Assembly: GCA_019694685.1 (NCBI GenBank)
Contig: JAIBBM010000024.1
Location: 698-64,697, forward strand
Source of the DNA: Leptospirales bacterium
GTDB taxonomy: Bacteria > Spirochaetota > Leptospiria > Leptospirales > Leptonemataceae
Reading direction: 5' to 3'
DNA: 64,000 nt
In this document: piece after piece, positions 1-64,000 of the stretch
How the letters are laid out: each line of letters opens with the position of its first letter
Numbering within the stretch: the first letter of the stretch is position 1
Translations under genes and position numbers: made by a program
Notes under the pieces: model-generated
What the model saw: only the letters and a program-made list of their open reading frames with translations
Databases searched by the model: none
Told to the model about the DNA's origin: nothing

Positions 1-142
1 CCACCAGACCGACGGTCTTGCCGCGGGCTATTTTGAACGAAACAGAGTCGAGTACGATCTTATGGCCATGAGTCCTTCGAAAGATACCTTTCTGGATTGG
101 GAACCCGACTCGAACGCCTTGCAATTCGAGGAAGGACTCCAT
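1..142 (-). CDS. ABC transporter ATP-binding protein, N-terminal fragment (gene runs off the left edge)
   Basis: Not in the ORF track (<60 aa). Reverse-strand translation from ATG at 142..140 gives MESFLELQGVRVGFPIQKGIFRRTHGHKIVLDSVSFKIARGKTVGLV. This is the typical N-terminal strand region leading into the Walker A loop of Opp/Dpp-type ABC ATPases. The frame stays open to position 1. Confidence 0.6.
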   Translation of the reverse strand, partial: MESFLELQGVRVGFPIQKGIFRRTHGHKIVLDSVSFKIARGKTVGLV

Positions 143-152
143 GGCTTTTGGA

Positions 153-506
153 TTACCAGTTCTTCTTGTTTGCGAAGTCTTCTTTGATAGACTTCGGGAA
201 AGACCATCTTGGTTTCTTGGTTGCAGGGCGCGGCTTGATCATGATCTCTTCGCCCGTGAAAGGATTACGGCCCTTGCCGCCTTTCTTTGCTTCCACGTCC
301 TTGCGAAGGAGAGTACCGACTACCGGGAACTTCACACGCTCGCCGCCGGCGGCTGCTTTGACTCCCTGCTGGAATGCTTTTTCGATCAGCGCTTTGAGAT
401 CACTGCGCTTCAATTTCACTGTGCCGTTTTTTCCGGCTTCTGCGATTTCAAGAATGCCTTCCTGGAGAACATCAAGAAAAGAGAATTTGCTAGCTGATTT
501 GGCCAT
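153..506 (-). CDS. HU/IHF-family DNA-binding protein (atypical, extended N-terminus)
   Basis: 117 aa. The C-terminal half, VKFPVVGTLLRKDVEAKKGGKGRNPFTGEEIMIKPRPATKKPRWSFPKSIKEDF, matches the HU beta-arm signature (GRNPxTGExI followed by F.P.K.LK). Confidence 0.8.
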   Translation of the reverse strand: MAKSASKFSFLDVLQEGILEIAEAGKNGTVKLKRSDLKALIEKAFQQGVKAAAGGERVKFPVVGTLLRKDVEAKKGGKGRNPFTGEEIMIKPRPATKKPRWSFPKSIKEDFANKKNW

Positions 507-557
507 ATCCTGTTGTTTCTTTTTATTGGAAGATATCCTGCAAGTAAAATTTCAAAA

Positions 558-1001
558 TCAATGACCCTGCACTTCTTCTTCGTTCGCTACCTGCTTTAGA
601 TCGATCAAAGTAGAACTCAATCTCATCATGCATGCGCGAAGGCGATCTGGATCATTCTCGTAACGCCCGGCTATCTGCAGTTCCTCCATCGCATGATTGC
701 GGAGTGCTTCTGCTCGTCTTTTGTGGCGATCATCCCCAACTTCAGCCAGAAGGTCCGCGGCCCGCCTGATCTGACCCGTTAGATAATGGATGAAATGCTT
801 AAAATCGGAAACGGTCTGGGGATTCTCCCGGATGACGTGCTTGAGCTTCTTTACATTTGGCCGATCCGTGTCTTCCAGGACCAGGCGGAATGGTCCCTGT
901 ATGCGGAAAACCTCGCTTTCGCGAGCAGGCACGATTCCGATCGTCATATTCCGTCCCCGGGACTTCATCGACTCACTTCTGACTCTGGCCCGGGCGTTCA
1001 C
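558..1001 (-). CDS. hypothetical protein
   Basis: 147-aa ORF packed between the purT stop (1011) and the HU gene. The first codon is GTG; alternative ATGs lie at 968 and 947, the latter preceded by GGGGA. No motif recognised. Confidence 0.45.
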   Translation of the reverse strand: MNARARVRSESMKSRGRNMTIGIVPARESEVFRIQGPFRLVLEDTDRPNVKKLKHVIRENPQTVSDFKHFIHYLTGQIRRAADLLAEVGDDRHKRRAEALRNHAMEELQIAGRYENDPDRLRACMMRLSSTLIDLKQVANEEEVQGH

Positions 1002-1010
1002 AAGACAAAA

Positions 1011-2204
1011 TCATAGGAGTCGAATGCTTGCGGCCGAATTTCTCGCCGCCTCACGCGCCTTCTCTACAGTCTGGCCCAGGGCAAGCGCCACACCCAGGCG
1101 CCTCTTTCCGTGGATCTCAGGCTTTCCAAAAAGTCTAAAATCCGTATCTGCTCCGTTCAAAGCATCCTCCAGGCCTTCCAGAACCGGGGCATCCGAATCT
1201 CCTTCCATAAGCAAGGCGCAAGATGCGGCCGGACCATACGAATGAATTGTGCCGATCGGCAGGCCAAGGATGGCGCGGGCATGCAGTGCGAACTCGGAAC
1301 GATTCTGCGAAATCAAAGTTACAAGACCCGTGTCATGCGGTCTGGGAGAAACTTCGCTGAAATAGACCTGATCCCCTTTTACAAAAAGCTCCACGCCAAA
1401 GATGCCCCGCCCTCCCAGACCGTCCGTGATGGACTTCGCAATCGACTGCGCCGCAGTCAGAGCCTTCTCGCTCATTGGTTGCGGCGTCCACGATTCACGA
1501 TAGTCGCCATCTATCTGTAGGTGACCGATCGGGTTCATGAAATCCGTCCCGCCTGAATGGCGCACGGTCAGTAGAGTGATTTCGTAATCAAAGGGGATCC
1601 ATTCCTCAACAATGACGCGTCCGCCTTTCGCACGCCCTCCTGTCATCGCATACTGCCAGGCCTTCGCTACATCCTCCTCTTTTCTTACGGTGCTCTGGCC
1701 TTTTCCGGAGGAGCTCATGACTGGCTTGATCACGCAGGGCATTCCGATTTCGCGCACTGCATCTTCGTATTCAGCTTGCGTCCCGGCGAAACGATAACGC
1801 GAAACTGGCAGGCCAAGCTCTTCTGCGGCGAATCGACGAATGCCTTCGCGGTCCATAGTCAGGCGAGCCGCCCGCGCCGTTGGGATGACTGTGAACCCTT
1901 CACTCTCGAGGCGTACAAGTGCGGCCGTGGCAATCGCTTCAATCTCAGGTACAATGAGAGAAGGCCTGACTTTCAAAATGAGATCGCGCAGGGCCTCTTC
2001 ATCGAGCATATTGATTACAAAAGATTCATGAGCCACCTGCATCGCCGGCGCATTCGCATAACGGTCCACTGCGATGACGTGGACTCCCAGACGCGAAAGC
2101 TCAATGGTCACTTCCCGGCCCAGCTCACCAGAACCGAGCATCATGACGCGAAATGCGCCTTTCGTGTAGGGGGCACCAAACTGATTCATGCCATGGCGTC
2201 TCAA
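1011..2204 (-). CDS. purT: Formate-dependent phosphoribosylglycinamide formyltransferase (GAR transformylase 2)
   Basis: 397 aa. N-terminal [15 protein letters not shown] loop, ATP-grasp core ([32 protein letters not shown]) and C-terminal [10 protein letters not shown] are all characteristic of PurT over the full length. Confidence 0.9.
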
Positions 2205-2257
2205 TCGGGGGGATGGCAGTCAATTCCGATAAAAATCCCGGAAAATGTCTTTTGCAC

Positions 2258-2285
2258 TTTACAACTATTTGCCATGCGTTAGATT
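2258..2285 (+). promoter_or_regulatory. Candidate sigma70-like promoter for the 2319 sensor phosphatase gene
   Basis: TTTACA (2258..2263), a 16-nt spacer, then TAGATT (2280..2285), in the divergent purT/phosphatase intergenic region. GGAG lies at 2307..2310, 8 nt before the ATG. Pattern match only. Confidence 0.25.
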
Positions 2286-2318
2286 CCTGCCGGATTTCAC
2301 AGCCTCGGAGTCTTCTTC

Positions 2319-5087
2319 ATGCCAGCATCCGGACAGAGAAAAGTCAAATGGTACAAGAGTCTTAGCTTTCTAGGACTCTTCGCGCTCACACTCGTCCCCC
2401 TCTGGGATCTAGGTGGAATCTTCGCCGTGATGAAAACACAGGGAAACAAGCTGGTTTTACAGGAATCGTCTCGCCTCATTGAGCAAATTGGAAACAACGT
2501 GGTCGCCAAACTGGCGGAGCGCTCTCGCCAGATAGAAGCACTTTGCAGAAGCGAGGCGAGCGTAGGGGAACAGCTGCCACGCGATGCGCGTCTCTTCAAG
2601 CAGGTAGTACCTACCATGATCAACTTCCGCGGAGATATGAATGTAGCAGGCGGCGGAATCTGGCCCGAACCCTTTGTGTTCACGCCGGGCATAGAAAAAA
2701 GAAGCTTCTTCTGGGGGCGCGACGAACACGGCTCACTTCAGTACTTCGATGACTACAATACAAATGAGCGCGGCTACAGACATGACGAATGGTACCCGGT
2801 TGTGCGTTACTCAAGACCCGGAGAATGCTTCTGGAGTAAATCGTACATGGATCCTTATTCCTACCAGCCAATGGTTACTTGCACTGTGGCCATGCGCGAT
2901 ACTCAGGATCAATTCGCCGGAGTAGCTACGATTGATCTCAAGCTCGAAGGGCTTCATGCATTCATGGAGAACATGAGGCAGCGGACAGGAGGATACATCT
3001 TTCTACTGGATCGCAACAACAAGTTCCTCACGTTTCCAAAAGAAGAAGACGTGGAAGTTATAGGCAAAGATGAAAAAGGGAATAAGACAAGAGACTTCCT
3101 TACCATCGCGGACATGGCCAAGAAACAGCCGTTATTCGCTCCTATCGCGGACGCGGTTCACGCAATGAACAAAGACATCACAGAACGCGCGAAGAGCACA
3201 AAAGGATTCAGGGCAGACATCGCGACAAAAATCGATCATGATAGCGATCAAATTGATGCAGAAGAAGCAGAATTCATAGCCGCAGCCATCGCAGATCCAC
3301 TTGCGGAACAAACAAAAGACACATCTCTCTACAGAAAGTTCGAAATCCAGAAAGACTACATCACAGGCGAATCCGCCATTGTGTTTTTATTTCACGTTCC
3401 GCAATCCTACTGGAAAGTGATCATCGTAAAACCTTTGCGCGAAGCGGGCGCTGTTGCTTCGCAGATTACTTCTGTTCTCATCACAATGATTACAATCACG
3501 GTTCTTGTGGGTGTAGCTCTCGCAGCGCTCTTGCTCCATAGATTCTTCACCATCCCTCTGCGAAATACAACCGAAGCGGTAACGAACATCGGGCATGTAG
3601 TATCGGAAAAGCAATTTCAAGAACTGGATGCGCATAAGATCAAAAGTGTACGCGAAGATGAACTGGGCCAGCTTTCAGGAGTTGTGAATTCTCTTGCTTC
3701 TGAATTGCAGTCCAGTTACGGATCGCTCCTCGAGCTCAATCAGAACCTGGAGCAGAAGGTAGAAGATCGCACGCGAAGATTGCAGCAGACTCTGGAAGAA
3801 GTGAGCGAACTCAAAAAACGCCAGGATGGAGACTACTTCCTTACATCTCTTCTCATCAAACCGCTCGCCGTGAATCGGGTGGAAGGCAACCACACAGACG
3901 TGCGTTTCCTCATGAAGCAAAAGAAGTCGTTCATCTTTAAAAACCGAGAAGATGAACTTGGCGGGGACATTTGTCTGGCAGATACGATTCACCTGCACGG
4001 CAGAACATTCACTGTTTTCTTGAATGGAGATGCGATGGGCAAGTCCATCCAGGGCGCAGGCGGAGCACTGGTGCTTGGCGCCGTGGCGCGCATGATGATT
4101 GAAAGAACCAAGCTCACCATGAGTATGCAGAATCTGTATCCGGAACGCTGGTTGAAAAATGCGTTCATCGAATTCCAGAAAATGTTCGAAAGCTTCGACG
4201 GCAGTATGCTCGTATCCGTTGTCCTGGGTCTCATAGACGACGACAGCGGAGTGCTTTACGTCATCAACGCGGAACATCCACGCACTGTTCTATATAGAAA
4301 CGGGAGAGCAGCTTTCCTCGAAGAAGATACCATCCACAGAAAGCTGGGCATTGGTGGACTGGACGGAAAACTTCAGATTGGCACGTATCAACTGGAAACA
4401 GGGGATGTGATCATCGCAGGATCGGACGGCAGAGACGACATACTCATTGGAATGGGACAGGACGGAACCCGCACAATGAACAGCGATGAAACGCTGTTTG
4501 TAAAACACGTGGAAGCAGGAAATGGAAATCTGGATCAAATCTACTCCGGTCTAGTAGAAAGCGGGGAAATCACAGACGACCTTTCGCTTCTGCGCGTGGA
4601 ATACAGGAAGGAAGCAAGCCCCGAACGAAAAGCATCTCAGGAAGCAATTTCCAGAGAGCGCGCGCTTGCAAAGGGAGGCGATCAGACAGGTGGAGTGCGC
4701 GAACTCGAAGGTGCTCTGGGAAGAGATCCACTGAACCCTGAACTTGTGCGGCCCCTCATCAAATACTATCTAGAAAAGAAGAACTTCGCACGCACTGCAG
4801 AAATCGCAGAACCGCTCGCAGAGGCCGGGCATCTGGACAATGAATTCGCATTCGTCACGGCTCATTGCCGCAAGAAACTCAATCGCCTCAAAGAGGCAGC
4901 GGACATGGCGGAAAGAGTGTATCTGCGAGAACCTGAGCTTGCAAAGAATTTGTTTCTTCTCGCGGAAGTTTATGCGAGGATGGGAAACATTGCGCGCGGT
5001 GCAGATTTCCTGGACAAAGCAGAGAAGCTCGATCCGGGGAACCCGGCCGTTGCCAAAGTGCGCGCGATGTTTGGAACTCAGAACTGA
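2319..5087 (+). CDS. Membrane sensor protein-serine phosphatase: extracytoplasmic Cache-like domain, HAMP, coiled coil, PP2C/SpoIIE domain, C-terminal TPR-like repeats
   Basis: 922 aa. Two TM segments (LSFLGLFALTLVPLW; ITSVLITMITITVLVGVALAALLL) flank a roughly 330-aa outside domain. HAMP: DELGQLSGVVNSL. PP2C motifs: ELGGDICL, FLNGDAMGKSIQGAGGALVLG, YVINAEHP, IAGSDGRDD. The C-terminal helical repeats (AEVYARMGNIARGADFLDKAEKLDPGNP) look like TPR. Confidence 0.85.
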   Translation: MPASGQRKVKWYKSLSFLGLFALTLVPLWDLGGIFAVMKTQGNKLVLQESSRLIEQIGNNVVAKLAERSRQIEALCRSEASVGEQLPRDARLFKQVVPTMINFRGDMNVAGGGIWPEPFVFTPGIEKRSFFWGRDEHGSLQYFDDYNTNERGYRHDEWYPVVRYSRPGECFWSKSYMDPYSYQPMVTCTVAMRDTQDQFAGVATIDLKLEGLHAFMENMRQRTGGYIFLLDRNNKFLTFPKEEDVEVIGKDEKGNKTRDFLTIADMAKKQPLFAPIADAVHAMNKDITERAKSTKGFRADIATKIDHDSDQIDAEEAEFIAAAIADPLAEQTKDTSLYRKFEIQKDYITGESAIVFLFHVPQSYWKVIIVKPLREAGAVASQITSVLITMITITVLVGVALAALLLHRFFTIPLRNTTEAVTNIGHVVSEKQFQELDAHKIKSVREDELGQLSGVVNSLASELQSSYGSLLELNQNLEQKVEDRTRRLQQTLEEVSELKKRQDGDYFLTSLLIKPLAVNRVEGNHTDVRFLMKQKKSFIFKNREDELGGDICLADTIHLHGRTFTVFLNGDAMGKSIQGAGGALVLGAVARMMIERTKLTMSMQNLYPERWLKNAFIEFQKMFESFDGSMLVSVVLGLIDDDSGVLYVINAEHPRTVLYRNGRAAFLEEDTIHRKLGIGGLDGKLQIGTYQLETGDVIIAGSDGRDDILIGMGQDGTRTMNSDETLFVKHVEAGNGNLDQIYSGLVESGEITDDLSLLRVEYRKEASPERKASQEAISRERALAKGGDQTGGVRELEGALGRDPLNPELVRPLIKYYLEKKNFARTAEIAEPLAEAGHLDNEFAFVTAHCRKKLNRLKEAADMAERVYLREPELAKNLFLLAEVYARMGNIARGADFLDKAEKLDPGNPAVAKVRAMFGTQN

Positions 5088-6646
5088 CGGAGTAAATCAG
5101 CGGCAGGTTGCACAATGCGGTTAAGCATTTTCTCCGTTGCGATGATCGCGGCCATGACCTGATCGCAGTCCACACCAACTGTGCGAAAGGATCTGCCTTC
5201 TGCAGGGGCCCACTCAATCATCGCTTCCACGAGCGCGTCTGTTTTTCCTCCAGGTGGAATGCGCACTTCGTAGTCCATAAGTTGTGGAAGCTCGATTCCA
5301 ACTCTCTTCGCGATGAGCTCGAGTGCCTTCATGAAGGCATCGTATCCGCCGTTTCCTTCTCCTGTTTCTTCGTACGTTTGACCGTTGAAGTCAAGAGTGA
5401 CTTTCGCACGAGGCTTTCCCTGAAGAGTGGAATGAATTTCTGCGCTCTTGATTCGAATCTGTCTTGAATCGCCTGATCCAAACAGATCTTCCATAAGGAA
5501 AGGGAGATCATCCGGAGTGACTGTTTGCTTTTGTTCACCCAGCTGTTTGATTCGATCGAGGAGTAGAAGTTCCTTTTCTGGAGGAAGTTGAATGCCCAGC
5601 ATTCCCAGGTTATTGGAAACAGACGCTTTGCCTGCGAGCTTTCCTAACGCGTATACTCTCTGCCGCCCGAATCTTTCCGGAAGAATTGGATTGGCGTATA
5701 GATTATTCTTCTTGTCTCCGTCTGCGTGAATGCCCGCAGTCTGGGTGTAAACATCGTGACCCACTACCGGGTGATTTGCGGAAATCCTTTTGCCACTGAA
5801 TGTTTCCACAAGGCGCGAAACATCCACGAGAGCTTTTTCATTCACACCTGTTTGCACTCGCAATTTATCATGAAGTGCTGTGACGACTGCTTCGAGAGGA
5901 GAGTTCCCTGCTCTTTCCCCCAGACCATTGACTGCACAGTGAATTCCAACAACACCTTCGCTTACTGCCGCCAGACAGTTTGCAGTGGCGAGATCATAAT
6001 CGTTGTGACCATGAAAATCAATTTGAATGTCCGGATAGAGATCAAAAATATCTCTGAGACCCGCGCGTACTTCATCGGGACTCATGATTCCAAGAGTGTC
6101 CGGGAAAAGAAAACGATGAATGGGGAGATTGCGAAGAGCACCGACCATTTCGCGCACGTAATCAGGCGAATGCAGAAATCCGTTAGACCAGTCTTCGAGG
6201 TACACATTCACTCGAAAGCCATGCTCTTCACCGTATCTCACTGTCTTTTCAATGTCAGCCAGATGCTGAGCCAGAGTCTTTCCCAGCTGTTCGCGGCAGT
6301 GTTTGAGAGAACCTTTTGTAAGCAGATTGATGGCGCGGCCGCCCGCTTCACCGATCCAATCAATGGAGCCTTTGTGATCCGTAAAACCAAGAAGTTCAAT
6401 GCGATCTGCCACACCCTTCTCATGGGCCCATACGAAGATCTCTTTTACAGTCTCGTGCTCTCCGCGCGAAACGCGGGCACTTGCCACCTCAATGCGATCC
6501 ACGCATACCTGCTCCAGTAAGAAGCGCGCAATTTGCAGCTTCTCAAATGCAGAAAAACTCACTCCGTGAGTCTGCTCTCCGTCACGGAGAGTTGTGTCCA
6601 TGATCTCTATTCGTCGCACAGGGGGCCTGCTTATCAAGATAGCCAA
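5078..6646 (-). CDS. cimA: (R)-citramalate synthase (Leptospira CimA type; 2-isopropylmalate synthase family)
   Basis: 522 aa. Contains MDTTLRDGEQTHGVSFS, VYLEDWSNGF, FPDTLGIMSPDE, FHGHNDYDLATAN, NGLGERAGN, and a C-terminal regulatory domain with YEVRIPPGGKTDALVE. The collinear resemblance to the characterised Leptospira interrogans citramalate synthase is from memory, not from a search. Confidence 0.85.
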   Translation of the reverse strand: MAILISRPPVRRIEIMDTTLRDGEQTHGVSFSAFEKLQIARFLLEQVCVDRIEVASARVSRGEHETVKEIFVWAHEKGVADRIELLGFTDHKGSIDWIGEAGGRAINLLTKGSLKHCREQLGKTLAQHLADIEKTVRYGEEHGFRVNVYLEDWSNGFLHSPDYVREMVGALRNLPIHRFLFPDTLGIMSPDEVRAGLRDIFDLYPDIQIDFHGHNDYDLATANCLAAVSEGVVGIHCAVNGLGERAGNSPLEAVVTALHDKLRVQTGVNEKALVDVSRLVETFSGKRISANHPVVGHDVYTQTAGIHADGDKKNNLYANPILPERFGRQRVYALGKLAGKASVSNNLGMLGIQLPPEKELLLLDRIKQLGEQKQTVTPDDLPFLMEDLFGSGDSRQIRIKSAEIHSTLQGKPRAKVTLDFNGQTYEETGEGNGGYDAFMKALELIAKRVGIELPQLMDYEVRIPPGGKTDALVEAMIEWAPAEGRSFRTVGVDCDQVMAAIIATEKMLNRIVQPAADLLRQF

Positions 6647-6704
6647 AATTTTCAGATTGCCGCCTATGTAAACGCAGATCGACTCCGAAAATAAAGCTGG
6701 GCCT

Positions 6705-7535
6705 ATGAAACTTCGCAGAGTATCCCTTTCCGTCCTCGGTTTTTTGCTCGCCTCTGCTGTATTTTCAGCCCTGCCCCGTGTGGCCCCGCTGATGGAAGGT
6801 CTTTCCGGTAGCGGCCAGAGCCCCGGCTATAGCAGGGTTCCCATACTCTGCTTTCACGATCTAAACGGCCGGGGCCGTTATTCGATCACGAGCGCCACAT
6901 TTCGTCATTTCATGAAAAGGCTACGCGATGAGAACATCGCTGTGATCCCGCTGGCAGAAGTGGTGGAACGATCCCAGAATAAACGGCTCCTTGAGAAACC
7001 CGCCGTTGCCATCACTGTGGATGACGACTATGAAGGAGCCGTTCGAATTGCGGCTCCCATCCTTCGCGAATTCGGTTACCCTGCCACGTTCTTCGTTTAT
7101 ACAGGCGGGATTCATACAGATCCAGCAGAGGGCATGTCCTATGACGATCTTCGCCGTCTCCTGAAAGAAGGATTTGACGTTCAAAATCATTCGCACACGC
7201 ACACTGCCTTCCATGTTCCGCGAAAAGGTGAATCCGCAGCGGAATACGAACAGAGATTAGTTGTGGAAATTGAGGATTCGCGCAAAATTCTAGAAAAGAA
7301 TCTAATGGGACATAAGATTCGCTTTTTCGCCTATCCAATGGGTTACCACACTCCCGCACTGCGCGAAAGAGTATTTAAGGCAGGTTACGAACTGGTTGTG
7401 ACGACAGACGCACGTCCAGTGGACCTTACGCGCCCGTTTAATGGCTCATTTGACAGGCGAACCATTGAACTGGACGGCGGCGTTGCAGAATTAATTTTCG
7501 AACAAGCAATTCAGATCGCGAAAAAGGCGATTTAG
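6705..7535 (+). CDS. Exported polysaccharide deacetylase (NodB homology domain)
   Basis: 276 aa. Signal peptide MKLRRVSLSVLGFLLASAVFSA. NodB motifs ITVDDDYEG, ATFFVYTG and HSHTHTAF. Confidence 0.8.
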   Translation: MKLRRVSLSVLGFLLASAVFSALPRVAPLMEGLSGSGQSPGYSRVPILCFHDLNGRGRYSITSATFRHFMKRLRDENIAVIPLAEVVERSQNKRLLEKPAVAITVDDDYEGAVRIAAPILREFGYPATFFVYTGGIHTDPAEGMSYDDLRRLLKEGFDVQNHSHTHTAFHVPRKGESAAEYEQRLVVEIEDSRKILEKNLMGHKIRFFAYPMGYHTPALRERVFKAGYELVVTTDARPVDLTRPFNGSFDRRTIELDGGVAELIFEQAIQIAKKAI

Positions 7536-7560
7536 CGTCACAAACGCCCGATAATTACGA

Positions 7561-7589
7561 TTGACACGACCTTTTTATCGTCGTACTAC
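7561..7589 (+). promoter_or_regulatory. Candidate sigma70-like promoter for the cyclase operon
   Basis: TTGACA (7561..7566), an exact 17-nt spacer, then TACTAC (7584..7589). AGGGGG lies at 7595..7600, 7 nt before the TTG start at 7608. The implied leader is very short, so this is tentative. Confidence 0.3.
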
Positions 7590-7607
7590 CTGGCAGGGGG
7601 CGGAACC

Positions 7608-10343
7608 TTGATCGCGGAATTGAAAACGACAGACCTCGTCCTAAACGGAGGAGAAATTAAGATCGCAGACGGCAACTCCTGGATGGGAGCCGGCGATGGA
7701 ATCAACCATGCCCTCGATGACCTGGCGGAAATTGGCGTCCAGGAACTGCTCATCTACGCACAAAAGAACGAAGTCCCCAAAGAACTCATTCGTGCAGTCA
7801 AAGCAAAGGGACTCACTGCATCTCATATTCAGCCACACAACATCCTGGAAGGTGGAGATTTTACTCCAGTGCGCAAACATCACGGCGCGCTTCTTTCGCG
7901 CGCGCGAAAACACAGCAGCGCTGTCGTGTACGTTGGTCATCATGAACCAGACGATCTTCTCTTCTTCCTTGCCGGACTGGTTCTATTCTCGCACCGCGAA
8001 CTAACCGCAATCGAAGCCTGTCGCACCGTCGCAGATTCTGATGGCAATGAGGCGGTACACGAAGCTCTGAACCGTTATGCGGAATTCCTCAGAGAAGAAT
8101 CAGGCCACTCGCAAAAGAACGGAAAAAGCACTGTCGTCTCTCCTTCACACGAAGATGCGGATGCTCATGCATTTCTCGCGCGCACAGCTCCTCCGGCGGC
8201 CACGCAGCCTACAGATGTAGAAGCTGTTTCCATGGCGGCAGCCCTCTCGCCCAGAGAAAAAGAAACGGAAGCTCCGGTTCCAACTCCAGTCGCAGAACCT
8301 TACTCACCGCCAGAAGCCATTGAGCCTCCCGCACCGGTGCCTGCCGTAGTCGAAAGCCAGAAATTGCCTGAAAAAGCAGAGACAAAGCCTGCCCCGAAAC
8401 CCGCGTCTAAGCCCGCCGGCGGAGAAATCCGAAAACTGGATCATTCTTTTAAACCATCGAAATTCACTATTAAAGTGAAGCTTCTCTCCATCATTTCCGC
8501 GGTGATTGTGGGAGCTCTCACTGCGATGATCTTCCTCGCTACTTTCTTCTTTAGAAGAGACAGCGAAAGAAGCATCCAGGGAAGTAACCTGAGCATTACG
8601 GAAATCATTGGTCTGCAGCTGCAGTCCGAAATTGAAACGATTTCGTACAAATCCCACCTGATGGGGACAACTCTCGAGCAGCCACAGGCCGCGGATCAAA
8701 AGAAAGTGTTCATTGATCTATTTCTACAGAACAATGCGCATTTCATGTTCATTGGAGTGGCAAGACGCGCAGGAGATGCGATCATCATCGGTCAAAGTGT
8801 GACCAATGACAAATTCCTCAAAGACAACAACATCTCTCAGGAAGACATCACTCGCCTCAACCAGCAAAACGGAAAAGCATTCCTGGCCTCCTTCGGGGGT
8901 GCGACCATCGTACACAACGCTTCGCAGGGATTCAAAATTCCACTGATTGCAGTGAGCGTTCCTCTCGCACGTGGCGAAAGCATAGTTGTAGCGTATCTCG
9001 ATCCTGGAACATTCATTAAGGCGTTCCAGCAAACTACACAGGCTCTCCCAGGAACCACCGCATTCCTTGTGGATCAGGCGGGAGATGTGATTGCACATCC
9101 GGATTCAAAGCTTGTATTGAGCGGCACTAACCTCGCAGATTCTCCCATCATCAAGGCTCTACTCGAAAGCAAGGTCGACAACGGCCAGATTCGCTATTCA
9201 GATAAGAACGGATGGAATCTGGGCGCGTACAAAAAGCTCAGCGTGGGCGGACTTGGGATCGTATCTACTGCGGAAGAAAACGTAGTATTTGGCCCTGTAT
9301 TTGCGATTCAAAGACGAAACATTTACATCATGGTGATCGTAGTTGCTCTGTCGTTCATTGTAGTGTACCTGTTTTCAAAAACGCTGACTGTTCCTATTGT
9401 AAAACTAGTAGGTGCAACACAGCAAGTGGAAAGAGGCGAATATGGCATCGACATCAAGCCTGCCTCCGGAGATGAAATCGGGGATCTGACTCATTCATTC
9501 GTGAACATGGCCGTGGGTCTCGAGGAACGCGAAAAACTGAAAGATGCGATGGGCAAATTCACAAACCCTGAAATCGCGGAAATGGTCCTTCGCGGAGAAA
9601 TGAAGCTGGGCGGGGAACGCAAAGACGCGGCTATTTTCTTCTCTGATTTGCGCGGATTTACTGCGATGTCAGAGAACATGGAACCGGAAGAAGTCGTCGA
9701 ATTCCTCAACGAGTACTTCACAGATATGGTCAATTGCGTGGACGTTACGGGCGGGGTTGTGGATAAGTTCATCGGTGATGCTGTGATGGCTCACTGGGGC
9801 GCACTGTTTTCGCGCGGAAACGACACAGAAAACTCAATCAATGCAGCGATCATGATGCGAAAAGCGCTCATCGCATTCAACGAAAGACCAACGACGAAGA
9901 GCGGCAAAAAAAAGCCGATTGCGATGTTTGGCTGTGGTATCAACACTGGCCCGGTCATTTCCGGGCAGATTGGTTCGGAAACGAGACTGGATTACACAGT
10001 GATCGGTGATACGGTAAACCTCGCAAGCCGCGTTGAATCTTTGAACAAACCTTTTGGAACGGACATACTGATCACAACGGATGCCTACGACAGAGTGAAG
10101 GATGTATTCCAGGTAGAAGAGATGCCTGCGATCAAAGTCAAAGGAAAATCAGAAGCGCAAATCATCTATGCAGTTCTTGGGCGACTGGACGATCCAGAAA
10201 GACCAAAATCTCTGAAAGAACTTCGTTCACTCGTCGGCATCAAATTCGACGAAGAAAAAGCATCCAAAATGGAACAGGCTGCTTCCGGCGAAGGAGAAGT
10301 GAAATACGAAGTAATCGGCGACAAATCGAAGGACGCGCACTGA
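7608..10343 (+). CDS. Membrane-bound class III adenylate/guanylate cyclase with N-terminal cytoplasmic domain, Pro-rich linker, extracytoplasmic sensor region and HAMP
   Basis: 911 aa with a TTG start. Cyclase motifs: AAIFFSDLRGFTAMSE, FIGDAVMAHWG, GINTGPVISGQIGS, YTVIGDTVNLASRVESL. HAMP: GDEIGDLTHSFVNMA. TMs: IISAVIVGALTAMIFLATFFF and IYIMVIVVALSFIVVYLF. Confidence 0.9.
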   Translation: MIAELKTTDLVLNGGEIKIADGNSWMGAGDGINHALDDLAEIGVQELLIYAQKNEVPKELIRAVKAKGLTASHIQPHNILEGGDFTPVRKHHGALLSRARKHSSAVVYVGHHEPDDLLFFLAGLVLFSHRELTAIEACRTVADSDGNEAVHEALNRYAEFLREESGHSQKNGKSTVVSPSHEDADAHAFLARTAPPAATQPTDVEAVSMAAALSPREKETEAPVPTPVAEPYSPPEAIEPPAPVPAVVESQKLPEKAETKPAPKPASKPAGGEIRKLDHSFKPSKFTIKVKLLSIISAVIVGALTAMIFLATFFFRRDSERSIQGSNLSITEIIGLQLQSEIETISYKSHLMGTTLEQPQAADQKKVFIDLFLQNNAHFMFIGVARRAGDAIIIGQSVTNDKFLKDNNISQEDITRLNQQNGKAFLASFGGATIVHNASQGFKIPLIAVSVPLARGESIVVAYLDPGTFIKAFQQTTQALPGTTAFLVDQAGDVIAHPDSKLVLSGTNLADSPIIKALLESKVDNGQIRYSDKNGWNLGAYKKLSVGGLGIVSTAEENVVFGPVFAIQRRNIYIMVIVVALSFIVVYLFSKTLTVPIVKLVGATQQVERGEYGIDIKPASGDEIGDLTHSFVNMAVGLEEREKLKDAMGKFTNPEIAEMVLRGEMKLGGERKDAAIFFSDLRGFTAMSENMEPEEVVEFLNEYFTDMVNCVDVTGGVVDKFIGDAVMAHWGALFSRGNDTENSINAAIMMRKALIAFNERPTTKSGKKKPIAMFGCGINTGPVISGQIGSETRLDYTVIGDTVNLASRVESLNKPFGTDILITTDAYDRVKDVFQVEEMPAIKVKGKSEAQIIYAVLGRLDDPERPKSLKELRSLVGIKFDEEKASKMEQAASGEGEVKYEVIGDKSKDAH

Positions 10344-10350
10344 GGACATC

Positions 10351-12486
10351 ATGCAGCAATTCGAAGTGTTCGGCACCCGACTTCCTGGACAAAGAGACGA
10401 CTGGCTCTTCATCGGAGGCAGCGCGCTTGTCATTTTGATTTTTGGTGCGCTGCTGTTCTGGGACTTCAATCGAAAGAATTTCGGAGGTGGTGGCGAAGTG
10501 ATCGGCACCATCACATTCAAGCATCGCACAGCGCAACGTAAGTTCGCTTCACAGGTCATCTGGGACGATCTGGATACGGAAACTCCCCTCTATAACAGAG
10601 ACGCGATTCGCACTGCGGAATCTTCGGAAGCTGTAGTCACTCTCAAAAACGGAACCAAGATTCAGCTCGACGAATCCACCATGATCGTTCTAAACATTTC
10701 AGACAAATCAGCAGACATTGATTTTGCATACGGCTCCGTGCAGGCAAAGCAGGATCAGAAAGCTGGCCAGGAAGTGGCCGCTCTCAACATCAAGACGCAA
10801 GACAACAAAGTCATTTCTATTCAAAACTCAGACGTCAAACTCTCGAGAAACGAAGGAGAGGATCTCTCTCTCACCGTGCAGCGCGGTCAGGCGAATGTTC
10901 AGACTTCAGACGGTAAAACTCAGAAAGTAGAGAAGGATCAAAAGGCAACCATTGCGGCCGAAATCCAGGTGCGAAAGGTGGTACTTCGCCCCACTGCTCC
11001 AGACGACGGTGCGCGATCCTTCATCACTGAAAATCAAAAGGCATTTGCATTTGCATGGGAAAAACCAACCGAAGCGCTCACATTTGAAATCGCATCGGAC
11101 AGATCCTTCTCAAGAATTATCACTCGCGTCACAACGGCCGGCCCCGGAACCAGCGTTGCTCTGGGAGACGGGTCTTACTTCTGGAGACTGGCAGCACAGG
11201 ACAAGACAGGCAAAATCGATTATAGCGACTTTAGAAGATTCACTGTGATTCGAAACGCACCGGCGGTGCTTCTTTCGCCCGTGTCTGGCGCGCAATTCGA
11301 TTACGTAACGGATGACCCTCTCGTAAACTTCACATGGTCGCGAAGCGAAACTGCGCAAGGATATGCGCTCGAAATTGCAGAGAACCCTGGCTTTGCAAGC
11401 GCAAGAAGAATCGAAACCTCTACCACATCGATCAGTCAAAAACTGCCTGCAGGTAACTATTTCGCACGAATCGTCACAACGAGCTCAGAAGCGGGGAATT
11501 TGCCGGGTGCAGCCACTGCATTTACAGTGGTGCGAAGACAGAAAACGCAGGCTCCTCTTGCTGTTCGCCCGGCTGGAGATAGAATTGCGCGCGTCATTCT
11601 TGAAAAAGAAGGCCTTGCGTTCTCCTGGAGCGTAGACCGCGACGTACGCAGCACTACTCTTGAAATTTCGCCCAATGCTTCTTTTGATCAAATCGCATTC
11701 AAAGGCACGGCAGATACGAACTTCCTGACTGTAAAACAAGGATTCCGCGAAGGTAAATACTACTGGAGACTCCAGGGAATCGACAGGAAAGGTAATGCGA
11801 CTGACTTTTCCAACGTCTCATCTTTTACCGTGGCCGAAATGGAGAAAGTGGCTCTCCGCGGTCCGGCAAACGGGGCTGATATGGATCCAGTTCAGGCACG
11901 TCTCGAAGGGGTTGGATTGTTGTGGGAAGGTCCGGATCTTTCGCAGTTCCGAGTGGTCGTTTCACCGAACCAGAACCTGGATCCCGCCGTGGTAAATCAG
12001 ATGACGTCTGCACGTGCATACTCTGCGCGAAACCTCGCACCGGGCCGGTACTACTGGAAAGTGCTCCTGGTTTCGCAGAACGGTTCTGTTCTTACGGAGA
12101 GCGAAATCAGATCGTTTAGCATTCTGGATCTTTTGCAACCTCCTCGCCTGCTCGAACCGCCTCGCGGACAGACAGTGGACATGACGGATAAGAACGAACT
12201 GTATTTCAAATGGGATCCGGTTCGCGGCGCGGAAGGCTACGACTTCACGCTTTTCCGCAGCTATCCGGACGGAAGGCGCACCGCCATCTTGAATCTCAAA
12301 ACACAGAGAGCGGATTTCATGCTACGGGATCTTGGAATCCTTGATGTGGGTGGATTCACATGGTCCGTCTCTGCGTATGGCCGCAATCAGGTAAGCGAAC
12401 CTGCAGCGTCTGATTTTACAATCACTCTGCGAATCGATGTTGGTAAGCCGGAGATTGTAACGCCGGGAGTCCAGTACACAGAATGA
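10351..12486 (+). CDS. Membrane-anchored FecR-domain protein with about five tandem Fn3/Ig-like repeats
   Basis: 711 aa. N-terminal TM WLFIGGSALVILIFGALLFW. FecR-like beta region: VVTLKNGTKIQLDESTMIVL. This is followed by repeats of roughly 85-95 aa, each ending in a G.YYWR/YFWR/YYWK .. F.V pattern. GAGGA lies 5 nt upstream of the ATG, 7 nt after the cyclase stop. Confidence 0.75.
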   Translation: MQQFEVFGTRLPGQRDDWLFIGGSALVILIFGALLFWDFNRKNFGGGGEVIGTITFKHRTAQRKFASQVIWDDLDTETPLYNRDAIRTAESSEAVVTLKNGTKIQLDESTMIVLNISDKSADIDFAYGSVQAKQDQKAGQEVAALNIKTQDNKVISIQNSDVKLSRNEGEDLSLTVQRGQANVQTSDGKTQKVEKDQKATIAAEIQVRKVVLRPTAPDDGARSFITENQKAFAFAWEKPTEALTFEIASDRSFSRIITRVTTAGPGTSVALGDGSYFWRLAAQDKTGKIDYSDFRRFTVIRNAPAVLLSPVSGAQFDYVTDDPLVNFTWSRSETAQGYALEIAENPGFASARRIETSTTSISQKLPAGNYFARIVTTSSEAGNLPGAATAFTVVRRQKTQAPLAVRPAGDRIARVILEKEGLAFSWSVDRDVRSTTLEISPNASFDQIAFKGTADTNFLTVKQGFREGKYYWRLQGIDRKGNATDFSNVSSFTVAEMEKVALRGPANGADMDPVQARLEGVGLLWEGPDLSQFRVVVSPNQNLDPAVVNQMTSARAYSARNLAPGRYYWKVLLVSQNGSVLTESEIRSFSILDLLQPPRLLEPPRGQTVDMTDKNELYFKWDPVRGAEGYDFTLFRSYPDGRRTAILNLKTQRADFMLRDLGILDVGGFTWSVSAYGRNQVSEPAASDFTITLRIDVGKPEIVTPGVQYTE

Positions 12487-14861
12487 GAGCGCTGATCCTC
12501 TGGGCCGGCGCGATTGTCTTCAGCCTGGCCCCTTTCACACAACGAGCTTACGCGCAAGAAGTGAAAACGCCATTCCTCGAATGGAAACCAATTCGGGGAG
12601 CAGCGGCTTACGTTGTGCAGGTGAGAGATACCGGCGGAAAAGTAATACTCGAAAAGACTGTAGGCGAAAACAAGCTGGAGGTAGAACTCCCTCCCGGAAA
12701 ATACCAGCAGAGAGTTTCTGCTCTCAACAAATTCAGAAAGCCGACACAGTACTCAGACTGGGTTGATTTCAATATCCGCGTGGCAGAACTGCCGAATGTA
12801 GAAACCCTCAAACCTACACCACTACCTGTGGACGTTGAAAAAAAAGGTGAGAGAGCCGTTGCCATCGAAGGAACACATCTCACTGAATCCACAAAAGTCT
12901 TCGTGGATACAGACAAAGGAAAAATCGAGTCCACTAAAGTAGAAGTCGTTGGGGACAACAAACTCATCGCTTCGTTTGATTCTGCGAAAATAGATCAGGG
13001 CAAACACGATATCATCATCGAAAACCCGCACAACAAAATTGTGCGCGTTGAAAACGCACTCAAGATCAGCGAAGACAAAAAGGTGACAACTTCGAGTGAT
13101 CCGAGAGTTGTACGCGAAGACGCGAAGAAAACGGACCGCGGGCGAGACACAGGAAGAGAACCAGGCAAAGACACTGGCAAAGATACCGGGAAAGATACAG
13201 GCAGGGACAATGGGAAAGTTCCGGCCATTGAGCCCATGGAAATTTATCCGGAATACAAACCAACGAAGAAGCAATGTGGACGAGCCGGGATCTGTATCCC
13301 CGCTCCTCAGAAATACGCCTGGAATTTGACGCCACAGGCTTTCGTTCCAGGCCTCAGTCGCATTCGTAGCGGCGACACGAAAGGCTATATCTGGCCTGCA
13401 GTCATCGGAACGTTTCTGGTGGGAGCAGGCTATGAAGATAGACATGCGGACAAAGTAGCGAAGCGATCGCAATCTGACGGACTGGGAAGCATCTTCGCCA
13501 CGCCTCTGGTGCTTGGAACATATTCTCTCTGGACGAACGGAGGCTTCCTTCTCATCGCGCAGGATCAATACAAGAACATTCGCAACCAGAGAGCGGAATA
13601 TAGAAGAACCATCCAGAATCGCAATATTCTCCTGGCAGGAGCTCTCGCAACGTTTGGCATGGCGGTCATAGACGGCGCGCTTATGTCTGACTCTCAAGGA
13701 TTCTTCTACACTACGCCCGGTCCAGGAGTGGGCCCAATCCCCGGGACGCGCAACCTCTCTAACTCTACATTCACGTGGAAATTCACAAAAGATGTTTGGA
13801 TTCCGGGAAAAGTACGTAGAAACGCAGGAGACACTGCGGGAACCGTTACTCTCGGAATCTTCGGGGCGCTCGGTGCCGTGACGCTGTATGAAAGCTATCA
13901 TCAGTACCAGCTGGTGCGCACTTCGCGCAGACTAAAAGACAGCGTTGCAAATCAAGCGGTTACAAATCCAATTCTGGGTGTGGCGCTCGCCTCCTATTGG
14001 ACCAACCCTGGATTCGTCTATGCGGTCTTTGATAACAACAGACAATTCACTTCGCTGCGAAATCAATACCGTCGGAGCACGCAGGTGCAGGTAGCAGCCG
14101 TCGGCACGGCAGCTTTTCTGTACATTTTCCAGGTACTGGACGCGGCTTCCTACTCGTCTTCACCAGGTTTCTTCGGACCAGCCCCCTTTGAACCAGGAAC
14201 GAACCCTCCTCCCATGGCAGACATGTATTGCTTTGGAGGGCCGTGCGTTTATTCTGTTACATCCAACTTTCGCATGCGCGCTTCCGCGTTCATTCCGGGA
14301 AGAACTCGGATCCAGAACGGAGACAAGAAAGCGGGATACATGATCGCTGGAACCATGATCGGATTCGGTGCCGCCGCAGTTTTTGAAGACTACGAAGCGA
14401 ACAAGGCGCGTCGCGCGGCGATCAGAGCAGGCAATAGCGGAGTGAATGCTCTCTTTTCCTCGCAGCTTGCAGTCGCGGCCGGATACCAGTACTGGACTTC
14501 TTCATCTTACTTGTTCCTCTATCAGCAGTACTACCACGATGTGCGAAAGCAAAGTCGAGCGTACTCACGGGCGGTAAATGCAAGAACTACGATGCTTGGT
14601 GGAGCGGCCATTTTATACGGGCTTCAATTCCTGGATGCTACCACATTGCCAGCAAGTAATGCCTCCATTTCTACTGAAAAACAAATCGCTTTCTCAGAAG
14701 CAGCCACGTTTACGCAAGCGAATGTCGCGTCTCATCTGCTGGGCGACTTGAAACAGGATCTGCGCCGCGAAGCGGTTCATGGACTCGTGCAAGATCGAAT
14801 TGAATTCAAGGATCGATTCCCGTACGATGTGGCGGAATTCCACAAGACGTTCGCGTTTTAA
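12483..14861 (+). CDS. Exported Fn3-like + IPT/TIG-like protein with (G-K/R-D-T) linker and three repeated hydrophobic (membrane) modules
   Basis: 792 aa. The start overlaps the upstream stop (ATGA). Signal peptide ALILWAGAIVFSLAPFTQRAYA. One repeat of the upstream type (WKPIRGAAAYVVQV..GKYQQRV). An IPT-like segment (AVAIEGTHLTESTKVFV...IIIENPHNK). Three modules begin FVPGLSRIRSGD, WIPGKVRRNAGD and FIPGRTRIQNGD. Confidence 0.7.
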   Translation: MRALILWAGAIVFSLAPFTQRAYAQEVKTPFLEWKPIRGAAAYVVQVRDTGGKVILEKTVGENKLEVELPPGKYQQRVSALNKFRKPTQYSDWVDFNIRVAELPNVETLKPTPLPVDVEKKGERAVAIEGTHLTESTKVFVDTDKGKIESTKVEVVGDNKLIASFDSAKIDQGKHDIIIENPHNKIVRVENALKISEDKKVTTSSDPRVVREDAKKTDRGRDTGREPGKDTGKDTGKDTGRDNGKVPAIEPMEIYPEYKPTKKQCGRAGICIPAPQKYAWNLTPQAFVPGLSRIRSGDTKGYIWPAVIGTFLVGAGYEDRHADKVAKRSQSDGLGSIFATPLVLGTYSLWTNGGFLLIAQDQYKNIRNQRAEYRRTIQNRNILLAGALATFGMAVIDGALMSDSQGFFYTTPGPGVGPIPGTRNLSNSTFTWKFTKDVWIPGKVRRNAGDTAGTVTLGIFGALGAVTLYESYHQYQLVRTSRRLKDSVANQAVTNPILGVALASYWTNPGFVYAVFDNNRQFTSLRNQYRRSTQVQVAAVGTAAFLYIFQVLDAASYSSSPGFFGPAPFEPGTNPPPMADMYCFGGPCVYSVTSNFRMRASAFIPGRTRIQNGDKKAGYMIAGTMIGFGAAAVFEDYEANKARRAAIRAGNSGVNALFSSQLAVAAGYQYWTSSSYLFLYQQYYHDVRKQSRAYSRAVNARTTMLGGAAILYGLQFLDATTLPASNASISTEKQIAFSEAATFTQANVASHLLGDLKQDLRREAVHGLVQDRIEFKDRFPYDVAEFHKTFAF
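13139..13214 (+). repeat. In-frame 12-nt tandem repeat (about 6-7 units) encoding G-[KR]-[DE]-[TPN]
   Basis: ggg cga gac aca / gga aga gaa cca / ggc aaa gac act / ggc aaa gat acc / ggg aaa gat aca / ggc agg gac aat / ggg aaa. This translates to GRDTGREPGKDTGKDTGKDTGRDNGK. Confidence 0.85.
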
Positions 14862-14867
14862 CTTCGC

Positions 14868-15854
14868 CTATTCTTCTGCCAGCTTTCGCGCAATCTCGCG
14901 TCTCTTCTTCATCAGCGTGAGGGAATTGTCCAGAAAGAATGGATCCTCCGGATGTTTCAGGATCCTATCATACTGTTTGACTGCTTCGCGATAATCTTTC
15001 AGAGAAAAACATACTTCTGCGAAATAGAAATGCAGAGCCCTGTCATAGTCTGAACGTTCCGAACCGTCCTGGTTTTCAGTGACAACGCTTTCAAAGAACG
15101 TTCTGGCGCGAACAAACTCGCCCTTCTTCGCATACAATCGCCCGAGTCCAATGCGCGCGCTTGCGTTTTCTGGAAACTGCTTGAGGACTCTTTCGTAAGT
15201 ATCGTGGGCCTGCGGAAAAGCGCCTGATTCGAGATAAAAATCGCCGAGTGCGACGAGCGCCGATGGATCAAAGGGATTTCTTCTATAGGCGACTCTGTAA
15301 CTTTCAGTCGCAGAAATCCCATCTCCGAGTCTCGCATGCGCGGCACCAATGAAAAGATGCACCGCAGAAAATTCGGAAAGTCGCGCTCGCGCAAGAAGTA
15401 AATAGGAAAGCGCCTGCTCTGGAAGATTCAAAAGAAGCAAGAGTCTGCCGGAGTTGTACAAAAATGGAAAAAATTGAGGATCGACTTTGAGCCCGATCTT
15501 CATCTTTTCAAGTGCGATCGTCAGGTGTTTCTTTCTGAAGGCGCTTCCCGCATCCGTCGCGTCAATGTCTCGAATCACGTCATCAATGACAGCGTTGTTA
15601 TACGCACCCGCAGACAATCCTTCTACCTGTTCTTCCGGCCTTCCGGGAGGCGGATCTCCCTTCCCTGTTTTCCCGCGGCAAAGCACAAAGTCATGCCTTG
15701 CTCTTTCAAAGCTGCCACCCGGATAACTCTGAGGCGCAAGACCTTCCGCAAACAGATCAGGGAAATCCTGATTCGCATTGTCTTCTACTTCCTGCGCGCG
15801 AAGGGTTTGAAACGAACAACAAAAGCAAACTGCGGGGATTAGAATCCAGCGCAT
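14868..15854 (-). CDS. Exported TPR-repeat protein
   Basis: Signal peptide MRWILIPAVCFCCSFQTLRA. Multiple TPR-like helices (ALGDFYLESGAFPQAHDTYERVLKQFPENASA, LGRLYAKKGEFVRARTFFE). The ORF-track start at 15857 is TTG. The ATG at 15854 shares one nucleotide with the upstream TGA (TGATG), which I prefer. Confidence 0.75.
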   Translation of the reverse strand: MRWILIPAVCFCCSFQTLRAQEVEDNANQDFPDLFAEGLAPQSYPGGSFERARHDFVLCRGKTGKGDPPPGRPEEQVEGLSAGAYNNAVIDDVIRDIDATDAGSAFRKKHLTIALEKMKIGLKVDPQFFPFLYNSGRLLLLLNLPEQALSYLLLARARLSEFSAVHLFIGAAHARLGDGISATESYRVAYRRNPFDPSALVALGDFYLESGAFPQAHDTYERVLKQFPENASARIGLGRLYAKKGEFVRARTFFESVVTENQDGSERSDYDRALHFYFAEVCFSLKDYREAVKQYDRILKHPEDPFFLDNSLTLMKKRREIARKLAEE

Positions 15855-18367
15855 CAATCCTCAATCGCAGCGAGCATCTGGCGCGCCTTTGCATGAAGAG
15901 GATCCACCTGCAGGGCCTCCCCGAGAACCCGACGCGCAAGAGGCTCATTTCCTGTTTGCGCGTGAAGTCGCGCGAGATGAGTTAGATTTCTCACCATGGA
16001 TGGATCGCGAAGACGACACCGTTCCGCAAACTCGATGGCCTGTCTGGTTTCCCCACTCTTCGCATAGGCGTACGAAGTAATATAGAGGAATTCTGTGTCC
16101 GCCGGGAATCGTCTGGTGTAACTGTCCGAAAGGTTGGCCGCACGATCAAACATTCCTGCCTGAATCATTATCTTCACAAGCAATCGCATCGCGTCTGCGT
16201 TTTCTTCTGTCATGTCCATTGCCTGCTCGAGCACGAATATGGCTTCATCCGTCGCGCCATCGTTGAATAGCCCGCGAGCTTTTCTCACTTCCGCCTTGAA
16301 CGCCGCAATCCTCTGGTCCGCGTCTGCGCTTCTCTGCTGCGCCGCCGCCTCCTTGAAGCCAATTCGCAACATTGTGAAATCGTCTGTGAGCTGGCCAAAA
16401 CCCATGATCGACTTCTCAATCCGTCTCAGATCACTGTCGCCCTTTTCCACATGGCGAAGGAATTCCATTTCGTTTTCATTGATGATTCTATTTCCCAGTC
16501 TATCTACGCCGATCTGCACGTCATCGCGGCCGTCAGATCCAATGATCACTACGTCATTGGGCAAGAGCTGATACGTTTTCACTTCCAGATGACCGCCCAG
16601 GCCTGAAACGCCGAGCTTTCGCAGTTGCATGTCATTCTCAAGGAACTCGGCTTTTTTCTCTCTGTATAGAACTACAAACGGGTGCTCCGCATTGATGTAA
16701 TACAGCATCCCGCTCTCTTCGTCCACGAGACCGAATACAGCCGAAACCATCATGCTACCATCAAAAGAAACGAAAACATTCTGAAGCTCTACAAAGCATT
16801 CCTTGAGCCATTGCTCGGGGGCTTTGTTCTGCGCCGCTTCCGCAAGCTGCGTACGCGAAACCATAGACTTAAATACAGTTCCCAGAACCAGAGCGCCACC
16901 TGCACCCTGAATGGATTTTCCCATTGCATCCCCGTTCAAAAAGACAGTATAGGTGCGACGCCTGAGGCTGATGCTCTGCGCGATGCACAGATCCCCGCCA
17001 ATTTCCGCCTGCCAGTGGCGAAACTGAAACTGTTTCTTCTGACGCAAAAGCATATCCACACTTACATTCTGACTTTTCACAAAGTTTCCCGTGAGTGGTT
17101 GAATCAGCAGGGAAGTAAGGAAATAATCCCCGTCCTGTTGGATTTTTAGCTTCTGCACTTCATCGAGTGATTCGGTCAATTGCTGTGTGCGAACCCGAAC
17201 CTTGTCTTCCAGCTTTTCGTTCAGTTGCTCCACTTCCGTATGCACGCGCATAAAGCGATTGGCAAGAATGGCAGCAATGGCCAGCACAAAGATCAAGAAC
17301 GCATAACGTGCGATGTGAGTACTATTGATCCAGTGCCTTGCAGCAGCAATGTCATGAAGAGCTGCGATCATGAGAACGATGACGCCCAGAGCAAGCCAGC
17401 GCGCGTCCTGATTCTTTTTGAAAGCCTCGCGAAGAATATAGAAGATAGCGTATCCAATCGCCACGATAGAGCTGTACTGCCAGACGGTGAGACAATTCTT
17501 CGCAACCGTATACGGGGCAAAAAGGGTGATGACCGCAAGAACAAGACATACTGCAAAAACCGCCAGACCTACGCGCGAAAAACGGCGGTAGAAGAACTGA
17601 GAAAGAAAGAACATCAGGCTGGGCGGAATGAAGAACAAACTTATATATTCGATGCGTAGACGAGCGATCACGTGAGAGCCAAACAATGGATCACGAGATC
17701 CCGTTCGATTGAGCCAGTATAAAGTCAGAAGAGTACAGAAAATTCCAAACAGTAAATTGTGCTTATCCTGGGGTCTGCGCGAAAACAATAAAAGATGATA
17801 CGCGCCCACGACGAAGTAGATTCCCAATAGAAAGAAGGAAACCACTTCGTTCTGAAAGTATTCATTGAAAACGGACTCCCCCGGTCCGAAATATGCGTCC
17901 GTGTCAAATTGAAGCGGATACTCTCCGGTCCCGTATACAGCGATGACCAGGTAGTTCTTCTCTTTTGCCGGGACTTGCGGAATTTCCTTGATGAAGCGTC
18001 TGAACAATCCGGTCTCGTACGGCTGCGCGCTTCCCACCTGGCCAATGAGCTGGCCATTGATATAGTAATACGAAACATCAGAAGTCCAACCCATATTGAT
18101 AGCGGCGGCGCCACGGGATAGAATGTCAGCGGATTCGGGTGGAAGTTCTTTGCGAAGAGTGATCCAGCCTGCATAACCCTGCAGATTCTTTGTCTCTGTA
18201 ATGCTTGCAGGAAGCTTCACTGTGTCCCAGCCAGAGCGGGACGGATCCGTTAGATCCTTTTGGTCAAAGCCCTTCTTAAAATCCCAGGTTCCCCCGAGAG
18301 GAATCAGGTCCCCTCGATTGCAGGCCGCGGTGAGGACAAGGAGCAGGCAGAGTAGATAACGCGCCAC
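15854..18367 (-). CDS. 7TMR-DISM receptor fused to PP2C/SpoIIE phosphatase and C-terminal TPR-like repeats
   Basis: 837 aa with a GTG start. Signal/lipobox LLLVLTAAC. Extracellular jelly-roll-like domain (WDTVKLPASI..GYAGWITLRKEL). Seven hydrophobic helices, then a coiled coil. PP2C motifs: QDGDYFLTSLLIQPL, EIGGDLCI, FLNGDAMGKSIQGAGGALVLG, YYINAEHP, IIGSDGRDD. TPR-like tail. Confidence 0.85.
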   Translation of the reverse strand: MARYLLCLLLVLTAACNRGDLIPLGGTWDFKKGFDQKDLTDPSRSGWDTVKLPASITETKNLQGYAGWITLRKELPPESADILSRGAAAINMGWTSDVSYYYINGQLIGQVGSAQPYETGLFRRFIKEIPQVPAKEKNYLVIAVYGTGEYPLQFDTDAYFGPGESVFNEYFQNEVVSFFLLGIYFVVGAYHLLLFSRRPQDKHNLLFGIFCTLLTLYWLNRTGSRDPLFGSHVIARLRIEYISLFFIPPSLMFFLSQFFYRRFSRVGLAVFAVCLVLAVITLFAPYTVAKNCLTVWQYSSIVAIGYAIFYILREAFKKNQDARWLALGVIVLMIAALHDIAAARHWINSTHIARYAFLIFVLAIAAILANRFMRVHTEVEQLNEKLEDKVRVRTQQLTESLDEVQKLKIQQDGDYFLTSLLIQPLTGNFVKSQNVSVDMLLRQKKQFQFRHWQAEIGGDLCIAQSISLRRRTYTVFLNGDAMGKSIQGAGGALVLGTVFKSMVSRTQLAEAAQNKAPEQWLKECFVELQNVFVSFDGSMMVSAVFGLVDEESGMLYYINAEHPFVVLYREKKAEFLENDMQLRKLGVSGLGGHLEVKTYQLLPNDVVIIGSDGRDDVQIGVDRLGNRIINENEMEFLRHVEKGDSDLRRIEKSIMGFGQLTDDFTMLRIGFKEAAAQQRSADADQRIAAFKAEVRKARGLFNDGATDEAIFVLEQAMDMTEENADAMRLLVKIMIQAGMFDRAANLSDSYTRRFPADTEFLYITSYAYAKSGETRQAIEFAERCRLRDPSMVRNLTHLARLHAQTGNEPLARRVLGEALQVDPLHAKARQMLAAIED

Positions 18368-18465
18368 GGGTAAATCGTCCCTTCGAGCCAGGTCAGGTCA
18401 AGAGATTCTTAGACGGCTCCGCCGGGACGCCAAATACCCCAATTTCGCCCAGGATCGCTTCCCGC

Positions 18466-19239
18466 TCAGCGACCGTGCCAGTCGTCCATACTTCGCGTAA
18501 CACCGGTTATGCGAAGTATTGCCTTATACAGAAATCGCGGAAGAACAGATCTTATCCAGGGGATGATATTGACGATCCATGGCATGTTGAGTACTGGCCG
18601 ACCCCTCTCCGCCGCGTCTACAATACGTCGGCCCACGTCCCCTGCATGCAGCAACGGCGTCAAAAGGGGTGCCTTCGCGCCTGCGAAGAGGCCAGTATCT
18701 ACGTAAGACGGGCATACGAGGGTAACAGAAGGCCCCCTCCCCGTCTCCTCAACTTCAGCGCGGAGAGACTCCGCGAAGCCAACGATAGACCATTTACTCG
18801 ACGCGTAGGTGGTTCCTCTGGGCAGTCCAATGTAGCCCGATGCGCTTGCAACAAACACGATCTTGCTTCCTGGCCGCGAAAGCAAATCCGGATAGAAAGC
18901 GTGAGTCACCAGCACAGGGCCCAGAGTATTGACCTGATACGTGAGAGAATGACGCTCTACACTTACATCTTCGAAACGTCCGCCAAAGACCACTCCAGCA
19001 TTGTTGACCAGTACATCAACCCCACCGACTTTTTTGATCACATTCGCGCGGGCTTTCTTTATGGATGAGGAACTGGTAACATCCATCTCAACCCAGTCAC
19101 ATCCCAGGCTGCGTGCGGTGGATTGAAGGAGAGCGCGATTCTTGTCCGCAAGAATGACTCGAGCGCCCTTTGCGATGTACTCCTGCGCGATGGCACGCCC
19201 GATCCCGCTTGCGCCCCCCGTAACCAGAACTGTCTCCAT
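18466..19239 (-). CDS. Short-chain dehydrogenase/reductase (SDR) family oxidoreductase
   Basis: METVLVTGGASGIGRAIA (TGxxxGxG), NNAG, and YASSK (catalytic Y-x3-K). I prefer the ATG at 19239. The 19386 TTG start in the ORF track would overlap the upstream gene by about 120 nt. Confidence 0.85.
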   Translation of the reverse strand: METVLVTGGASGIGRAIAQEYIAKGARVILADKNRALLQSTARSLGCDWVEMDVTSSSSIKKARANVIKKVGGVDVLVNNAGVVFGGRFEDVSVERHSLTYQVNTLGPVLVTHAFYPDLLSRPGSKIVFVASASGYIGLPRGTTYASSKWSIVGFAESLRAEVEETGRGPSVTLVCPSYVDTGLFAGAKAPLLTPLLHAGDVGRRIVDAAERGRPVLNMPWIVNIIPWIRSVLPRFLYKAILRITGVTRSMDDWHGR

Positions 19240-19264
19240 GAACAAAAAATCAGAATGATGGATT

Positions 19265-20170
19265 TCAGCGCAAGCCTTGATCCGCTTCGCGGGAGATTTT
19301 GCGAACCAGATCAGATGTTGCGAATCGAATTTGTCTGCCTGCAGATGCTTTCTGAATTCGAACCTTTCGCGATTCTTTCGAGACAAGAAGATCCAGATTC
19401 CGCACGCTTTCTGTCCGCTTCACGGCAGACTCATCCGAAAATCGAATGCTGCCAGAAGGTCCGCTCGCGCGCATGTTTAGAGATACAAGGACGTCCAGAT
19501 CCGTGTCTTCCCAGCCAATCCCCTCATCCCAGAAAGGAGAATTGAGCGGAACGACGAAGAGCATGCGAATCATTGCTTCCCAGATCACTGCACGCAAATT
19601 TCGATCATCAATGGCAAAGCTGGCAGCCAGTATGATCGCCCAGAGAGGAATCTTCCAAAAACTCCTGGATTGCTTGATTTCAAAATCAGTGCAATCACCG
19701 GAAATCAGAAGCTGAATGCCCATCGACTGCGCAGTCTTCAAGACGGACGTAGGATCCTTCTTTTCCGGATCAATCTTCGCACGTTCTTCTGCGAATTTGT
19801 AGTAAGGGATCACTTCGAATCTTCCAGATTGAAAGAGTTCTGTTTCCGCTATTTCACGGTAAAGATCTCCTGGGAGAATGCCCTCCGGTTCTTGGGGAGG
19901 TGCGTCCCCCAGGGTGAGCGGAACAAGCGTATCTGATGTGATTGTGTTTTGTGTGCGACGAATGACTTTCGAACTGTAGTCTCCATCCGGTATGATATCG
20001 AACTCACCCATGCGAGCTGAATTTTGAAAAGGCAAAAGAACTACTTTGATTTTCTCAAAGCCTGCCCTGGGTGCGATATAGGCAGTCCGCGATTCAAGAG
20101 ATTCTTGCTTCTGAATGATGCCTGCACAGGAAACAAACAGAAGCAGCGGCGCAATCGCCCGCATTTTCAT
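19265..20170 (-). CDS. Lipoprotein, divergent CsgG-like
   Basis: 301 aa. Lipobox LLLFVSCAG. Landmarks follow the CsgG order: IKVVLLPFQN, LFQSGRFEVI, GIQLLISGDCTDFEI, DVLVSLNMR, with extra insertions. The family call is by pattern only. Confidence 0.5.
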   Translation of the reverse strand: MKMRAIAPLLLFVSCAGIIQKQESLESRTAYIAPRAGFEKIKVVLLPFQNSARMGEFDIIPDGDYSSKVIRRTQNTITSDTLVPLTLGDAPPQEPEGILPGDLYREIAETELFQSGRFEVIPYYKFAEERAKIDPEKKDPTSVLKTAQSMGIQLLISGDCTDFEIKQSRSFWKIPLWAIILAASFAIDDRNLRAVIWEAMIRMLFVVPLNSPFWDEGIGWEDTDLDVLVSLNMRASGPSGSIRFSDESAVKRTESVRNLDLLVSKESRKVRIQKASAGRQIRFATSDLVRKISREADQGLR

Positions 20171-20171
20171 A

Positions 20172-20834
20172 CTACAACCCGCGAATGAGTTTTTCGACCA
20201 GGTCCTTCATGGCGTAACGCAACAATTTTCCACCAGAAGATTGGAGCACCTTCACATCAGACCCGCCGGTTGAAAAAAGGAAACCCGCCTGGCTGGACGT
20301 ATCCGTACGCCGATTCTCAACGGAATCTGCCTGAAGTATTTTCGCATCTGGAACAGAAACGAGCCTGTAGTCAATACCTGTTTCTACTATATATTCTTTA
20401 GTATTCTTTGACCCGAGCAAACCAAGAAACAAACAGAACCCGGCTGAAGTCTCCCGAATCTCAAAGTTGGTGAGGTTTCCAGTAAGGAAGTATTCCGCGC
20501 CGAATTTGTCTTTCAGAGTTTGCAACTTCTCCGTTGTGATCTCATCCTGCGCGCGAATCACGCTTTCTACCAGAGTGGGTTCGATGATTTCAAAGTACCC
20601 CGACTGAACCATGAGACTCGTCAGTTGTATGGTAGCAGGTTGAACCAGATAGGACTTGTCCGTCATGTTTCTAAAGTTGACCAGGGCAATCTTCTTGCGC
20701 ACAGTGCCTGCAGGAGCCCGGGTTACTTCTACTCTTTCATCCACGTTTTCGTAGCGAGTAGGCTGAGGTGTCAGGCAAGCGCCTCCGAGAAGAGAAAAGA
20801 TGGAAATTGTAAGCACCGCGCGTTTCGTTTTCAT
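20172..20834 (-). CDS. CsgG/HfaB-family lipoprotein
   Basis: Start at ATG 20834 (MKTKRAVLTISIFSLLGGAC lipobox). KKIALVNFRNMTD, LMVQSGYFEIIE, GAEYFLTGNLTNFEI and IDYRLVSVPDAKIL parallel the conserved blocks of CsgG. Confidence 0.65.
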   Translation of the reverse strand: MKTKRAVLTISIFSLLGGACLTPQPTRYENVDERVEVTRAPAGTVRKKIALVNFRNMTDKSYLVQPATIQLTSLMVQSGYFEIIEPTLVESVIRAQDEITTEKLQTLKDKFGAEYFLTGNLTNFEIRETSAGFCLFLGLLGSKNTKEYIVETGIDYRLVSVPDAKILQADSVENRRTDTSSQAGFLFSTGGSDVKVLQSSGGKLLRYAMKDLVEKLIRGL

Positions 20835-20873
20835 ACACCCTCTTAATATTAGACGAGAAAATGAGAGCAAAGT

Positions 20874-21656
20874 TCACCGATAGAATACTGCGGTGATGAA
20901 ATAGCCCAGAATAATCACAAAAAGGAAGGAAATCACAACAGCCTGGCGCACTGCGATGCCCACCCCAATGGCCCCACCGCTGGCGGCCAGACCCTGTCTG
21001 CATGATATGGTAGAGATCGTAATCCCAAACACGATTGCCTTGAGCTGACCCACCCAGACATCTTTGAGACCCGTTTTTGTTAAAAGAGAATCATACACAG
21101 TCTGAAAGTACACAGAAAAATCTACGCCCAGCTGAGTCTGAGCCACCAGGCCTCCGCCTAGAATTCCAAGTAACGTTGCATAAATAGAAAGGACAGGAAC
21201 CATCAGGCTGAACCCGACGATACGCGGCATCACGAGATAGCGGACAGGATCGATCGACATCACTTCGAGCGCGTCAATTTCTTCAGATACAGTCATGGTT
21301 CCAATTTCAGCTGCAATGGCAGACCCGACAGAAGCAGCGAGAATCAGAGCAGTCATGAACGGAGACATTTCCCTGGTCAGAGTAACCACAATGACCTGTC
21401 CGATTAAATCCTGCTGACCAAAATCTTTTAAAGCAAGCCCAGTCTGCAAACTGAAGATCATCCCGGTAAACGTGGCCACTACACTGACCACCGAAAGACT
21501 CTTGAACCCGGAAACGTACATCTGGCGAATGATGTCGTTGCGCTTGAACCACAGGAAGGGCAGCTGCAACACGGAGCGAAACAGAAGTAGAAGTGTTTCC
21601 CCGGCTCCAAGGATCGGGCGCAGAATTCGTTCGACCAAACCTTTGATCTGTTTCAT
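20874..21656 (-). CDS. mlaE: MlaE-family ABC transporter permease
   Basis: 260 aa polytopic. [52 protein letters not shown] is the hallmark MlaE/Ttg2B core. Confidence 0.85.
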
Positions 21657-21710
21657 TTGCCCGTGCTCGCCGGAAGAGTTGCTATTCGTAAGGTCATGTC
21701 AAGTCCGAAT

Positions 21711-23165
21711 TCAAATCGAGAACCACAGGAGGCGCACTCGATTCTTTGTTTCTCTGTCCTCACGGTTGTACTCACGCCTGAAGCCCAGGAAGCCACCCAG
21801 AAACTCTACGCCCGTCACGTCCGGTGTGTTGTCGTAGTTGAACCCAACAAAGAAATGATGCTCCTCATCTGAGCTCCACTTTCTGGAATACAGGCGAAAC
21901 AGAACGGAAAAATACTTTTCCTCATTCTCATCACGACGATATGTCACGACTGAATACAGCGGTCCCCAGATTCTTTCAAACTCGTCCGATCTAAAGGGCC
22001 ACAGACTCAGTGAACGGAACTCAAATCGCCCGTTCGAATCGCTCGACGTGGAGACGAGAGGCCAGATCTTCCAATAGGTTTCCGTTTCGCGTTCTTTCCT
22101 GTAGTATGTTTGATCGTACATAAATACGGGCACCACATACTTCGAATTGGATTCCAGGAGAGCAGAGCTCGTGCGCATGGTGGCGTAAAATGGCGTCACA
22201 AAACTGTATTCTTGAGAGTAGATTCCACTTTGGTCCGTGAGAGATCCTTTCGAACCAAACACATAACGACCGTAAAACGGAAAAATGATAAGCTTGCGAA
22301 TCAGCGGAGAATCATTCACCTGATACTGAAACAGAAACCAGAATAAATTCAGGTCAAAGCCATTCGTCGCATCGTCATGTCCCCATGAAAACAAGGGCCA
22401 GAGAACAGTATGCGCCGTCATTTGACCGCTCTCGGACCATTTGCGACCGTAAAACGGGAATACCATGAACATATGTCGTGGGTCTTTCTGATCTAGCCCC
22501 TCAACACCCCATTGAAAAATAGGCCACAATGCCGAATAACGTTCATATTTTCCGGTATGGATCTTTCGAGAAAAGAAAGGGAAAATTCTAAAATCGCTCC
22601 GGGTGGGACTGCCTCCCCACATGACGATGGGCCAGAGGATTCCGTGCGCACTGTAATCCTTATGCGACCAGCCGGAGTACAGAGGGAACATGACGTAATT
22701 GATTTCAGAATAGCTCAGCTTGTTCTTGATGCGACCATAAAATGGAAATACACTGAAATACCTTTCTCTTTCTGTCTCACCCGTGCCCCAGTAAAGAATC
22801 GGCGTGATAAAGTTATCCTCTTCCAGTCCGCTGTCATCGTGGTAGATATCATCTCCGGTGAACAAATACAGAAATGTCCAGCGATTCCATCTGTACGTTC
22901 CGTGCGAATAGAAGATTGGATACAGAATGGTTGTAAAAGTGTAGGATCTCTCCATGTTGGAGTATCTGCTTGCAAACGGATGCAAAATCCACTCAGACTG
23001 ACCGGGTGCGGATGTCTTATCGAAGAGAAACAGGAATTCGTAGTAGTCTCTCTTTGTTTCTCCGGTCACGGTGGTAGATGGGCGCGCATAAAGAGCACCT
23101 CCTGACAAAACCAGAAGAAACGTGGCCTGAAAGAATCTCTTCATTGAATTGGATCTGCGAGTCAT
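21711..23165 (-). CDS. Exported aromatic-repeat protein (FPFYGR / WP.F.WG repeats), unknown function
   Basis: 484 aa. Signal peptide MKRFFQATFLLVLSGGALYA. Alternating motifs: FPFYGRIKNK, WPIVMWGG, FPFFSRK, WPIFQWG, FPFYGRKW, WPLFSWG, FPFYGRYV. The start forms an ATGA overlap with the upstream gene stop. Confidence 0.6.
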   Translation of the reverse strand: MTRRSNSMKRFFQATFLLVLSGGALYARPSTTVTGETKRDYYEFLFLFDKTSAPGQSEWILHPFASRYSNMERSYTFTTILYPIFYSHGTYRWNRWTFLYLFTGDDIYHDDSGLEEDNFITPILYWGTGETERERYFSVFPFYGRIKNKLSYSEINYVMFPLYSGWSHKDYSAHGILWPIVMWGGSPTRSDFRIFPFFSRKIHTGKYERYSALWPIFQWGVEGLDQKDPRHMFMVFPFYGRKWSESGQMTAHTVLWPLFSWGHDDATNGFDLNLFWFLFQYQVNDSPLIRKLIIFPFYGRYVFGSKGSLTDQSGIYSQEYSFVTPFYATMRTSSALLESNSKYVVPVFMYDQTYYRKERETETYWKIWPLVSTSSDSNGRFEFRSLSLWPFRSDEFERIWGPLYSVVTYRRDENEEKYFSVLFRLYSRKWSSDEEHHFFVGFNYDNTPDVTGVEFLGGFLGFRREYNREDRETKNRVRLLWFSI

Positions 23166-24697
23166 GGAATCTCAAAGATAGTTGCGAGTGTAAAGCGACC
23201 TTTCACTTCACCCGTTGCGCGCAGATCCTTTTTCAGTTCAGCTCCCACTTCCGGGCGATCGACCAGGTTCTGCTCTGCCAGTGCCTTCTTCCATTCTTCC
23301 GGCACGACCGATTCAAAATACGCAACTCGAAGGGGCTTCTTTGAAGAAGACCTGAGCTTTTTTGCGAGCTCGCGAGCTGATTCAGCATCCTGTGCCAGAT
23401 AGGTTTCGCGAGCGAAAAACTCCGGCCCCATGTAATTTGAAAGAAGCTGGCTTGAAAAAATCCAGATGTCCGCCTGCGCATTTACAAAATCGTTTTGATA
23501 CTGCGAAAGCTGTCTGCATGCATTCTTCTGGAGGCGCATTCCCATGAAAGTAAACGCGATGGATACCACGCACAGAAGCACCGCGCCCGCGCGAACGATC
23601 GCAGGCCACGTAAACCTGGACAGAGACACTAGCAAGAGAGCGCACGGAAGAATGGCCAGAAGTAAAAAGCGAGGGCCCCAGTTCACCACTCCATCCCCCG
23701 GGGATGCCACTGCCACCACAGGAAGATAAAAGATCATGGCCAGGGCCATGGAGCGATTCGCAAAATCAAGACGAGACCTGAATGCGGGAAGAAGAGTGGC
23801 ACCCAGCACAAAGAGAAAGATGGGCATATAGCCAAAAAACCCGAGCTGAAAGCCGCGCGCGAAAAGCAGGGTGATGATTTGACCCAACCTGGATGCAAGA
23901 GGAATCGCGAATGCTTCCTCGTTTGCCATGAATCTGGGTCCTAACGGATGACCGTAGTGAAGCGCATTGAACAGAAAGAAAGATCCGGCAGCCACCAGAA
24001 AACCTCCGGCAAAAAGACCCGGAGGCTGGAGCGATTTGAACGTTAGGCGACGACTCAGAATGAGCTCAAGACACACTCCACCGAACAAAGCGGAGAAGAA
24101 AATCAACGATTCCAGGCGAAGATACAATCCAAAGCCGATCAGCATTCCGCCCAGAAACAATCGACGCGAGTTTTCAAGTCTTAGTCCGCTCAGAAAGAGA
24201 ATCAGTCCGCCAAAATTGATGAGGGCAAAGTAAATATGTTCCGAGTAATCCACGCTGAAAGTGAGAATCGGAGTGCCCGCAGCTACAAACAGTAGAAGCA
24301 GAGGAGACGGTTGCGCAAAGCGATCAAACAAATACATCAAAAGCAGATAGAGCGCCGCCCCGAGAATAAAGAGGCCGCCCGGAGAAATCGCTTTGAGGAG
24401 AAGACCGGTGGCGGCCGCAAACGCAATTGGATACTGGCCCAGGTGCCTGCCATGAATGATTAGATGATACACACCGGGGAAAGGATAAAAGCGATACTCC
24501 GAGTCTATGGCACGCCCGGGATAAAAGAGCTCTTCTGAGGAAAACCCGCTCTTGCGAAGAGACTCTGCCTGAACAAGCTTGCTCAGACTGTCGCCTGAAA
24601 AGCAAACAGCTCGATCCAGCCTCGAAACTCCGAAGATGCAAAGGCCTGCGATCGCAAGCCATACCAGTGCCTTCAGCTTCCCTCTTTGCCCTTCCAC
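23162..24697 (-). CDS. Polytopic membrane protein, GT-C/ArnT-PMT-like putative glycosyltransferase
   Basis: 511 aa with about 11-12 hydrophobic helices, followed by a roughly 110-aa soluble C-terminal domain. The overall layout resembles GT-C glycosyltransferases. No catalytic motif was verified. Confidence 0.45.
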
Positions 24698-24751
24698 GAT
24701 AATAGACCATTTTTACTCGACACCCGCGGAGAAAGTAAAAATTCAATCGAG

Positions 24752-26422
24752 ATGGCATCCGACAGCAAAATCATTCCAACTCTGGACAATCCCTTTGAAG
24801 AGGCCCCGGCCCAGGCCGCAGAACCATCTTCCAACCTGAATCTACTGGCATACGAAAAGACCCTGGAAATGGGCAAAGACCTTCTGGCAAAGCCACTGAA
24901 GGGCGGCGGCGTTTCGCGCATCATGGTGCAGCATTCCAAGCATCGGATGACCGTCTTCGAGCGCATCAAAGTACTCACTGAGTCAGAACCAAACATCCTC
25001 TTTCAAAACTGGGGCCGCGAGCTGGACGGCGCAGGACTCGTCACAGGCATCCTTCGAGTGGGGAACCGCGACGTGGCCATCTACGGACACGACTTCACCA
25101 ATCGCGCGGGCTCCATGGATGCTACAAACGGAGCAAAGCTCGCTCGACTTATCTACCTGGCAGGCGAACAGGGAATTCCACTCATCGGCCTCAACGATTC
25201 TGCGGGCGCCTATGTTCCTGCAGGTGTGGGAGGTCTGGACGGATACTCGGAAGCGTTCTGCGCTCTTCGCAAGATTTCTGGAGTGGTCCCGAGCATCATG
25301 GTGATGTTTGGATTCAACGCTGGCGGTGGATCGTATCTACCACGGCAGGGATCGTTCATGATCCAGCCGCACGATACTTTCTTTGGTCTGACCGGGCCAA
25401 ACGTTGTCAAAGACGTGCTGGGAGAAGAAGTCACTCCGGATCAACTGGGTGGTCCTTCTGTTCACGGCCAGAGCGGTGTAGTGGATCTGGTGGCTCAGGA
25501 TGAACTGGGAGCGCTCAGAAAAGCTCTCCGTCTTCTGGCATATCTTCCGGACAACAATCACAGCTTCGCGCCATTCCACGACACAGGAGATCCAATCGAC
25601 CGCGAAACCATAGAAGAAGACATCCTTCTCAGACGTACCTTCGCCTCCCCGTCTGGATTCAACACTCCTTTTGACATCACTCTCTTGATTCAACAGATCG
25701 TGGACCACGGAGAGTATTTCGAACTGCAACCTCAGCGCGCTGGAAACCTGGTCACCTGCTTTGGTAGAGTGGGCGGACATGTGGTTGGCTTTCTTGCAAA
25801 CAACTCTGCAGTATCGAGCGGTCAGATTGACATCAATGCAGCCTACAAGGGAGCACGCTTCATTCGATTCTGCAATCTCTACAACATTCCAGTGATCTTC
25901 CTGGAAGATACAACTGGATTCTTGCCAGGTCGCGAACAGGAAGCTGGCGGTATTGTCCTGGCCGGACGTGCCCTGCTCGATTCGATCATTGACCTTCGTG
26001 TTCCAAGACTTCTATTCATTGTGCGAAATGCATTTGGTGGAGCGTATGCGTCGTGGAATTCATACCACACAGGCGCAGACATGGTTTTCGCTTTCCCTGG
26101 AGCGCGCGTGGCTGTAATGGGGCCCGCTGGACGAGAGTACATTTACAAAGATGAGCTGGTCAAAGCCCGTGCGAAATTGCAGGAAGCGATCAAAGCAGGC
26201 AGAGAAGAAGAAGGCAAAGCAGAATTCAATCGAGTGATCGCAGAGATGAATGCCAGGTATGAAAATGAGCTGATGAATCCGAAAGAAGCTCTAGCACTCG
26301 GATCTATTTCGCGCATTGTAATGCCCGGTGATTCTCGCAGAGTACTTGGACAGGCGCTCAACTTCTATATGAGACGCTACAAGCCAGGTCCACTTTCAGA
26401 ACCACAGCGCGAGTTTCACTGA
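24752..26422 (+). CDS. Acyl-CoA carboxylase carboxyltransferase (beta) subunit (propionyl-/methylmalonyl-CoA type)
   Basis: Two carboxyltransferase halves: [43 protein letters not shown] and [23 protein letters not shown] prefer the ATG at 24752 over the 24686 alternative start. Confidence 0.85.
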
Positions 26423-26530
26423 GAGTCGGGGCGGAATCTTCCGGTTGGAGGGCAAGAGCGCCGAATCCAACCTCGCGATTTTGCGAGAGCTGGCATTTGC
26501 CGCCGTCGAACCAGACCTGCCCATTTTAAA

Positions 26531-26549
26531 GGCACTGTGCGCCTTTTTT
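26531..26549 (+). terminator. Weak candidate intrinsic terminator in the carboxyltransferase 3' UTR
   Basis: GGCAC-TGT-GCGCC imperfect hairpin (one mismatch) followed directly by TTTTTT (26544..26549), about 110 nt after the stop codon. Confidence 0.35.
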
Positions 26550-26726
26550 GTACGCAAATCGTCGTAAACGTGTACAGCAATCTCCCACTCCGCGCTGCCC
26601 GGCACGCCGATCCAAAATCGCGCAAACAGGCTTCTGCCAGAAAACGTGTGCTTTCTGTGCATTTCGCGCATGCCCGGCGCGATTATTGCGTAGGCATTTG
26701 TATTCTACCCATAAGAGAGAAATCCG

Positions 26727-28148
26727 ATGCCCAAAACATCAAAAGACGTGATCGAATTCGCGAAGAAGAATAACATCCTCTTCTACGACTTTCGTTTCAC
26801 AGATATCAAAGGAATCTGGCACCATGTGTCCTATCACGTGGATTCGGTAAGCGAAGACATTCTGAAAGGAGTCCCGTTTGACGGCAGCTCCATTGCCGCC
26901 TGGCAACCAATCAACCAGTCGGACATGCTTCTGATCCCGGACCTGGATTCCCTGTTCATCGATCCGTTCACAGCCGATCCAACGCTCGTCGTTTTCTGCG
27001 ACGTTTATGACATCTACAAGAAGCAGCCTTACGAAAAAGATCCTCGCAGCATCGCGAAGAAAGCTCTGAAGTACCTCGCAGAATCGGGAATCGGCGATGC
27101 AGCGTATTTTGGACCGGAGAACGAATTCTTCATCTTTGATGATCTCAAAATCAAAGACGAGATCAACGCTCAATCCTACGAGATTGATAGTACGGAAGGT
27201 GTCTGGAGATCCAACTCCGACAGCGAAGGAAGCATCAACACAGGTCACCGTCCCTACACGAAAGGTGGATATTTTCCTGTGGCCCCTGTGGACTCACAGG
27301 TGGACATCCGGGCCGAAATCGTAAAGACCCTGCACAAGATCGGAATGGAAACGTTTGTAGTTCACCACGAAGTTGCGCAAGGACAGGGAGAGATCGGTGT
27401 AAAATTCGGAACCCTGATTGAAGCTGCAGACAATGTTCAGAAGCTGAAATACGTAGTGAAGATGGTTGCGCACAGACATGGCAAGACCGCTACATTTATG
27501 CCCAAGCCTCTGTATGGTGACAATGGAAACGGCATGCACACTCACCAGTCAGTCTGGAAAGACGGCAAGCCTCTCTTCGCAGGCAGCGGATACCAGAACC
27601 TGAGCGATGTGGCCATGAACTACATCGGCGGCGTGTTGAAGAATGGCAAGAGCATCGCTGCTTTCACCAACGCATCCACAAACTCTTACAAGAGATTGAT
27701 GCCAGGTTTCGAAGCGCCTTCCATCCTTGCCTACTCTGCGCAGAACCGCAGCGCAAGTGCAAGAATCCCATTCGTGAATAGCGACAAGGCTCGCCGCGTT
27801 GAGTTCCGTTTCCCGGATTCTTCTGCAAACCCGTATCTGGCTTTCGCATCGATGCTGATGGCTGGAATTGACGGCATCAAAAAGAAGATTGATCCAGGTC
27901 CACCTCACGAAGAAGACCTCTTTGAACTTTCCACAGACGAGATCAAAGCAAAAGGGATCAATCTGATGCCTTACACACTGCGCGATGCTCTCACAAGCCT
28001 GGAAGGATCTTCGGATTTCCTGAGAGCTGGAGACGTTTTTACGGATCACTTCCTAAAGACGTACATTCAATACAAATACGACACGGAAGTAACACCCTAT
28101 GAGGGCAGACCACATCCGATCGAATTCGTAAACACTTACTCCTGCTAA
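26727..28148 (+). CDS. glnA: Glutamine synthetase type I
   Basis: 473 aa. Contains [64 protein letters not shown] and [16 protein letters not shown]. Confidence 0.95.
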
Positions 28149-28155
28149 CACTTGA

Positions 28156-28180
28156 GCCGGCGGGGACTTCTCCCGCCGGC
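28156..28180 (+). terminator. Rho-independent-type terminator hairpin after glnA (between convergent genes)
   Basis: GCCGGCGGG (28156..28164), a 7-nt loop, then CCCGCCGGC (28172..28180). This is a perfect 9-bp GC stem 8 nt after the glnA stop, followed by the T-rich tract ccttcatttctttcttc. Confidence 0.7.
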
Positions 28181-28199
28181 ACCTTCATTTCTTTCTTCA

Positions 28200-29516
28200 C
28201 TACCGACTGGCAGCTTCTCTCCTTCTTTCTTCCGCAACTTTCATGATGTGACTGGCGAATGCCGGATAACGGGATAGAATGAAATCAAAATCCCTTTTCT
28301 TGAGAACGTAAAGATCACAGTATCCGCGTGCTCGCGCACTTGCGGTTCGCTCTGTCTTATAAATCAGTGCCATTTCCCCGAGAAAACTCCCTTCTGTAAG
28401 CTCTGTGAATACCTGAGAGCCATCGCGCGATACAATCTCCACTATACCAGAGCTTACAATGTACATGCAGTCTCCCATTTCACCTTCGCGGATGATGAAG
28501 GATCCTGGAATGTAGGCTGCCGGTCTGAGTGCCATGACAATGTCGCGAAGCAAATCCTCAGACGCCTCTCTGAAGAATGGAACCTTCTGAATCAGGTCCT
28601 TTCGCATGGCCAGTGCAATGTCCACTCGCAGCGACTGTGGAAGATCGCTCAGCAATTCTGCTTCATCCTGACCCATCCTGCTTTCCCAGACGTGATCATA
28701 GTAAGCAAGAATCTGAGATCGCAGATCAGATGGGATGGCGCGATATCTGAGGAACGCAGTGACTTCTTCTAACTTCTTGAAATAGTTTGCGCGCACAATG
28801 TCTCGATTTGCAAGGAAGCTGGCCATGTTCCCAATCACAAAGCCGTAGCTTCCCACTCCGATCATCATCAAGCCCAGAGCGAAGATCCTCTGTATGTTGT
28901 TGTGTGGGGTAATGTCTCCGTAACCCACGCTGGCAAGCGTGGTCACAGTAAAGTAGAGAGCTTTAATGTAAATGGTGACTGGATCTGTTTCATCCGTGAT
29001 TCCATCGAGCAAGATCCAACCGCATGCCAGCATGTGAGTGATCAGAGAAATCAACAGTACAAAGTATCCAAGACGAAACAAGCCGGGATTGAGTGCATGC
29101 TTTCTCTGGAATTGAGAGAACACTTCATTGACCCGAAGCAATTTCAACAGACGATGAATCTGCAAAAATCGAATCACTCGCAGAAGCTGTGTTGCTTCCG
29201 CCGCGTCTGTTCCGTGGATCAAGAAGAACGGAAGAGCCGCAATCAAATCCAGAATGAACCAGGAACGAAGGTAATGAACCGCTATGCGCCTGGGGTCCAG
29301 AATGATCCTATTTTCAAATCGAAAGCCTGTAAAAAAATGAAGAACAATATCAACTCCAAAAGAAATCGAAAGCAAAGACTCAAACCACAACAGGGATGAG
29401 TGAAACGGAACATGCAGCGCAATCTGGAGAGGAATGATCAGTGCACATGCAACGGTGAGAACCAGCATGTAAAGATCCCAGAACTCTTTGAGTTTGCTCT
29501 CAGGATGAATGATCAC
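28200..29516 (-). CDS. Cyclic-nucleotide-gated K+ channel (6TM voltage-sensor-like + pore + cNMP-binding domain)
   Basis: 438 aa with a GTG start. S4-like LRVIRFLQIHRLLKLLRV. K+ selectivity filter TLASVGYGD. C-terminal cNMP-binding signature FLGEMALI..RTASARA. Confidence 0.85.
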   Translation of the reverse strand: MIIHPESKLKEFWDLYMLVLTVACALIIPLQIALHVPFHSSLLWFESLLSISFGVDIVLHFFTGFRFENRIILDPRRIAVHYLRSWFILDLIAALPFFLIHGTDAAEATQLLRVIRFLQIHRLLKLLRVNEVFSQFQRKHALNPGLFRLGYFVLLISLITHMLACGWILLDGITDETDPVTIYIKALYFTVTTLASVGYGDITPHNNIQRIFALGLMMIGVGSYGFVIGNMASFLANRDIVRANYFKKLEEVTAFLRYRAIPSDLRSQILAYYDHVWESRMGQDEAELLSDLPQSLRVDIALAMRKDLIQKVPFFREASEDLLRDIVMALRPAAYIPGSFIIREGEMGDCMYIVSSGIVEIVSRDGSQVFTELTEGSFLGEMALIYKTERTASARARGYCDLYVLKKRDFDFILSRYPAFASHIMKVAEERRREAASR

Positions 29517-29602
29517 GTTTGTTCTGCCTTCGAACCATTCGAACGATTCGTCGATGTCTGGACAACCCTGCCGACGGAAATCAGGCTGGCAACCTGATTC
29601 GT

Positions 29603-31204
29603 ATGGAACTTCGCATCCCGGGCATAGAAGAATGGATCCTGCTGTTCCATCTTTTCTTTCTTCTCCCTGGAATTATTGGACTTACTTTCATAGAGGGGAA
29701 ATCCAGATATCCCTTTCGGATCGCGGCGTGCTCGACTGCTCTTGCCATGTTTCTCAAACCTGGACTCGCGTCCGCGGCTCTCACCATTCCAACGATTGCA
29801 GGATCAATGGTCTCTTTCGCGCATGGCTTTCGCCTGCTGGGCCTGAGGGCCTTCGCGGATAGGGGTCGCCATCGCCTGAGCCACGCATGCATGGCCGCCG
29901 GGTTGATGTATCTACCGGTGGGGACAGGCTTTCTTTTCGCATTTCGCGCAGGACTGAATACCGGCTACTCGGATGCGATCACTTCACTGACTTCGGTTCA
30001 TTTTCACTACGCTGCCTTTAGCACGAGCATTCTTGCTGGCTTCATCACGCGCGCGACGGATGAGAGCACCTGGCCTCGCTTTCAACCTCTGCTGCTTCTA
30101 GGAGTGATGACTGGACCGGCAGTGACTGGAATTGGAATTGCTCTTGGTTCCCGCGTGGAACTGTTTGCTTCTCTCTACATGACGGTCTTCGCATCCGCCC
30201 TGGCATTCACCTGGATTTTCCGCGTGACTTTCAACGGAGCGGGCGTGCGAAGATCGGCCGGAGTAAACCATCCCAATCGTCTTCGCGCATATCTGGGCGT
30301 CTCTTCCATTTGCTTGCTTATGGCCATGGCACTTGCTTCTACCTACGCGATTCGCCCAGACCTGGGGGCATTTCCCTGGATCTACTGGATGATTCGCACC
30401 CATGGAATTCTAAACTCCGCGGGATTCGTTGTTCCAGCCACGATCGCGGCTCTCTATTGCCTGGGACCCTTGCCTCCATTTCAAGCTGTGCTGAGTCGCC
30501 TAACGGGAAAACTCACGATCGGAAAGGATTCTCTCAATGAGCGATTCCTGGAACAAACGCCAGGCCTTCTCTCGCTGGATGATTTCGCATCCCCGCAATT
30601 TTCGCCGCGCTCAGTCCATGCTACGATCCGCGATTTCTACCTTCGCACATCCGAGTACACAATGACCGTTCAATCGAGATGGCTTCCGGGCTTCAGGCTT
30701 GCGGGAAGACTGTTTAAGAGCTTCAGCCGCAAGATTGGACAGATCAATTTTCCGGAACACAAAGTGCGCAGGCAAACACACGGGAGGCTCTTTCGCGCCA
30801 GTCCGGACAACCGTGGCGAACTGACTGCCTGGGTCAGAACGTATGTTGAATCGCCAGATCAAAAAACAGAATCATGTCTTTATGCGGCACTCTACGCGAA
30901 GATGCCGTCCTCTCTTGTAAACATCGCCATGATCATGCCCGGAGGCAATCTCACCAGCATACTGCGCTTTTCCAATGACGCGCACGACGGACTCATCCTG
31001 TCTTCTATCCCCGAAGCTGAACCGGACACAGGCATCTATTTCGCTTTGTTCGGGCGCCTTGCCCTTCGCCTGCCCATGGACGAATCGTTCCACCTGGTGG
31101 CGGACAACGAGCACATTCGGGCACTGCATTCCATGGAACTATTCGGGTACACATTCCTGACTCTGGATTTTGAGATCGCAAAAGCAAATCTCAGATCCGC
31201 TTGA
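29603..31204 (+). CDS. Polytopic membrane protein with C-terminal soluble domain, unknown function
   Basis: About 8 hydrophobic helices in the first 300 aa, then a roughly 230-aa soluble region. I prefer the ATG at 29603 to the TTG at 29519. A possible YndJ-like relationship is an unverified impression. Confidence 0.5.
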   Translation: MELRIPGIEEWILLFHLFFLLPGIIGLTFIEGKSRYPFRIAACSTALAMFLKPGLASAALTIPTIAGSMVSFAHGFRLLGLRAFADRGRHRLSHACMAAGLMYLPVGTGFLFAFRAGLNTGYSDAITSLTSVHFHYAAFSTSILAGFITRATDESTWPRFQPLLLLGVMTGPAVTGIGIALGSRVELFASLYMTVFASALAFTWIFRVTFNGAGVRRSAGVNHPNRLRAYLGVSSICLLMAMALASTYAIRPDLGAFPWIYWMIRTHGILNSAGFVVPATIAALYCLGPLPPFQAVLSRLTGKLTIGKDSLNERFLEQTPGLLSLDDFASPQFSPRSVHATIRDFYLRTSEYTMTVQSRWLPGFRLAGRLFKSFSRKIGQINFPEHKVRRQTHGRLFRASPDNRGELTAWVRTYVESPDQKTESCLYAALYAKMPSSLVNIAMIMPGGNLTSILRFSNDAHDGLILSSIPEAEPDTGIYFALFGRLALRLPMDESFHLVADNEHIRALHSMELFGYTFLTLDFEIAKANLRSA

Positions 31205-31236
31205 CGCGCAGCTCTTCTACTCCATTCTCCAGGGAG

Positions 31237-32859
31237 ATGTCTTCTTTCACTGCAACCAAATGGCGATTTCGCCTCGCCCTGGGATTTCTCATCTTTGCTG
31301 CCGCAGCCGCATGGGCCGCCAGCTATTATCACATAGCGTACATCTTCTCTGATTCAGCACGAGGCAATGAAGACGTTGCAAAACTTCTCACCCTCGTTGA
31401 TATTCTTTCTGGATCCCTTCTCGCAGCACTTTTGTTCGCGGCCGTTTTTATCTTTCGCCCACTGGTTCTTGGCCTGGGCCGTCAGCATAGAATTCTGGAA
31501 AGTCTGGAATCAAGGTCCAGAGCTGTGGTAGAGAGTGCACCGGACGGAATTCTGGCATTCGACGAAAAAGGGATCATCGAATCTTTCAATCCTGCGGCAG
31601 AGAAATTGTTTGCATGCAGTGCATCAGAAGTGATCGGAAAAAGCATCCAGACCATCATCCCGGGTTACAGAGGCTCCCTCGAAGTAAATGCGGAAACATC
31701 TGCATCACGCATCACCGGCATAGAAAGGCAAATCGTGGGACACAGATGGGATGGATCCACATTTGACATGGATCTTACCGTAAGTGAACTCATGGTGGAC
31801 GACAAAAAACTAACCATGGCGATCATCCGTGATGTATCTGCGCGCACAGAAGCAGAACAACAAATGAAAGAAAGCGAAGAACGCTTGCGTTTGATCGTGG
31901 AACATTCTCCAGATGCCATTGCGATTCACGCAGCGGGCACGGTGATTTTTGTAAACCCGCGAGGAGTGGAGCTTCTGGGAGCACAAAAGGCCGGAGACAT
32001 TCTGGGTAGACCCATACTCGATTTTGTTCCGCACGAAATGCGAAAAACAGTCATAGAACGGATCCAGACCATGATTCAGAAAAACGAAAAAGTTCCCATG
32101 CTTGAAGAAAGATTCGTGCGTCTGGACGGCAAGGCGGTCGACGTAGAAGTCATTGCAATTCCATTGTCTGTCGGAGGTAAACCGGCCATTCAGGTGGTCG
32201 CGCGAGATATCTCACGCAGAAAGGCGGCGGATGCAGAAATCAGAAAATCGCTCAAAGAAAAGGAAGTTCTTCTCAAAGAAATTCATCATCGCGTGAAAAA
32301 CAATCTTCAGGTCATTGTCAGCCTCCTCGACCTGCAGAGCGATCGAGTGGAAGACAGAGTGGCACTCGAAGCATTGCGCGAATGTCAGAATAGAGTGAAA
32401 TCCATTTCCCTGATCCATGAAAGACTCTACGAATCTAGAGATCTGGCTCAGGTAGATTTTCCAGAGTACATTCGCATGCTCATGGACAATTTACTGCGGT
32501 CCTACGGTGTGGAACCGGACAGAGTGCGCATGCGAATCGAAGTGGTGGACATTCGCCTGGGACTCGACACTGCCATCCCATGCGGTCTGATCATCCATGA
32601 ACTTGTGTCCAACGCGCTCAAGCATGCTTTCCCGGGCGGACGTTCAGGAGAAATCAGAGTAGGCATCTACGCAGACGGTGATAGAAATTTCCTAGTGGTG
32701 TCAGACAATGGCAAAGGATTCGGAGGGGTCAGCGATTTTAGAACTGTATCCTCGCTGGGTCTTCAACTTGTGGATACATTGACTTCGCAAATCAACGGAA
32801 ATATCGATTTCCATACAAACGGTGGTACAGAGTTTATCATTTCATTCCAGCAGGCGTAA
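31237..32859 (+). CDS. PAS-PAS sensor histidine kinase, HisKA_2 type
   Basis: Two N-terminal TMs and two PAS segments (APDGILAFDEKGIIESFNPAAEKLF; SPDAIAIHAAGTVIFVNPRGVELLG). H-box EIHHRVKNNLQVIVSLLDLQ. ATPase motifs HELVSNALKHAF, VSDNGKGF, LGLQLV. The start is uncertain (ATG 31237 or TTG 31201). Confidence 0.85.
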   Translation: MSSFTATKWRFRLALGFLIFAAAAAWAASYYHIAYIFSDSARGNEDVAKLLTLVDILSGSLLAALLFAAVFIFRPLVLGLGRQHRILESLESRSRAVVESAPDGILAFDEKGIIESFNPAAEKLFACSASEVIGKSIQTIIPGYRGSLEVNAETSASRITGIERQIVGHRWDGSTFDMDLTVSELMVDDKKLTMAIIRDVSARTEAEQQMKESEERLRLIVEHSPDAIAIHAAGTVIFVNPRGVELLGAQKAGDILGRPILDFVPHEMRKTVIERIQTMIQKNEKVPMLEERFVRLDGKAVDVEVIAIPLSVGGKPAIQVVARDISRRKAADAEIRKSLKEKEVLLKEIHHRVKNNLQVIVSLLDLQSDRVEDRVALEALRECQNRVKSISLIHERLYESRDLAQVDFPEYIRMLMDNLLRSYGVEPDRVRMRIEVVDIRLGLDTAIPCGLIIHELVSNALKHAFPGGRSGEIRVGIYADGDRNFLVVSDNGKGFGGVSDFRTVSSLGLQLVDTLTSQINGNIDFHTNGGTEFIISFQQA

Positions 32860-32868
32860 GGAGCGACT

Positions 32869-34050
32869 ATGAAAGAGGCAAAGATCTTAATCGTCGAAGA
32901 CGAAAACATTGTTGCGTTGAACCTGCAAACCAGGCTCAAAAGTCTGGGCTATCAGGTGGCAGGCATGGCCTCAACCGGGGAAGACGCGGTGAAGAAGTGC
33001 GCAGAAACCATGCCTGATCTAGTGCTCATGGACATCATGTTACGCGGAGAAATGGACGGAGTAGCCGCAGCAGACCAGATCCGCGAGAAGTACCACGTGC
33101 CTGTAGTCTATCTCACAGCATATGCGGATGATGTGACTCTAGAGCGTGCGAAGGTAACAGAACCGTTTGGTTACATGCTCAAGCCCTTCGAAGTAAAAGA
33201 AATTCGCACAACCATTGAGATCGCCCTGTATAAACACCGGATGGATCGCCTGCTTCAGGAAAGTGAAGAAAGGTACTCCGTTGCAGTTCATGGCTCAAAC
33301 GACGGAATCTGGGACTGGGATCTTGTAAAGAATCAAGTGTACTACTCCCCCAGATGGAAGGCCATCCTGGGATGCACGGACGCAGAAATCGGTAACACTC
33401 CAGAGGAGTGGCTGTCGCGCGTTCATCCGGAGGAACGCGAAGCACTGGACATGGCCATCGAAAGGCATCTGGCCGCCGTGACTCCGCATATGGAATGCGA
33501 GTTTAGAATCCTCGCAAAAAACGGACAGCATCGCTGGGTCTTCGCACGCGGTCTGGCTGTGCGCGGCACCGGAGGAAAGGCAATCAGAATGGCAGGATCC
33601 CTGGCTGACATTACGCGGCGCCATCAGGCAGAAGAAAAACTGGTTCGAATGACGGAACACGATCCTATCACGGACCTTCTGACTGAATCAGCGTTTCTTG
33701 AAAAACTTTACCATGCTGCCGGCGGAAGTCGGGACTCTACCGTTATGCGCCTTTCATTGACAAAATTCAATTCTGTTTATGCAGCCCAGGGGCCTGCATC
33801 TGCACATGACCTGGCAGCACATGCTGCAAAAGTGATGATCTCAAGATTGACGTCAGGCGCCATTGCGAGGCTATTCGGCGGAGAGTTTGCCATACTTCTG
33901 GCAGATGCGGATCCAGTGAGGGTGAAATTATTGCTCACTGAAATCACTCAGGACCTGGATCGGCTTTCTATTCCATGTGTGACCGGCTTTGCCATTCTCA
34001 AAGCAGGTGGAGATTACAATCTGGCGCTGTGCGAAGCTGCAAAGTACTGA
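32869..34050 (+). CDS. Response regulator: REC + PAS + degenerate/truncated GGDEF domain
   Basis: REC: ILIVEDE...LVLMDIML...YLTAYAD..KPF. PAS: NDGIWDWDL..YYSPRWKAILG. GGDEF-like: HDPITDLLTESAF...RLFGGEFAILL, which lacks the full GG(D/E)EF motif and the upstream D-x-D. Confidence 0.8.
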   Translation: MKEAKILIVEDENIVALNLQTRLKSLGYQVAGMASTGEDAVKKCAETMPDLVLMDIMLRGEMDGVAAADQIREKYHVPVVYLTAYADDVTLERAKVTEPFGYMLKPFEVKEIRTTIEIALYKHRMDRLLQESEERYSVAVHGSNDGIWDWDLVKNQVYYSPRWKAILGCTDAEIGNTPEEWLSRVHPEEREALDMAIERHLAAVTPHMECEFRILAKNGQHRWVFARGLAVRGTGGKAIRMAGSLADITRRHQAEEKLVRMTEHDPITDLLTESAFLEKLYHAAGGSRDSTVMRLSLTKFNSVYAAQGPASAHDLAAHAAKVMISRLTSGAIARLFGGEFAILLADADPVRVKLLLTEITQDLDRLSIPCVTGFAILKAGGDYNLALCEAAKY

Positions 34051-34074
34051 AGAATATCAATGGCATCCCTTAGC

Positions 34075-34935
34075 TCAATGAGCCAGTGCATCCAGGAGTG
34101 CAGCCTCAATGAGATCCGGATGGGCCCAGGGAACAAAGTGGTCCATGGCAGGATCGCGCACAACGGTCAGGGGCACCTGACGCAAATTCTTCTCCAGGAA
34201 ATCTGCATTTCCAGGTGGAACGAGGTCATCGCGGCCCCCCTGAATTACGTAAGACCTGGATTTAATGTTCTGCCACAGAGGAATCATCGCAAGTAGCTCG
34301 GACCGGAGAGGAAGTATTTCCTGATTGGTTACGTCCAGCATCGCAGGCAGGAAAAATCGAACCACGCCCGTATTTCCTGCCTTCTGATACCAGTGGACTG
34401 TTTCAAGATCCGGATCCACGGAAGCGGCAACAAATACGAGAGCATGATACGACAGGGGGCGATCCATAGCCATGCGCGCAATGACAGGTCCACCAAATGA
34501 ATGGCCTACCAATATGACGCGTCCAGTACTGACTGGTTGAATTCTTCCAGGACGAACTGCTGGACCACTCTGCTCAAGACGCACACCTTCTGCGATCAAT
34601 GCCGCCTGACGTTCCAGACTCAACTCAGCGGTTCCGTTTCCGGATTCGCCAAACCCTGGACGATCAAATGAAATCACTCTCGCGCGCGAAAGTAGAGATT
34701 CGTTCATCAAAAAGCGTGCAAATGCATCCCAGGAGCCAGGAGAGCCATGAACGAATACGATGAGATCCCGGCCCTGGCCTGCGCGCACATAGTGCATGCG
34801 CCTGCCGCCGGATTCGTAGTACATGTGCGCATTTGGAAATCGGTCGAGAAACGTCTGTTTATCTTTTTCTATCTGCTTGAAATACGGAAAACAGGCTGTC
34901 AGAAGGAAAATGGGAACAACCAGACATCTTTTCAC
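34075..34935 (-). CDS. Alpha/beta hydrolase lipoprotein
   Basis: Lipobox IFLLTAC. HG oxyanion motif FVHGSPGS. Nucleophile elbow VGHSFGG. C-terminal histidine region DHFVPWAHP. Confidence 0.8.
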   Translation of the reverse strand: MKRCLVVPIFLLTACFPYFKQIEKDKQTFLDRFPNAHMYYESGGRRMHYVRAGQGRDLIVFVHGSPGSWDAFARFLMNESLLSRARVISFDRPGFGESGNGTAELSLERQAALIAEGVRLEQSGPAVRPGRIQPVSTGRVILVGHSFGGPVIARMAMDRPLSYHALVFVAASVDPDLETVHWYQKAGNTGVVRFFLPAMLDVTNQEILPLRSELLAMIPLWQNIKSRSYVIQGGRDDLVPPGNADFLEKNLRQVPLTVVRDPAMDHFVPWAHPDLIEAALLDALAH

Positions 34936-34955
34936 GCTGATTGCTCCTCAAGCGG

Positions 34956-35438
34956 CTAGTGCGCTCTAAAATATTCGATCATGTCCGTTACCGGAGGTTT
35001 GCCTTTGACCCGCCGAATGAGGGACGCTGCCTGCCCACGATGATATGTAGCGTGATTGGAAACGTGAAGCAAAATTTGAACGAGCGGAGTGGTGAATTCC
35101 ACTCCTTTGAGGTTCTTGTAAGAAATTTCACGGAGCAAATCCACTTCTGAAAGCCCGTCGATCAGCGCATGATACTTGTGCCGAACGGCTTTCTGGCGTT
35201 CAATGTAGTTGAATTTATCCGTAAAATCGAGTTTGAATGGAGGGGACACTTCCCCCTCAATTCTGCGCATCCAGACATCATCTGCAGCACACACATGTCC
35301 GAGTTTGTCTCGAATGGATCCGTTTCCGTCTCCGAGATCTCGCGTGAATTCTTCGTCCGTCAATTCAGAGACGACTGCGAAGAACTGGTCTTGAGCCCAG
35401 AAATTGTACTTCCAGAATGTCCGGACCGCTTCGAGCAT
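34956..35438 (-). CDS. DinB-family protein
   Basis: 160 aa. Contains YNFWAQDQFF, IRDKLGHV and LLHVSNHATYHRGQ, the DinB four-helix metal-binding histidine pattern. Confidence 0.75.
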   Translation of the reverse strand: MLEAVRTFWKYNFWAQDQFFAVVSELTDEEFTRDLGDGNGSIRDKLGHVCAADDVWMRRIEGEVSPPFKLDFTDKFNYIERQKAVRHKYHALIDGLSEVDLLREISYKNLKGVEFTTPLVQILLHVSNHATYHRGQAASLIRRVKGKPPVTDMIEYFRAH

Positions 35439-35439
35439 C

Positions 35440-36747
35440 TTAACCCGCCCGGAACAGCTGACGATACTCCAGTTTGCCGCGCAGGCTGAAGAAAGGAGAA
35501 CCGGATGCTTTTGCCAGAAATTCTGGAACCTGAATCTTTTCTTTTTCGATGAACTTGCGCACCGCGTCCACTCCGCCGAGCACGTCTACCCATGCAGTAG
35601 GTGGAACCCAGTTGAAACCGAATCCCATCGCACCATCTACTCCGTTTGCATCTGTCACATCTGGAATCAATGAGAAAGAGTAAGCAATGTAACGAGCAAT
35701 GAAGTGTCTCAACAGATCCGCTTCCATACCAGGTGCAGTCAGAATGATAGAACCCAGCTTCTGATAATCGGAAGCCTGAATGGCGGTAACCGCATCCTTT
35801 TTGAATGGAACCTGGATTTTGGCCAGAGGCTCATAGTCGCCTTTCTTGATGTTGTATACAAAGCGATCTGTGGTTCCGTCCGCTTTCTTCTCACGGCGAT
35901 ACAAACCTTTTCCTGCCTTGTTTCCCAATGAACCCGCATCGATCAGCTTTTGCATGTAGGCAGGAAGCTTGAATGTTTCGTGCGCATTGTCTTTTGTATT
36001 GGCGTAGATGTTATCCACGATTGCCTTGTGAACGTCCAGACCCACCAGATCCACAGTTGCAAGCGGGCTCATGGCGCGGCCAGTATACCCGCCCAGGATT
36101 GCGTCCAGAAGAGCAATTCCGCCTTTGTCCTGAACCCCTTCCGCCATTTGCGCGGCTTCGTTCATGAGCTGGAATCCAATTCTGTTTCCTGCAAATCCGG
36201 GTCTGTCATTGCACAGAATCACCTGGCGAAGAAGAGTCTTCTGAAGATACTGAGCGATTTCTTTTGTGAATGCAGGATCATTCTTTGGTTGAGTGATCAA
36301 TTCACACAAAACCAGTTTGTAGGGAGGATTGAAGAAGTGAGTGCCGTAATAGTACTTCTGCCCGTCTGCATCAAAATGAGATGCGAGCCTCTCAATGGAA
36401 AGACCGGAGCTGACAGTAGATACAATGGTGCCTGGCTTACGTGATGCTGCGATTCTCTTATTGAGAGGTTCTTTGATCGCGTAGTCTTCTGCTACAAGCT
36501 CAAACACCCAATCGCTTTCAGAAACTGCCTTTTCTAGGTCCGCATCATACGTTCCAGGAATGAAATTCTTTTCGATCACACCGGAGCGAACAGAGTCTAC
36601 TGCGATCTTGATGCCTTCTTTTGCTTTGTCTACGCTGCGCGCGAGCATATGGACTTTCGCATGCCCAAAGGCGGCCACAATCGCCGCGCTATTTGCGCCC
36701 ATCGTTCCGTTTGCGCCTAAAACGGTTACAGTCTTGATCTCTCTCAT
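35440..36747 (-). CDS. 3-hydroxyacyl-CoA dehydrogenase family protein
   Basis: 435 aa. N-terminal Rossmann [25 protein letters not shown] motif. GFAGNRI. C-terminal HADH dimerisation-like region. Confidence 0.8.
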
Positions 36748-36839
36748 TCCAAACTCCAGGGTCTATTTCGAATAATCCTGAATCCGTCTAAACGCGTAGG
36801 CGGTCAAGAACGATCGCATTTTGCACGAATCACCCCGGA

Positions 36840-37667
36840 TCAGGGTATGGGCAATTCTACGGAGAAGATGGTGGAATTGCCCGCGGAACGATACTGGATC
36901 AAAGTAGAATACTTGATCTCAGCCGTAAAAGGAGCATATCCCTCCTTGAGGAAAAGGATGATGCTTCGCAGACCCGCGCCAAATCCGCCGCCCGCATGAT
37001 CTTCCTGCTTGTCGTAAAGGCGAACAGATGCGTCGCGCGAATTCTTACCCGCCATCATGAGGTCTTCTTTGATCTTCTCGAGGTTGTATTCCACACGCTG
37101 CTTGTCAATGACCGTGATAGGCGAATTGTTGATTACGTTTACAAACAGGGTCTGGTGTCCGCTTTTTGCCTTCACGCGAAGAGTCACATCTATCTTCTTA
37201 TTAAATCTTTCTGAAAGAGCGAATGAATTGGTTTTGTGCATCTCAATGAGTTTGAGAATAGAAGAGGTCAGGTCCACATTTGTAAGGTTGTATTTCTTTA
37301 GTAAGTCAGTCTGGTTGTGCTCTATTGCATAATCTACTTCTGTCTGCACTTTGTCCTGGGCTGCCTGATCATTCTGAAGTTTATTTTCCGCGACAATTCT
37401 TTGCATGAGCGCGTTACGAAGCAGCGCCCAGCGATTATTTGCCTTGTTCGCGTTGTTGATCAATTCCCCTAGAGACCAGAAGACCGCTTCAGAGAGAAGT
37501 TCATGGTTCGAGATTTCGTTTCCCTGTTGCCCGGAAGGGTCGCGAAAGATGTTCATGATGGTAGCGCGAAGCTTGCGCTCGATGGTCGGGATATAATCCT
37601 TCCCGACGGACACAACATGATCTTTTGCGGTGAGGTCCGCTATTGGAATCGGCTCAGAACCAGCCAT
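36840..37667 (-). CDS. Stand-alone GHKL/histidine-kinase-like ATPase-fold protein, unknown function
   Basis: 275 aa. N-box-like GELINNANKAN, G1-like NVINNSPI, G2-like GGGFGAGLRSI. There is no H-box/DHp and no sensor domain. Confidence 0.45.
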   Translation of the reverse strand: MAGSEPIPIADLTAKDHVVSVGKDYIPTIERKLRATIMNIFRDPSGQQGNEISNHELLSEAVFWSLGELINNANKANNRWALLRNALMQRIVAENKLQNDQAAQDKVQTEVDYAIEHNQTDLLKKYNLTNVDLTSSILKLIEMHKTNSFALSERFNKKIDVTLRVKAKSGHQTLFVNVINNSPITVIDKQRVEYNLEKIKEDLMMAGKNSRDASVRLYDKQEDHAGGGFGAGLRSIILFLKEGYAPFTAEIKYSTLIQYRSAGNSTIFSVELPIP

Positions 37668-37756
37668 AGGGCGCTACATTTCCATCCGGCATGGATAGAT
37701 AAAGGCATTTTTTGGGAAATGTTCTGGTTCTGGTAAGGCCGCCGGCAAAGGTCGCC

Positions 37757-39040
37757 ATGGTGGATGTCCGCAAGAACAAGCTACTCTTGATCCAGAGTCT
37801 ACTGCTGGATTTGATCGGTTTTTCCCTCATCTTTCCACTGGTTCCGCATCTTCTAGAATATTATCTGAATGCGGCCGCAAATACACCCATGGACAGCTGG
37901 CTTCCTCCAGCGGCGGACTATGTGCGCGGACTTTTGCCAGAAGACAGGCGATCAAGCGCAGAACTCATCGTCTTGATTGGCGGAATCCTTGCTTCCATCT
38001 ATTCTTTCCTTCAATTCTCAGTCGCTCCTTTCTGGGGTAGACTTTCAGACAGAATCGGCCGCAGGCCTGTTCTGATCATGACGAGTTGCGGGCTGGCCGC
38101 GTCTTATTTGCTCTGGTTTTTCTCCACCAGCTTCACCATGTTTCTCCTCTCCCGTGTCCTGGGAGGTGCGATGGCTGGAAACATGGGAGTGGTCTCTGCG
38201 TCCATGGCGGACATGACAGAACCAAAAGACAGAACCAGAGCGATGGGAATGCTGGGTGCGACGTTTGGAATCGGATTCATCCTGGGCCCGGTCATCGGCG
38301 GACTTTCTTCTCTTGCCAATCTACCGCAAATGTTTCCGGGCCTTCACTGGCTCAATCCGTATTCATCCTGCGCTCTTGTATCCGTACTCATGTCGATTGG
38401 ATCTGCCACTGTGAACTCTGCTCTGTTTACGGAGACGCTTCTCCATCCTGTAGCGCGAAAAGAATCTGTGGAAATACCAACGTCTGATTTGCGTGGCCTG
38501 CCCGCAGTGCTCTTGATCGGCTTCTTGTTCACATTCCTTTTTGCTGCTTTTGAGTTTTCTCTTACGTTTTTTTACAAAGCAGAATTCTCTCTCGGCCCGG
38601 CGGCCATGGGATTTATTTTTTCCTATCTGGGAATCCTGATCGCTCTGGGCCAGGGTGGACTTGTGCGAAGGCTATCAGGGAAAGTCCAGGAAAGATCTAT
38701 GGCTTTTGTTGGATTGTCTCTTCTTCCTGTGCCTCTGGCGCTTCTCGCTCATGCGCCAGGTGTTGGCGTATCTCTTTTGATTCTCATTCCATTGTCGATT
38801 GGCGCGTCCATGATTCGCCCTTCGCTTTCGAGTCTCGCAAGCCTCCTTGCACCAGGCCACAAACAGGGGCAGAGCCTCGGAGTGTTTCGTTCCGCAGAAT
38901 CTCTGGGAAGAGCACTTGGCCCTATCTGTGGAGCATACCTCTACTGGGTCTACGGAGTGAAATTCTCTTACGCCACACTGGCGGCGCTTCTGGCTGTTAC
39001 TTCGCTTCTCTGTCTCTTGATCCGCAAAGCAGACGCATGA
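37757..39040 (+). CDS. MFS transporter
   Basis: 12 predicted helices. MFS motif A: GRLSDRIGRRPVL. I prefer the ATG at 37757 to the TTG at 37712. Confidence 0.85.
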   Translation: MVDVRKNKLLLIQSLLLDLIGFSLIFPLVPHLLEYYLNAAANTPMDSWLPPAADYVRGLLPEDRRSSAELIVLIGGILASIYSFLQFSVAPFWGRLSDRIGRRPVLIMTSCGLAASYLLWFFSTSFTMFLLSRVLGGAMAGNMGVVSASMADMTEPKDRTRAMGMLGATFGIGFILGPVIGGLSSLANLPQMFPGLHWLNPYSSCALVSVLMSIGSATVNSALFTETLLHPVARKESVEIPTSDLRGLPAVLLIGFLFTFLFAAFEFSLTFFYKAEFSLGPAAMGFIFSYLGILIALGQGGLVRRLSGKVQERSMAFVGLSLLPVPLALLAHAPGVGVSLLILIPLSIGASMIRPSLSSLASLLAPGHKQGQSLGVFRSAESLGRALGPICGAYLYWVYGVKFSYATLAALLAVTSLLCLLIRKADA

Positions 39041-39086
39041 GCTGATTGCACTTGCCGGCGGGCCAGTCCAACCGTACCATGTAAGC

Positions 39087-40805
39087 ATGCGATTCATTGC
39101 ACTCATCCTTATATCTGTAACAGGCTTTTGCAGGCAGAGTTACGCGGGCTTTGTGGCAGAAACACTCAGCTCGGATTCCATGCTCGGAAGAGAATCAGGA
39201 ACACCCTCCGCCAAAAAAACAGCAGACTGGATTCGCGATCAGTACATTGCCATGGGGGCATATCCTGCCTTCGCATCTGGTTATACGCAAGAGTTTTCAT
39301 TCAAAGCAGGAGTGGAACCGGAAAAAAGCACCCTGGCGATCGGAACCCGTACGTTAGACGGCATTCCATTGCCCCTGTCCGCACCAGGATCTGCAGAAGG
39401 TAAATTCGCATTTGGCGGATACTGCGTTGAATCAGACGAACACAATGTGCATGATCTGGCAACGCTCGATTTGCAGAATAGGATTGTGCTTTGCCTGAGA
39501 TGGACTTCCGAGGGTGAAAAAGATCGCAAGCTCGCGCGCGCCATGAGCTTTCAGAGCAAATGGCACAACCTGGCAAAACGCAAAGCCGCCGGAGTTATTT
39601 TTCTCTATCCAGAAGGAAGCGAACCGCCCGCCCCCGGCGATTTTATGGCCGGACATGAAGCAGGACCGATTGCGATCTCACTTCCTACAAAAGCTCTCAC
39701 AGAATTATTTCCGTGGCTTGCCTCTGCGCAGGACAAAGCTCAGAAAGGAGATGTATGCGCGGCTGGAAATGAATGCAAAGGAACCATTCAAATTGCATAC
39801 ACGAGCAAACAGAAAACAGGGTATAATGTCGGCGCCTTCCTTCTTCCCTATGTTAAGGGACAGCGGTATGCCATTCTAGGAGCGCACTTTGATCACCTCG
39901 GGAGAGGAAACTTTTCCAGCATGGGCGGGCGCGGACTCATTCATAACGGCGCAGATGACAATGCATCCGGCACGGCAGCAGTGCTGGCCGCGGCAAAATC
40001 CTGGGAGGAAGATGTGCGAAAGGGGACGCGAAAGCTTCCAGAAAATACGAACGTATTGTTTCTCAACTTTGATGCAGAAGAGCGCGGTCTCTTTGGATCA
40101 CTTGCATTTGTAAACCATTCTCCTTTCCCACTCTCGGACGCGGCCGTGATGGTGAACCTGGACATGGTGGGCAGATACAGACCGGAGAAAGGGATGACCG
40201 TGCAGGGAAAGGACAGTGCAGATCCACGGCTGCTGGAAATATTCCAGGCTGGTTTCAAAGAAACCTTTCCAGGAAACGCGAAGCTAAAACAAATCTCCGG
40301 AGGAGGCGGACCAAGCGATCACGCTTCTTTCTATATGAAAGGAGTCCCTGTTGCATTTCTGTTCACCGGATACCACCTGCAATACCACAAACCCGAGGAC
40401 GATTTTGCACTTCTGAACATTGATGGAATTGATAGATCCAGCCGTTATGCGGCATTCATCGCGAATCAAGTACTGAAACTGGAAAAACCGCTTCAGTTCA
40501 AACGAGCGTCAGAAGAAGGCCAGGAAGGGCAGATGGAATTCAGGCTCCGACTTGGAATCATGCCCGGAAGCTACGAAGGCGGTACAGAAGGACTTCTTGT
40601 GGGAGGAGTTCACAAGGGTGCACCCGTAGAGAAGACGGGGATTCAGGAAGGGGATGTGATCATATCCCTGGGGGGCAAGACCATCCACGATGTCCAGGAT
40701 CTAATGGAGTTCCTGAATACTGCTTCCGCGGACCAATCCTATACGATTGTATTCATGAGAAACAAAGAGCGCATCACAAAACAGACGCGCCTCATGAGCG
40801 AATAA
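39087..40805 (+). CDS. Exported M28-family aminopeptidase with PA-like insert and C-terminal PDZ domain
   Basis: Signal peptide MRFIALILISVTGFC. M28 metal ligands: GAHFDHLG, NGADDNASG, LFLNFDAEERGLFGS. PDZ: GLLVGGVHKGAPVEKTGIQEGDVIISLGGKTI. Confidence 0.8.
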   Translation: MRFIALILISVTGFCRQSYAGFVAETLSSDSMLGRESGTPSAKKTADWIRDQYIAMGAYPAFASGYTQEFSFKAGVEPEKSTLAIGTRTLDGIPLPLSAPGSAEGKFAFGGYCVESDEHNVHDLATLDLQNRIVLCLRWTSEGEKDRKLARAMSFQSKWHNLAKRKAAGVIFLYPEGSEPPAPGDFMAGHEAGPIAISLPTKALTELFPWLASAQDKAQKGDVCAAGNECKGTIQIAYTSKQKTGYNVGAFLLPYVKGQRYAILGAHFDHLGRGNFSSMGGRGLIHNGADDNASGTAAVLAAAKSWEEDVRKGTRKLPENTNVLFLNFDAEERGLFGSLAFVNHSPFPLSDAAVMVNLDMVGRYRPEKGMTVQGKDSADPRLLEIFQAGFKETFPGNAKLKQISGGGGPSDHASFYMKGVPVAFLFTGYHLQYHKPEDDFALLNIDGIDRSSRYAAFIANQVLKLEKPLQFKRASEEGQEGQMEFRLRLGIMPGSYEGGTEGLLVGGVHKGAPVEKTGIQEGDVIISLGGKTIHDVQDLMEFLNTASADQSYTIVFMRNKERITKQTRLMSE

Positions 40806-40807
40806 CG

Positions 40808-41851
40808 TCAGGCAGAAAGTTTGTAGCCCAGCTGGACCAGTGTAAAGAGCAGTGCTGCCATTCCACCTGACATGGGGATCGTAAGAATCCAGGCCCACAC
40901 TACGCTGCGTGCCACTCCCCACCGCACGGCAGAAAGTCGCCTGGTGGCGCCCACGCCAATGATGGAACCATTGATCGTGTGGGTTGTGCTGACTGGAACG
41001 CCACCGTAGGTTGCCATAAACATGGCAGCCGCGCCTGCAGTTTCTGCAGCAAATCCACCCACTGGCTTGAGCTTGGTCAGACGTGAACCCATGGTATGAA
41101 CAATCCGCCATCCGCCAGATAGAGTTCCAAGCCCTATGGCAGCGTAGCATATGAGAACCACCCAGAAAGGAACATTCTTCGCTGCATCCGGAACTAGATT
41201 GGAAGCTGCCAGAGCAGCGGCGATGATACCGATTGTTTTTTGTGCGTCGTTTCCGCCGTGTCCGAGGCTGAAGAGAGCGGCAGACACAAGCTGCAATTTT
41301 CGAAACAATCGATCCACTCGATCAGGACTGAATTTGCGAAAGATCCACATGATCGCGACCATGATCAGAAAACCCAGAATGATCCCGACGAGAGGAGAAA
41401 TGATGATGAAAGAAACCGTCTTAATCCAGCCTGCAGAAATCAGAATCCCATTGGAAAAGCCGCCGTTCGCCGTGATCGCCGCACCCGCATACCCGCCAAT
41501 CAAAGCATGAGAAGAACTGGACGGCAGACCATAATACCAGGTGATCAAATTCCAGATAATCGCTCCAATCACGCCGCAGAGCAAAACCCATAGCTTTCTA
41601 AACGCGAAATCGTCCTGGATGAGTCCAATATTCACCATGTCTCCGCCGATTGTCTTGGCAACGTGTGTTCCAAAAATGGCAAAGGCGACGAAATTAAAAA
41701 AAGCAGCCCACAGTACAGCGCGACCAGGAGTCAGGACACGCGTGGAAACAACAGTGGCGATTGAATTTGCTGCATCGTGAAATCCATTGATGTAGTCAAA
41801 AGCAAGAGCAATGACCACGAATATGATTACGAAAACCAGAACTGCGTTCAT
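40808..41851 (-). CDS. Inorganic phosphate transporter, PiT family
   Basis: 347 aa. GFHDAANSIATVVSTRVL and a second half with GGNDAQKTIGII, the duplicated PHO4 signature. Confidence 0.9.
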   Translation of the reverse strand: MNAVLVFVIIFVVIALAFDYINGFHDAANSIATVVSTRVLTPGRAVLWAAFFNFVAFAIFGTHVAKTIGGDMVNIGLIQDDFAFRKLWVLLCGVIGAIIWNLITWYYGLPSSSSHALIGGYAGAAITANGGFSNGILISAGWIKTVSFIIISPLVGIILGFLIMVAIMWIFRKFSPDRVDRLFRKLQLVSAALFSLGHGGNDAQKTIGIIAAALAASNLVPDAAKNVPFWVVLICYAAIGLGTLSGGWRIVHTMGSRLTKLKPVGGFAAETAGAAAMFMATYGGVPVSTTHTINGSIIGVGATRRLSAVRWGVARSVVWAWILTIPMSGGMAALLFTLVQLGYKLSA

Positions 41852-41856
41852 AAACT

Positions 41857-42471
41857 TTATTTGTTCTTTACAACGACGCCTTCGAGCGCCTCTGCCACAT
41901 CTTTGCAGCGGTCGGTTGCATCTTCGAGAGTTTCAAAGATGCTCATCCACTTGATGACTTCGATCGGATCTTTTTCCTCTGTGAAGAGTCTGCGGATCGC
42001 ATCGCGGTATAGATGGTCTGCTTTCTTTTCGATGTCGTTGATGTTCTTCGGATGATCTCCCAGGTTTTTATTTTGTTCGAGCATGGAGAAAGCGTGTTCA
42101 AGCTCCACTGCACCCTGGTGAATCAATCTTGCAAATTCAACTGCCTCCGATCGAGGAGTCTTAACACTGTATGTATCAAAACGAAACGCCAGGCCATTGA
42201 TCGCGTCCATGATATCGTCTACTTCTTTGACCAGTAGAAAGATGTCTTCGCGATCAATCGGAGTGATGAAACTTGTGTTGAGTCTGGATGTAATGCTTGC
42301 GGCAATTGTATCGCACTGAACTTCTACGCTTTTGATTTCGTCTGCGAACTTGTGATGATTTCCGAAATCGTCAAACAGGCGAAGGAAGATTTCACTGCCC
42401 GCTCGCACCCTCGCTGCAAGTTCTGATAGGGACCGGAAGTATTTTTCTTCCTTTGGAATGAAGCTGAACAT
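41857..42471 (-). CDS. DUF47 / PhoU-like phosphate transport regulator
   Basis: Starts MFSFIPKEEKYF. Helical PhoU-like repeats (DREDIFLLVKEVDDIMD; EKKADHLYRDAIRRLF). This is the canonical partner directly upstream of PiT, with a 5-nt gap. Confidence 0.8.
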   Translation of the reverse strand: MFSFIPKEEKYFRSLSELAARVRAGSEIFLRLFDDFGNHHKFADEIKSVEVQCDTIAASITSRLNTSFITPIDREDIFLLVKEVDDIMDAINGLAFRFDTYSVKTPRSEAVEFARLIHQGAVELEHAFSMLEQNKNLGDHPKNINDIEKKADHLYRDAIRRLFTEEKDPIEVIKWMSIFETLEDATDRCKDVAEALEGVVVKNK

Positions 42472-42569
42472 GACAAACCCCTGACACAGTTTTGTAATCA
42501 CAAGACTGGGGTGCACTTCCGCGCTGTCCCGCAGGATTTCACAGCCTCGATCTGTTTTTTTTGTGTGAT

Positions 42570-43028
42570 TTAGAGTGCTGGCAGGTTCAGAAAAAGAGTC
42601 GCTTTCTTGCCCGTGCCCCAGTGCAGGTCACAAAAAATGTTTCTACCCTTGCGAAAGCAGCTCACTTCGTGGTTTCGGCCCTGAATGGAAATAGGAAGGG
42701 AGAATTCGAATTTTTCTGAGATTTCGCGCTGAGCGGATCCGACGAGGATGTTTAGAATTTCGCGCGCAGTGTCTCCGACCATCGGGTCTTCAAAAGGAGA
42801 TTTAGTCTGAGTGAAACGCTCTGCCGCATCCATGGCGCTGTCTGCGTCAAACGCAAGCACTACGCACGCGGGTGCCTTCGATGAAATGGTGATGCATGCG
42901 CTCACGTCCGCGCGAACGGGATAATCTACGTGTTCGGCAATGGGCCCCTGTGTCATGTCTACGGAAAGCATGTCGCGAAACGTAGTTTTGAGACATGTAG
43001 AGAAAGCCAGTATGTGCGAAGTGTTCAC
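42570..43028 (-). CDS. CheX/CheC-like chemotaxis phosphatase-fold protein
   Basis: 152 aa with a GTG start preceded by GAGG. DTAREILNILVGSA resembles the CheX/CheC D/E-x3-N-x3-G helix. It lies 13 nt downstream of the CheY-like gene. Confidence 0.6.
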   Translation of the reverse strand: MNTSHILAFSTCLKTTFRDMLSVDMTQGPIAEHVDYPVRADVSACITISSKAPACVVLAFDADSAMDAAERFTQTKSPFEDPMVGDTAREILNILVGSAQREISEKFEFSLPISIQGRNHEVSCFRKGRNIFCDLHWGTGKKATLFLNLPAL

Positions 43029-43041
43029 GTTTCCATCCCTC

Positions 43042-43407
43042 TTAATGCAGAAATTCCTGAATGTTCTCCCAGAGCACGCTGCCTCGAACTGGTTTTTCGA
43101 TGTAAGTGTTTACACCGGCCTTCCCTGCTTCCAATACTTTTTCTTTGTCGGTGACAGAGGTTACCATGACGATTGGAACGTCTTTCCCGGAGCCTCGCAC
43201 CTGCTTCACAAAAGAAAGACCATCTACCACAGGCATCTGCCAGTCCAGGAGAACCAGATCGATGCTTTCGCTTGCGAGTTTGTCCAGGGCTTCTTGCCCG
43301 TTGACCGCTTCCACCACTTCAATCTGTTTACCGCTGCCATAGCTTGCCAGCGTGCTTTTAATCACGCTTCGCATCATCGCAGAATCGTCCACTACAAGTA
43401 TCTTCAT
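43042..43407 (-). CDS. Single-domain CheY-like response regulator
   Basis: MKILVVDDSAMMR, LVLLDWQMPVVDG, IVMVTS, YIEKP. All receiver landmarks (DD, D, T, K) are present. Confidence 0.9.
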   Translation of the reverse strand: MKILVVDDSAMMRSVIKSTLASYGSGKQIEVVEAVNGQEALDKLASESIDLVLLDWQMPVVDGLSFVKQVRGSGKDVPIVMVTSVTDKEKVLEAGKAGVNTYIEKPVRGSVLWENIQEFLH

Positions 43408-43447
43408 TACAGATGTCAGATTCGAGACGCCGGGGTATGCCGGCAAT

Positions 43448-45868
43448 TCAATCCCGCTTCTCCAGAACAGACTCGGGCAGAACCACGATGAATTTGGTGA
43501 ATGTTCCTCTTTTGGTCTCTACTCGAACATTGCCTCCGAGCGCTCTGGCTTCTTCTTCCACTACATCGAGACCCACTCCACGGCCCGCGCTTTCTGTAAC
43601 TCGCTCTGCCGTGCTAAAGCCTGGCCGGAAAATCAATCTCAGCACTTCTGCAGGAGATGCAACGTCCGCCTGTTCTTGCGTCAAGATTCCCTGTTCGATC
43701 GCGTGACGGGCGATTCTCTCCTGATCCAGGCCCGCCCCGTCATCTTCCACCGCAATTCGAACCTGGCCGTCATTGTGAGTCATCAGAAGGCGTATGGAAC
43801 CATCGATTGCTTTTCCTTTCTCTTTTCGCGCGTCGGGCGTTTCAATTCCATGAACTACAGCGTTTCGAATCATGTGACCCAGCATCGCGCGAACGCGAAC
43901 CAGAGCATCTCCACGGAGAACTCCCGCACGATTCTCAAACTCAAACGCAACAGCTTTGCCCGCGGCGAGTGCTTCCTGCTCTACAATTCTTTCACATCTT
44001 TCTGCAATCTCTGCAGATGCATCGAGAGTCTTGACTCTAAACACGTCCTTCATGTTTACAATCTTGTCAAACAACGCTCCGCCATCCTGAATTTCCGCGA
44101 TGAGTTTCTTTCCAAGTTCCGCGGCGCCTGCAAGCTTATCCTGTGCACTCGATTCTGGATCTTTGCGAATTGCATCGAGCACATCTTCCAGTTCGTGAGC
44201 ATTCTTCGCAATCGCGTCGAGACCGAGCGCGCGAGCGTTTCCCTTGAGAGTGTGCACTTCTCTAAAACACAAATCAAGAGCGGATCTGTCCGATCCTGCA
44301 AGAGCAAGCTTCTCGACCACCACATCCGCTGTTCGGCCTGCTTCCTCCAGAAAAGATTTAAAAACATTAGGATCGAGATTCAGAATCTGATATAGCTTTT
44401 CAATGCGCGCAGACTGCTCTGCTTCGCGTTCTGCAAGAGCGCGCTCCAGTTTCATTTGTTCCGTGCGATCGTCGATGACAACGAGCAGCTTCTCTATCTG
44501 TCCTGCGCCGTTCTTAACTCTCGAAAATGAAAAGGAAAGAACCTTCTCCTGATCCCCTGACAGGATCCGAACTTCAGAAAGCGGATTGGCAGCGGCGAAC
44601 ATTCGCATGGACATGAATGGATTTTCAATGAGCTGTCCTACAAAGTCACGAACAGAATTCTGCAACTGAGCCGGGAACAAATCTGCAAATTCCAACCCTT
44701 CCGGTTGCTTGCCCAGCATATCGGGAACTCTTCCTGAATATTCAGAGTTTACTTTTCCGGATCTGTCTATGGTCAGGATGCCTTCCTGAATGTTTCGAAG
44801 AATGTCAGACATCTGACCGCGGCTTTCATTGAGTTCCGCCGTACGTTCTTTAACACGATCTTCCAGAGTAGTGGCATACGTTCGCACTTCGCGGACCATG
44901 TCGTTGAACGTGGATGCAAGAATTCCAAGCTCATCCTTACTCTTAACTACAATTTGAGTAGAATAATCACGCGCTTTCACCCTTTCTGCGCCGGCGCGAA
45001 GAGCAACAATGGGGCTCGCAATCAAACGAGAAAGAGCAAGAGAAAGAATGATTGCAAGAACCACGCTTCCACCAATGACCGCGATACATATATAGTAAAG
45101 TTTCTCAAGTAAGTTGAACTGTGAGGTTGCACTCATGTCAATCCCCATCACGGCCGCGACGCTGCCATCCGCTCGAAGAATGGGGACATACGCGGACATC
45201 CATTTGCCCCACTGATCTTCGTAATATTCCTCACTCGTGCGCACCTTGCCATCGAATGCAGCCATGAGACCTGGCTGAGCGGATACGTTGTAGAGCTTTC
45301 CAATCTCTGAGGCCTCTTCTTCTGGATCAATCTTGCCGTTCCCGTTTTCATCTCCTGCTTCGTAGTCTGCGTCTGCGATGAATTTGAGAATGCTTCTGTC
45401 TTTGACTTCCGGAATGGGAACGAGCAAGTACGTAAAGCGCACGCGCGGCGGATCGTCTTTTGGCCAGGGCTCCTGACCTAGAATTCCGAGATTCACCATC
45501 CCTTTGCGTGAAGCATTCTTGATCTGTCTGAGAGCCTGGACCACCAGAATGAAATCATCCGATTTTTCAATTTCGTGCACTCGCGAACCGGAGATCACAG
45601 AGATGCTTTCGCCGGGCCCGATAGACAGGTGGTCTTTGTTGCGCGAAGAATCTTTCTCTGACAGTTCATTGAGCCGATCGATCGCACGCCTGTGTTCTGC
45701 GCTGAATATGAACTGGCCGGTGCGGCCCATATCTGCCAGTCTTTCTGCAAGTTCATTCCAGACGTTCTGTCGCGTTATCTTGTAAAAGTAACCCAGGCCG
45801 GCACTGGTGGTGACGAAAGCTAGCATCGACGTTGCGAAAGCAAGCTTCAAACCGAATGAAATGCGCAT
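43448..45868 (-). CDS. Membrane sensor kinase with CheA-type core: TM, extracytoplasmic domain, TM, HAMP, PAS-like, Hpt (P1), CheA-like ATPase (P4); no CheW-like P5
   Basis: 806 aa. TMs LKLAFATSMLAFVTTSAGLGYFY and ICIAVIGGSVVLAIILSLAL. HAMP: DELGILASTFNDMV. Hpt: CFREVHTLKGNARALGLD. P4: LGHMIRNAVVHGIE, VEDDGAGLD, FRPGFST, GRGVGLDVV. The protein ends about 25 aa after the G2 box. Confidence 0.8.
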   Translation of the reverse strand: MRISFGLKLAFATSMLAFVTTSAGLGYFYKITRQNVWNELAERLADMGRTGQFIFSAEHRRAIDRLNELSEKDSSRNKDHLSIGPGESISVISGSRVHEIEKSDDFILVVQALRQIKNASRKGMVNLGILGQEPWPKDDPPRVRFTYLLVPIPEVKDRSILKFIADADYEAGDENGNGKIDPEEEASEIGKLYNVSAQPGLMAAFDGKVRTSEEYYEDQWGKWMSAYVPILRADGSVAAVMGIDMSATSQFNLLEKLYYICIAVIGGSVVLAIILSLALSRLIASPIVALRAGAERVKARDYSTQIVVKSKDELGILASTFNDMVREVRTYATTLEDRVKERTAELNESRGQMSDILRNIQEGILTIDRSGKVNSEYSGRVPDMLGKQPEGLEFADLFPAQLQNSVRDFVGQLIENPFMSMRMFAAANPLSEVRILSGDQEKVLSFSFSRVKNGAGQIEKLLVVIDDRTEQMKLERALAEREAEQSARIEKLYQILNLDPNVFKSFLEEAGRTADVVVEKLALAGSDRSALDLCFREVHTLKGNARALGLDAIAKNAHELEDVLDAIRKDPESSAQDKLAGAAELGKKLIAEIQDGGALFDKIVNMKDVFRVKTLDASAEIAERCERIVEQEALAAGKAVAFEFENRAGVLRGDALVRVRAMLGHMIRNAVVHGIETPDARKEKGKAIDGSIRLLMTHNDGQVRIAVEDDGAGLDQERIARHAIEQGILTQEQADVASPAEVLRLIFRPGFSTAERVTESAGRGVGLDVVEEEARALGGNVRVETKRGTFTKFIVVLPESVLEKRD

Positions 45869-45978
45869 ATCCTAATCTCAAAACGGAAAGCTCCCTGTCG
45901 AGTGGTTCGCGTCAGAATGCCGGCAAATCGGTCACAAAATTTCCATTTATCTCCAGGCTCATTTTCAGGAAATGGCAT

Positions 45979-47148
45979 ATGGATTATTCACAAAAATCCC
46001 TGATCATCCACGAGCAGCTTCGCGGAAAGATCGGCGTTTCCAGCAAGATGAAAATTGAAACCATGGACGATTTGTCCGTCGCCTACACTCCAGGTGTGGC
46101 GGCTCCCTGTCTTGCGATCGCGGGCAACCGGGAGCTTGCCAAAAAACTCACCATCAAGCACAACTCAGTTGCTGTGGTTACAGACGGATCTGCAGTTCTT
46201 GGCCTCGGAAACATTGGACCGGAGGCAGCCATTCCTGTAATGGAGGGAAAAGCTCTACTCTTCAAGCAACTGGCAGACATCGACGCATGGCCTGTGTGTC
46301 TTGATACGCAGGACACAGACGAAATTGTAGAAACAGTTCGTCGCATTGCACCTGTATTTGGCGGCATCAACCTCGAAGACATATCTGCGCCGCGTTGTTT
46401 TGAAGTGGAGCGAAGGCTTCAGGATCTGGGCATTCCGGTTTTCCATGACGATCAACACGGAACTGCCATTGTGCTACTGGCCGGACTTCTCAACGCCTGC
46501 AGAATCACAGGAAAACAAATTTCGGATCTTCGCATCGTGATCAATGGTGCGGGAGCGGCAGGCATCGCCATCACGAACATACTGCGCGATGATGGTCCCG
46601 GAGACAAGATCATCGCAAAAGACATCATCGTGTGCGATACTCAGGGAGCCATTCATGCCGGGCGCACGGATCTGAATTCTGAAAAGCAGGAATTGTTACG
46701 TTATACGAACTTTGAAAATCGTAGCGGATCGATTCAAGAAGTGATGAAGGGTGCAGACGTGTTCATTGGCGTGAGCAAAGCAAATCTACTGACTGCGGAC
46801 CATGTACGCACCATGGCAAAAGACTCCATGATCTTTGCTCTGGCCAACCCTGTCCCTGAGATCATGCCTGCAGAGGCTAAACTCGGCGGAGCAGCGATCA
46901 TTGGTACGGGTAGAAGTGACTTCCCAAACCAGGTCAACAATGCTCTTGCTTTTCCTGGCATCTTTCGCGGAGCGCTGGATGCGGGTGCGCGAAAAATCAC
47001 AGATGAAATGAAAATCGCCGCAGCACGCGCTCTGGCAGAAATGGTAAAAAACCCGACGCCCGAGCACATACTGCCCCGAGTTCTGGATCCTGCGGTATCC
47101 GCTACGGTTGCAAAAGCAGTCTACAAAGCTGCGCACGACCAGGCCTGA
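45979..47148 (+). CDS. NAD(P)-dependent malic enzyme (short form)
   Basis: Starts MDYSQKSLIIHEQLRGKI. Contains YTPGVA, ITDGSAVLGLGNIGP, FGGINLEDI, VFHDDQHGTAIV, NGAGAAGIA and ALANPVPEI. Confidence 0.9.
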   Translation: MDYSQKSLIIHEQLRGKIGVSSKMKIETMDDLSVAYTPGVAAPCLAIAGNRELAKKLTIKHNSVAVVTDGSAVLGLGNIGPEAAIPVMEGKALLFKQLADIDAWPVCLDTQDTDEIVETVRRIAPVFGGINLEDISAPRCFEVERRLQDLGIPVFHDDQHGTAIVLLAGLLNACRITGKQISDLRIVINGAGAAGIAITNILRDDGPGDKIIAKDIIVCDTQGAIHAGRTDLNSEKQELLRYTNFENRSGSIQEVMKGADVFIGVSKANLLTADHVRTMAKDSMIFALANPVPEIMPAEAKLGGAAIIGTGRSDFPNQVNNALAFPGIFRGALDAGARKITDEMKIAAARALAEMVKNPTPEHILPRVLDPAVSATVAKAVYKAAHDQA

Positions 47149-47189
47149 GGTTTTTTTTGATTTGACCCTTCGCCGTACGCGAAGTAGAA

Positions 47190-49901
47190 ATGGGCGTGCG
47201 ATGGGGGCTGGCAGCATGGATCGTCTTGTTTGCCGGGGCTTTAAGCGCGCGCGAAACCAGAATCGGCGCCATTCAGCCATTCCAGTCTCCAGAAGAAAAA
47301 GGAGTAGAGAGCGGCGTGCGCGAAACACTGCGTAGATCTCTGCAAAATCTGGAGATCCAGGCAGAGGACACAGGCGAAAATAGACCAGACGGCAAAGGCG
47401 ACTATTTCGCCACTATCTATTACTCCAGAGGTGCTGCTGGAGCACTCAATCTCTATGGCCAGATTTATGATTCCGCAGAGAGCACTCTGATTGACGCTGT
47501 CAGCATCACAGATGAATCGATCCGTGGCGCGGGCATCGCTCTACCAGCAGAAGAAACACGCGGTTCAGATGAAGAGACAATTTCGCGCTTTGCAAATCGC
47601 ATGGCAGTGCGCATCAAAGGCAACCCGCGAAAGGTAGAAAGAACAGAAAACATCCAGGAATCTCTTCTATCTCTCGAAATAGGAAAAAAAATTCAGTTCC
47701 CGATTCGCAGGTCAGACACATCTGGAGAAGTCTTTCGCATGCTCGAAGACCAGAGAATCGTGACAGCAACCCGTCAGGCGACCAGAGTCAAAGAAGCACC
47801 GGCGGCAGTTCACGTAATCACAGAAGAGCAAATCAGGCAGAGGGGGTACCGTACTCTCACAGACGCATTGCATGACGCGCCTGGTTTTGATATCATTCAT
47901 GTTTACGGCATCTTTCCGGATCTAATTCACCAGAGAGGCCTTGTGGGAAACAATCAGAGAACTCTGGTCTATGTGGATGGAATTCTCGACAACAACCTGA
48001 CGGAAAACGGTGTGCTTGGCGGAACTCTGCGATTCCCTCTCTACAATGTAGAAAGAATTGAAGTCATCGGCGGACCTGCATCCGCACTCTACGGAGCCAA
48101 CGCATTCAACGGTGTCATCAACATCATCACCAAAGACGGAACCACGCCGGGTGGAGGAGTCCAGGCACTCGGAGGATGGAGCGAAGACAACTTTCACAAC
48201 CCTGGAGGCGGAGGATCCATCAGCGCACGTGGAACCACAGGAGATGCGGACTTACGATTCAGTTACAGCGCAGCTGCCACGTATTTAAAATCTGCGGGCC
48301 CTTACTTCGGAGACATCCAGCACCTGGACAAAAGAAATGCGAACGCAAATGACGCAGCCTACTACACTGAAACGCAATTCTGTGGTGGAGTGTGTAATCC
48401 GGATGCTAAATCGATTGGATACTGGTGGTCTAAATACTATGATTCTCCTGAAGACACATACAACATCACGGCGCGATTTTCTGCCGGTGGCTTCAGATTC
48501 GAGACAATCAACTGGCAATATCTGCAGGGAAACGGCACATTTTCCAACGGAACGCAACAAATAGACACGGATCGAATCAAAGGGTTTCGCGGCGCGTCCT
48601 GGGATTTTCGAAACAACAGCGCAAGCCTGGGATACCTCTACGCGATCAGCTCTAAAGTATCCCTCGACAGTGAGATCACAGCCAGACATACAGACGTGCT
48701 TAGCTCCAGTCACGACGAAGCGCCCAACAGTCCGGGCCCATACGCCTACTATAGACCGTACGATACTACACCTTCCTCCAATTACGAAAGACCGGACTAT
48801 GCATACGTTGCAAACGAAAGGCTGCTCTGGGAACAAACTCGCGGATCCAATCTCACTGTAGGCGTTGAATCTTCTTTTACAGTCGTGCCCACTGCGTATG
48901 GTTCCGCGCGAAGATTTAGATACGTCAACAATGCCGCCTATCTCCAGCAAATCTGGGGACCCTGGGAATGGCTGTCTCTGACAGCAGGATACCGCTATGA
49001 CTACAGCACCATCTACGGCGCGGCAAACACTCCGCGCATTGGAACTGTAATCACTCCAATGAAGGACCTGTCCATCAAACTGCTTGCTTCCAGCGGATTT
49101 CGCGCGCCCACAGCCTGGGAACTATTCAATGCAACGAATCAAAGAAAAGCAAACCCCGATCTAAAACCGGAAAGGCTGCGATCGTATGAGTTTGGAGTCG
49201 GCTATCGTTTCTTTCGGCGTTACTACGTATCCGTTCAGCAATACTACAACAGAATCAACAATCTACTCCTCGAAGTGCAAACGGCAGAGCCAAATCCAAA
49301 CCAGAGCGGCACAAACTGGAATCAAAACCAGAATGTAGGACGCGCCACGATTTACGGAACAGAAGTAGAAACCGACGTGCAAATCTCGAACTCTCTTGGA
49401 CTGTTCTTGAACTACACTTACAACCACGGCAAATACGAAGATCTGTCTTACTCACTCACTTCCTCTCCCTCCACAAGAGGTAGAACAGGAGACGATCCGC
49501 TCTTCGACGCCACAGCCGCCGCCGTGAAGCAGACTCTCGGTAGATCCATTGTGCCAGAGTCCGGTTCCATTCCAAACATAGCGCCTCACCATGCAAATGC
49601 AGGACTTACCTGGAAAATCTTGAAGAACGTCACCGCGTTCTTTGGCATCAACTATGTGGACATTCGTCGCACTGTGGCAACCAATCCAGAGAAGACTGTG
49701 CCCGGGTATACTATGGGAACCTTGAACCTCAGATGGGAAGATGCGTTTCTTTCTGGCCTCGATTTCTCCCTTCTGGTGCGAAACGCAGGCAATCAACAGT
49801 TCTTTGATCCTGGAATCCGGGCAGCCACTGGCTCCTACTATCCCACAGAGCATCCGCTAGAAAAAAGAAACATCTGGCTCACTGCCGGATACAGATTCTA
49901 A
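47190..49901 (+). CDS. TonB-dependent outer-membrane receptor with an approximately 190-aa N-terminal extension
   Basis: 903 aa. Signal peptide WGLAAWIVLFAGALSA. Plug: VTATRQATRVKEAPAAVHVITEEQIRQRGYRTLTDAL, IEVIGGPASALYGANAFNGVINIITK. C-terminal barrel ends LTAGYRF. Confidence 0.85.
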   Translation: MGVRWGLAAWIVLFAGALSARETRIGAIQPFQSPEEKGVESGVRETLRRSLQNLEIQAEDTGENRPDGKGDYFATIYYSRGAAGALNLYGQIYDSAESTLIDAVSITDESIRGAGIALPAEETRGSDEETISRFANRMAVRIKGNPRKVERTENIQESLLSLEIGKKIQFPIRRSDTSGEVFRMLEDQRIVTATRQATRVKEAPAAVHVITEEQIRQRGYRTLTDALHDAPGFDIIHVYGIFPDLIHQRGLVGNNQRTLVYVDGILDNNLTENGVLGGTLRFPLYNVERIEVIGGPASALYGANAFNGVINIITKDGTTPGGGVQALGGWSEDNFHNPGGGGSISARGTTGDADLRFSYSAAATYLKSAGPYFGDIQHLDKRNANANDAAYYTETQFCGGVCNPDAKSIGYWWSKYYDSPEDTYNITARFSAGGFRFETINWQYLQGNGTFSNGTQQIDTDRIKGFRGASWDFRNNSASLGYLYAISSKVSLDSEITARHTDVLSSSHDEAPNSPGPYAYYRPYDTTPSSNYERPDYAYVANERLLWEQTRGSNLTVGVESSFTVVPTAYGSARRFRYVNNAAYLQQIWGPWEWLSLTAGYRYDYSTIYGAANTPRIGTVITPMKDLSIKLLASSGFRAPTAWELFNATNQRKANPDLKPERLRSYEFGVGYRFFRRYYVSVQQYYNRINNLLLEVQTAEPNPNQSGTNWNQNQNVGRATIYGTEVETDVQISNSLGLFLNYTYNHGKYEDLSYSLTSSPSTRGRTGDDPLFDATAAAVKQTLGRSIVPESGSIPNIAPHHANAGLTWKILKNVTAFFGINYVDIRRTVATNPEKTVPGYTMGTLNLRWEDAFLSGLDFSLLVRNAGNQQFFDPGIRAATGSYYPTEHPLEKRNIWLTAGYRF

Positions 49902-49910
49902 AGAGAACTC

Positions 49911-51425
49911 TTACTCTTGAAGTTTTCTCAGAGCGTCTCGCTTACGCACTGCTATGCGAAGGTATTCCTGAGCTTCTCGGTTCCCTGGTTCGATCAATAG
50001 AATATTCTCAAAAGTCTTCACTGCCCGGTCAAACTCTCGCGCATTGTAATCCGCAATCCCCAGTTTGAGGTCCTCTGCCAGGCGCTGCTTCTGCCTGGCG
50101 CGAACTCCGTCCAGTGCCATGGCAGCACGAGTGTTGTTTGGCATGTATTGTACTGCAGAACTGTAAAACCTGGCTTTGTCATACGGATCGACTGCCGCGT
50201 CTCCGCGAGCGCGGTACTGTTCACTGATTCCGAGTTTCGCTTCGTCCAGGCCGGCCATCGCTTCTTGATTTCCAGCATTCACGCTGAGAACGTTTTTATA
50301 TTCCTGGATCGCTCTTTCAAAATTCTTTGCGGCCAGGTACTGGCGCGCGGATTCCATCATTTGCCTGGTTTGCGCGCCGCTCTGCCTTTCTACAATGGCG
50401 TCCCTGTAACGTTTCGCGGCCGCGTCATCGGGCGCTTTCTTCAAGATGGCATCAAAAACAATCAGTGCCGACTTTGGTTTACCCTCATTCATCAAGTTGA
50501 CGGCTGATAGAAACAATCTAGTGCGACTGGCAGTCTCTTTGACTGATTGCGGAATCGTCAGACCGGACTCTTCCGCATAACGCTCGTTTAACGAGAAATA
50601 CGCCTGATCCGGGAAAACGACTCTGCGCGGCCCACATCCTTTCCCCTGAAGAACAGTACCTGCCATCTCTGCCGTCACACGCCCGATGCGAGTGTAGTCT
50701 GGACGCAATGAGAACGTCGCACCTGCTTGCATAAGAGATGAGAACGAAGTCATCAGCACAATCTTGTTCTTCTTGCAGAAGTCAGAAACAATCTGAAATT
50801 GTTCGCTGTCATAAAGGGCATCTGGCACTAGATAAAAAGCGTCCGCTTTCCCCTGGATACTTTCGAGAGCTCGCGGAAGCTCCGATTTGCCAGAAAGTCT
50901 GCGCTTGTGATATTCAACGCCCAACTGCAAATCCAGATACTCCCCTTCAGAGGCTGCAAATTCGCCTTCAGGCGTGGAATAAAATGCATACACGTTACGT
51001 GCGGAAGGCGAAAGCTCGCGAAGAGACTTGAAGAATTCAGAAAGGGATACGTCCATACTTGTGCCGCACACGTCGGGCCTGGAAGCAACACCGACCGCGC
51101 GCGGACTCGATACCATGGAAAAGACGATCTTGCTTCCGTGGCCTTCCGCAAGCGCAAGCTGCGTTGCCTTGGATCCGATGGTCACAATGAGATCTGCATC
51201 TGATCTTTCTGAAAAAAACCGCGCTGGATCTGGAAGGGCATCCACATACACTGGTTGATCAATTTGTGCAAGCCCCGGATCAAACGAAGAATAGAAACCT
51301 GTCAGTGCATCCGCATAGATGCCAGTGTCAGAAGATACGATGACTGCAATGTGCCTGCGCTCCGCAATCAACCCGGCCGCGCACAACATCGCGGCAGTTA
51401 GAATGCATGCATAGACGCGAATCAT
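49911..51425 (-). CDS. Exported ABC-type substrate-binding-like (ABC_sub_bind-like) domain fused to TPR repeats
   Basis: 504 aa with a signal peptide (ACILTAAMLCAAG). The N-terminal roughly 290 aa follow the periplasmic binding-fold pattern (HIAVIVSSDTGIYADALTGF, LIVTIGSKATQLA, KADAFYLVPDALY, DYTRIGRVTAEMA). The C-terminal half has TPR-like helices. The start forms an ATGA overlap with the upstream stop. Confidence 0.6.
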   Translation of the reverse strand: MIRVYACILTAAMLCAAGLIAERRHIAVIVSSDTGIYADALTGFYSSFDPGLAQIDQPVYVDALPDPARFFSERSDADLIVTIGSKATQLALAEGHGSKIVFSMVSSPRAVGVASRPDVCGTSMDVSLSEFFKSLRELSPSARNVYAFYSTPEGEFAASEGEYLDLQLGVEYHKRRLSGKSELPRALESIQGKADAFYLVPDALYDSEQFQIVSDFCKKNKIVLMTSFSSLMQAGATFSLRPDYTRIGRVTAEMAGTVLQGKGCGPRRVVFPDQAYFSLNERYAEESGLTIPQSVKETASRTRLFLSAVNLMNEGKPKSALIVFDAILKKAPDDAAAKRYRDAIVERQSGAQTRQMMESARQYLAAKNFERAIQEYKNVLSVNAGNQEAMAGLDEAKLGISEQYRARGDAAVDPYDKARFYSSAVQYMPNNTRAAMALDGVRARQKQRLAEDLKLGIADYNAREFDRAVKTFENILLIEPGNREAQEYLRIAVRKRDALRKLQE

Positions 51426-52627
51426 TTTGCCACCCGCAGCCCGGCCGCCTGAGGAATCTCAATGCACACCATGGTCAAATCGTCTGGAAGGCGATCTGAC
51501 CCTGCAAATTCGCGGCGATATTCCAGCATACCCTGCACTACTGTCTGAGGAGTAGTGCCCGGTTTCAAACGAAGCCTGTCTGCGATCTGAAGCAAATCGA
51601 TCACGTCTCCTTCTGCATTGACGCTTTCAATGAGACAATCCGTGTAGATGAAGATTCGATCTCCTTCAAACATTTGAAATGGCACTGAGTGATATTCGAT
51701 GTTGCGAAACACACCCAGCATGGGCTGCTCTGTAAAAAGAAGTTCCACCTGTCTGGACGAATCGGCGGGAACGTACAGAACCGGAGGATGCCCTGCAGTT
51801 AAGTATTCCAGACGATGATTTGAATCAATATGAACGGCGCATGCAGTCAGAAAGTAATTGGAATGAGTGAGTTCGCACAAATCGCGATTCGCAGCTTTCA
51901 CAAGCTCTGCCAGATCCATTTTGCCAGAACTGGCTTCCTCGAATCTTCTTTTGAAAATTGACTTCGCAGCAATGGAGATGAGACTGGAAGCAACTCCGTG
52001 TCCCATCACATCAGCAATCACCACCCACGTGCCGTTCTCTGACTCAAAAAATTCCCACATGTCCCCGCCAAGCTCTGTCATTGCCTGGTAGGTTCCGAAA
52101 ACGTTTACAAGAGTATGCTTCTCGAAGTCCTGCGAAAGGATTTGCGCCTGCACTGCGTGTGCAACCTGGAGCTCTCCTTCTAGAATCTGCTTTTGTCTTT
52201 CGAGCTGTCTGTTCTGCTTTTCAATCGTCGCAAGCGCGTCTTCTAGATCTGTTGTGACGCGGATGAACTCGTCGTAGCCCGCCTGGAACGCTTCTGCATC
52301 TTCCCGCGTTTCAGTGACGTCCTGAACGCTGAGCAAAGTTCCGTGCGAAGGAATGTTTCTTTTTAAAAAGCGAATATGACGAATCGAACCGTCCGCGCCG
52401 CTTGCATCAAGGCCGCTGGATACGGGAGCCTGGCTTTCAAGAAAGCTGCGAAACTTCTTTCTTGCTTTTTCATCGAAGACTCTTTCTTCCCAGACGCTGT
52501 CACCCAGATCGGAAGCAGTGATTCCCAGCAGCTTCTCTGCCGCCGGGTTCATGGCCATTAGTTTACCGTCTCGCAGAACCAGTTCCGCGGAAGGCGACTC
52601 CTGCCATAAATCCCGGACGTCTACCAT
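51422..52627 (-). CDS. Cytoplasmic PAS + PP2C/SpoIIE protein-serine phosphatase (RsbU/RsbP-like)
   Basis: PAS-like N-terminus (LVLRDGKLMAMNPAAEKLLG), coiled coil, then PP2C motifs ELGGDMWEF, VIADVMGHGVASS, YLTAGHPP, IYTDCLIE, DDLTMVCIE. The ATG at 52627 shares one nucleotide with the upstream TGA. Confidence 0.85.
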   Translation of the reverse strand: MVDVRDLWQESPSAELVLRDGKLMAMNPAAEKLLGITASDLGDSVWEERVFDEKARKKFRSFLESQAPVSSGLDASGADGSIRHIRFLKRNIPSHGTLLSVQDVTETREDAEAFQAGYDEFIRVTTDLEDALATIEKQNRQLERQKQILEGELQVAHAVQAQILSQDFEKHTLVNVFGTYQAMTELGGDMWEFFESENGTWVVIADVMGHGVASSLISIAAKSIFKRRFEEASSGKMDLAELVKAANRDLCELTHSNYFLTACAVHIDSNHRLEYLTAGHPPVLYVPADSSRQVELLFTEQPMLGVFRNIEYHSVPFQMFEGDRIFIYTDCLIESVNAEGDVIDLLQIADRLRLKPGTTPQTVVQGMLEYRREFAGSDRLPDDLTMVCIEIPQAAGLRVAK

Positions 52628-52995
52628 CAAATCCCTCGAACAGATGTGTACTTTGACTTTCGCGCAATCACATCAAGGGCACGAAAGGAAGCTGACTGAA
52701 CTTTTCTATTGGAATCGTACACGAACTCACCCTGAATCTTTTTGTCTGCCAGAGTGCGAAGAAGAGCAATCAGAGGAGGAATACTTGCTGAATTCATATA
52801 TTCCAGAGGCACGAAGTTGCACTTCACTCCAAGCTTTGCTTTAAGTGCCTCTGCGATCACCTGCTCGAAATAAGGATCCAGCACATCTTCTGGATTGGGG
52901 GCATGCATGGCACCTTTCCAGTTCAATTCGATATTCGAACCGCTGACGACTGCTTCGATTTCGAAGTCCTGCATGGTCAAATTCGAAAGAGCCAT
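52627..52995 (-). CDS. SiaC/DUF1987-like small regulatory (phospho)protein
   Basis: 122 aa. IELNWKGAMHAPNPEDVLDPYFEQVI ... VKCNFVPLEYMNSASIPPLIALLRTL ... GEFVYDS follows the DUF1987 pattern: G.S.PEN..FY.PV, then L.Y.N(T/S)SS, then W.YD. Pattern recognition only. Confidence 0.55.
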   Translation of the reverse strand: MALSNLTMQDFEIEAVVSGSNIELNWKGAMHAPNPEDVLDPYFEQVIAEALKAKLGVKCNFVPLEYMNSASIPPLIALLRTLADKKIQGEFVYDSNRKVQSASFRALDVIARKSKYTSVRGI

Positions 52996-53462
52996 TATGC
53001 ATTCTCCAGCGGCCGGCGGGCCAGAATCGTCACGCTTTCGCCGTCAATATCAGCACTGAGATGGTACTCTCCTTCGTACGCTATGCGATACAATCCCATC
53101 CGGCTGTGCCCGTCGGGATCTTCCTTCAACTGTTCCAATCGTGCTACATACAATTCAAAAGGATCTCCGTCGCGGATACGATCAATGACCGAGCGAAGAG
53201 CGTCTTTGTTCTGGGCGTTCTTACTATAGTTCTTCACGCGAAAGGCACAATATCCGGCCTGCGAATCAAATGAGAATTCAACGGGTCGTCCTGAATCAGA
53301 GTCGGTGTATTTCAAAGCGTTCTCAAGCAACTCAATGGCGGTGACTGTGGTCTGCTCGAGGAAATCTTTGCTGAGTCCTTTGAGAGCAGGATCCGTTTGC
53401 AGAGATTCTTTGATCTTCTTGATCACGTTCCATTCTGGTTCAATTGTAAGCGAAAATGACAT
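52995..53462 (-). CDS. Small GHKL-type serine kinase-like protein (SiaB / anti-sigma-kinase-like)
   Basis: 155 aa. N-box-like AIELLENALKYT. Glycine-rich lid-like HSRMGLYRIAYEG. It sits between a PP2C gene and the DUF1987-like gene, with a 1-nt gap and a 1-nt overlap respectively. Confidence 0.5.
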   Translation of the reverse strand: MSFSLTIEPEWNVIKKIKESLQTDPALKGLSKDFLEQTTVTAIELLENALKYTDSDSGRPVEFSFDSQAGYCAFRVKNYSKNAQNKDALRSVIDRIRDGDPFELYVARLEQLKEDPDGHSRMGLYRIAYEGEYHLSADIDGESVTILARRPLENA

Positions 53463-53463
53463 A

Positions 53464-55020
53464 TTACTTCTCCCGCCGAATCATGGCGAAAGTGATATCG
53501 TCGGCTGGCCTGAGCCCCCCTGTATGCGCACGCAAGCTGTTCATGATTCGCTCTTCCAGGCCGGCCAGATCCGAGGTTCCGTGCTTACGCACGATCTCCT
53601 CTATTTTTTCCTGACCGAACATTTCTTTTTTCCCATTCATAGATTCTACGAGGCCATCCGTAAACAAGAAAAGGAGATCCCCCACAGACAGCTTGAACTT
53701 GCCCGCGCGCATGTCCTTTTTGACGCCAGCGTCCACCCCCAGCCAGAAACCATCTGTCGGAACCACTTCCAGCTTCTTGCCGGCGGCCCTGTAGATCAAT
53801 GCATCCTGATGGAGACCGGCAAAAGAGAAATTCCCTTTTGCATCCGCGCGATAAAACGCGGCAGTCATGTATTTCCTTTCCCTCAATCGTCGAATATTGG
53901 CGAATAGAACGTCGTTCACATGCATGAATGCCTGCGAGGGCTCAAGGTCTGGCGAAACTTCCATAGTAGAATGAATGGCAGTCTGCGCCATGAGCATGGT
54001 TAGACCTGCGCGAAGACCGTGACCTGAAACATCTCCGATGAAAAACCAGAATCTGGGCGAGCGCCCGTCTATGTGTATGACATCCACATAATCTCCGCCC
54101 ACTTCATCTGCAGTCTGCATGAAGCCTCGAAACGAATAAGGGCCGACCTTTTGCGGCTCTGGAATCATGGCCACTTGAATGCCCTGAGCAATCTCAAGCT
54201 CTCGCTTGATGGCTGCCTGCTCCGTCTTGAGTCTCTCCGAATCCTTCAAACTGCGCGACATGTGATTGAAGGTTGCGCCCAGCTGTCCGATTTCTCCTGC
54301 AGTCGTGATCTGAACTGTAACGCCGAGTTCCCCGCCCGCGATCCTCTCCGCCGCGGATGCAAGCGATTCGATGGGTCTCGATAACCTTCCTGAAATGAGA
54401 AATGCAAATACAAGTGAACCCAGAAGCAAGAAGACAGAGACAAACAGGATGGAGTTGCGAACCTCAACGATGGGCGCGTAGATTACTTTTGTATCAAACT
54501 CAAAAACAACCGTGCCCAGACGAATCGGATCCGCGTGTGCCGGAACAAAAAAGAGAGGGAATGCAAATCGAAGGATGCCCGCTACTTCTCTGTATTGCAG
54601 ATTGTTGATAGAATTCAAGTATGCCAGATCTTGCGCCGGGATTTCATCCGATGAATGATTTTCACCTGAATGAGCAATGATTCGGCCGTATGTGGGGCTC
54701 TTCTTCCTGGGCGAGCTTTTCTGACTCACAACGTACGCGGCGAGAAATCCAGCGGGCCCTGAGCTTTTGACTGCACGAACCGCTTCTTTCGTAGAAGTGA
54801 ATACGTCATCGTTTAGTAGCAGCTCGTCCTGAGCCTGCGCCACAACGTTGATGGATAGATTGCGACAAACATCGAGTGTCTTTTCGATCAGGATCTTCTG
54901 GTACTGGAAGATCACCACAAAGGAAAGTGCCAGAACAGAGAAGCTTACGATGCCGGAGGTCAGGATCATCAGGCGAACGCGGATCTTGAGTCTACCGCGC
55001 AGCGTTGAAAACAGCCCCAT
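53464..55020 (-). CDS. Membrane sensor PP2C/SpoIIE phosphatase with HAMP (SiaA/RsbU-like)
   Basis: 518 aa. TM1 VRLMILTSGIVSFSVLALSFVVIF, a roughly 150-aa outside region, TM2 ILFVSVFLLLGSLVFAFLI. HAMP: AGEIGQLGATFNHMS. PP2C: EVGGDYVDV, FFIGDVSGHGLRAGL, FAGLHQ, LFTDGLVE, DDITFAMI. Confidence 0.85.
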   Translation of the reverse strand: MGLFSTLRGRLKIRVRLMILTSGIVSFSVLALSFVVIFQYQKILIEKTLDVCRNLSINVVAQAQDELLLNDDVFTSTKEAVRAVKSSGPAGFLAAYVVSQKSSPRKKSPTYGRIIAHSGENHSSDEIPAQDLAYLNSINNLQYREVAGILRFAFPLFFVPAHADPIRLGTVVFEFDTKVIYAPIVEVRNSILFVSVFLLLGSLVFAFLISGRLSRPIESLASAAERIAGGELGVTVQITTAGEIGQLGATFNHMSRSLKDSERLKTEQAAIKRELEIAQGIQVAMIPEPQKVGPYSFRGFMQTADEVGGDYVDVIHIDGRSPRFWFFIGDVSGHGLRAGLTMLMAQTAIHSTMEVSPDLEPSQAFMHVNDVLFANIRRLRERKYMTAAFYRADAKGNFSFAGLHQDALIYRAAGKKLEVVPTDGFWLGVDAGVKKDMRAGKFKLSVGDLLFLFTDGLVESMNGKKEMFGQEKIEEIVRKHGTSDLAGLEERIMNSLRAHTGGLRPADDITFAMIRREK

Positions 55021-55063
55021 GGCCAGACCATGACTCCCCCGGCGGGCGCTGACAAGTAATTAC

Positions 55064-55681
55064 TTATTCGATTTCGAAAACGATCGCGGAAGATGCCTGC
55101 GAAATGCCGGACGCCTTGAGCTGCCCCAGGGCCTCATGGGCCGCGCCCGGGTCTGCGAAACAGCCCAGGAACAGATTCTCCCTGTCCTGTCCCTTCACCG
55201 CGATGCGAAAGGCCAGGCCTCTTTCAGACTGTTCCTTGAGTCCTTTGCATGGAGCAGGTGGAATAGACTTAAGCTCCGGGACTTTTGCGATGCGACGTGC
55301 GATGCGGTCCGCGTCCGCAGAGGGAAAAGTGCCCACCTTGATCAAATAACGCGATGGAGAAGAGTCGGACATTTTTGCCGGTTCTTCCGATGGCTCAGTG
55401 CCCACTCTCGTAGACCTTTCGGACGCAGGTTCCTCGGGGTCCGTTGATTTCTCAGAACTACGGGATTCGGAATGTGAGGTAGCCTTGTCAGGGAATCGCA
55501 CGAGGCTGTCTGTGCCCCGCACTCTCATGATCTGGACGCCGGCTGCAATGCCCACCGTGAACGCCAGAATGCAAAGCGCAAATGTGGTTACGACCGCTCG
55601 ATTCTTAATACCCGATGTGGAGCCTTCGCTTTCCACGAGAGGTTCGCGGCGGATCTTGCGTGAGAAATCGATATTCTGCAT
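55064..55681 (-). CDS. Membrane-anchored SPOR-domain protein
   Basis: I prefer the start at ATG 55681 (MQNIDFSRKI). TM: VVTTFALCILAFTVGIAAGV. A low-complexity S/E/P linker follows. The C-terminal YLIKVGTFPSADADRIARRI ... AFRIAVKG...LFLGCFADPGAAHEAL looks like a SPOR fold. Confidence 0.6.
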   Translation of the reverse strand: MQNIDFSRKIRREPLVESEGSTSGIKNRAVVTTFALCILAFTVGIAAGVQIMRVRGTDSLVRFPDKATSHSESRSSEKSTDPEEPASERSTRVGTEPSEEPAKMSDSSPSRYLIKVGTFPSADADRIARRIAKVPELKSIPPAPCKGLKEQSERGLAFRIAVKGQDRENLFLGCFADPGAAHEALGQLKASGISQASSAIVFEIE

Positions 55682-55736
55682 CTCGTTATATGGAAAATAT
55701 CGGTCAGTTTGACAAAACACACCGAAAATTTCAAAG

Positions 55737-56693
55737 ATGGGACTTCCCGGCCGCATCGTACTCTTTGTTTTCCTGGCCGCCGCGGCTCCCGCTGGTGCGG
55801 CCCCGCTGCGTATATCCTATAACCTCCAGTCTACAGATCCAACAGAAGACCAGCTGGCAGCTCTCACGTCCTACATTCGCGACAATAAAGGATCCTACTT
55901 TCTACTACAAGGGTTTGCGTGCGATACTGGAGGCTTTCGCGTTTCGCTCAAGATCGCAAGCCAGCGCCAGGATAAAATCCAGGCACTCATCCAGAAAGAA
56001 GTAGGGCGCGATCACACTGCACTGGCAAACCCGGCTGTGATAGAAGGGGAGCCAAGAATCGAACATCGCAAACTGGAAATCGAAGCATTCAAAACGCCAG
56101 AGGCCCTGGCAGCAGCGGTAAGACTTGCAAACGAAAATACAGCTCGATTCCATTCAGCCTTCCAGGTAGAAACTCCACCTGAAACACATAACGAGCCAGA
56201 AGACGGACACCCGCTGCTCTGGCTGGGTCTACTCCTGGCAGCACTTGTCATTGTATTTATCTATTTCATTCTCACGGGAAACGAAAGGAAAAGAAGGCGG
56301 CATGCTCTCACGCCTGAACAGGCAGAGGCCGTTCAGGCAATTACGGGAGAGGCTCCAGTCCAGCCTTCGCAAAAAACAAGAAAGCACCGGATCGTCACGG
56401 CAGAAAGCGTGATTGAACCCGCAGCATTCGTAAAGGAGTTAAAGCCCATGGCTTCCAAGAAGAAAGCATCCAAACCAGGTCCTACGATCAAGAAAGCGCT
56501 GGATAAAGCATACGAAAACAGGTCCCTGGGCGAAATCGCAAAAAGCCCCGTTCATTCGCTGCAGGGTCTCACGCCACGACATAGCAAGATGCTTGAGGAA
56601 GCATTCGGCGTGAAAACCGTAGAGGACCTGGCAGGCCTCAAATACTTTGAGCTGGCGCGAGCGATCACAGTGCTTGCACGATACGAAGATTGA
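55737..56693 (+). CDS. Hypothetical bitopic protein (exported N-domain, TM, cytoplasmic tail with helix-hairpin-helix-like end)
   Basis: 318 aa. Signal peptide GRIVLFVFLAAAAPAGA. Mid TM LLWLGLLLAALVIVFIYFIL followed by RKRRRH. The last roughly 80 aa (LQGLTPRHSKMLEEAFGVKTVEDLAGL) are HhH-like. An internal SD+ATG lies at 56433/56448 (see findings). Confidence 0.5.
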   Translation: MGLPGRIVLFVFLAAAAPAGAAPLRISYNLQSTDPTEDQLAALTSYIRDNKGSYFLLQGFACDTGGFRVSLKIASQRQDKIQALIQKEVGRDHTALANPAVIEGEPRIEHRKLEIEAFKTPEALAAAVRLANENTARFHSAFQVETPPETHNEPEDGHPLLWLGLLLAALVIVFIYFILTGNERKRRRHALTPEQAEAVQAITGEAPVQPSQKTRKHRIVTAESVIEPAAFVKELKPMASKKKASKPGPTIKKALDKAYENRSLGEIAKSPVHSLQGLTPRHSKMLEEAFGVKTVEDLAGLKYFELARAITVLARYED

Positions 56694-56727
56694 TTTACAG
56701 TCTAGAAATGCAACCCATAGATATCCC

Positions 56728-57891
56728 GTGCGCGCTTTCCTTGCCATACTCGTTCTGGGCTTTGTCAATTGCGCGAAGTATGACGCGCCGGCGGGGATTT
56801 TTGGATATCTGCTGATCACGGCGGCTGCAAACAATCACGGACCTTGCTACAATCCAACTGTTAAAGTACAAACGGGCTCCACCACTTCTAGCGCGAACGG
56901 AACCACAACTGTAACCATCTCTGCCATAGACACGAGCACATCCTTTTTAATTTTCCAGGCAACCAGTGCCGGAGACAGACCTCCAGGGGCCACCATAGGG
57001 GGCACGATCGCTTCGAGCACTACTGTTGATTTCGAACGCTTTACAGATGGCCTTACAACAGAACCCGCTGTCATCACAATTCAGTACTACGTAGTAACCT
57101 ATCCTTCCGGTTGCGCGTCCGTACAAAGAGGAATTACCAATCTCAACGCAGATCCAAAGAACATCTCCATCTCAAGCGTATCCTCTATTTCGCAGGCTAT
57201 GATTCTTTTCAGCAGATCCACTGGAACCACAGAAAACGTATACGACAGCAACAATATCACGACAGCTTATCTAACATCTACCTCAAATCTTCGAATCGCA
57301 TGCGCGGGCCCGTCGAACACAAATGCGTACTGGCAGGTTGTTGATTTTCCCTATGCAAGCATTCGAAATCAAAGTGGATCCACGAGCATTCTTGGAGCGG
57401 CCACGTCCGCTTCCGTACCCATCAGCAGTGTGGATCTTTCCAGGTCCATTGTGCTTACGAGTCTATACGATTCGGGAGCCACCGGAAACATTGGCGCCAA
57501 TATGGTGAGAGCTTATTTGCCCGATTCCACAACCTTGCTCATTGAAAGAGACGATGTGGGAGCGCCCGACAACCTGACGCGCATTGACTACCAGGTGATT
57601 GAATTTCAAGACGGGACAACCGTTCAGAGAGGCAACCTCGCATTTTCTGGAGGCGCAAGCAATGCAACTCTGAGCCTGGCAAATGCGGTGGATACGTCTG
57701 CATCCGCTCCATTCGCATCGTTTCAATTTGGACCGGGACAGAGCTCTGGTAAAACACCCTATACGGCAAACGATCTAGTTGGAATGGCAACTGCAACGAT
57801 GACACTGAGTTCCACAACGCTCAGTGCAACCAGAGGAGTCACTGGAGCCACGGCAGACATATACGCATACGCAGTTCAATTTGGCAAATGA
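56728..57891 (+). CDS. Lipoprotein built from four tandem repeats of roughly 85-90 aa that appear beta-rich, unknown function
   Basis: The in-frame GTG at 56728 gives MRAFLAILVLGFVNC, a textbook lipobox. The ORF-track start at 56647 would overlap the upstream gene and has no signal peptide. The protein is Ser/Thr-rich with a fourfold internal periodicity. Confidence 0.6.
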   Translation: MRAFLAILVLGFVNCAKYDAPAGIFGYLLITAAANNHGPCYNPTVKVQTGSTTSSANGTTTVTISAIDTSTSFLIFQATSAGDRPPGATIGGTIASSTTVDFERFTDGLTTEPAVITIQYYVVTYPSGCASVQRGITNLNADPKNISISSVSSISQAMILFSRSTGTTENVYDSNNITTAYLTSTSNLRIACAGPSNTNAYWQVVDFPYASIRNQSGSTSILGAATSASVPISSVDLSRSIVLTSLYDSGATGNIGANMVRAYLPDSTTLLIERDDVGAPDNLTRIDYQVIEFQDGTTVQRGNLAFSGGASNATLSLANAVDTSASAPFASFQFGPGQSSGKTPYTANDLVGMATATMTLSSTTLSATRGVTGATADIYAYAVQFGK

Positions 57892-57909
57892 CGAGTGACA
57901 ATCCAGCGG

Positions 57910-57945
57910 GGCATGCTTATATTGTTCGAATCAGACAAGCATGCC
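57910..57945 (+). promoter_or_regulatory. Perfect 9-bp inverted repeat whose 3' arm contains the hflX start codon
   Basis: GGCATGCTT (57910..57918), an 18-nt loop, then AAGCATGCC (57937..57945). The hflX ATG is at 57941..57943. Confidence 0.45.
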
Positions 57946-59593
57946 GCAAATTTCAGGCAACACTTCCGATCTCAAACCGCGCCAGCTTCATAAACTGAAG
58001 AATCTATCTCTCCGGCGCGTACGCGAAAACGCTGTAGTCAGTCAGGAATTCGCGCGAAGTCTCTGTGAGCTTTCGCACGAACTCTCCAGACAAATTGGAG
58101 TGCTCATAGATAGACAGGGACACATCTCGAAGATACTTGTGGGAGACGCAGGGCGCATCTTCATCCCGGAATTGCCCCGCGAAAGATCCGCCAGGCTGCG
58201 CGGACTGAGACTCGTTCACACTCACCTGAGAAAAGAACCACTGAGCGAAGAGGACCTCGCGGACCTCACACTTCTGCGCCTGGATTATATCACTGCCGTT
58301 ACGATGACGAGCGAAGGGCTGCCCGAGCTTTTCTACAGCGCGCACTTGCTTCCTGGAACCTCTCCAGGTTATACAGTAGAAGATCCGGCCAGACCGGGGC
58401 GAATTCGCGAAGATTTTCGCGAAACACTCGATGAACTGGAAGCTGCATTCAATCGAGAAGAAAGCAGACTCAAGCAGGCCAGTCCTCTACCGCGAGCCAT
58501 TCTAGTCGGAGTGTACACTCCGGAGATGAGAAAGAGAAGATCTCCCGAAGACTCCATGGCGGAGCTGCGTGAGCTCTGCAAAACTGCGGGCATCCAGCCC
58601 GTACGCGAAATCATTCAAAGGAGACCGGTGCTCGATCCAGGAACAGTCATTGGTTCAGGGAAAGTAAAAGAGATCTCTATACTCGCTGTGCAAGAAAGCA
58701 CAGAAATGCTTTTGTTCGATCAAGAACTGTCTCCCGCTCAGGCAACCAGGCTATCCAAACTGTGCGATCTAAAGATCCTCGATCGCACTCAACTGATCCT
58801 CGATATCTTCGCGCGCAACGCGCGCAGTCGCGACGGTAAGCTGCAGGTAGAGCTCGCACAACTCCGCTATCTAAAAGGCAGACTGTCAGAAACAGACGAC
58901 AACATGTCCAGGCTCACCGGTGGAATTGGAGGAAGAGGTCCAGGGGAAACCAAACTGGAAATTGGACGCAGACGCGTAGAAGAAAAACTGGCTCGCCTGG
59001 AACGGGAACTGAAGTCACTCAAGAAGAGACGCGAAATCAATCGCAAAGGCAGACAGAGAACCGGCATCCCTGTTGTATCCATTGTTGGATACACGAACGC
59101 AGGCAAATCCACTTTGCTCAACGCACTTACTTATTCAGAAGTAATCGCAGAAGACAGATTGTTTGCAACTCTCGATCCAACCACAAGACGGCTTCGCTTC
59201 CCTGAAGAACGCGAAATCATTCTATCAGACACTGTGGGATTCATCCATGAACTTCCTCCTGAGCTTTCGCGCGCATTCGAGGCAACTCTTGAAGAACTGG
59301 GAGACTCCAGTCTTTTGCTCCACTGCGTGGATGCTTCTGATCCCAATCGCTCAGACAAAGAAGAAGCGGTACTGGAAATCTTAGGAAGACTCGAACTGCT
59401 CGAAATCCCGCGCATTACAATTTACAATAAATGCGATCGACTGTCTGCAGAGGATCGCAGGCTTCTAGAAGAACGTGGAGACGGTGTTCTGGTATCTGCG
59501 CAAACAAGAATGAATCTGGAAGTATTGCTGGATCAAATAGAGCAAAGCCTGTGGCGAGCGCACATTGAGAGAAAGAAAGAGGTTCCTGCATGA
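57941..59593 (+). CDS. hflX: GTPase HflX (long form with N-terminal extension)
   Basis: 550 aa. HflX N-domain and coiled linker ([29 protein letters not shown]). G-domain: [41 protein letters not shown]. Confidence 0.9.
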
Positions 59594-60444
59594 GCGTCAT
59601 GACGGAACTGGTAGAAGAACTGGAGTCGCTGACAGAAGGCGAAAACTGGGAACTTTCTCTGGATACTTTGCTCGGGATACTCGGCATCTCTCGCGAAGAT
59701 TACTACCGCGTTCAATACGCCAGACGTAAACGATTTGGCATGAACGTGGATGGATTTGGTCCTGAGAATGTGGACCGGCTGATCGAAGTACTCGGTGATT
59801 TTGGATACAATGATTCCGGAGAAATTCTAGAAAGAGCAGGATACTGGTTCAATCCGGATCGTCTGGAAGAGTGGCAGGAATTCTTTCTATCTGTCACAGC
59901 CGCCAGGTTATCCGGACACAACATAGACAGAGATGAACTTGAAAACGCATTGTCTGCCTGCAGAAACCCGTCAGACGGAATTGAATTTTACTGCGAAACA
60001 AGATTCGAGCTCGAAGAGCTCATCGAGTTTGCAGCGAATCTCTTTATGAAAAAACACGGGATTGATGCGCACACTCTTTCGCGAGGCAAGCTCGAAGGGT
60101 TTCTATGCGGACTGTACGCGAAGCGAATTCTAAAAAAAGAAGACATCTTTGAAAGTCTACACGAAACTCTCATTGAAAGAGCTCTCGACTGGAAGTTCCT
60201 CAAAGAAGCGGATGTGAGAAAAAAAGTCAGACTGCCGGAGGACATTGCCCGTTGTCTTCGCATGCTCGAACTTCCCGTCGACGAAGAGCCGGAAACAGAA
60301 ACCATAAAGAAACAATATCGCACCTTGCTCAAAAAATATCATCCGGACGTGAATCCGGCGGGCCTGGAAAGAACCAGAGACATCAATTCCGCCTATACGG
60401 CCCTGGTTCTAGGGCTGCAGACTCCAAGCCGCAGACCGTCCTGA
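59590..60444 (+). CDS. J-domain (DnaJ-like) protein with novel N-terminal region
   Basis: 284 aa. C-terminal J domain: [34 protein letters not shown] (HPD motif). The start forms an ATGA overlap with the hflX stop. Confidence 0.75.
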
Positions 60445-60500
60445 ATGCCCCCTGGCAACGAAACGTTGACAGATCCACCCCGATTCGCGTAAATGTAGTC

Positions 60501-61301
60501 ATGCGGACCCGACTGGCCCTGGCTCTGGTATTCGTGAGTGTAGTGCCCATACACGCACTCGAATGGCTTCCTCTGGAGCAGGCCATGACTCGCGCACGCG
60601 TTGAATCCAGACCCATCTTTGTGGATGTGATGGCGCCCTGGTGCGGCTTTTGCCGCAAAATGCGCGAACAGGTTTTCCCAACCAGAGAATTCCAGGAGGC
60701 AGCATCGTCTTTTGTACTGGCCCGCGTGAATGCGGATGAAGATTTGTCTGCGCGCAAATACAACGTGGAGGGCCTGCCCACTCTGCTCATGCTCGACCAC
60801 AATGGATATCTGATTGGAAGATCAGATGGATTCACTGAACCGGAAAGACTGGTGCGATTGATGAAAGAAGCACTCGGTCGGGCGGGCACACAGGCAAAAG
60901 TAGAAAAAGATGCACGCGAAAGGCCAGGAGTGAATTCCTCTTATCGCGCGGGACTCTACTACGCGAGCATCAATGATTCTCCAAGAGCGCGCTCTCATTT
61001 CCTGAATGCGTGGCAGGCAGGCAAAGCAAAACCAGATCCGCAATCCTTTGACGCACTTTACAACGCAGCAGTCAGTTCTATGGAAATGAAAGACTATTCG
61101 GGTGCGGTGCAGCTCTGGTCACAGTATGTAGATCTCTACCCATCCAGAGATAGGGACTTTGCCTATGCGCGCTATTTTAGAGGACTCGCTCTACGAAGCC
61201 TTGGGAAAAAAGAAGAGGCAAAAGCGGACATGGCATACGCATCAAACAATCTGCCGCCTGGAGAAGATAAGAACGCGGCAATCCGAATGGCCGGGAAGTG
61301 A
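60501..61301 (+). CDS. Exported thioredoxin-fold protein (WCGFC) with TPR-like C-terminus
   Basis: The ATG at 60501 gives the signal peptide MRTRLALALVFVSVVPIHA. Thioredoxin-like motifs: IFVDVMAPWCGFCRKM, GLPTLLML. TPR-like helices follow. The 60252 start in the ORF track overlaps the J-domain gene. Confidence 0.75.
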   Translation: MRTRLALALVFVSVVPIHALEWLPLEQAMTRARVESRPIFVDVMAPWCGFCRKMREQVFPTREFQEAASSFVLARVNADEDLSARKYNVEGLPTLLMLDHNGYLIGRSDGFTEPERLVRLMKEALGRAGTQAKVEKDARERPGVNSSYRAGLYYASINDSPRARSHFLNAWQAGKAKPDPQSFDALYNAAVSSMEMKDYSGAVQLWSQYVDLYPSRDRDFAYARYFRGLALRSLGKKEEAKADMAYASNNLPPGEDKNAAIRMAGK

Positions 61302-62434
61302 AACCATCTGAATTTGTTCACTCACACATCCGCCATTTAGACGGATATGTTCCTGGCCTTCAAACAGAGGACCCGGAAGTCATCAAACTCAATACGAATG
61401 AAAATCCGTTCCCCATTCCCGCATCCGTGCGAAACGCTCTGGTTCAGGAAATTGACGGCAAGCTTCTACAGAAGTATCCAAACCCTGTTTCGCAAAGATT
61501 AAGAGAAGCACTCGCTGCAAAATACGGAAGGCCGCCGGAATGCTTCCTGGTTGGAAATGGATCGGATGAAATCTTAAGCATTCTATTTCGTGCAGTTCTT
61601 GGACAGGATAAAGCCATGATTGCGCCCTATCCTACGTACAGCCTCTATCCGGTGATCGCCGCACTTTCGCACAGCTCGTGCATTGAAATCCAGGTGCGCG
61701 AAGACTGGACTCTTGATTTTGAAGCCATGCTTCAAAAAATCCAGAAAGGAGGAATCGCCCTGGCTGCATTTGCAAATCCAAATGCACCCACTGGAATCGC
61801 GGAATCAGAAAAGGATATCCTGGACTTCACCTCGCGCAACCCATCTCTCACCCTGGTAGATGAAGCATACGCTGACTTTGGAAATGTAACTGTTTTTAAG
61901 AATGCGGGAACATCTACCTACCCGCGACTTCTGGTCAGCGGCACTGCGTCCAAAGCTCTCTCTCTTGCCGGAGCACGAATCGGCTGGTTGTGCGCGGAAG
62001 AATCCTTGATTGCGGAGCTTGAGAAAATCAAAGATTCCTACAACGTTTCCAGGCTGGCCCAGGCAGCCGCGCTGGCCGCAGTACTGGACAAATCCGAATT
62101 TGAAAAAAGAAGAGATGAAATAGTAAATAATCGAAACTTTCTCACAGAGGGACTGGACAGGCTGGGTTTTGAAACACTGCCCTCGAGCACCAACTTCATT
62201 TTCACAAGACCACCTGCAGATCTAAGAGCACTCTCGCAAAGAGGGGAAACAGCTGCCGGTGCGTACTACAGACTCCTTCTGGAAAATAAAATTTTGGTAC
62301 GATACTGGTCATCCGAAAAGCTCAAAGAGTGGATACGAATCACAATCGGAACCAGATCGGACATGGAAAAGCTCCTATCTACAACGGACTCGATTGTCTC
62401 TCTTGCAAAAAGGGAACCTATTTCCAGTCAATGA
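61298..62434 (+). CDS. hisC: Histidinol-phosphate aminotransferase
   Basis: 378 aa with a GTG start overlapping the upstream stop (GTGA). Contains KLNTNENPFP, GNGSDEIL, NPNAPTG, VDEAYADF, TASKALSLAGARIGW (PLP lysine) and IRITIG. Confidence 0.85.
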   Translation: MKPSEFVHSHIRHLDGYVPGLQTEDPEVIKLNTNENPFPIPASVRNALVQEIDGKLLQKYPNPVSQRLREALAAKYGRPPECFLVGNGSDEILSILFRAVLGQDKAMIAPYPTYSLYPVIAALSHSSCIEIQVREDWTLDFEAMLQKIQKGGIALAAFANPNAPTGIAESEKDILDFTSRNPSLTLVDEAYADFGNVTVFKNAGTSTYPRLLVSGTASKALSLAGARIGWLCAEESLIAELEKIKDSYNVSRLAQAAALAAVLDKSEFEKRRDEIVNNRNFLTEGLDRLGFETLPSSTNFIFTRPPADLRALSQRGETAAGAYYRLLLENKILVRYWSSEKLKEWIRITIGTRSDMEKLLSTTDSIVSLAKREPISSQ

Positions 62435-63236
62435 ACAGCTTTCTCTTCGCTGGCTGACAGACGGGGCAGAAAAAAGTATCGTAGCCCAGAACACTCTCTC
62501 TCCTGATCTTTGCACCACAGCGCGGACAAGGTTCATTCTTTTTATTTCGCACGAGCATGTGATCTCGGTGCTTTACATGCAGGCCGGCATTGGCTCCCTG
62601 CACTTCTTTGATTCCACGATCGATGACCGTTCGAATAGAATCATATAGAACTTTTTGCTCATCCGGGCCAAGCTGATGGCAAAACGTTTTTGGATGAATT
62701 CTAGCTTCAAAAAGAATTTCGTCCGCATATGCATTGCCGATGGCACTGATCTGTTCCTGTTCCATGAGAAAGGCACGCACCTGACGGCGGCTTGTGCGAA
62801 TGAGTCCAAGAAAAACATCTTCCGTAAACTCAGGGGAAGTGATGTCCACTCCCTGTGTGGTAAACCTTGGAATCTGCGCTTCCTGACCCGGGTCCACGAC
62901 ATAAATCTTTCCCATCTTCTTTGCATCGAGATAGGATAGTTTCCCTTCTTTGAAAATGAAAGTGATGAGACCGGCGGACTTTGGTTCAATGCTAAAGGCA
63001 CCGGCGAGCATTGGATGAGCCACGATCATCCTGTGTCCCGTAAGTTCAAATACAAGGAAAGGTCCATGTCGCCTGACGTTCAAAATTCCTCTGCCGGTCA
63101 CGCAGGCTCCAAAAGGCTCTCCCGTCAAATTGCGAACCACAATGGGTTCTCGCACTTCCACTTGTTCAATGATGCGGCCAGAAATAAAATCATGCAGGCC
63201 GCGAGCGACGTAGACTAGATCCGGCAACTCCGGCAT
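62418..63236 (-). CDS. mutM: Formamidopyrimidine-DNA glycosylase (Fpg/Nei family)
   Basis: I prefer the start at ATG 63236, giving MPELPDLVYV (catalytic Pro2/Glu3). H2TH region: ISAIGNAYADEILFEARIHP. C-terminal zinc finger: CPRCGAKIRRESVLGYDTFFCPVCQ. Confidence 0.8.
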   Translation of the reverse strand: MPELPDLVYVARGLHDFISGRIIEQVEVREPIVVRNLTGEPFGACVTGRGILNVRRHGPFLVFELTGHRMIVAHPMLAGAFSIEPKSAGLITFIFKEGKLSYLDAKKMGKIYVVDPGQEAQIPRFTTQGVDITSPEFTEDVFLGLIRTSRRQVRAFLMEQEQISAIGNAYADEILFEARIHPKTFCHQLGPDEQKVLYDSIRTVIDRGIKEVQGANAGLHVKHRDHMLVRNKKNEPCPRCGAKIRRESVLGYDTFFCPVCQPAKRKLFIDWK

Positions 63237-63802
63237 CAGTTCACCAGGTAGATGGTTCCGGCATCCAGAGTCGTTGCGTTGACTATGGAGAAGTTCTGCC
63301 CGGATGCTCGAGTAGTAGTGAGAGTGCCGCCCGTGACCCAGCCAGCCGTGAACGTAGAAGGTGTTTTGAAACAATCAATGTGGCCGTCTATGCGCCCGTT
63401 GTAATCAGATAGAATCGATTCGAAGGAAAGCTTCACAGTGGTTCCGCCAGGGATCCCGCTGATCTGAAATGATCCATCTCGATTGATGCTTGAATGAGTG
63501 GCCCAGTAGTTCACTCCAATGGCCGCATTGTCCTCTGCGATGACGAGCGCGCTGATGGCAGGGGTGCCCGCCCTGGTAAGCAGTTTTCCCTTGATGCTTC
63601 CTGCCACTCCGGTCATGGTTCCAGAAGGTTGTGCACTCGTAAGCACAGGAGACGCGGTGAAGTTACAAGGATTTGCCAGATAAGCCGCAGCCAGAAGAAG
63701 GATGAGTTCTTTTGTATTGTCCTCTTTTTCCTTTTCCCAGAATTTCACATTGCTGCATGCGCATAACAATGATAAGGCGACCACGCACAGGCTACGGACC
63801 AT
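63236..63802 (-). CDS. Lipoprotein with carboxypeptidase-regulatory-like beta-sandwich
   Basis: 188 aa. Lipobox ALSLLCAC. GSIKGKLLTRAGTPAISALVIAED...DGSFQISGIPGGTTVKL resembles CarboxypepD_reg-like domains. Confidence 0.5.
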   Translation of the reverse strand: MVRSLCVVALSLLCACSNVKFWEKEKEDNTKELILLLAAAYLANPCNFTASPVLTSAQPSGTMTGVAGSIKGKLLTRAGTPAISALVIAEDNAAIGVNYWATHSSINRDGSFQISGIPGGTTVKLSFESILSDYNGRIDGHIDCFKTPSTFTAGWVTGGTLTTTRASGQNFSIVNATTLDAGTIYLVN

Positions 63803-64000
63803 ACACTGCCCTCACACCGGCCGTATCATCCGGACTCAAAGTCGTAGGAGAGTTCGTATACAAGAACGGAAACATGGCAGGCAAGTTGGGTCCGGTGGCG
63901 GCAGTCACTGTGCCATTGTTGTTTCCCGCAATGGAATGAGCAAATCCAAGAACGTGTCCCAGCTCGTGAAGGAGCACTCTTTGAAAGACAAGAGTAGGAC
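63792..64000 (-). CDS. Metzincin zinc metalloprotease, C-terminal part (gene runs off the right edge)
   Basis: The reverse frame is open to position 64000 (..PTLVFQRVLLHELGHVLGFAHS). HELGHVLGFAH is the HExxHxxGxxH metzincin zinc site, and AMFPFLY is a plausible Met-turn. The GTG 'start' at 63977 in the ORF track is probably internal. Confidence 0.7.
   Translation of the reverse strand, partial: PTLVFQRVLLHELGHVLGFAHSIAGNNNGTVTAATGPNLPAMFPFLYTNSPTTLSPDDTAGVRAVYGP

Follow-up and report, generated by a model that had tools for sequence, protein, structure and literature searches.

How can a histidine kinase with the catalytic core of CheA be controlled when it carries a transmembrane sensor of its own and ends directly after its ATP-binding domain? 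The textbook CheA has no sensor, is never without its CheW-like P5 domain and comes under control solely within receptor arrays. Its core is defined as P1-P3-P4-P5 (Berry, Andrianova and Zhulin 2023, PMC10782961), and in the same survey CheW was present in 100% of the CheAs, which were without a sensor domain (PMC10782961). The question arises from a window of 64,000 nucleotides in the draft genome of a Leptospirales bacterium, in which three adjacent minus-strand ORFs, located where the earlier note had placed them, encode the following features (kinase residues in brackets):

43448-45868, minus strand: sensor-fused CheA-type histidine kinase, 806 aa, whole CDS with stop (ORF; Pfam HAMP, Hpt and HATPase_c; CheA P4 match)
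45038-45856, minus strand: N-terminal sensor with TM1 (~5-27), periplasmic domain (~28-253) and TM2 (~254-277), from hydropathy
44792-45034, minus strand: HAMP (279-329; Pfam HAMP E 2.7e-10) and signalling helix (330-359; helix 341-359 in the AF2 model)
44468-44782, minus strand: family-specific PAS-like domain (363-467; AF2 model pLDDT >90, domain-specific HMM)
44381-44464, minus strand: conserved linker helix (469-496, ...EKLYQILNLDP), continuing into Hpt helix A (alignments; AF2 helix)
44051-44371, minus strand: Hpt or P1-like four-helix bundle (500-606; Pfam Hpt 504-584, E 1.8e-11; PDB CheA P1 2ld6 and 1tqg)
43451-44020, minus strand: CheA-type P4 ATP-binding domain (617-806) with N, G1, F and G2 boxes (NCBIfam, PDB, Foldseek, tree)
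43042-43407, minus strand: CheY-like single-domain receiver, 121 aa (Pfam Response_reg E 3e-26; PDB CheY matches; start codon read)
42570-43028, minus strand: predicted CheX-type CheY-P phosphatase, 152 aa, with E90-x-x-N93 (Pfam CheX E 2.7e-14; PDB 3iic, 6vpw and 3h2d)

The kinase stop codon is followed after 40 nt by the receiver ATG at 43407 (reading MKILVVDD), and the receiver stop after 13 nt by the CheX start, a GTG at 43028; the start codons read from the sequence thus bear out both spacings claimed earlier. A 134-aa receiver ORF beginning at a TTG was rejected as an over-extension.

The kinase runs from a TM through a periplasmic domain of about 225 aa, a second TM, HAMP, a helix, the PAS-like domain and another helix to the Hpt and the CheA-type P4, where it ends. 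Pfam annotation returned HAMP, a weak PAS_4, Hpt and HATPase_c (662-799), with no match in the kinase to the HisKA family, to P5/CheW (PF01584) or to P3 (H-kinase_dim, PF02895), the last of which was also absent from 45 family members. The putative phospho-acceptor is His539 (codon at 44252-44254), which lies in the motif CFREVHTLKGNARALG (534-549) and is invariant in 45/45 family members. The remaining motifs quoted by the earlier note fall at residues 665-676, 708-715, 747-753 and 762-770, and three comparisons identify the ATPase domain as a CheA P4: NCBIfam CheA_Halo matches with an E of 1e-56 (profile positions 359-539), the PDB CheA match has an E of 4e-36 with 33-38% identity to canonical CheA, and the P4 model superposes in Foldseek on T. 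maritima CheA P4 with a TM of 0.85-0.90 and an rmsd of about 2 A. Besides H539, the N box (N669, H673, G674, E676), G1 (D709, D710, G711, G713), the F box and G2 are invariant in the 45 members. In the AF2 model only a loop of ~10 residues links the Hpt to P4, which leaves room for neither P2 nor P3. With its end 36 residues past G2, at the last P4 strands, the protein has no P5 either; the absence of P2 and P5 had been proposed before. A single Hpt-P4 HMM stretch spans residues 478-805 of the 806.

Could this merely be a decay product or an assembly artefact, a CheA deprived of P3-P5 through truncation, a frameshift or a contig error and no longer functional? The assembly is indeed a draft (134 contigs, 5.8% contamination), and a close relative (70% identity, locus L050) is known as a 352-aa ORF only. 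However, downstream of the kinase stop the receiver gene is intact, with CheX behind it, more than 100 relatives in different phyla share the same end point, all catalytic residues are invariant, and truncation cannot create an N-terminal sensor fusion, so that we find decay or an assembly error hardly credible.

Class I kinases typically show the order TM, periplasmic domain, TM, HAMP and PAS, which raises the possibility that the protein is one of them, or a common hybrid kinase, with no more than an extra Hpt and a cryptic DHp domain between PAS and Hpt. Partial NCBIfam matches to WalK and AtoS over residues 209-482, and a weak whole-model Foldseek likeness to the PAS-DHp-CA topology of YF1 and VicK, point the same way. 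Yet the stretch between residues 99 and 538 contains no histidine, which makes a DHp H-box, the feature that the earlier note had weighed against its own reading, impossible, and for lack of a candidate histidine the class I explanation is refuted, with a very slim chance left to it in our estimate. The kinase has no receiver domain of its own, and its ATPase is unambiguously a CheA P4: it clusters with CheA P4 domains, apart from the HisKA-type domains encoded in its own genome (branch length 3.0, support 100/99), and with the P4 profile HisKA-type kinases reach 17-27 bits, P5-less kinases 135-254 bits (254 for the present one).

In the P4 phylogeny, one clade (support 100/99) takes in 60/62 P4 domains of contiguous Hpt-P4 proteins and sits within the canonical CheA radiation; our P4 belongs to a 99/91 subclade with P0002, P0003, P0004, P0131 and P0195. 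The sister group consists of ChpA-like (Tfp-class) kinases (99/90), proteins that carry Hpt x4-6, (H-kinase_dim), HATPase_c, CheW and Response_reg, although this relationship is provisional because the canonical CheA sample was biased towards ChpA-type proteins.

In addition to the catalytic core, we have analysed the input side. The earlier picture of two TMs around an outside domain holds firmly for TM2 (Kyte-Doolittle 2.74) and less so for the weaker TM1 (<1.6). The periplasmic domain is matched neither by Pfam nor by any PDB sequence; it contains an EF-hand-like loop DENGNGKIDPEE (residues 173-184), and we infer only that its fold may be Cache-like. Pfam recognizes the PAS-like domain weakly (PAS_4, 359-471, E 0.025), whereas an HMM of this region matches residues 350-478 with an E of 4.3e-35, finds among the 20,243 ORFs of the genome just the four P5-less kinases, and matches 46/50 family members; N428-P429 and D467 are near-invariant. 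HAMP was detected in just 5/45 members scanned. The claim that HAMP and the coiled coil replace P3 and P5 therefore fails as a general rule, and the place before the Hpt is taken by the PAS-like domain plus linker helix in 46/50; this PAS-like domain, and not HAMP, is the input element conserved throughout the family. An AF2 model from a 39-sequence alignment (pLDDT 91.5, pTM 0.75), in which the kinase is seen from helix 341-359 onwards, shows the PAS-like domain, the linker helix, four Hpt helices, the 10-residue loop and P4; a single-sequence model of the full-length kinase had a pLDDT of 41.

Gene neighbourhoods were surveyed across genomes. In a set of 264 homologues, all 46 contiguous Hpt-P4 proteins end no more than 24 residues past P4, and Pfam H-kinase_dim, CheW, HisKA and Response_reg are absent from every contiguous family member scanned. 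Receiver and CheX genes adjoin the kinase in 31/31 loci of related genomes (GTDB genomes, MAG records) and in 60/78 loci of a wider genome-contig scan, whose loci come from Spirochaetota, Steroidobacterales and one Polyangiaceae MAG; in a GAF/STAND-type subgroup (14/78) they are not adjacent. No CheW lies within 5-8 kb at any surveyed locus (31 + 78). This strict linkage, recurring across about 90 loci, lends strong support to the self-contained three-gene pathway suggested by the earlier note, whose word "chemotaxis-like" applies to the parts only. The present locus has the contiguous terminal Hpt-P4, the PAS-like domain and linker helix, a P4 within the clade and the adjacent receiver and CheX. 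On these sequence comparisons, the sensor/PAS-like/Hpt/P4 kinases constitute a large, single-origin family independent of receptor arrays; we found no published name or description for it in the literature. Its hosts include the culturable and non-pathogenic Steroidobacter agaridevorans and Peristeroidobacter agariperforans, which makes the family experimentally tractable.

The receiver has the full CheY switch set (D7, D8, D55, T83, Y102, K105), and its best PDB matches are all CheY proteins, led by H. pylori CheY1 (3.6e-23). The 152-aa protein, earlier taken for a CheX/CheC-like protein, is hit by the Pfam CheX profile and aligns with CheX/CheC-like proteins of solved structure (3iic, 1.9e-5; 6vpw, 2.5e-4; also 3h2d), E90-x-x-N93 included, and is thus identified by homology as a CheX/CheC fold with the catalytic E-x-x-N. 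None of the three refuting outcomes named in the earlier note, on the H-box, the ATPase and the 152-aa protein, was therefore observed. CheY-P phosphatase activity has been demonstrated experimentally for V. cholerae CheX (PMC12799141), in a paper that cites work on the B. burgdorferi and T. maritima proteins.

We therefore consider it probable that the three genes form a self-contained, array-independent phosphorelay built of chemotaxis parts, and infer the direction of phosphate flow, the gating, the oligomeric state and the output as follows. A periplasmic signal, relayed by TM2, HAMP and the signalling helix, would arrive at the PAS-like domain and linker helix, and this module would gate phosphorylation by P4 of His539 on the attached Hpt. 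The phosphoryl group would then move from His539 to Asp55 of the adjacent receiver. An Hpt-based kinase lacking a DHp should have no built-in phosphatase activity, so a dedicated CheX (E90-x-x-N93) would reset the phosphorylated receiver. Dimerisation, if needed, could occur via the HAMP, signalling-helix and linker-helix coiled coils instead of P3. Isolated CheA P1-P4 constructs autophosphorylate weakly without receptors, and high activity of the sensor-fused kinase is thus an assumption of this scheme.

The module could also be an auxiliary input to the arrays rather than self-contained, either exchanging phosphate with a canonical CheA (the P4 of one phosphorylating the P1 of the other, in either direction, as between the split CheA3 and CheA4 of Rhodobacter sphaeroides) or offering its CheY and CheX as a phosphate sink. 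The window's contig (C112) contains no CheW, MCPsignal, CheR or CheB match, in agreement with the earlier note, and profile matches to them lie only elsewhere in the genome, where other contigs encode three canonical CheAs, about 11 MCPs, CheW, CheR and CheB. Canonical CheW-domain proteins were found in 14/14 module-bearing genomes tested, and FliM in 13/14, the exception being one Polyangiaceae MAG; furthermore, a trans-acting bipartite CheA has been documented (Berry et al. 2023, PMC10782961). Against an auxiliary role, the 10-residue Hpt-P4 linker in every member speaks for phosphorylation within one molecule, a private receiver and phosphatase come with the module in about 90 loci, where it never stands beside CheW or CheA, and the genome encodes four P5-less sensor-fused kinases in total, each with its own sensor, two of the other three also with their own receiver. 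An auxiliary role is therefore improbable, and we retain the self-contained relay. Separately, the presence of canonical CheW systems in all 14 genomes makes some array cross-talk possible.

As for the output, the phosphorylated receiver could bind the flagellar switch as CheY does, or its target may lie elsewhere, for instance among partner-switch or second-messenger enzymes. Binding to the flagellar switch is the leading single candidate, with somewhat under an even chance. The occurrence of FliM in host genomes is only permissive for CheY-FliM binding. With the same core mechanism, and differing at the output step only, the receiver-phosphate may instead regulate SpoIIE/PP2C proteins, RsbW-like ATPases, GGDEF-EAL proteins or adenylate cyclases. 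The module's neighbours are often PP2C/SpoIIE, RsbW-like, GGDEF-EAL and cyclase genes and not motility genes: the 31 loci include TM-SpoIIE (11), RsbW-like HATPase_c_2 (6), PAS-GGDEF-EAL (5) and dCache-HAMP-cyclase (4) genes, paralogues in the window's own genome lie beside two cyclases (contig C90) and a HAMP-PAS-HATPase_c_2 protein (contig C1), in a gammaproteobacterial MAG a GGDEF gene comes after the module, and the Polyangiaceae MAG bears the module without FliM. However, there is no universal fourth gene among the surveyed loci, the receiver's best matches are motor-binding CheYs, a fast dedicated phosphatase fits second-scale behavioural control, and 13/14 genomes have FliM; we put a non-motility output close to an even chance. 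A broader reading, in which the self-contained relay represents a third bacterial histidine-kinase design, with Hpt and P4 gated in cis by a PAS-like module instead of P3/P5 and arrays, and in which the private CheY/CheX of flagellated hosts gives array-free, non-adapting, second-scale motor control parallel to classical chemotaxis, is, taken as a whole, rather unlikely.

The family breaks all three rules of textbook CheA while retaining CheA catalytic chemistry and the CheY and CheX partners, an example of a complex pathway reduced to a two-component-like circuit. Censuses that equate CheA with a CheW domain, and sensor kinases with HisKA, are likely to miss it. Access of P1 to P4 is the unresolved step of CheA control, and here it could be followed in one polypeptide with a defined sensor, a much simpler system for the purpose.

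Compared with canonical CheA (E. coli, T. maritima), the sensor-fused kinase shares the Hpt/P1 bundle with its phospho-His in an HTLKG context, a P4 with CheA-type N, G1, F and G2 boxes, and CheY and CheX phosphatase partners, but is without P2, the P3 hairpin and the P5/CheW-like domain, and has its own TM sensor, HAMP and PAS-like domain with no linked MCP or CheW. ChpA-type (Tfp-class) multi-Hpt CheA, the provisional P4 sister group, retains P3, P5, a C-terminal receiver and many Hpt copies, and has no sensor. A working rearrangement of P1 and P4 is known from Rhodobacter sphaeroides, where, according to PMC10782961, CheA4 (P3-P4-P5) phosphorylates the P1 of CheA3; both halves, however, retain P5 and are located in the cytoplasmic chemoreceptor array, whereas in our kinase P5 is gone and the P1-P4 fusion is tighter than in any CheA.

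With the class I PAS-DHp-CA kinases (WalK/VicK, YF1), the sensor-fused kinase has in common the TM sensor, HAMP, PAS and helix input logic and, as the weak whole-model Foldseek matches suggest, the order of PAS, helix, phospho-His bundle and ATPase. It differs from them in having a monomeric Hpt instead of a dimeric DHp and a CheA-type ATPase, and no intrinsic phosphatase activity is expected of it, which would explain the obligatory CheX. Finally, the CheY-CheX pairs of spirochaetes, Thermotoga and Vibrio likewise combine a single-domain CheY with an E-x-x-N CheX, but there they serve an array-borne canonical CheA, whereas here the pair appears hard-wired to a sensor-fused kinase.

The module is a run of three genes in the ORF listing, and Pfam recognizes four domains in the 806-residue kinase that the first of them encodes:

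42570-45868, reverse strand: three-gene module, kinase gene first
kinase residues 279-329, reverse strand: HAMP domain
kinase residues 359-471, reverse strand: PAS domain, weak match
kinase residues 504-584, reverse strand: Hpt domain (E 1.8e-11)
kinase residues 662-799, reverse strand: HATPase_c domain

Neither HisKA, H-kinase_dim (P3, the dimerization domain of CheA) nor CheW (P5) was matched by Pfam in the 806 residues. CheA is the top NCBIfam model for residues 621-801 (E 1e-56), and since the match falls on profile positions 359-539 of 666, it is the P4 (ATPase) part of CheA that is recognized; the closest solved structures in the PDB are the P4 domains of E. coli and T. maritima CheA (E 4e-36 to 1e-31). 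Judged from its sequence, the ATPase domain is a CheA P4 domain. The earlier reading of a CheA-like ATPase without P5 is thus borne out by NCBIfam, PDB and Pfam, and every kinase motif quoted in support of it was found where it had been placed. The complete list of histidines in the kinase (59, 80, 98, 539, 558, 665, 673, 698 and 722) makes a DHp H-box impossible between the PAS-like segment and the Hpt domain; with no histidine there and no HisKA match, the H-box sought at this place is ruled out.

An AlphaFold model was built for residues 340-806 from a 39-sequence family alignment, with the periplasmic domain lying outside the modelled part, and reached a mean pLDDT of 91.5 and a pTM of 0.75. 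The following elements are predicted:

residues 341-359: C-terminal end of the signalling helix
residues 363-467: PAS-like alpha/beta domain
residues 469-496: long linker helix
residues 500-523, 528-547 (bearing His539), 551-569 and 576-606: four Hpt helices
residues 617-806: P4 domain, joined to Hpt by a 10-residue loop

In this model, no space is left between Hpt and P4 for a P2 domain or a P3 hairpin. As checked by Foldseek, the P4 part superposes on T. maritima CheA P4 with a TM score of 0.85-0.90 and an rmsd of about 2 Å, and the entire model resembles PAS-DHp-CA kinases only loosely.

The periplasmic domain gave no Pfam match and no PDB sequence match, and its sequence suggests that it may be Cache-like. 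Within it, DENGNGKIDPEE (window 45317-45352, kinase residues 173-184) agrees with the 12-residue EF-hand calcium-binding loop pattern D-x-N-x-N-G-x-I-D-x-x-E, and a paralogue on contig C1 of the same genome carries DANKNGKIDDDE at the equivalent position. These EF-hand-like loops hint that the domain may be calcium-dependent or calcium-sensing.

The true start of the receiver is the ATG at 43407 (121 aa), 40 nt past the kinase stop, and CheX, which is preceded by the ribosome-binding site GAGGGA, begins 13 nt past the receiver stop, in agreement with the spacings first reported. The receiver has D7, D8, D55, T83, Y102 and K105, and its top solved relatives are CheY in every case, H. pylori CheY1 being the first (3.6e-23, PDB). 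The 152-aa protein, described earlier as CheX-like, indeed matches Pfam CheX (2.7e-14) and aligns with solved CheX/CheC-like proteins, including the catalytic E-x-x-N (E90, N93). No CheW, MCP, CheR or CheB was found on the contig, so the absence noted for the window holds for the contig as a whole; all four are present elsewhere in the genome: six ORFs contain eight CheW-domain matches between them, MCPs number about eleven, CheR has four matches, of which three are strong, and there are three CheB.

Downstream of CheX, a phosphate-related pair in the same orientation begins 53 nt away, and no terminator is predicted in between:

40808-42516, reverse strand: PhoU_div/DUF47 gene (E 2e-23) and PHO4/PiT phosphate transporter gene (E 2e-95)

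This pair may be co-transcribed with the module, and was left outside it because it is missing at the syntenic Leptospirales locus L009. A malic-enzyme ORF (45832-47148, forward strand) overlaps the kinase start when its listed TTG start is used; since the orthologue at L009 is 389 aa long, translation probably begins at an internal ATG (MDYSQKS...), in which case the malic enzyme and the kinase operon would diverge from a shared intergenic region of about 110 nt. A SiaABC-like partner-switch operon lies at 49911-55020, about 4 kb from the module.

Linkage of the three genes was checked in two samples. In the first, made up of 28 hits from a 301-genome phylum survey and three MAG loci, the receiver and CheX adjoin the kinase at all 31 loci, in the order receiver-CheX-kinase or kinase-receiver-CheX, and CheW was found within about 8 kb at none of them. 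The second, a scan of genome contigs, gave 80 loci, 78 of them with a full kinase ORF; receiver and CheX adjoin the kinase at 60 of the 78, and no CheW lies within 5 kb at any. Since the scan used a single Hpt peptide pattern, its taxonomic picture is that of a biased sample: Leptospiraceae and other Spirochaetota MAGs (one with at least 10 copies), one Polyangiaceae MAG and about 60 Gammaproteobacteria, for the most part Steroidobacterales, with Steroidobacter agaridevorans SA29-B and Peristeroidobacter agariperforans KA5-B as cultured members. In the same phylum survey, a sister family (46 genomes) almost always has canonical CheA alone.

The full receiver and CheX pair is lacking at 18 scan loci, and both genes are absent at 14 of these. 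The 14 represent an expansion of GAF/STAND type, and a contig end truncates the upstream side in most of them. Loci L053-L066 come from two MAGs, 'Spirochaetota bacterium P01_B01_bin.8' and one of Leptospiraceae; one of the two encodes at least 10 Hpt-P4 kinases that are fused to GAF or to Ser/Thr-kinase/STAND modules and reach about 2000 aa, and no receiver or CheX adjoins the kinases of these loci on the visible side. They look like orphan members that have expanded within one lineage. At L050, the Leptospiraceae MAG locus that is the closest relative outside the own genome (70% identity to the kinase core), the Hpt-P4 ORF, with receiver and CheX behind it, is only 352 aa long despite 2 kb of upstream sequence. 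The gene may be split or carry a frameshift, or the protein may consist of Hpt and P4 alone.

A universal fourth gene was sought across the surveyed loci and none was found. The recurrent neighbours are TM-SpoIIE/PP2C (11 loci), methyltransferase-like (8), RsbW-like ATPase (6), PAS-GGDEF-EAL (5) and dCache-HAMP-cyclase (4) proteins. At eight Spirochaetota loci (L029, L031-L033, L035, L036, L041 and L042), the module is flanked by a partner-switch set of four: a TM-SpoIIE/PP2C-TPR phosphatase, an RsbW-like ATPase, a small protein of 167 aa and a methyltransferase-like protein that matches CheR faintly.

The own genome encodes four P5-less kinases (on contigs C112, which holds the window, C3, C90 and C1) and three canonical CheAs. 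The paralogues are:

C90:4326-11247: locus of a 653-aa PAS-Hpt-P4 kinase
C1:64777-68722: locus of an 814-aa TM-sensor-HAMP-Hpt-P4 kinase
C3:9816-12085: locus of a kinase cut by the contig end, behind ruvC and ruvA

The C90 order is adenylate/guanylate cyclase, CheY-like receiver, CheX, an ODP-family di-iron protein (PF19583, E 1.5e-53), kinase and second cyclase. ODP is an oxygen/iron sensor that partners a chemoreceptor in Treponema denticola; on C90 the kinase linked to it is receptor-less. On C1, the order is receiver, kinase and a HAMP-PAS-HATPase_c_2 protein (RsbW-like ATPase), without CheX.

A search with the Hpt-P4 core returned close relatives in Leptospirales and Spirochaetia MAGs that share the layout, and remoter ones bearing GAF, CZB or PilJ in the N-terminal half instead. 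The representative-library part of the 264-homologue set was the top 150, which additive scores filled with multi-Hpt ChpA proteins, so family size is sampled and not counted. An uninterrupted Hpt and P4 profile match is seen in 46 of the 264, all 46 ending within 24 residues past P4, and of the proteins in which Hpt and P4 are separated, none ends so. Among 45 members checked with Pfam, all have Hpt and HATPase_c and none has H-kinase_dim, CheW, HisKA or Response_reg; GAF (8), HAMP (5), PilJ (4) and CZB (2) domains occur, and four to five giant proteins carry Ser/Thr-kinase and STAND NTPase modules.

The family alignments show no variation in the phospho-histidine or in the N, G1, F and G2 boxes, and about 130 residues preceding Hpt are conserved regardless of the upstream domains (DIL..V..G ... 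NPL.E ... L.F.F.R ... LVV..D.T ... E.LYQIL.L.P). An HMM of this segment matches 46 of 50 family proteins, the four missed (288-357 aa) being probably fragments, and just one of 214 other CheA-set proteins, which likewise ends at P4; its hits among the 20,243 ORFs of the own genome are confined to the four kinases without P5 (E 4e-35 to 7e-25). Given this family-wide conservation, the alignments indicate that the invariant core is PAS-like domain, linker helix, Hpt and P4, HAMP being one of several upstream inputs. The earlier proposal that HAMP and a coiled coil replace P3/P5 is refined accordingly: HAMP is present in only 5 of 45 members, and the PAS-like domain and linker helix are what stand constantly before Hpt.

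In a maximum-likelihood tree of 112 ATPase domains, all Hpt-linked domains group with CheA P4, and the outgroup, the HisKA-type domains of the own genome, lies beyond a branch of length 3.0 (support 100/99), as the proposed kinship with CheA predicts. A single clade (100/99, stem 0.38) holds 60 of the 62 P3/P5-less proteins and spans spirochaete, Steroidobacter and Polyangiaceae members; the two outside are atypical, the ATPase domain being present twice in one and Hpt eight times in the other. Outgroup rooting nests the family in canonical CheA (nodes 88/87, 99/93, 83/77 and 99/90), although the root placement is shaky, with a root branch length of 3 and uneven sampling of canonical CheA classes. 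Its sister group is of the ChpA type (four to six Hpt, P3, P4, CheW and receiver), whereas the family has neither P3 nor CheW. Because of this nesting, descent from a CheA that lost P3/P5 and became fused to sensors is favoured over a pre-CheA relic, which is marked down by the placement within canonical CheA (support 88-99).

Taken together, the best-supported reading of these sequences is a sensor-gated, array-independent His-Asp relay. A periplasmic signal would reach the PAS-like module and linker helix by way of HAMP and the signalling helix; the module and linker may control how His539 gains access to the active site of P4. The CheY-like receiver would then take over the phosphoryl group on Asp55 and be reset by CheX. 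Class I kinases reset their regulators by their own phosphatase activity. An Hpt-based kinase without DHp would be devoid of this activity, and we infer that an obligatory CheX is functionally sensible.

The output may be flagellar or of another kind. Motor-binding CheYs are the nearest relatives of the receiver, FliM is present in 13 of 14 module-bearing genomes and behavioural timescales would suit a fast phosphatase; however, the Polyangiaceae MAG has the module without FliM, and the module neighbours are signalling enzymes, not motility genes. Since canonical CheW systems accompany the module in each of the 14 genomes tested, cross-talk between these and the module is possible.

Berry, Andrianova and Zhulin (2023, PMC10782961) surveyed 13,673 CheAs and reported P1, P3, P4 and P5 in all, with CheW detected in 100%, P3 always together with P4 and CheW, and no sensor domain. 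Their set was taken from MiST's CheA identification, which probably excludes proteins like the window kinase. In the full-text literature searched, we found no description of sensor-fused Hpt-P4 kinases, and one may be published elsewhere. Compared with the published definition of CheA, the kinase shares P1 and P4 but differs in having no P3, no P5 and a sensor of its own; compared with class I sensor kinases, it differs in having no DHp domain and an ATPase domain of the CheA type. In view of this mixed membership, the module is best filed as a two-component-like circuit of CheA, CheY and CheX parts.

What the first reader, a model, noticed from the sequence alone, without database searches (positions are those of the whole stretch)
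49911..55020. SiaA/SiaB/SiaC-like partner-switch operon with no diguanylate cyclase, followed by a second PAS-PP2C phosphatase and an SBP-TPR exported protein
Seen in sequence: five minus-strand genes are chained with almost no spacing. The junctions are a 1-nt gap at 53463, a TAATG overlap at 52995, a TGATG overlap at 52627 and an ATGA overlap at 51422..51425. In order they encode: (1) TM / outside domain / TM / HAMP / PP2C (GDVSGHG type); (2) a 155-aa protein with a GHKL N-box-like ELLENALKY; (3) a 122-aa protein with DUF1987-like landmarks (PNPEDVLDPYFEQVI, LEYMNSASI, FVYDS); (4) PAS + PP2C; (5) a signal-peptide protein with a periplasmic-binding-like fold plus TPR. Established knowledge: in Pseudomonas aeruginosa SiaABCD, the PP2C SiaA and the kinase SiaB set the phosphorylation state of SiaC (DUF1987). 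SiaC then activates the diguanylate cyclase SiaD. Inference: here the phosphatase-kinase-switch core appears conserved, but the output gene is not a GGDEF protein. The switch protein may control the second phosphatase or the exported SBP-TPR protein. Alternatively, two phosphatases (envelope-sensing and PAS-sensing) may converge on one phosphoprotein. I do not know of a described system with this wiring.
Basis: partly seen in the sequence, partly recalled or inferred. Interest (0 to 1): 0.72.

Follow-up and report, generated by a model that had tools for sequence, protein, structure and literature searches.

The report
SiaB/SiaC-like phospho-switch with two phosphatases
This Leptospiraceae operon encodes a small kinase, its switch protein and two sensor phosphatases, a diverged relative of the Pseudomonas SiaABC and Bacillus Rsb partner switches. 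It is conserved without any output enzyme next to it, so it is a new variant of a known signalling design, not a new kind of system.

Summary
Five tightly packed minus-strand genes (49911-55020) encode TM-HAMP-PP2C, a 155-aa protein (K155), a 122-aa protein (S122), PAS-PP2C and an exported SBP-TPR protein.

K155 models as a GHKL anti-sigma-kinase fold, closest to SiaB. It shares SiaB's unusual motif set, with Asn instead of Asp at the G1 position. S122 models as a STAS fold, equally close to SpoIIAA, RsbV and SiaC. Its invariant Ser69 aligns with the SpoIIAA phospho-serine.

Neither protein passes the Pfam or NCBIfam cut-offs for SiaB or SiaC. Both are diverged members of the uncharacterised slr1658/slr1659 superfamily.

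Across about 20 Leptospirales loci, K155, S122 and PAS-PP2C occur together in nearly all. HAMP-PP2C is usually present. SBP-TPR occurs only where HAMP-PP2C does. No locus has a GGDEF gene, so this is not a decayed siaABCD operon.

Elsewhere the superfamily forms a cassette of kinase, switch protein, methyltransferase-like protein, sometimes a class III cyclase, and PP2C. Kinase-switch fusions also exist.

Most likely two sensor phosphatases converge on one phosphoprotein, as RsbU and RsbP do on RsbV. The output is unlinked and unknown.

Verdict: new variant of a known kind, moderate interest.

The parts
53464..55020 (-). Membrane sensor phosphatase: TM1, an outside loop of about 145 aa, TM2, HAMP, helical linker, PP2C (518 aa). 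The architecture is SiaA-like.
   Evidence: Pfam HAMP E 8e-15 and SpoIIE E 2e-35. NCBIfam SiaA 67.6 bits, E 8e-19, far below the equivalog cut-off of 700. Two hydrophobic segments. The metal-binding motifs VGGDY.D, IGDVSGHG, TDG.vE and DDitF are at least 90% conserved in 12 orthologues. Its catalytic domain is the closest window relative of the PP2C in the wider slr1658/slr1659 cassettes (150-175 bits).
52995..53462 (-). K155: a 155-aa SiaB-like GHKL-fold protein and predicted Ser/Thr kinase for S122. It is a diverged member of the slr1658 superfamily.
   Evidence: NCBIfam slr1658_superfam E 2e-15 (56.5 bits, below the cut-off of 100). Pfam HATPase_c_2 E 0.003 and DUF6272 E 0.005. AF2 model pLDDT 89. 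Foldseek hits are UsfX, SpoIIAB, SiaB (TMq 0.72) and RsbW. The broadened profile hits SiaB chain 6kko_A at E 8e-5, sharing E44, N48, Y52, N78, Y105, G123, L124 and I127.
52627..52995 (-). S122: a 122-aa STAS/SiaC-fold switch phosphoprotein. It is a diverged member of the slr1659 superfamily.
   Evidence: Pfam SiaC E 0.047, below threshold. The family profile's best PDB sequence hit is the STAS antagonist TM1442, E 4.5e-4. AF2 pLDDT 89. Foldseek hits SpoIIAA, TM1442, RsbV and SiaC all give TM 0.6-0.68. Of 149 profile-retrieved relatives, 136 match NCBIfam slr1659_superfam, 56 match Pfam SiaC and 53 match STAS.
52789..52791 (-). Codon of Ser69 of S122, the predicted phospho-acceptor in the invariant Y-M-N-S-A-S motif.
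   Evidence: S69 is invariant in 36 sequences and at least 90% conserved in 149 distant relatives. It aligns with the Ser of 'MDS(S/A)G' in TM1442 and SpoIIAA. It sits at the N-terminus of helix alpha2 (H69-84) in the model. SiaC is phosphorylated at Thr68 (PMC7278518), but no residue-level SiaC alignment was produced here.
51422..52630 (-). Cytoplasmic sensor phosphatase: PAS, a conserved coiled-coil linker, PP2C (402 aa). The start may be the ATG at 52627.
   Evidence: PP2C E 3e-37. PAS TIGR00229 28.4 bits, above its cut-off of 22.9. The motifs LGGDmW, DVMGHG, YTDCL.E and DDL and the linker AGYDEF..vT..LE are conserved in 16 orthologues. It directly follows S122 in every locus where the downstream gene is visible except L017; L019 is a solo S122 copy.
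49911..51425 (-). Exported SBP (PF04392) plus TPR protein. It is an accessory gene and a probable periplasmic input partner of the HAMP-PP2C.
   Evidence: Pfam ABC_sub_bind E 4e-16 plus several TPR models. N-terminal hydrophobic segment. It lies downstream in the window's close relatives (L006-L008, L104/L105) or divergently upstream of HAMP-PP2C (L010-L013). It is absent from loci that lack HAMP-PP2C.
47190..49901 (+). TonB-dependent outer-membrane receptor, convergent with the operon. It travels with the SBP-TPR gene.
   Evidence: Plug E 2.5e-21 and TonB_dep_Rec_b-barrel E 1e-34. It is adjacent to SBP-TPR in the window, L006, L007, L104/L105 and L013, the last in the other orientation. In L008 it is nearby but separated by two small ORFs.
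55064..55756 (-). 230-aa single-TM protein 43 nt upstream, possibly the first gene of the transcription unit.
   Evidence: ORF. One hydrophobic segment at 52-79. No Pfam hit. Homologues lie directly upstream in L007 and L008. L104/L105 have an unannotated 199-aa gene in the same position. No terminator above background separates it from the operon.

Best explanation
The locus is a partner-switching phospho-module of the SiaABC/RsbUVW kind, built from a diverged slr1658-like kinase (K155) and a diverged slr1659-like STAS-fold protein (S122).

Proposed mechanism:
1. K155 binds S122 and phosphorylates it on Ser69.
2. Two sensor PP2C phosphatases remove that phosphate. One is membrane-anchored (TM, outside loop, TM, HAMP) and reads an envelope cue, probably through the exported SBP-TPR protein and its neighbouring TonB-dependent receptor. 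The other is cytoplasmic and reads a cue through its PAS domain.
3. Both act through coiled-coil linkers. Two inputs therefore converge on one phosphoprotein, as RsbU and RsbP converge on RsbV.
4. Unphosphorylated S122 is the active species. It acts on an effector that is not encoded in the operon, in the manner of SiaC on SiaD or HsbA on HsbD.

Shown here: gene content, the folds (predicted), conservation of catalytic and acceptor residues, and conserved gene linkage.

Inferred: kinase activity, Ser69 as the acceptor, that both phosphatases use S122-P as substrate, the sensing role of SBP-TPR, and the nature of the output.
For: Folds. K155 matches SiaB, SpoIIAB, RsbW and UsfX. S122 matches SpoIIAA, RsbV, TM1442 and SiaC. 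Both models have pLDDT 89.

SiaB link. SiaB is the best PDB sequence hit of the K profile (E 8e-5). The alignment shows the same N-box (E..xN..xY), Asn at the G1 position and a G2-like G-L motif. SiaB is a demonstrated kinase of SiaC Thr68 (PMC7278518).

Acceptor. Invariant Ser69 aligns with the SpoIIAA/TM1442 phospho-Ser and caps helix alpha2.

Direct K-S partnership. The genes are translationally coupled here. They are adjacent in all loci where both are visible. They are fused into single 276-298-aa proteins in 8 of the top 150 relatives.

Phosphatases. All metal-binding Asp motifs are conserved in orthologues of both. HAMP-PP2C carries the catalytic domain typical of the superfamily's cassette phosphatase. 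PAS-PP2C is overlapped with S122 and present in nearly every Leptospirales locus.

Precedent. RsbU and PAS-RsbP both dephosphorylate RsbV, and HAMP and PAS are common N-terminal sensors of partner-switch PP2Cs (PMC12143880).

SBP-TPR. It co-occurs only with HAMP-PP2C, in two different orientations. In another sub-clade an SBP_bac_3 protein plus an alginate-export-like porin sit in front of the module instead.
Against: - No biochemical data exist for any member. The structures are predictions, with TM-scores of only 0.55-0.72.
- K155 lacks the canonical DxGxG G1 box. Kinase competence rests on the analogy with SiaB.
- Nothing tested here shows that both phosphatases act on S122. One could be an output or a feedback enzyme.
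- Some loci have only one of the two phosphatases (L014-L016 lack HAMP-PP2C, L017 lacks PAS-PP2C), so dual input is not obligatory.
- No effector was identified. Conserved neighbours look like ordinary synteny.
- The SBP-TPR link is purely positional and could also reflect synteny within one clade.
Confidence: 0.6

Rival explanations
1. Phosphatase cascade of the RsbR/S-RsbT-RsbU-RsbX type. K155 is an RsbT-like switch kinase held by S122. One PP2C, the HAMP enzyme, resets S122-P like RsbX. Free K155, or S122 itself, binds and activates the other PP2C, the PAS enzyme. That enzyme then dephosphorylates a different, unlinked STAS protein.
For: - The gene set of one kinase, one STAS protein and two PP2Cs equals the upstream sigma-B module. 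RsbT activates RsbU by binding its N-terminal domain and linker (PMC12143880).
- The PAS-PP2C linker is one of the best-conserved parts of that protein.
- In the wider superfamily, the cassette PP2C and a class III cyclase share an uncharacterised N-terminal domain of about 200 aa that could be a docking site for K or S.
- A canonical STAS gene lies 4-5 kb upstream in five Leptospirales loci.
Against: - Neither window PP2C has an RsbU-type N-terminal domain or the shared N-terminal domain of the wider cassettes.
- No second STAS gene lies near the window operon.
- Loci with a single PP2C still keep K and S.
- SiaB, the closest characterised relative, is not known to activate a phosphatase.
Confidence: 0.2
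2. Classical anti-sigma switch. K155 is an anti-sigma factor that sequesters a sigma factor or another regulator encoded elsewhere. Dephosphorylated S122 only serves to pull K155 off its target.
For: The top Foldseek hits of K155 include the true anti-sigma factors SpoIIAB, RsbW and UsfX. S122 matches their antagonists. This is the default mechanism for this fold pair.
Against: - No sigma-factor gene was recognised among the annotated genes of the loci surveyed (Pfam tables).
- K is closest to SiaB, for which no sigma target is described.
- K-S fusion proteins and enzyme genes in the wider cassettes point to non-sigma outputs.
Confidence: 0.15
3. Degenerate remnant. The locus is a siaABCD-type operon that lost its diguanylate cyclase, or K155 is a pseudokinase, so the module no longer switches.
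For: K155 lacks the canonical DxGxG box. The Pfam and NCBIfam scores of K155 and S122 are below family thresholds.
Against: - No GG[DE]EF-type ORF occurs in any of 20 homologous loci, so absence of a cyclase is the ancestral state of this clade.
- The N-box, N78, the G2-like motif and Ser69 are invariant or nearly so across 29-36 sequences at 50-87% identity.
- SiaB has the same Asn-for-Asp G1 position and is an active kinase (PMC7278518).
- Both PP2Cs keep their catalytic residues.
Confidence: 0.04

Closest known systems
SiaABCD of Pseudomonas aeruginosa (SiaA TM-HAMP-PP2C, SiaB kinase, SiaC DUF1987 phosphoprotein, SiaD diguanylate cyclase)
   Same: - The gene order is membrane HAMP-PP2C, then small kinase, then small switch protein.
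- K155's best solved-structure relative is SiaB, by profile (E 8e-5) and by fold (TM 0.72). It has the same unusual motif set, with Asn at G1.
- S122 has the SiaC/STAS fold. Its predicted acceptor is residue 69, and SiaC is phosphorylated at Thr68. This is a similar residue number only; no residue-level alignment was made.
   Different: - There is no diguanylate cyclase here or in any orthologous locus.
- A second PAS-PP2C occupies the fourth position.
- K155 and S122 fail the SiaB and SiaC family thresholds.
- The acceptor is Ser, not Thr.
- An exported SBP-TPR gene is attached.
slr1658/slr1659 superfamily pair (NCBIfam NF047703 and NF047705; Pfam DUF6272). Synechocystis Slr1658 has a regulatory mutant phenotype and an unknown signalling chain.
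   Same: - K155 matches slr1658_superfam at E 2e-15.
- Relatives found with the S122 profile match slr1659_superfam in 136 of 149 cases.
- The adjacent K-then-S gene order and a linked PP2C are shared.
   Different: - The window proteins score below the curated cut-offs, and S122 does not hit NF047705 at all.
- The usual third gene, a SAM-methyltransferase-like protein of about 464 aa, and the occasional class III cyclase are absent.
- The phosphatase has TM-HAMP in place of the cassette's own N-terminal domain.
- A PAS-PP2C has been added.
Bacillus subtilis sigma-B partner switch (RsbU and RsbP, RsbV, RsbW)
   Same: - Two sensor PP2Cs, one of them PAS plus coiled coil plus PP2C, are paired with one STAS phosphoprotein and one GHKL kinase.
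- The folds match RsbV and RsbW.
   Different: - No sigma factor is in the operon.
- The kinase is SiaB-like rather than RsbW-like.
- The environmental phosphatase is a membrane HAMP protein rather than RsbT-activated RsbU.
HptB-HsbR-HsbA (P. aeruginosa) and BgrSTUWV (S. meliloti) partner switches
   Same: A STAS protein whose phosphorylation state is set by a PP2C/kinase pair acts on a non-sigma effector.
   Different: Those systems have identified diguanylate cyclase effectors and canonical STAS and RsbW family members. No effector is identifiable here.

Membership tests
SiaABCD system | SiaA: membrane HAMP-PP2C phosphatase (NCBIfam NF038263 equivalog) | tested here: not met
   The architecture is the same (two TM segments, HAMP, PP2C). 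The score is 67.6 bits against an equivalog cut-off of 700. It is SiaA-like, not SiaA.
SiaABCD system | SiaB family kinase (NF038262/NF038264) | tested here: not met
   K155 has no hit to either model at E<=0.1. Remote homology is supported: the A4 profile hits SiaB chain 6kko_A at E 8e-5, Foldseek TMq is 0.72, and 9 of 21 wider family members hit SiaB_fam_kinase at E<=0.01.
SiaABCD system | SiaC / DUF1987 phosphoprotein (Pfam PF09345, NF038265) | tested here: not met
   13.8 bits, E 0.047, against a gathering score of 24.5. No SiaC chain appears among the profile-versus-PDB sequence hits. The fold match to SiaC (TM 0.60-0.67) is no better than to SpoIIAA or RsbV.
SiaABCD system | Co-transcribed GGDEF diguanylate cyclase output (SiaD) | tested here: not met
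   No G[GAS][DE]EF motif occurs in any ORF over 150 aa of 20 homologous loci, or anywhere in the window. The gene after S122 is a PP2C.
slr1658/slr1659 superfamily pair | K protein matches NF047703 (slr1658 superfamily regulator) | tested here: inconclusive
   E 2.2e-15 but 56.5 bits, below the curated cut-off of 100. All 21 sequences of alignment A4 match at E<=0.01.
slr1658/slr1659 superfamily pair | S protein matches NF047705 (slr1659 superfamily regulator) | tested here: inconclusive
   The window protein itself has no hit. Of 149 proteins retrieved with its family profile (E 1e-13 to 1e-43), 136 match.
slr1658/slr1659 superfamily pair | Adjacent K-then-S genes with a linked PP2C | tested here: met
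   The window has a TAATG overlap between K and S. The same order holds in the Leptospirales loci and in the metagenome cassettes.
slr1658/slr1659 superfamily pair | Methyltransferase-like third gene of about 464 aa. This is the common cassette form seen here, not a curated criterion. | tested here: not met
   It is present in 44 of 80 metagenome loci. An HMM built from it finds nothing in the window or in the Leptospirales loci at E<=10.
Partner-switching system (RsbU/V/W kind) | PP2C phosphatase with intact metal-binding aspartates | tested here: met
   Both PP2Cs match Pfam SpoIIE at E<=1e-35. The GGD, DV.GHG, TD..E and DD motifs are conserved in orthologues.
Partner-switching system (RsbU/V/W kind) | GHKL-fold anti-sigma-type kinase | tested here: met
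   Fold level: Foldseek hits SpoIIAB, RsbW, UsfX and SiaB with probability 1.00. The N-box residues E44 and N48 are invariant. Enzymatic activity was not testable.
Partner-switching system (RsbU/V/W kind) | STAS-fold antagonist with a conserved Ser/Thr at the start of helix alpha2 | tested here: met
   Foldseek. S69 is invariant, aligns with the SpoIIAA/TM1442 Ser and caps helix H69-84.
Partner-switching system (RsbU/V/W kind) | Reversible phosphorylation of the antagonist and exchange of binding partners | not testable with these tools
   This needs kinase and phosphatase assays and interaction assays.
Partner-switching system (RsbU/V/W kind) | Identified target (sigma factor or enzyme) | tested here: not met
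   No sigma factor, GGDEF protein, cyclase or methyltransferase-like gene lies in or next to the operon in any Leptospirales locus.

The most novel reading that the evidence does not exclude
The window operon is a Leptospirales offshoot of a large, mechanistically undescribed family of SiaB/SiaC-related switches, the slr1658/slr1659 superfamily. This family has at least 715 clusters at 50% identity. Its members plug into different enzymatic outputs: a SAM-methyltransferase-like protein in most cassettes and a class III nucleotide cyclase in a sub-branch. In this clade the enzyme output was lost, and the switch instead gates a second phosphatase (PAS-PP2C). That would make a kinase, STAS protein and phosphatase relay that links envelope solute sensing (SBP-TPR and TonB receptor) to a cytoplasmic Ser/Thr phosphorylation network.
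Probability: 0.2. Interest if true: 0.65.

Novelty: new variant of a known kind. Interest (0 to 1): 0.45.

Why it matters
The locus extends the SiaABC type of partner switch well beyond c-di-GMP control. It also gives a mechanistic reading, kinase plus STAS-like phosphoprotein, to two proteins that MAG records label 'hypothetical protein'. Their cyanobacterial superfamily relative Slr1658 has a strong regulatory phenotype but no known signalling chain (PMC6525291).

The analysis supplies concrete, testable residues: K155 N48 and N78, and S122 Ser69. It offers a natural system in which an envelope-sensing phosphatase and a PAS-sensing phosphatase sit on either side of one switch pair.

The survey also exposes a widespread, uncharacterised cassette of kinase, switch protein, methyltransferase-like protein, sometimes a class III cyclase, and PP2C. 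That cassette may be the more interesting target for experiments.

The basic logic of PP2C, GHKL kinase and STAS protein is well known, and multi-phosphatase input is described for sigma-B. The finding is therefore incremental rather than surprising.

Tried and rejected
- Direct family assignment of S122 to DUF1987/SiaC and of K155 to SiaB was rejected. Scores are below the curated thresholds.
- Profile-versus-PDB sequence search with the narrow K155 family (A2) gave nothing significant. SiaB appeared only after adding distant relatives and the N-terminal halves of fusion proteins (A4).
- The decayed-siaABCD idea was rejected. No locus has a GGDEF motif.
- A search for the superfamily's methyltransferase-like gene found nothing in the window or in the Leptospirales loci. 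A search for its class III cyclase found only an unlinked gene 40 kb away in the window.
- A search for a conserved candidate output among neighbours, by all-against-all clustering of 15 loci, found only ordinary synteny: HflX, a DnaJ-like protein, malic enzyme, NYN/YacP and AAA_5 genes. It also found the two alternative pairs of solute-binding protein plus outer-membrane protein.
- Homologues of the STAS plus membrane-protein pair seen upstream in other loci were sought in the window. None was found.
- The promoter and terminator scan was uninformative, at or below shuffle expectation.
- The outside loop of the HAMP-PP2C, the upstream 230-aa protein and the 798-aa protein preceding K in L015 gave no Pfam hits.
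It was rerun with A5.
- Zer et al. 2018 (Slr1658) and Chen et al. 2020 (EMBO J, SiaB structure) are not held in the library. SiaB catalytic residues could therefore be compared only through the printed alignment.
- No complex (multimer) prediction was possible.

Full report
**1. Observation**

The junction sequences are a 1-nt gap, a TAATG overlap, a TGATG overlap (with an alternative TTG start 3 nt upstream) and an ATGA overlap. The window has about 50% G+C throughout.

A partial protein identical to K155 over 95% of its length is deposited from a 'Leptospiraceae bacterium' MAG, so the window most likely comes from an uncultured Leptospiraceae genome.

**2. Domain content**

- Gene 1 has HAMP and SpoIIE-type PP2C domains. 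Two hydrophobic segments bracket an outside loop of about 145 aa.
- Gene 4 has a PAS domain (TIGR00229, above its cut-off) and PP2C.
- Gene 5 has an N-terminal hydrophobic segment, an ABC_sub_bind (PF04392) solute-binding domain and TPRs.
- Both phosphatases keep the four aspartate-containing metal motifs. These are at least 90% conserved in 12 and 16 orthologues respectively.
- In the PAS enzyme the helical linker between PAS and PP2C is among the best-conserved segments. This fits the coiled-coil linker control described for partner-switch phosphatases with PAS, HAMP, GAF or receiver sensors (PMC12143880).

**3. The 155-aa protein (K155)**

Library scores are weak: HATPase_c_2 E 0.003 and DUF6272 E 0.005 in Pfam. 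NCBIfam 'slr1658 superfamily regulator' gives E 2e-15 but 56.5 bits, below the cut-off of 100. There is no hit to the SiaB models.

An AF2 model built on 29 homologues is confident (pLDDT 89). Foldseek against the PDB returns only GHKL anti-sigma-type proteins. These are UsfX, SpoIIAB, RsbW and SiaB, with SiaB giving the best TM-score (0.72).

The family alignment shows an invariant N-box (E44, E47, N48, K51, Y52) and an invariant S-R-M-G-L G2-like motif. There is no DxGxG G1 box; Asn or Ser sits at position 78.

On its own, that missing G1 box would suggest a pseudokinase. I therefore broadened the alignment with distant relatives and the N-terminal halves of fusion proteins (A4). The best PDB sequence hit then became SiaB chain 6kko_A (E 8.2e-5). 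The printed alignment shows that SiaB has the same features:
- IEMTQNIRHY aligned to IELxENALKY.
- An Asn at the G1 position ('VSAGNLVE').
- The conserved Tyr.
- GLGLLDIA aligned to RMGLYRIA.

SiaB is a demonstrated, 'unusual' kinase of SiaC Thr68 (PMC7278518). K155 is therefore best read as a SiaB-like kinase, not a dead GHKL domain. This is an inference from shared residues, not a test of activity.

**4. The 122-aa protein (S122)**

Pfam SiaC scores only 13.8 bits (E 0.047, gathering score 24.5), and NCBIfam gives nothing. The family of 36 sequences is highly conserved. The motif L-E-Y-M-N-S-A-S-I-P-P-L-I and most of the C-terminal helix are invariant.

The best PDB sequence hit of its profile is the STAS anti-sigma antagonist TM1442 (E 4.5e-4). 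'YMNSAS' aligns to 'YMDSAG', which puts Ser69 on the conserved Ser of that motif. The broader profile (A3) aligns the same position with 'FMDSSG' of SpoIIAA, whose phospho-acceptor Ser58 lies there according to the published SpoIIAA literature (recalled, not retrieved here).

The AF2 model (pLDDT 89) has the STAS topology, with Ser69 capping helix alpha2. Foldseek hits SpoIIAA, TM1442, RsbV and SiaC all give TM 0.6-0.68. S122 is therefore a STAS-superfamily switch protein about equidistant from canonical antagonists and from SiaC. SiaC itself was described as structurally related to STAS antagonists (PMC7647112, PMC8457831).

**5. The superfamily**

The S122 profile was searched against 1.84 billion representative proteins. 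It finds 715 clusters at E<=1e-3 and 295 at E<=1e-10.

Of the top 149 hits:
- 136 match NCBIfam 'slr1659 superfamily regulator'.
- 70 match the generic anti-sigma antagonist model.
- 56 match Pfam SiaC.
- 53 match Pfam STAS.

Asn68 and Ser69 are at least 90% conserved even at this depth.

Eight of the 150 hits are single polypeptides of 276-298 aa, with a K-like N-terminal half and an S-like C-terminal half. Such fusions argue for a direct K-S partnership. All 21 K-type sequences in A4 match slr1658_superfam, and 9 also match the SiaB family model.

The window pair is thus a diverged branch of the slr1658/slr1659 superfamily, which is itself a remote relative of SiaB/SiaC. In the literature held here, Slr1658 is known only from a Synechocystis mutant phenotype, with 'no details known about the signalling chain' (PMC6525291, PMC7555055). 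No paper in the library mentions DUF6272 or the NCBIfam family names.

**6. Gene neighbourhoods in Leptospirales**

I used 15 loci from species-representative genomes, all MAGs labelled Leptospirales, Leptospiraceae, Leptonemataceae or Spirochaetia. I added loci found by exact protein look-up.

- K155, S122 and PAS-PP2C occur in that order in every locus where the region is visible, with two exceptions. In L017, RecA follows S122. L019 is a solo S copy in the same MAG.
- HAMP-PP2C precedes K155 in most loci but is missing in L014-L016.
- SBP-TPR lies downstream in the window's close relatives (L006-L008, L104/L105). These also share the TonB receptor, malic enzyme, HflX and DnaJ-like synteny.
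- In L010-L013, SBP-TPR is instead divergently transcribed right next to HAMP-PP2C.
- SBP-TPR is absent wherever HAMP-PP2C is absent.
- In another sub-clade an SBP_bac_3 protein and an alginate-export-like outer-membrane barrel precede the module.
- No ORF with a GG[DE]EF-type motif occurs in any of these loci.

The absence of a cyclase is a conserved property of the clade, not decay. PAS-PP2C, not SBP-TPR, is the conserved partner.

**7. Neighbourhoods in the wider superfamily**

A metagenome scan with a profile of typical slr1659-like proteins returned 80 loci. The dominant arrangement is K (about 160 aa), then S (about 120 aa), then a protein of about 464 aa, then a PP2C of about 450 aa.

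- The 464-aa protein is SAM-methyltransferase-like. Methyltransf_25 matches 26 of 29 scanned. It occurs in 44 of the 80 loci.
- In a sub-branch of about 10 loci, a class III adenylate/guanylate cyclase (PF00211, E about 1e-50) is inserted before the PP2C.
- That cyclase and the PP2C share an unannotated N-terminal region.
- A more distant pair sits next to a Y_Y_Y/beta-propeller-PP2C.
- The cassette PP2C is far closer to the catalytic domain of the window's HAMP-PP2C (150-175 bits) than to its PAS-PP2C (50-75 bits).
- The methyltransferase-like gene has no homologue in the window or in the Leptospirales loci.

The window operon therefore looks like a rewired derivative. The family's own phosphatase domain has been placed behind a TM-HAMP sensor, the enzyme gene has been lost, and a PAS-PP2C has been added.

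**8. Mechanism**

Best supported (confidence about 0.6):
1. K155 phosphorylates S122 on Ser69.
2. The membrane HAMP-PP2C and the cytoplasmic PAS-PP2C both dephosphorylate it, integrating an envelope cue and an intracellular cue.
3. Unphosphorylated S122, or K155 released by it, acts on an unlinked effector.

The two-phosphatase convergence has a textbook precedent: RsbU and PAS-RsbP both act on RsbV (PMC12143880).

The SBP-TPR protein is exported, so it cannot be the target of a cytoplasmic switch. Its strict co-occurrence with HAMP-PP2C in two orientations makes it a candidate periplasmic co-sensor, perhaps together with the adjacent TonB-dependent receptor. This is a positional inference only.

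The main rival (about 0.2) is an RsbT/RsbS/RsbX/RsbU-like cascade in which one PP2C is the regulated output. A classical anti-sigma role for K155 (about 0.15) cannot be excluded, because only 64 kb of the genome is visible. A decayed or pseudokinase locus is very unlikely (about 0.04).

**9. Comparison and novelty**

Functionally this works like SiaABC or RsbUVW. As a matter of membership, it fails the curated thresholds for SiaA, SiaB and SiaC and lacks SiaD. It is a sub-threshold member of the slr1658/slr1659 superfamily and lacks that family's usual third gene.

It meets every testable generic criterion of a partner-switching system except an identified target. I rate it a new variant of a known kind.

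**10. Limits**

- All structural statements rest on predicted models.
- No enzymatic or interaction data exist for any family member.
- The genome scan used exact peptide patterns, so absence from cultured Leptospira is not proven.
- ORF calling in the fetched loci was mechanical.
- The output of the module remains unknown.

Noticed in passing
L043-L103 (metagenome loci), e.g. L051:5800-9254, L078:5800-10960: A widespread, apparently undescribed cassette: slr1658-like kinase, slr1659-like STAS protein, a SAM-methyltransferase-like protein of about 464 aa, then a PP2C of about 450 aa. The methyltransferase-like gene occurs in 44 of 80 loci. In about 10 loci a class III adenylate/guanylate cyclase (PF00211) is inserted before the PP2C. 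The cyclase and the PP2C share an unannotated N-terminal domain of about 200 aa.
   Followed up: partly
Proteins P0116, P0121, P0125, P0128, P0168, P0173, P0192, P0254: Single polypeptides of 276-298 aa that fuse a K155-like (slr1658/SiaB-like) domain to an S122-like (slr1659/STAS-like) domain. These are natural kinase-substrate fusions.
   Followed up: partly
L001:1292-3258, L004:2290-4213, L014:1463-3411, L016:1472-3420 (also L010): A canonical STAS protein (112-117 aa) is encoded directly upstream of a polytopic membrane protein of 480-530 aa. The pair lies 4-5 kb from the K-S module in one Leptospirales sub-clade. No counterpart exists in the window.
   Followed up: partly
window 31201-34050 (+): A PAS/HisKA_2 histidine kinase (31201-32859) is followed by a receiver-PAS protein with a weak, sub-threshold GGDEF match (32869-34050; E 2e-4, no GG[DE]EF motif). 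It is probably a degenerate diguanylate-cyclase-like response regulator, about 17 kb from the operon.
   Followed up: no
window 42570-45868 (-): An 806-aa HAMP-Hpt-HATPase_c protein (43448-45868) is followed by a CheX-like phosphatase (42570-43028). This looks like an unusual membrane HAMP-Hpt kinase next to a chemotaxis phosphatase.
   Followed up: no
window 7608-10343 (+): A 911-aa protein resembles the class III nucleotide cyclases of the wider cassettes (phmmer E about 1e-16 to 1e-17). It is unlinked to the operon, about 40 kb away.
   Followed up: no
L001:5264-7820, L004:5355-7879, L014:4707-7450, L016:4865-7434: In a sister sub-clade the module is preceded by an SBP_bac_3 solute-binding protein and an alginate-export-like outer-membrane barrel of about 530 aa. 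The window clade has SBP-TPR and a TonB receptor instead. Both cases pair a solute-binding protein with an outer-membrane channel beside the switch.
   Followed up: partly
PDB entry 6kko chain A: In the PDB copy searched, the SiaB chain of the SiaB-SiaC complex carries the molecule name 'Putative serine phosphatase', although it is the kinase. This could mislead name-based annotation transfer.
   Followed up: no
window 55064-55756 (-) and 55737-56693 (+): The 230-aa single-TM protein just upstream of the operon is conserved in close relatives and has no Pfam hit. By eye its C-terminal part resembles a SPOR-type domain, but this was not verified. Its 5' end overlaps a divergent 318-aa ORF by 20 nt.
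   Followed up: no
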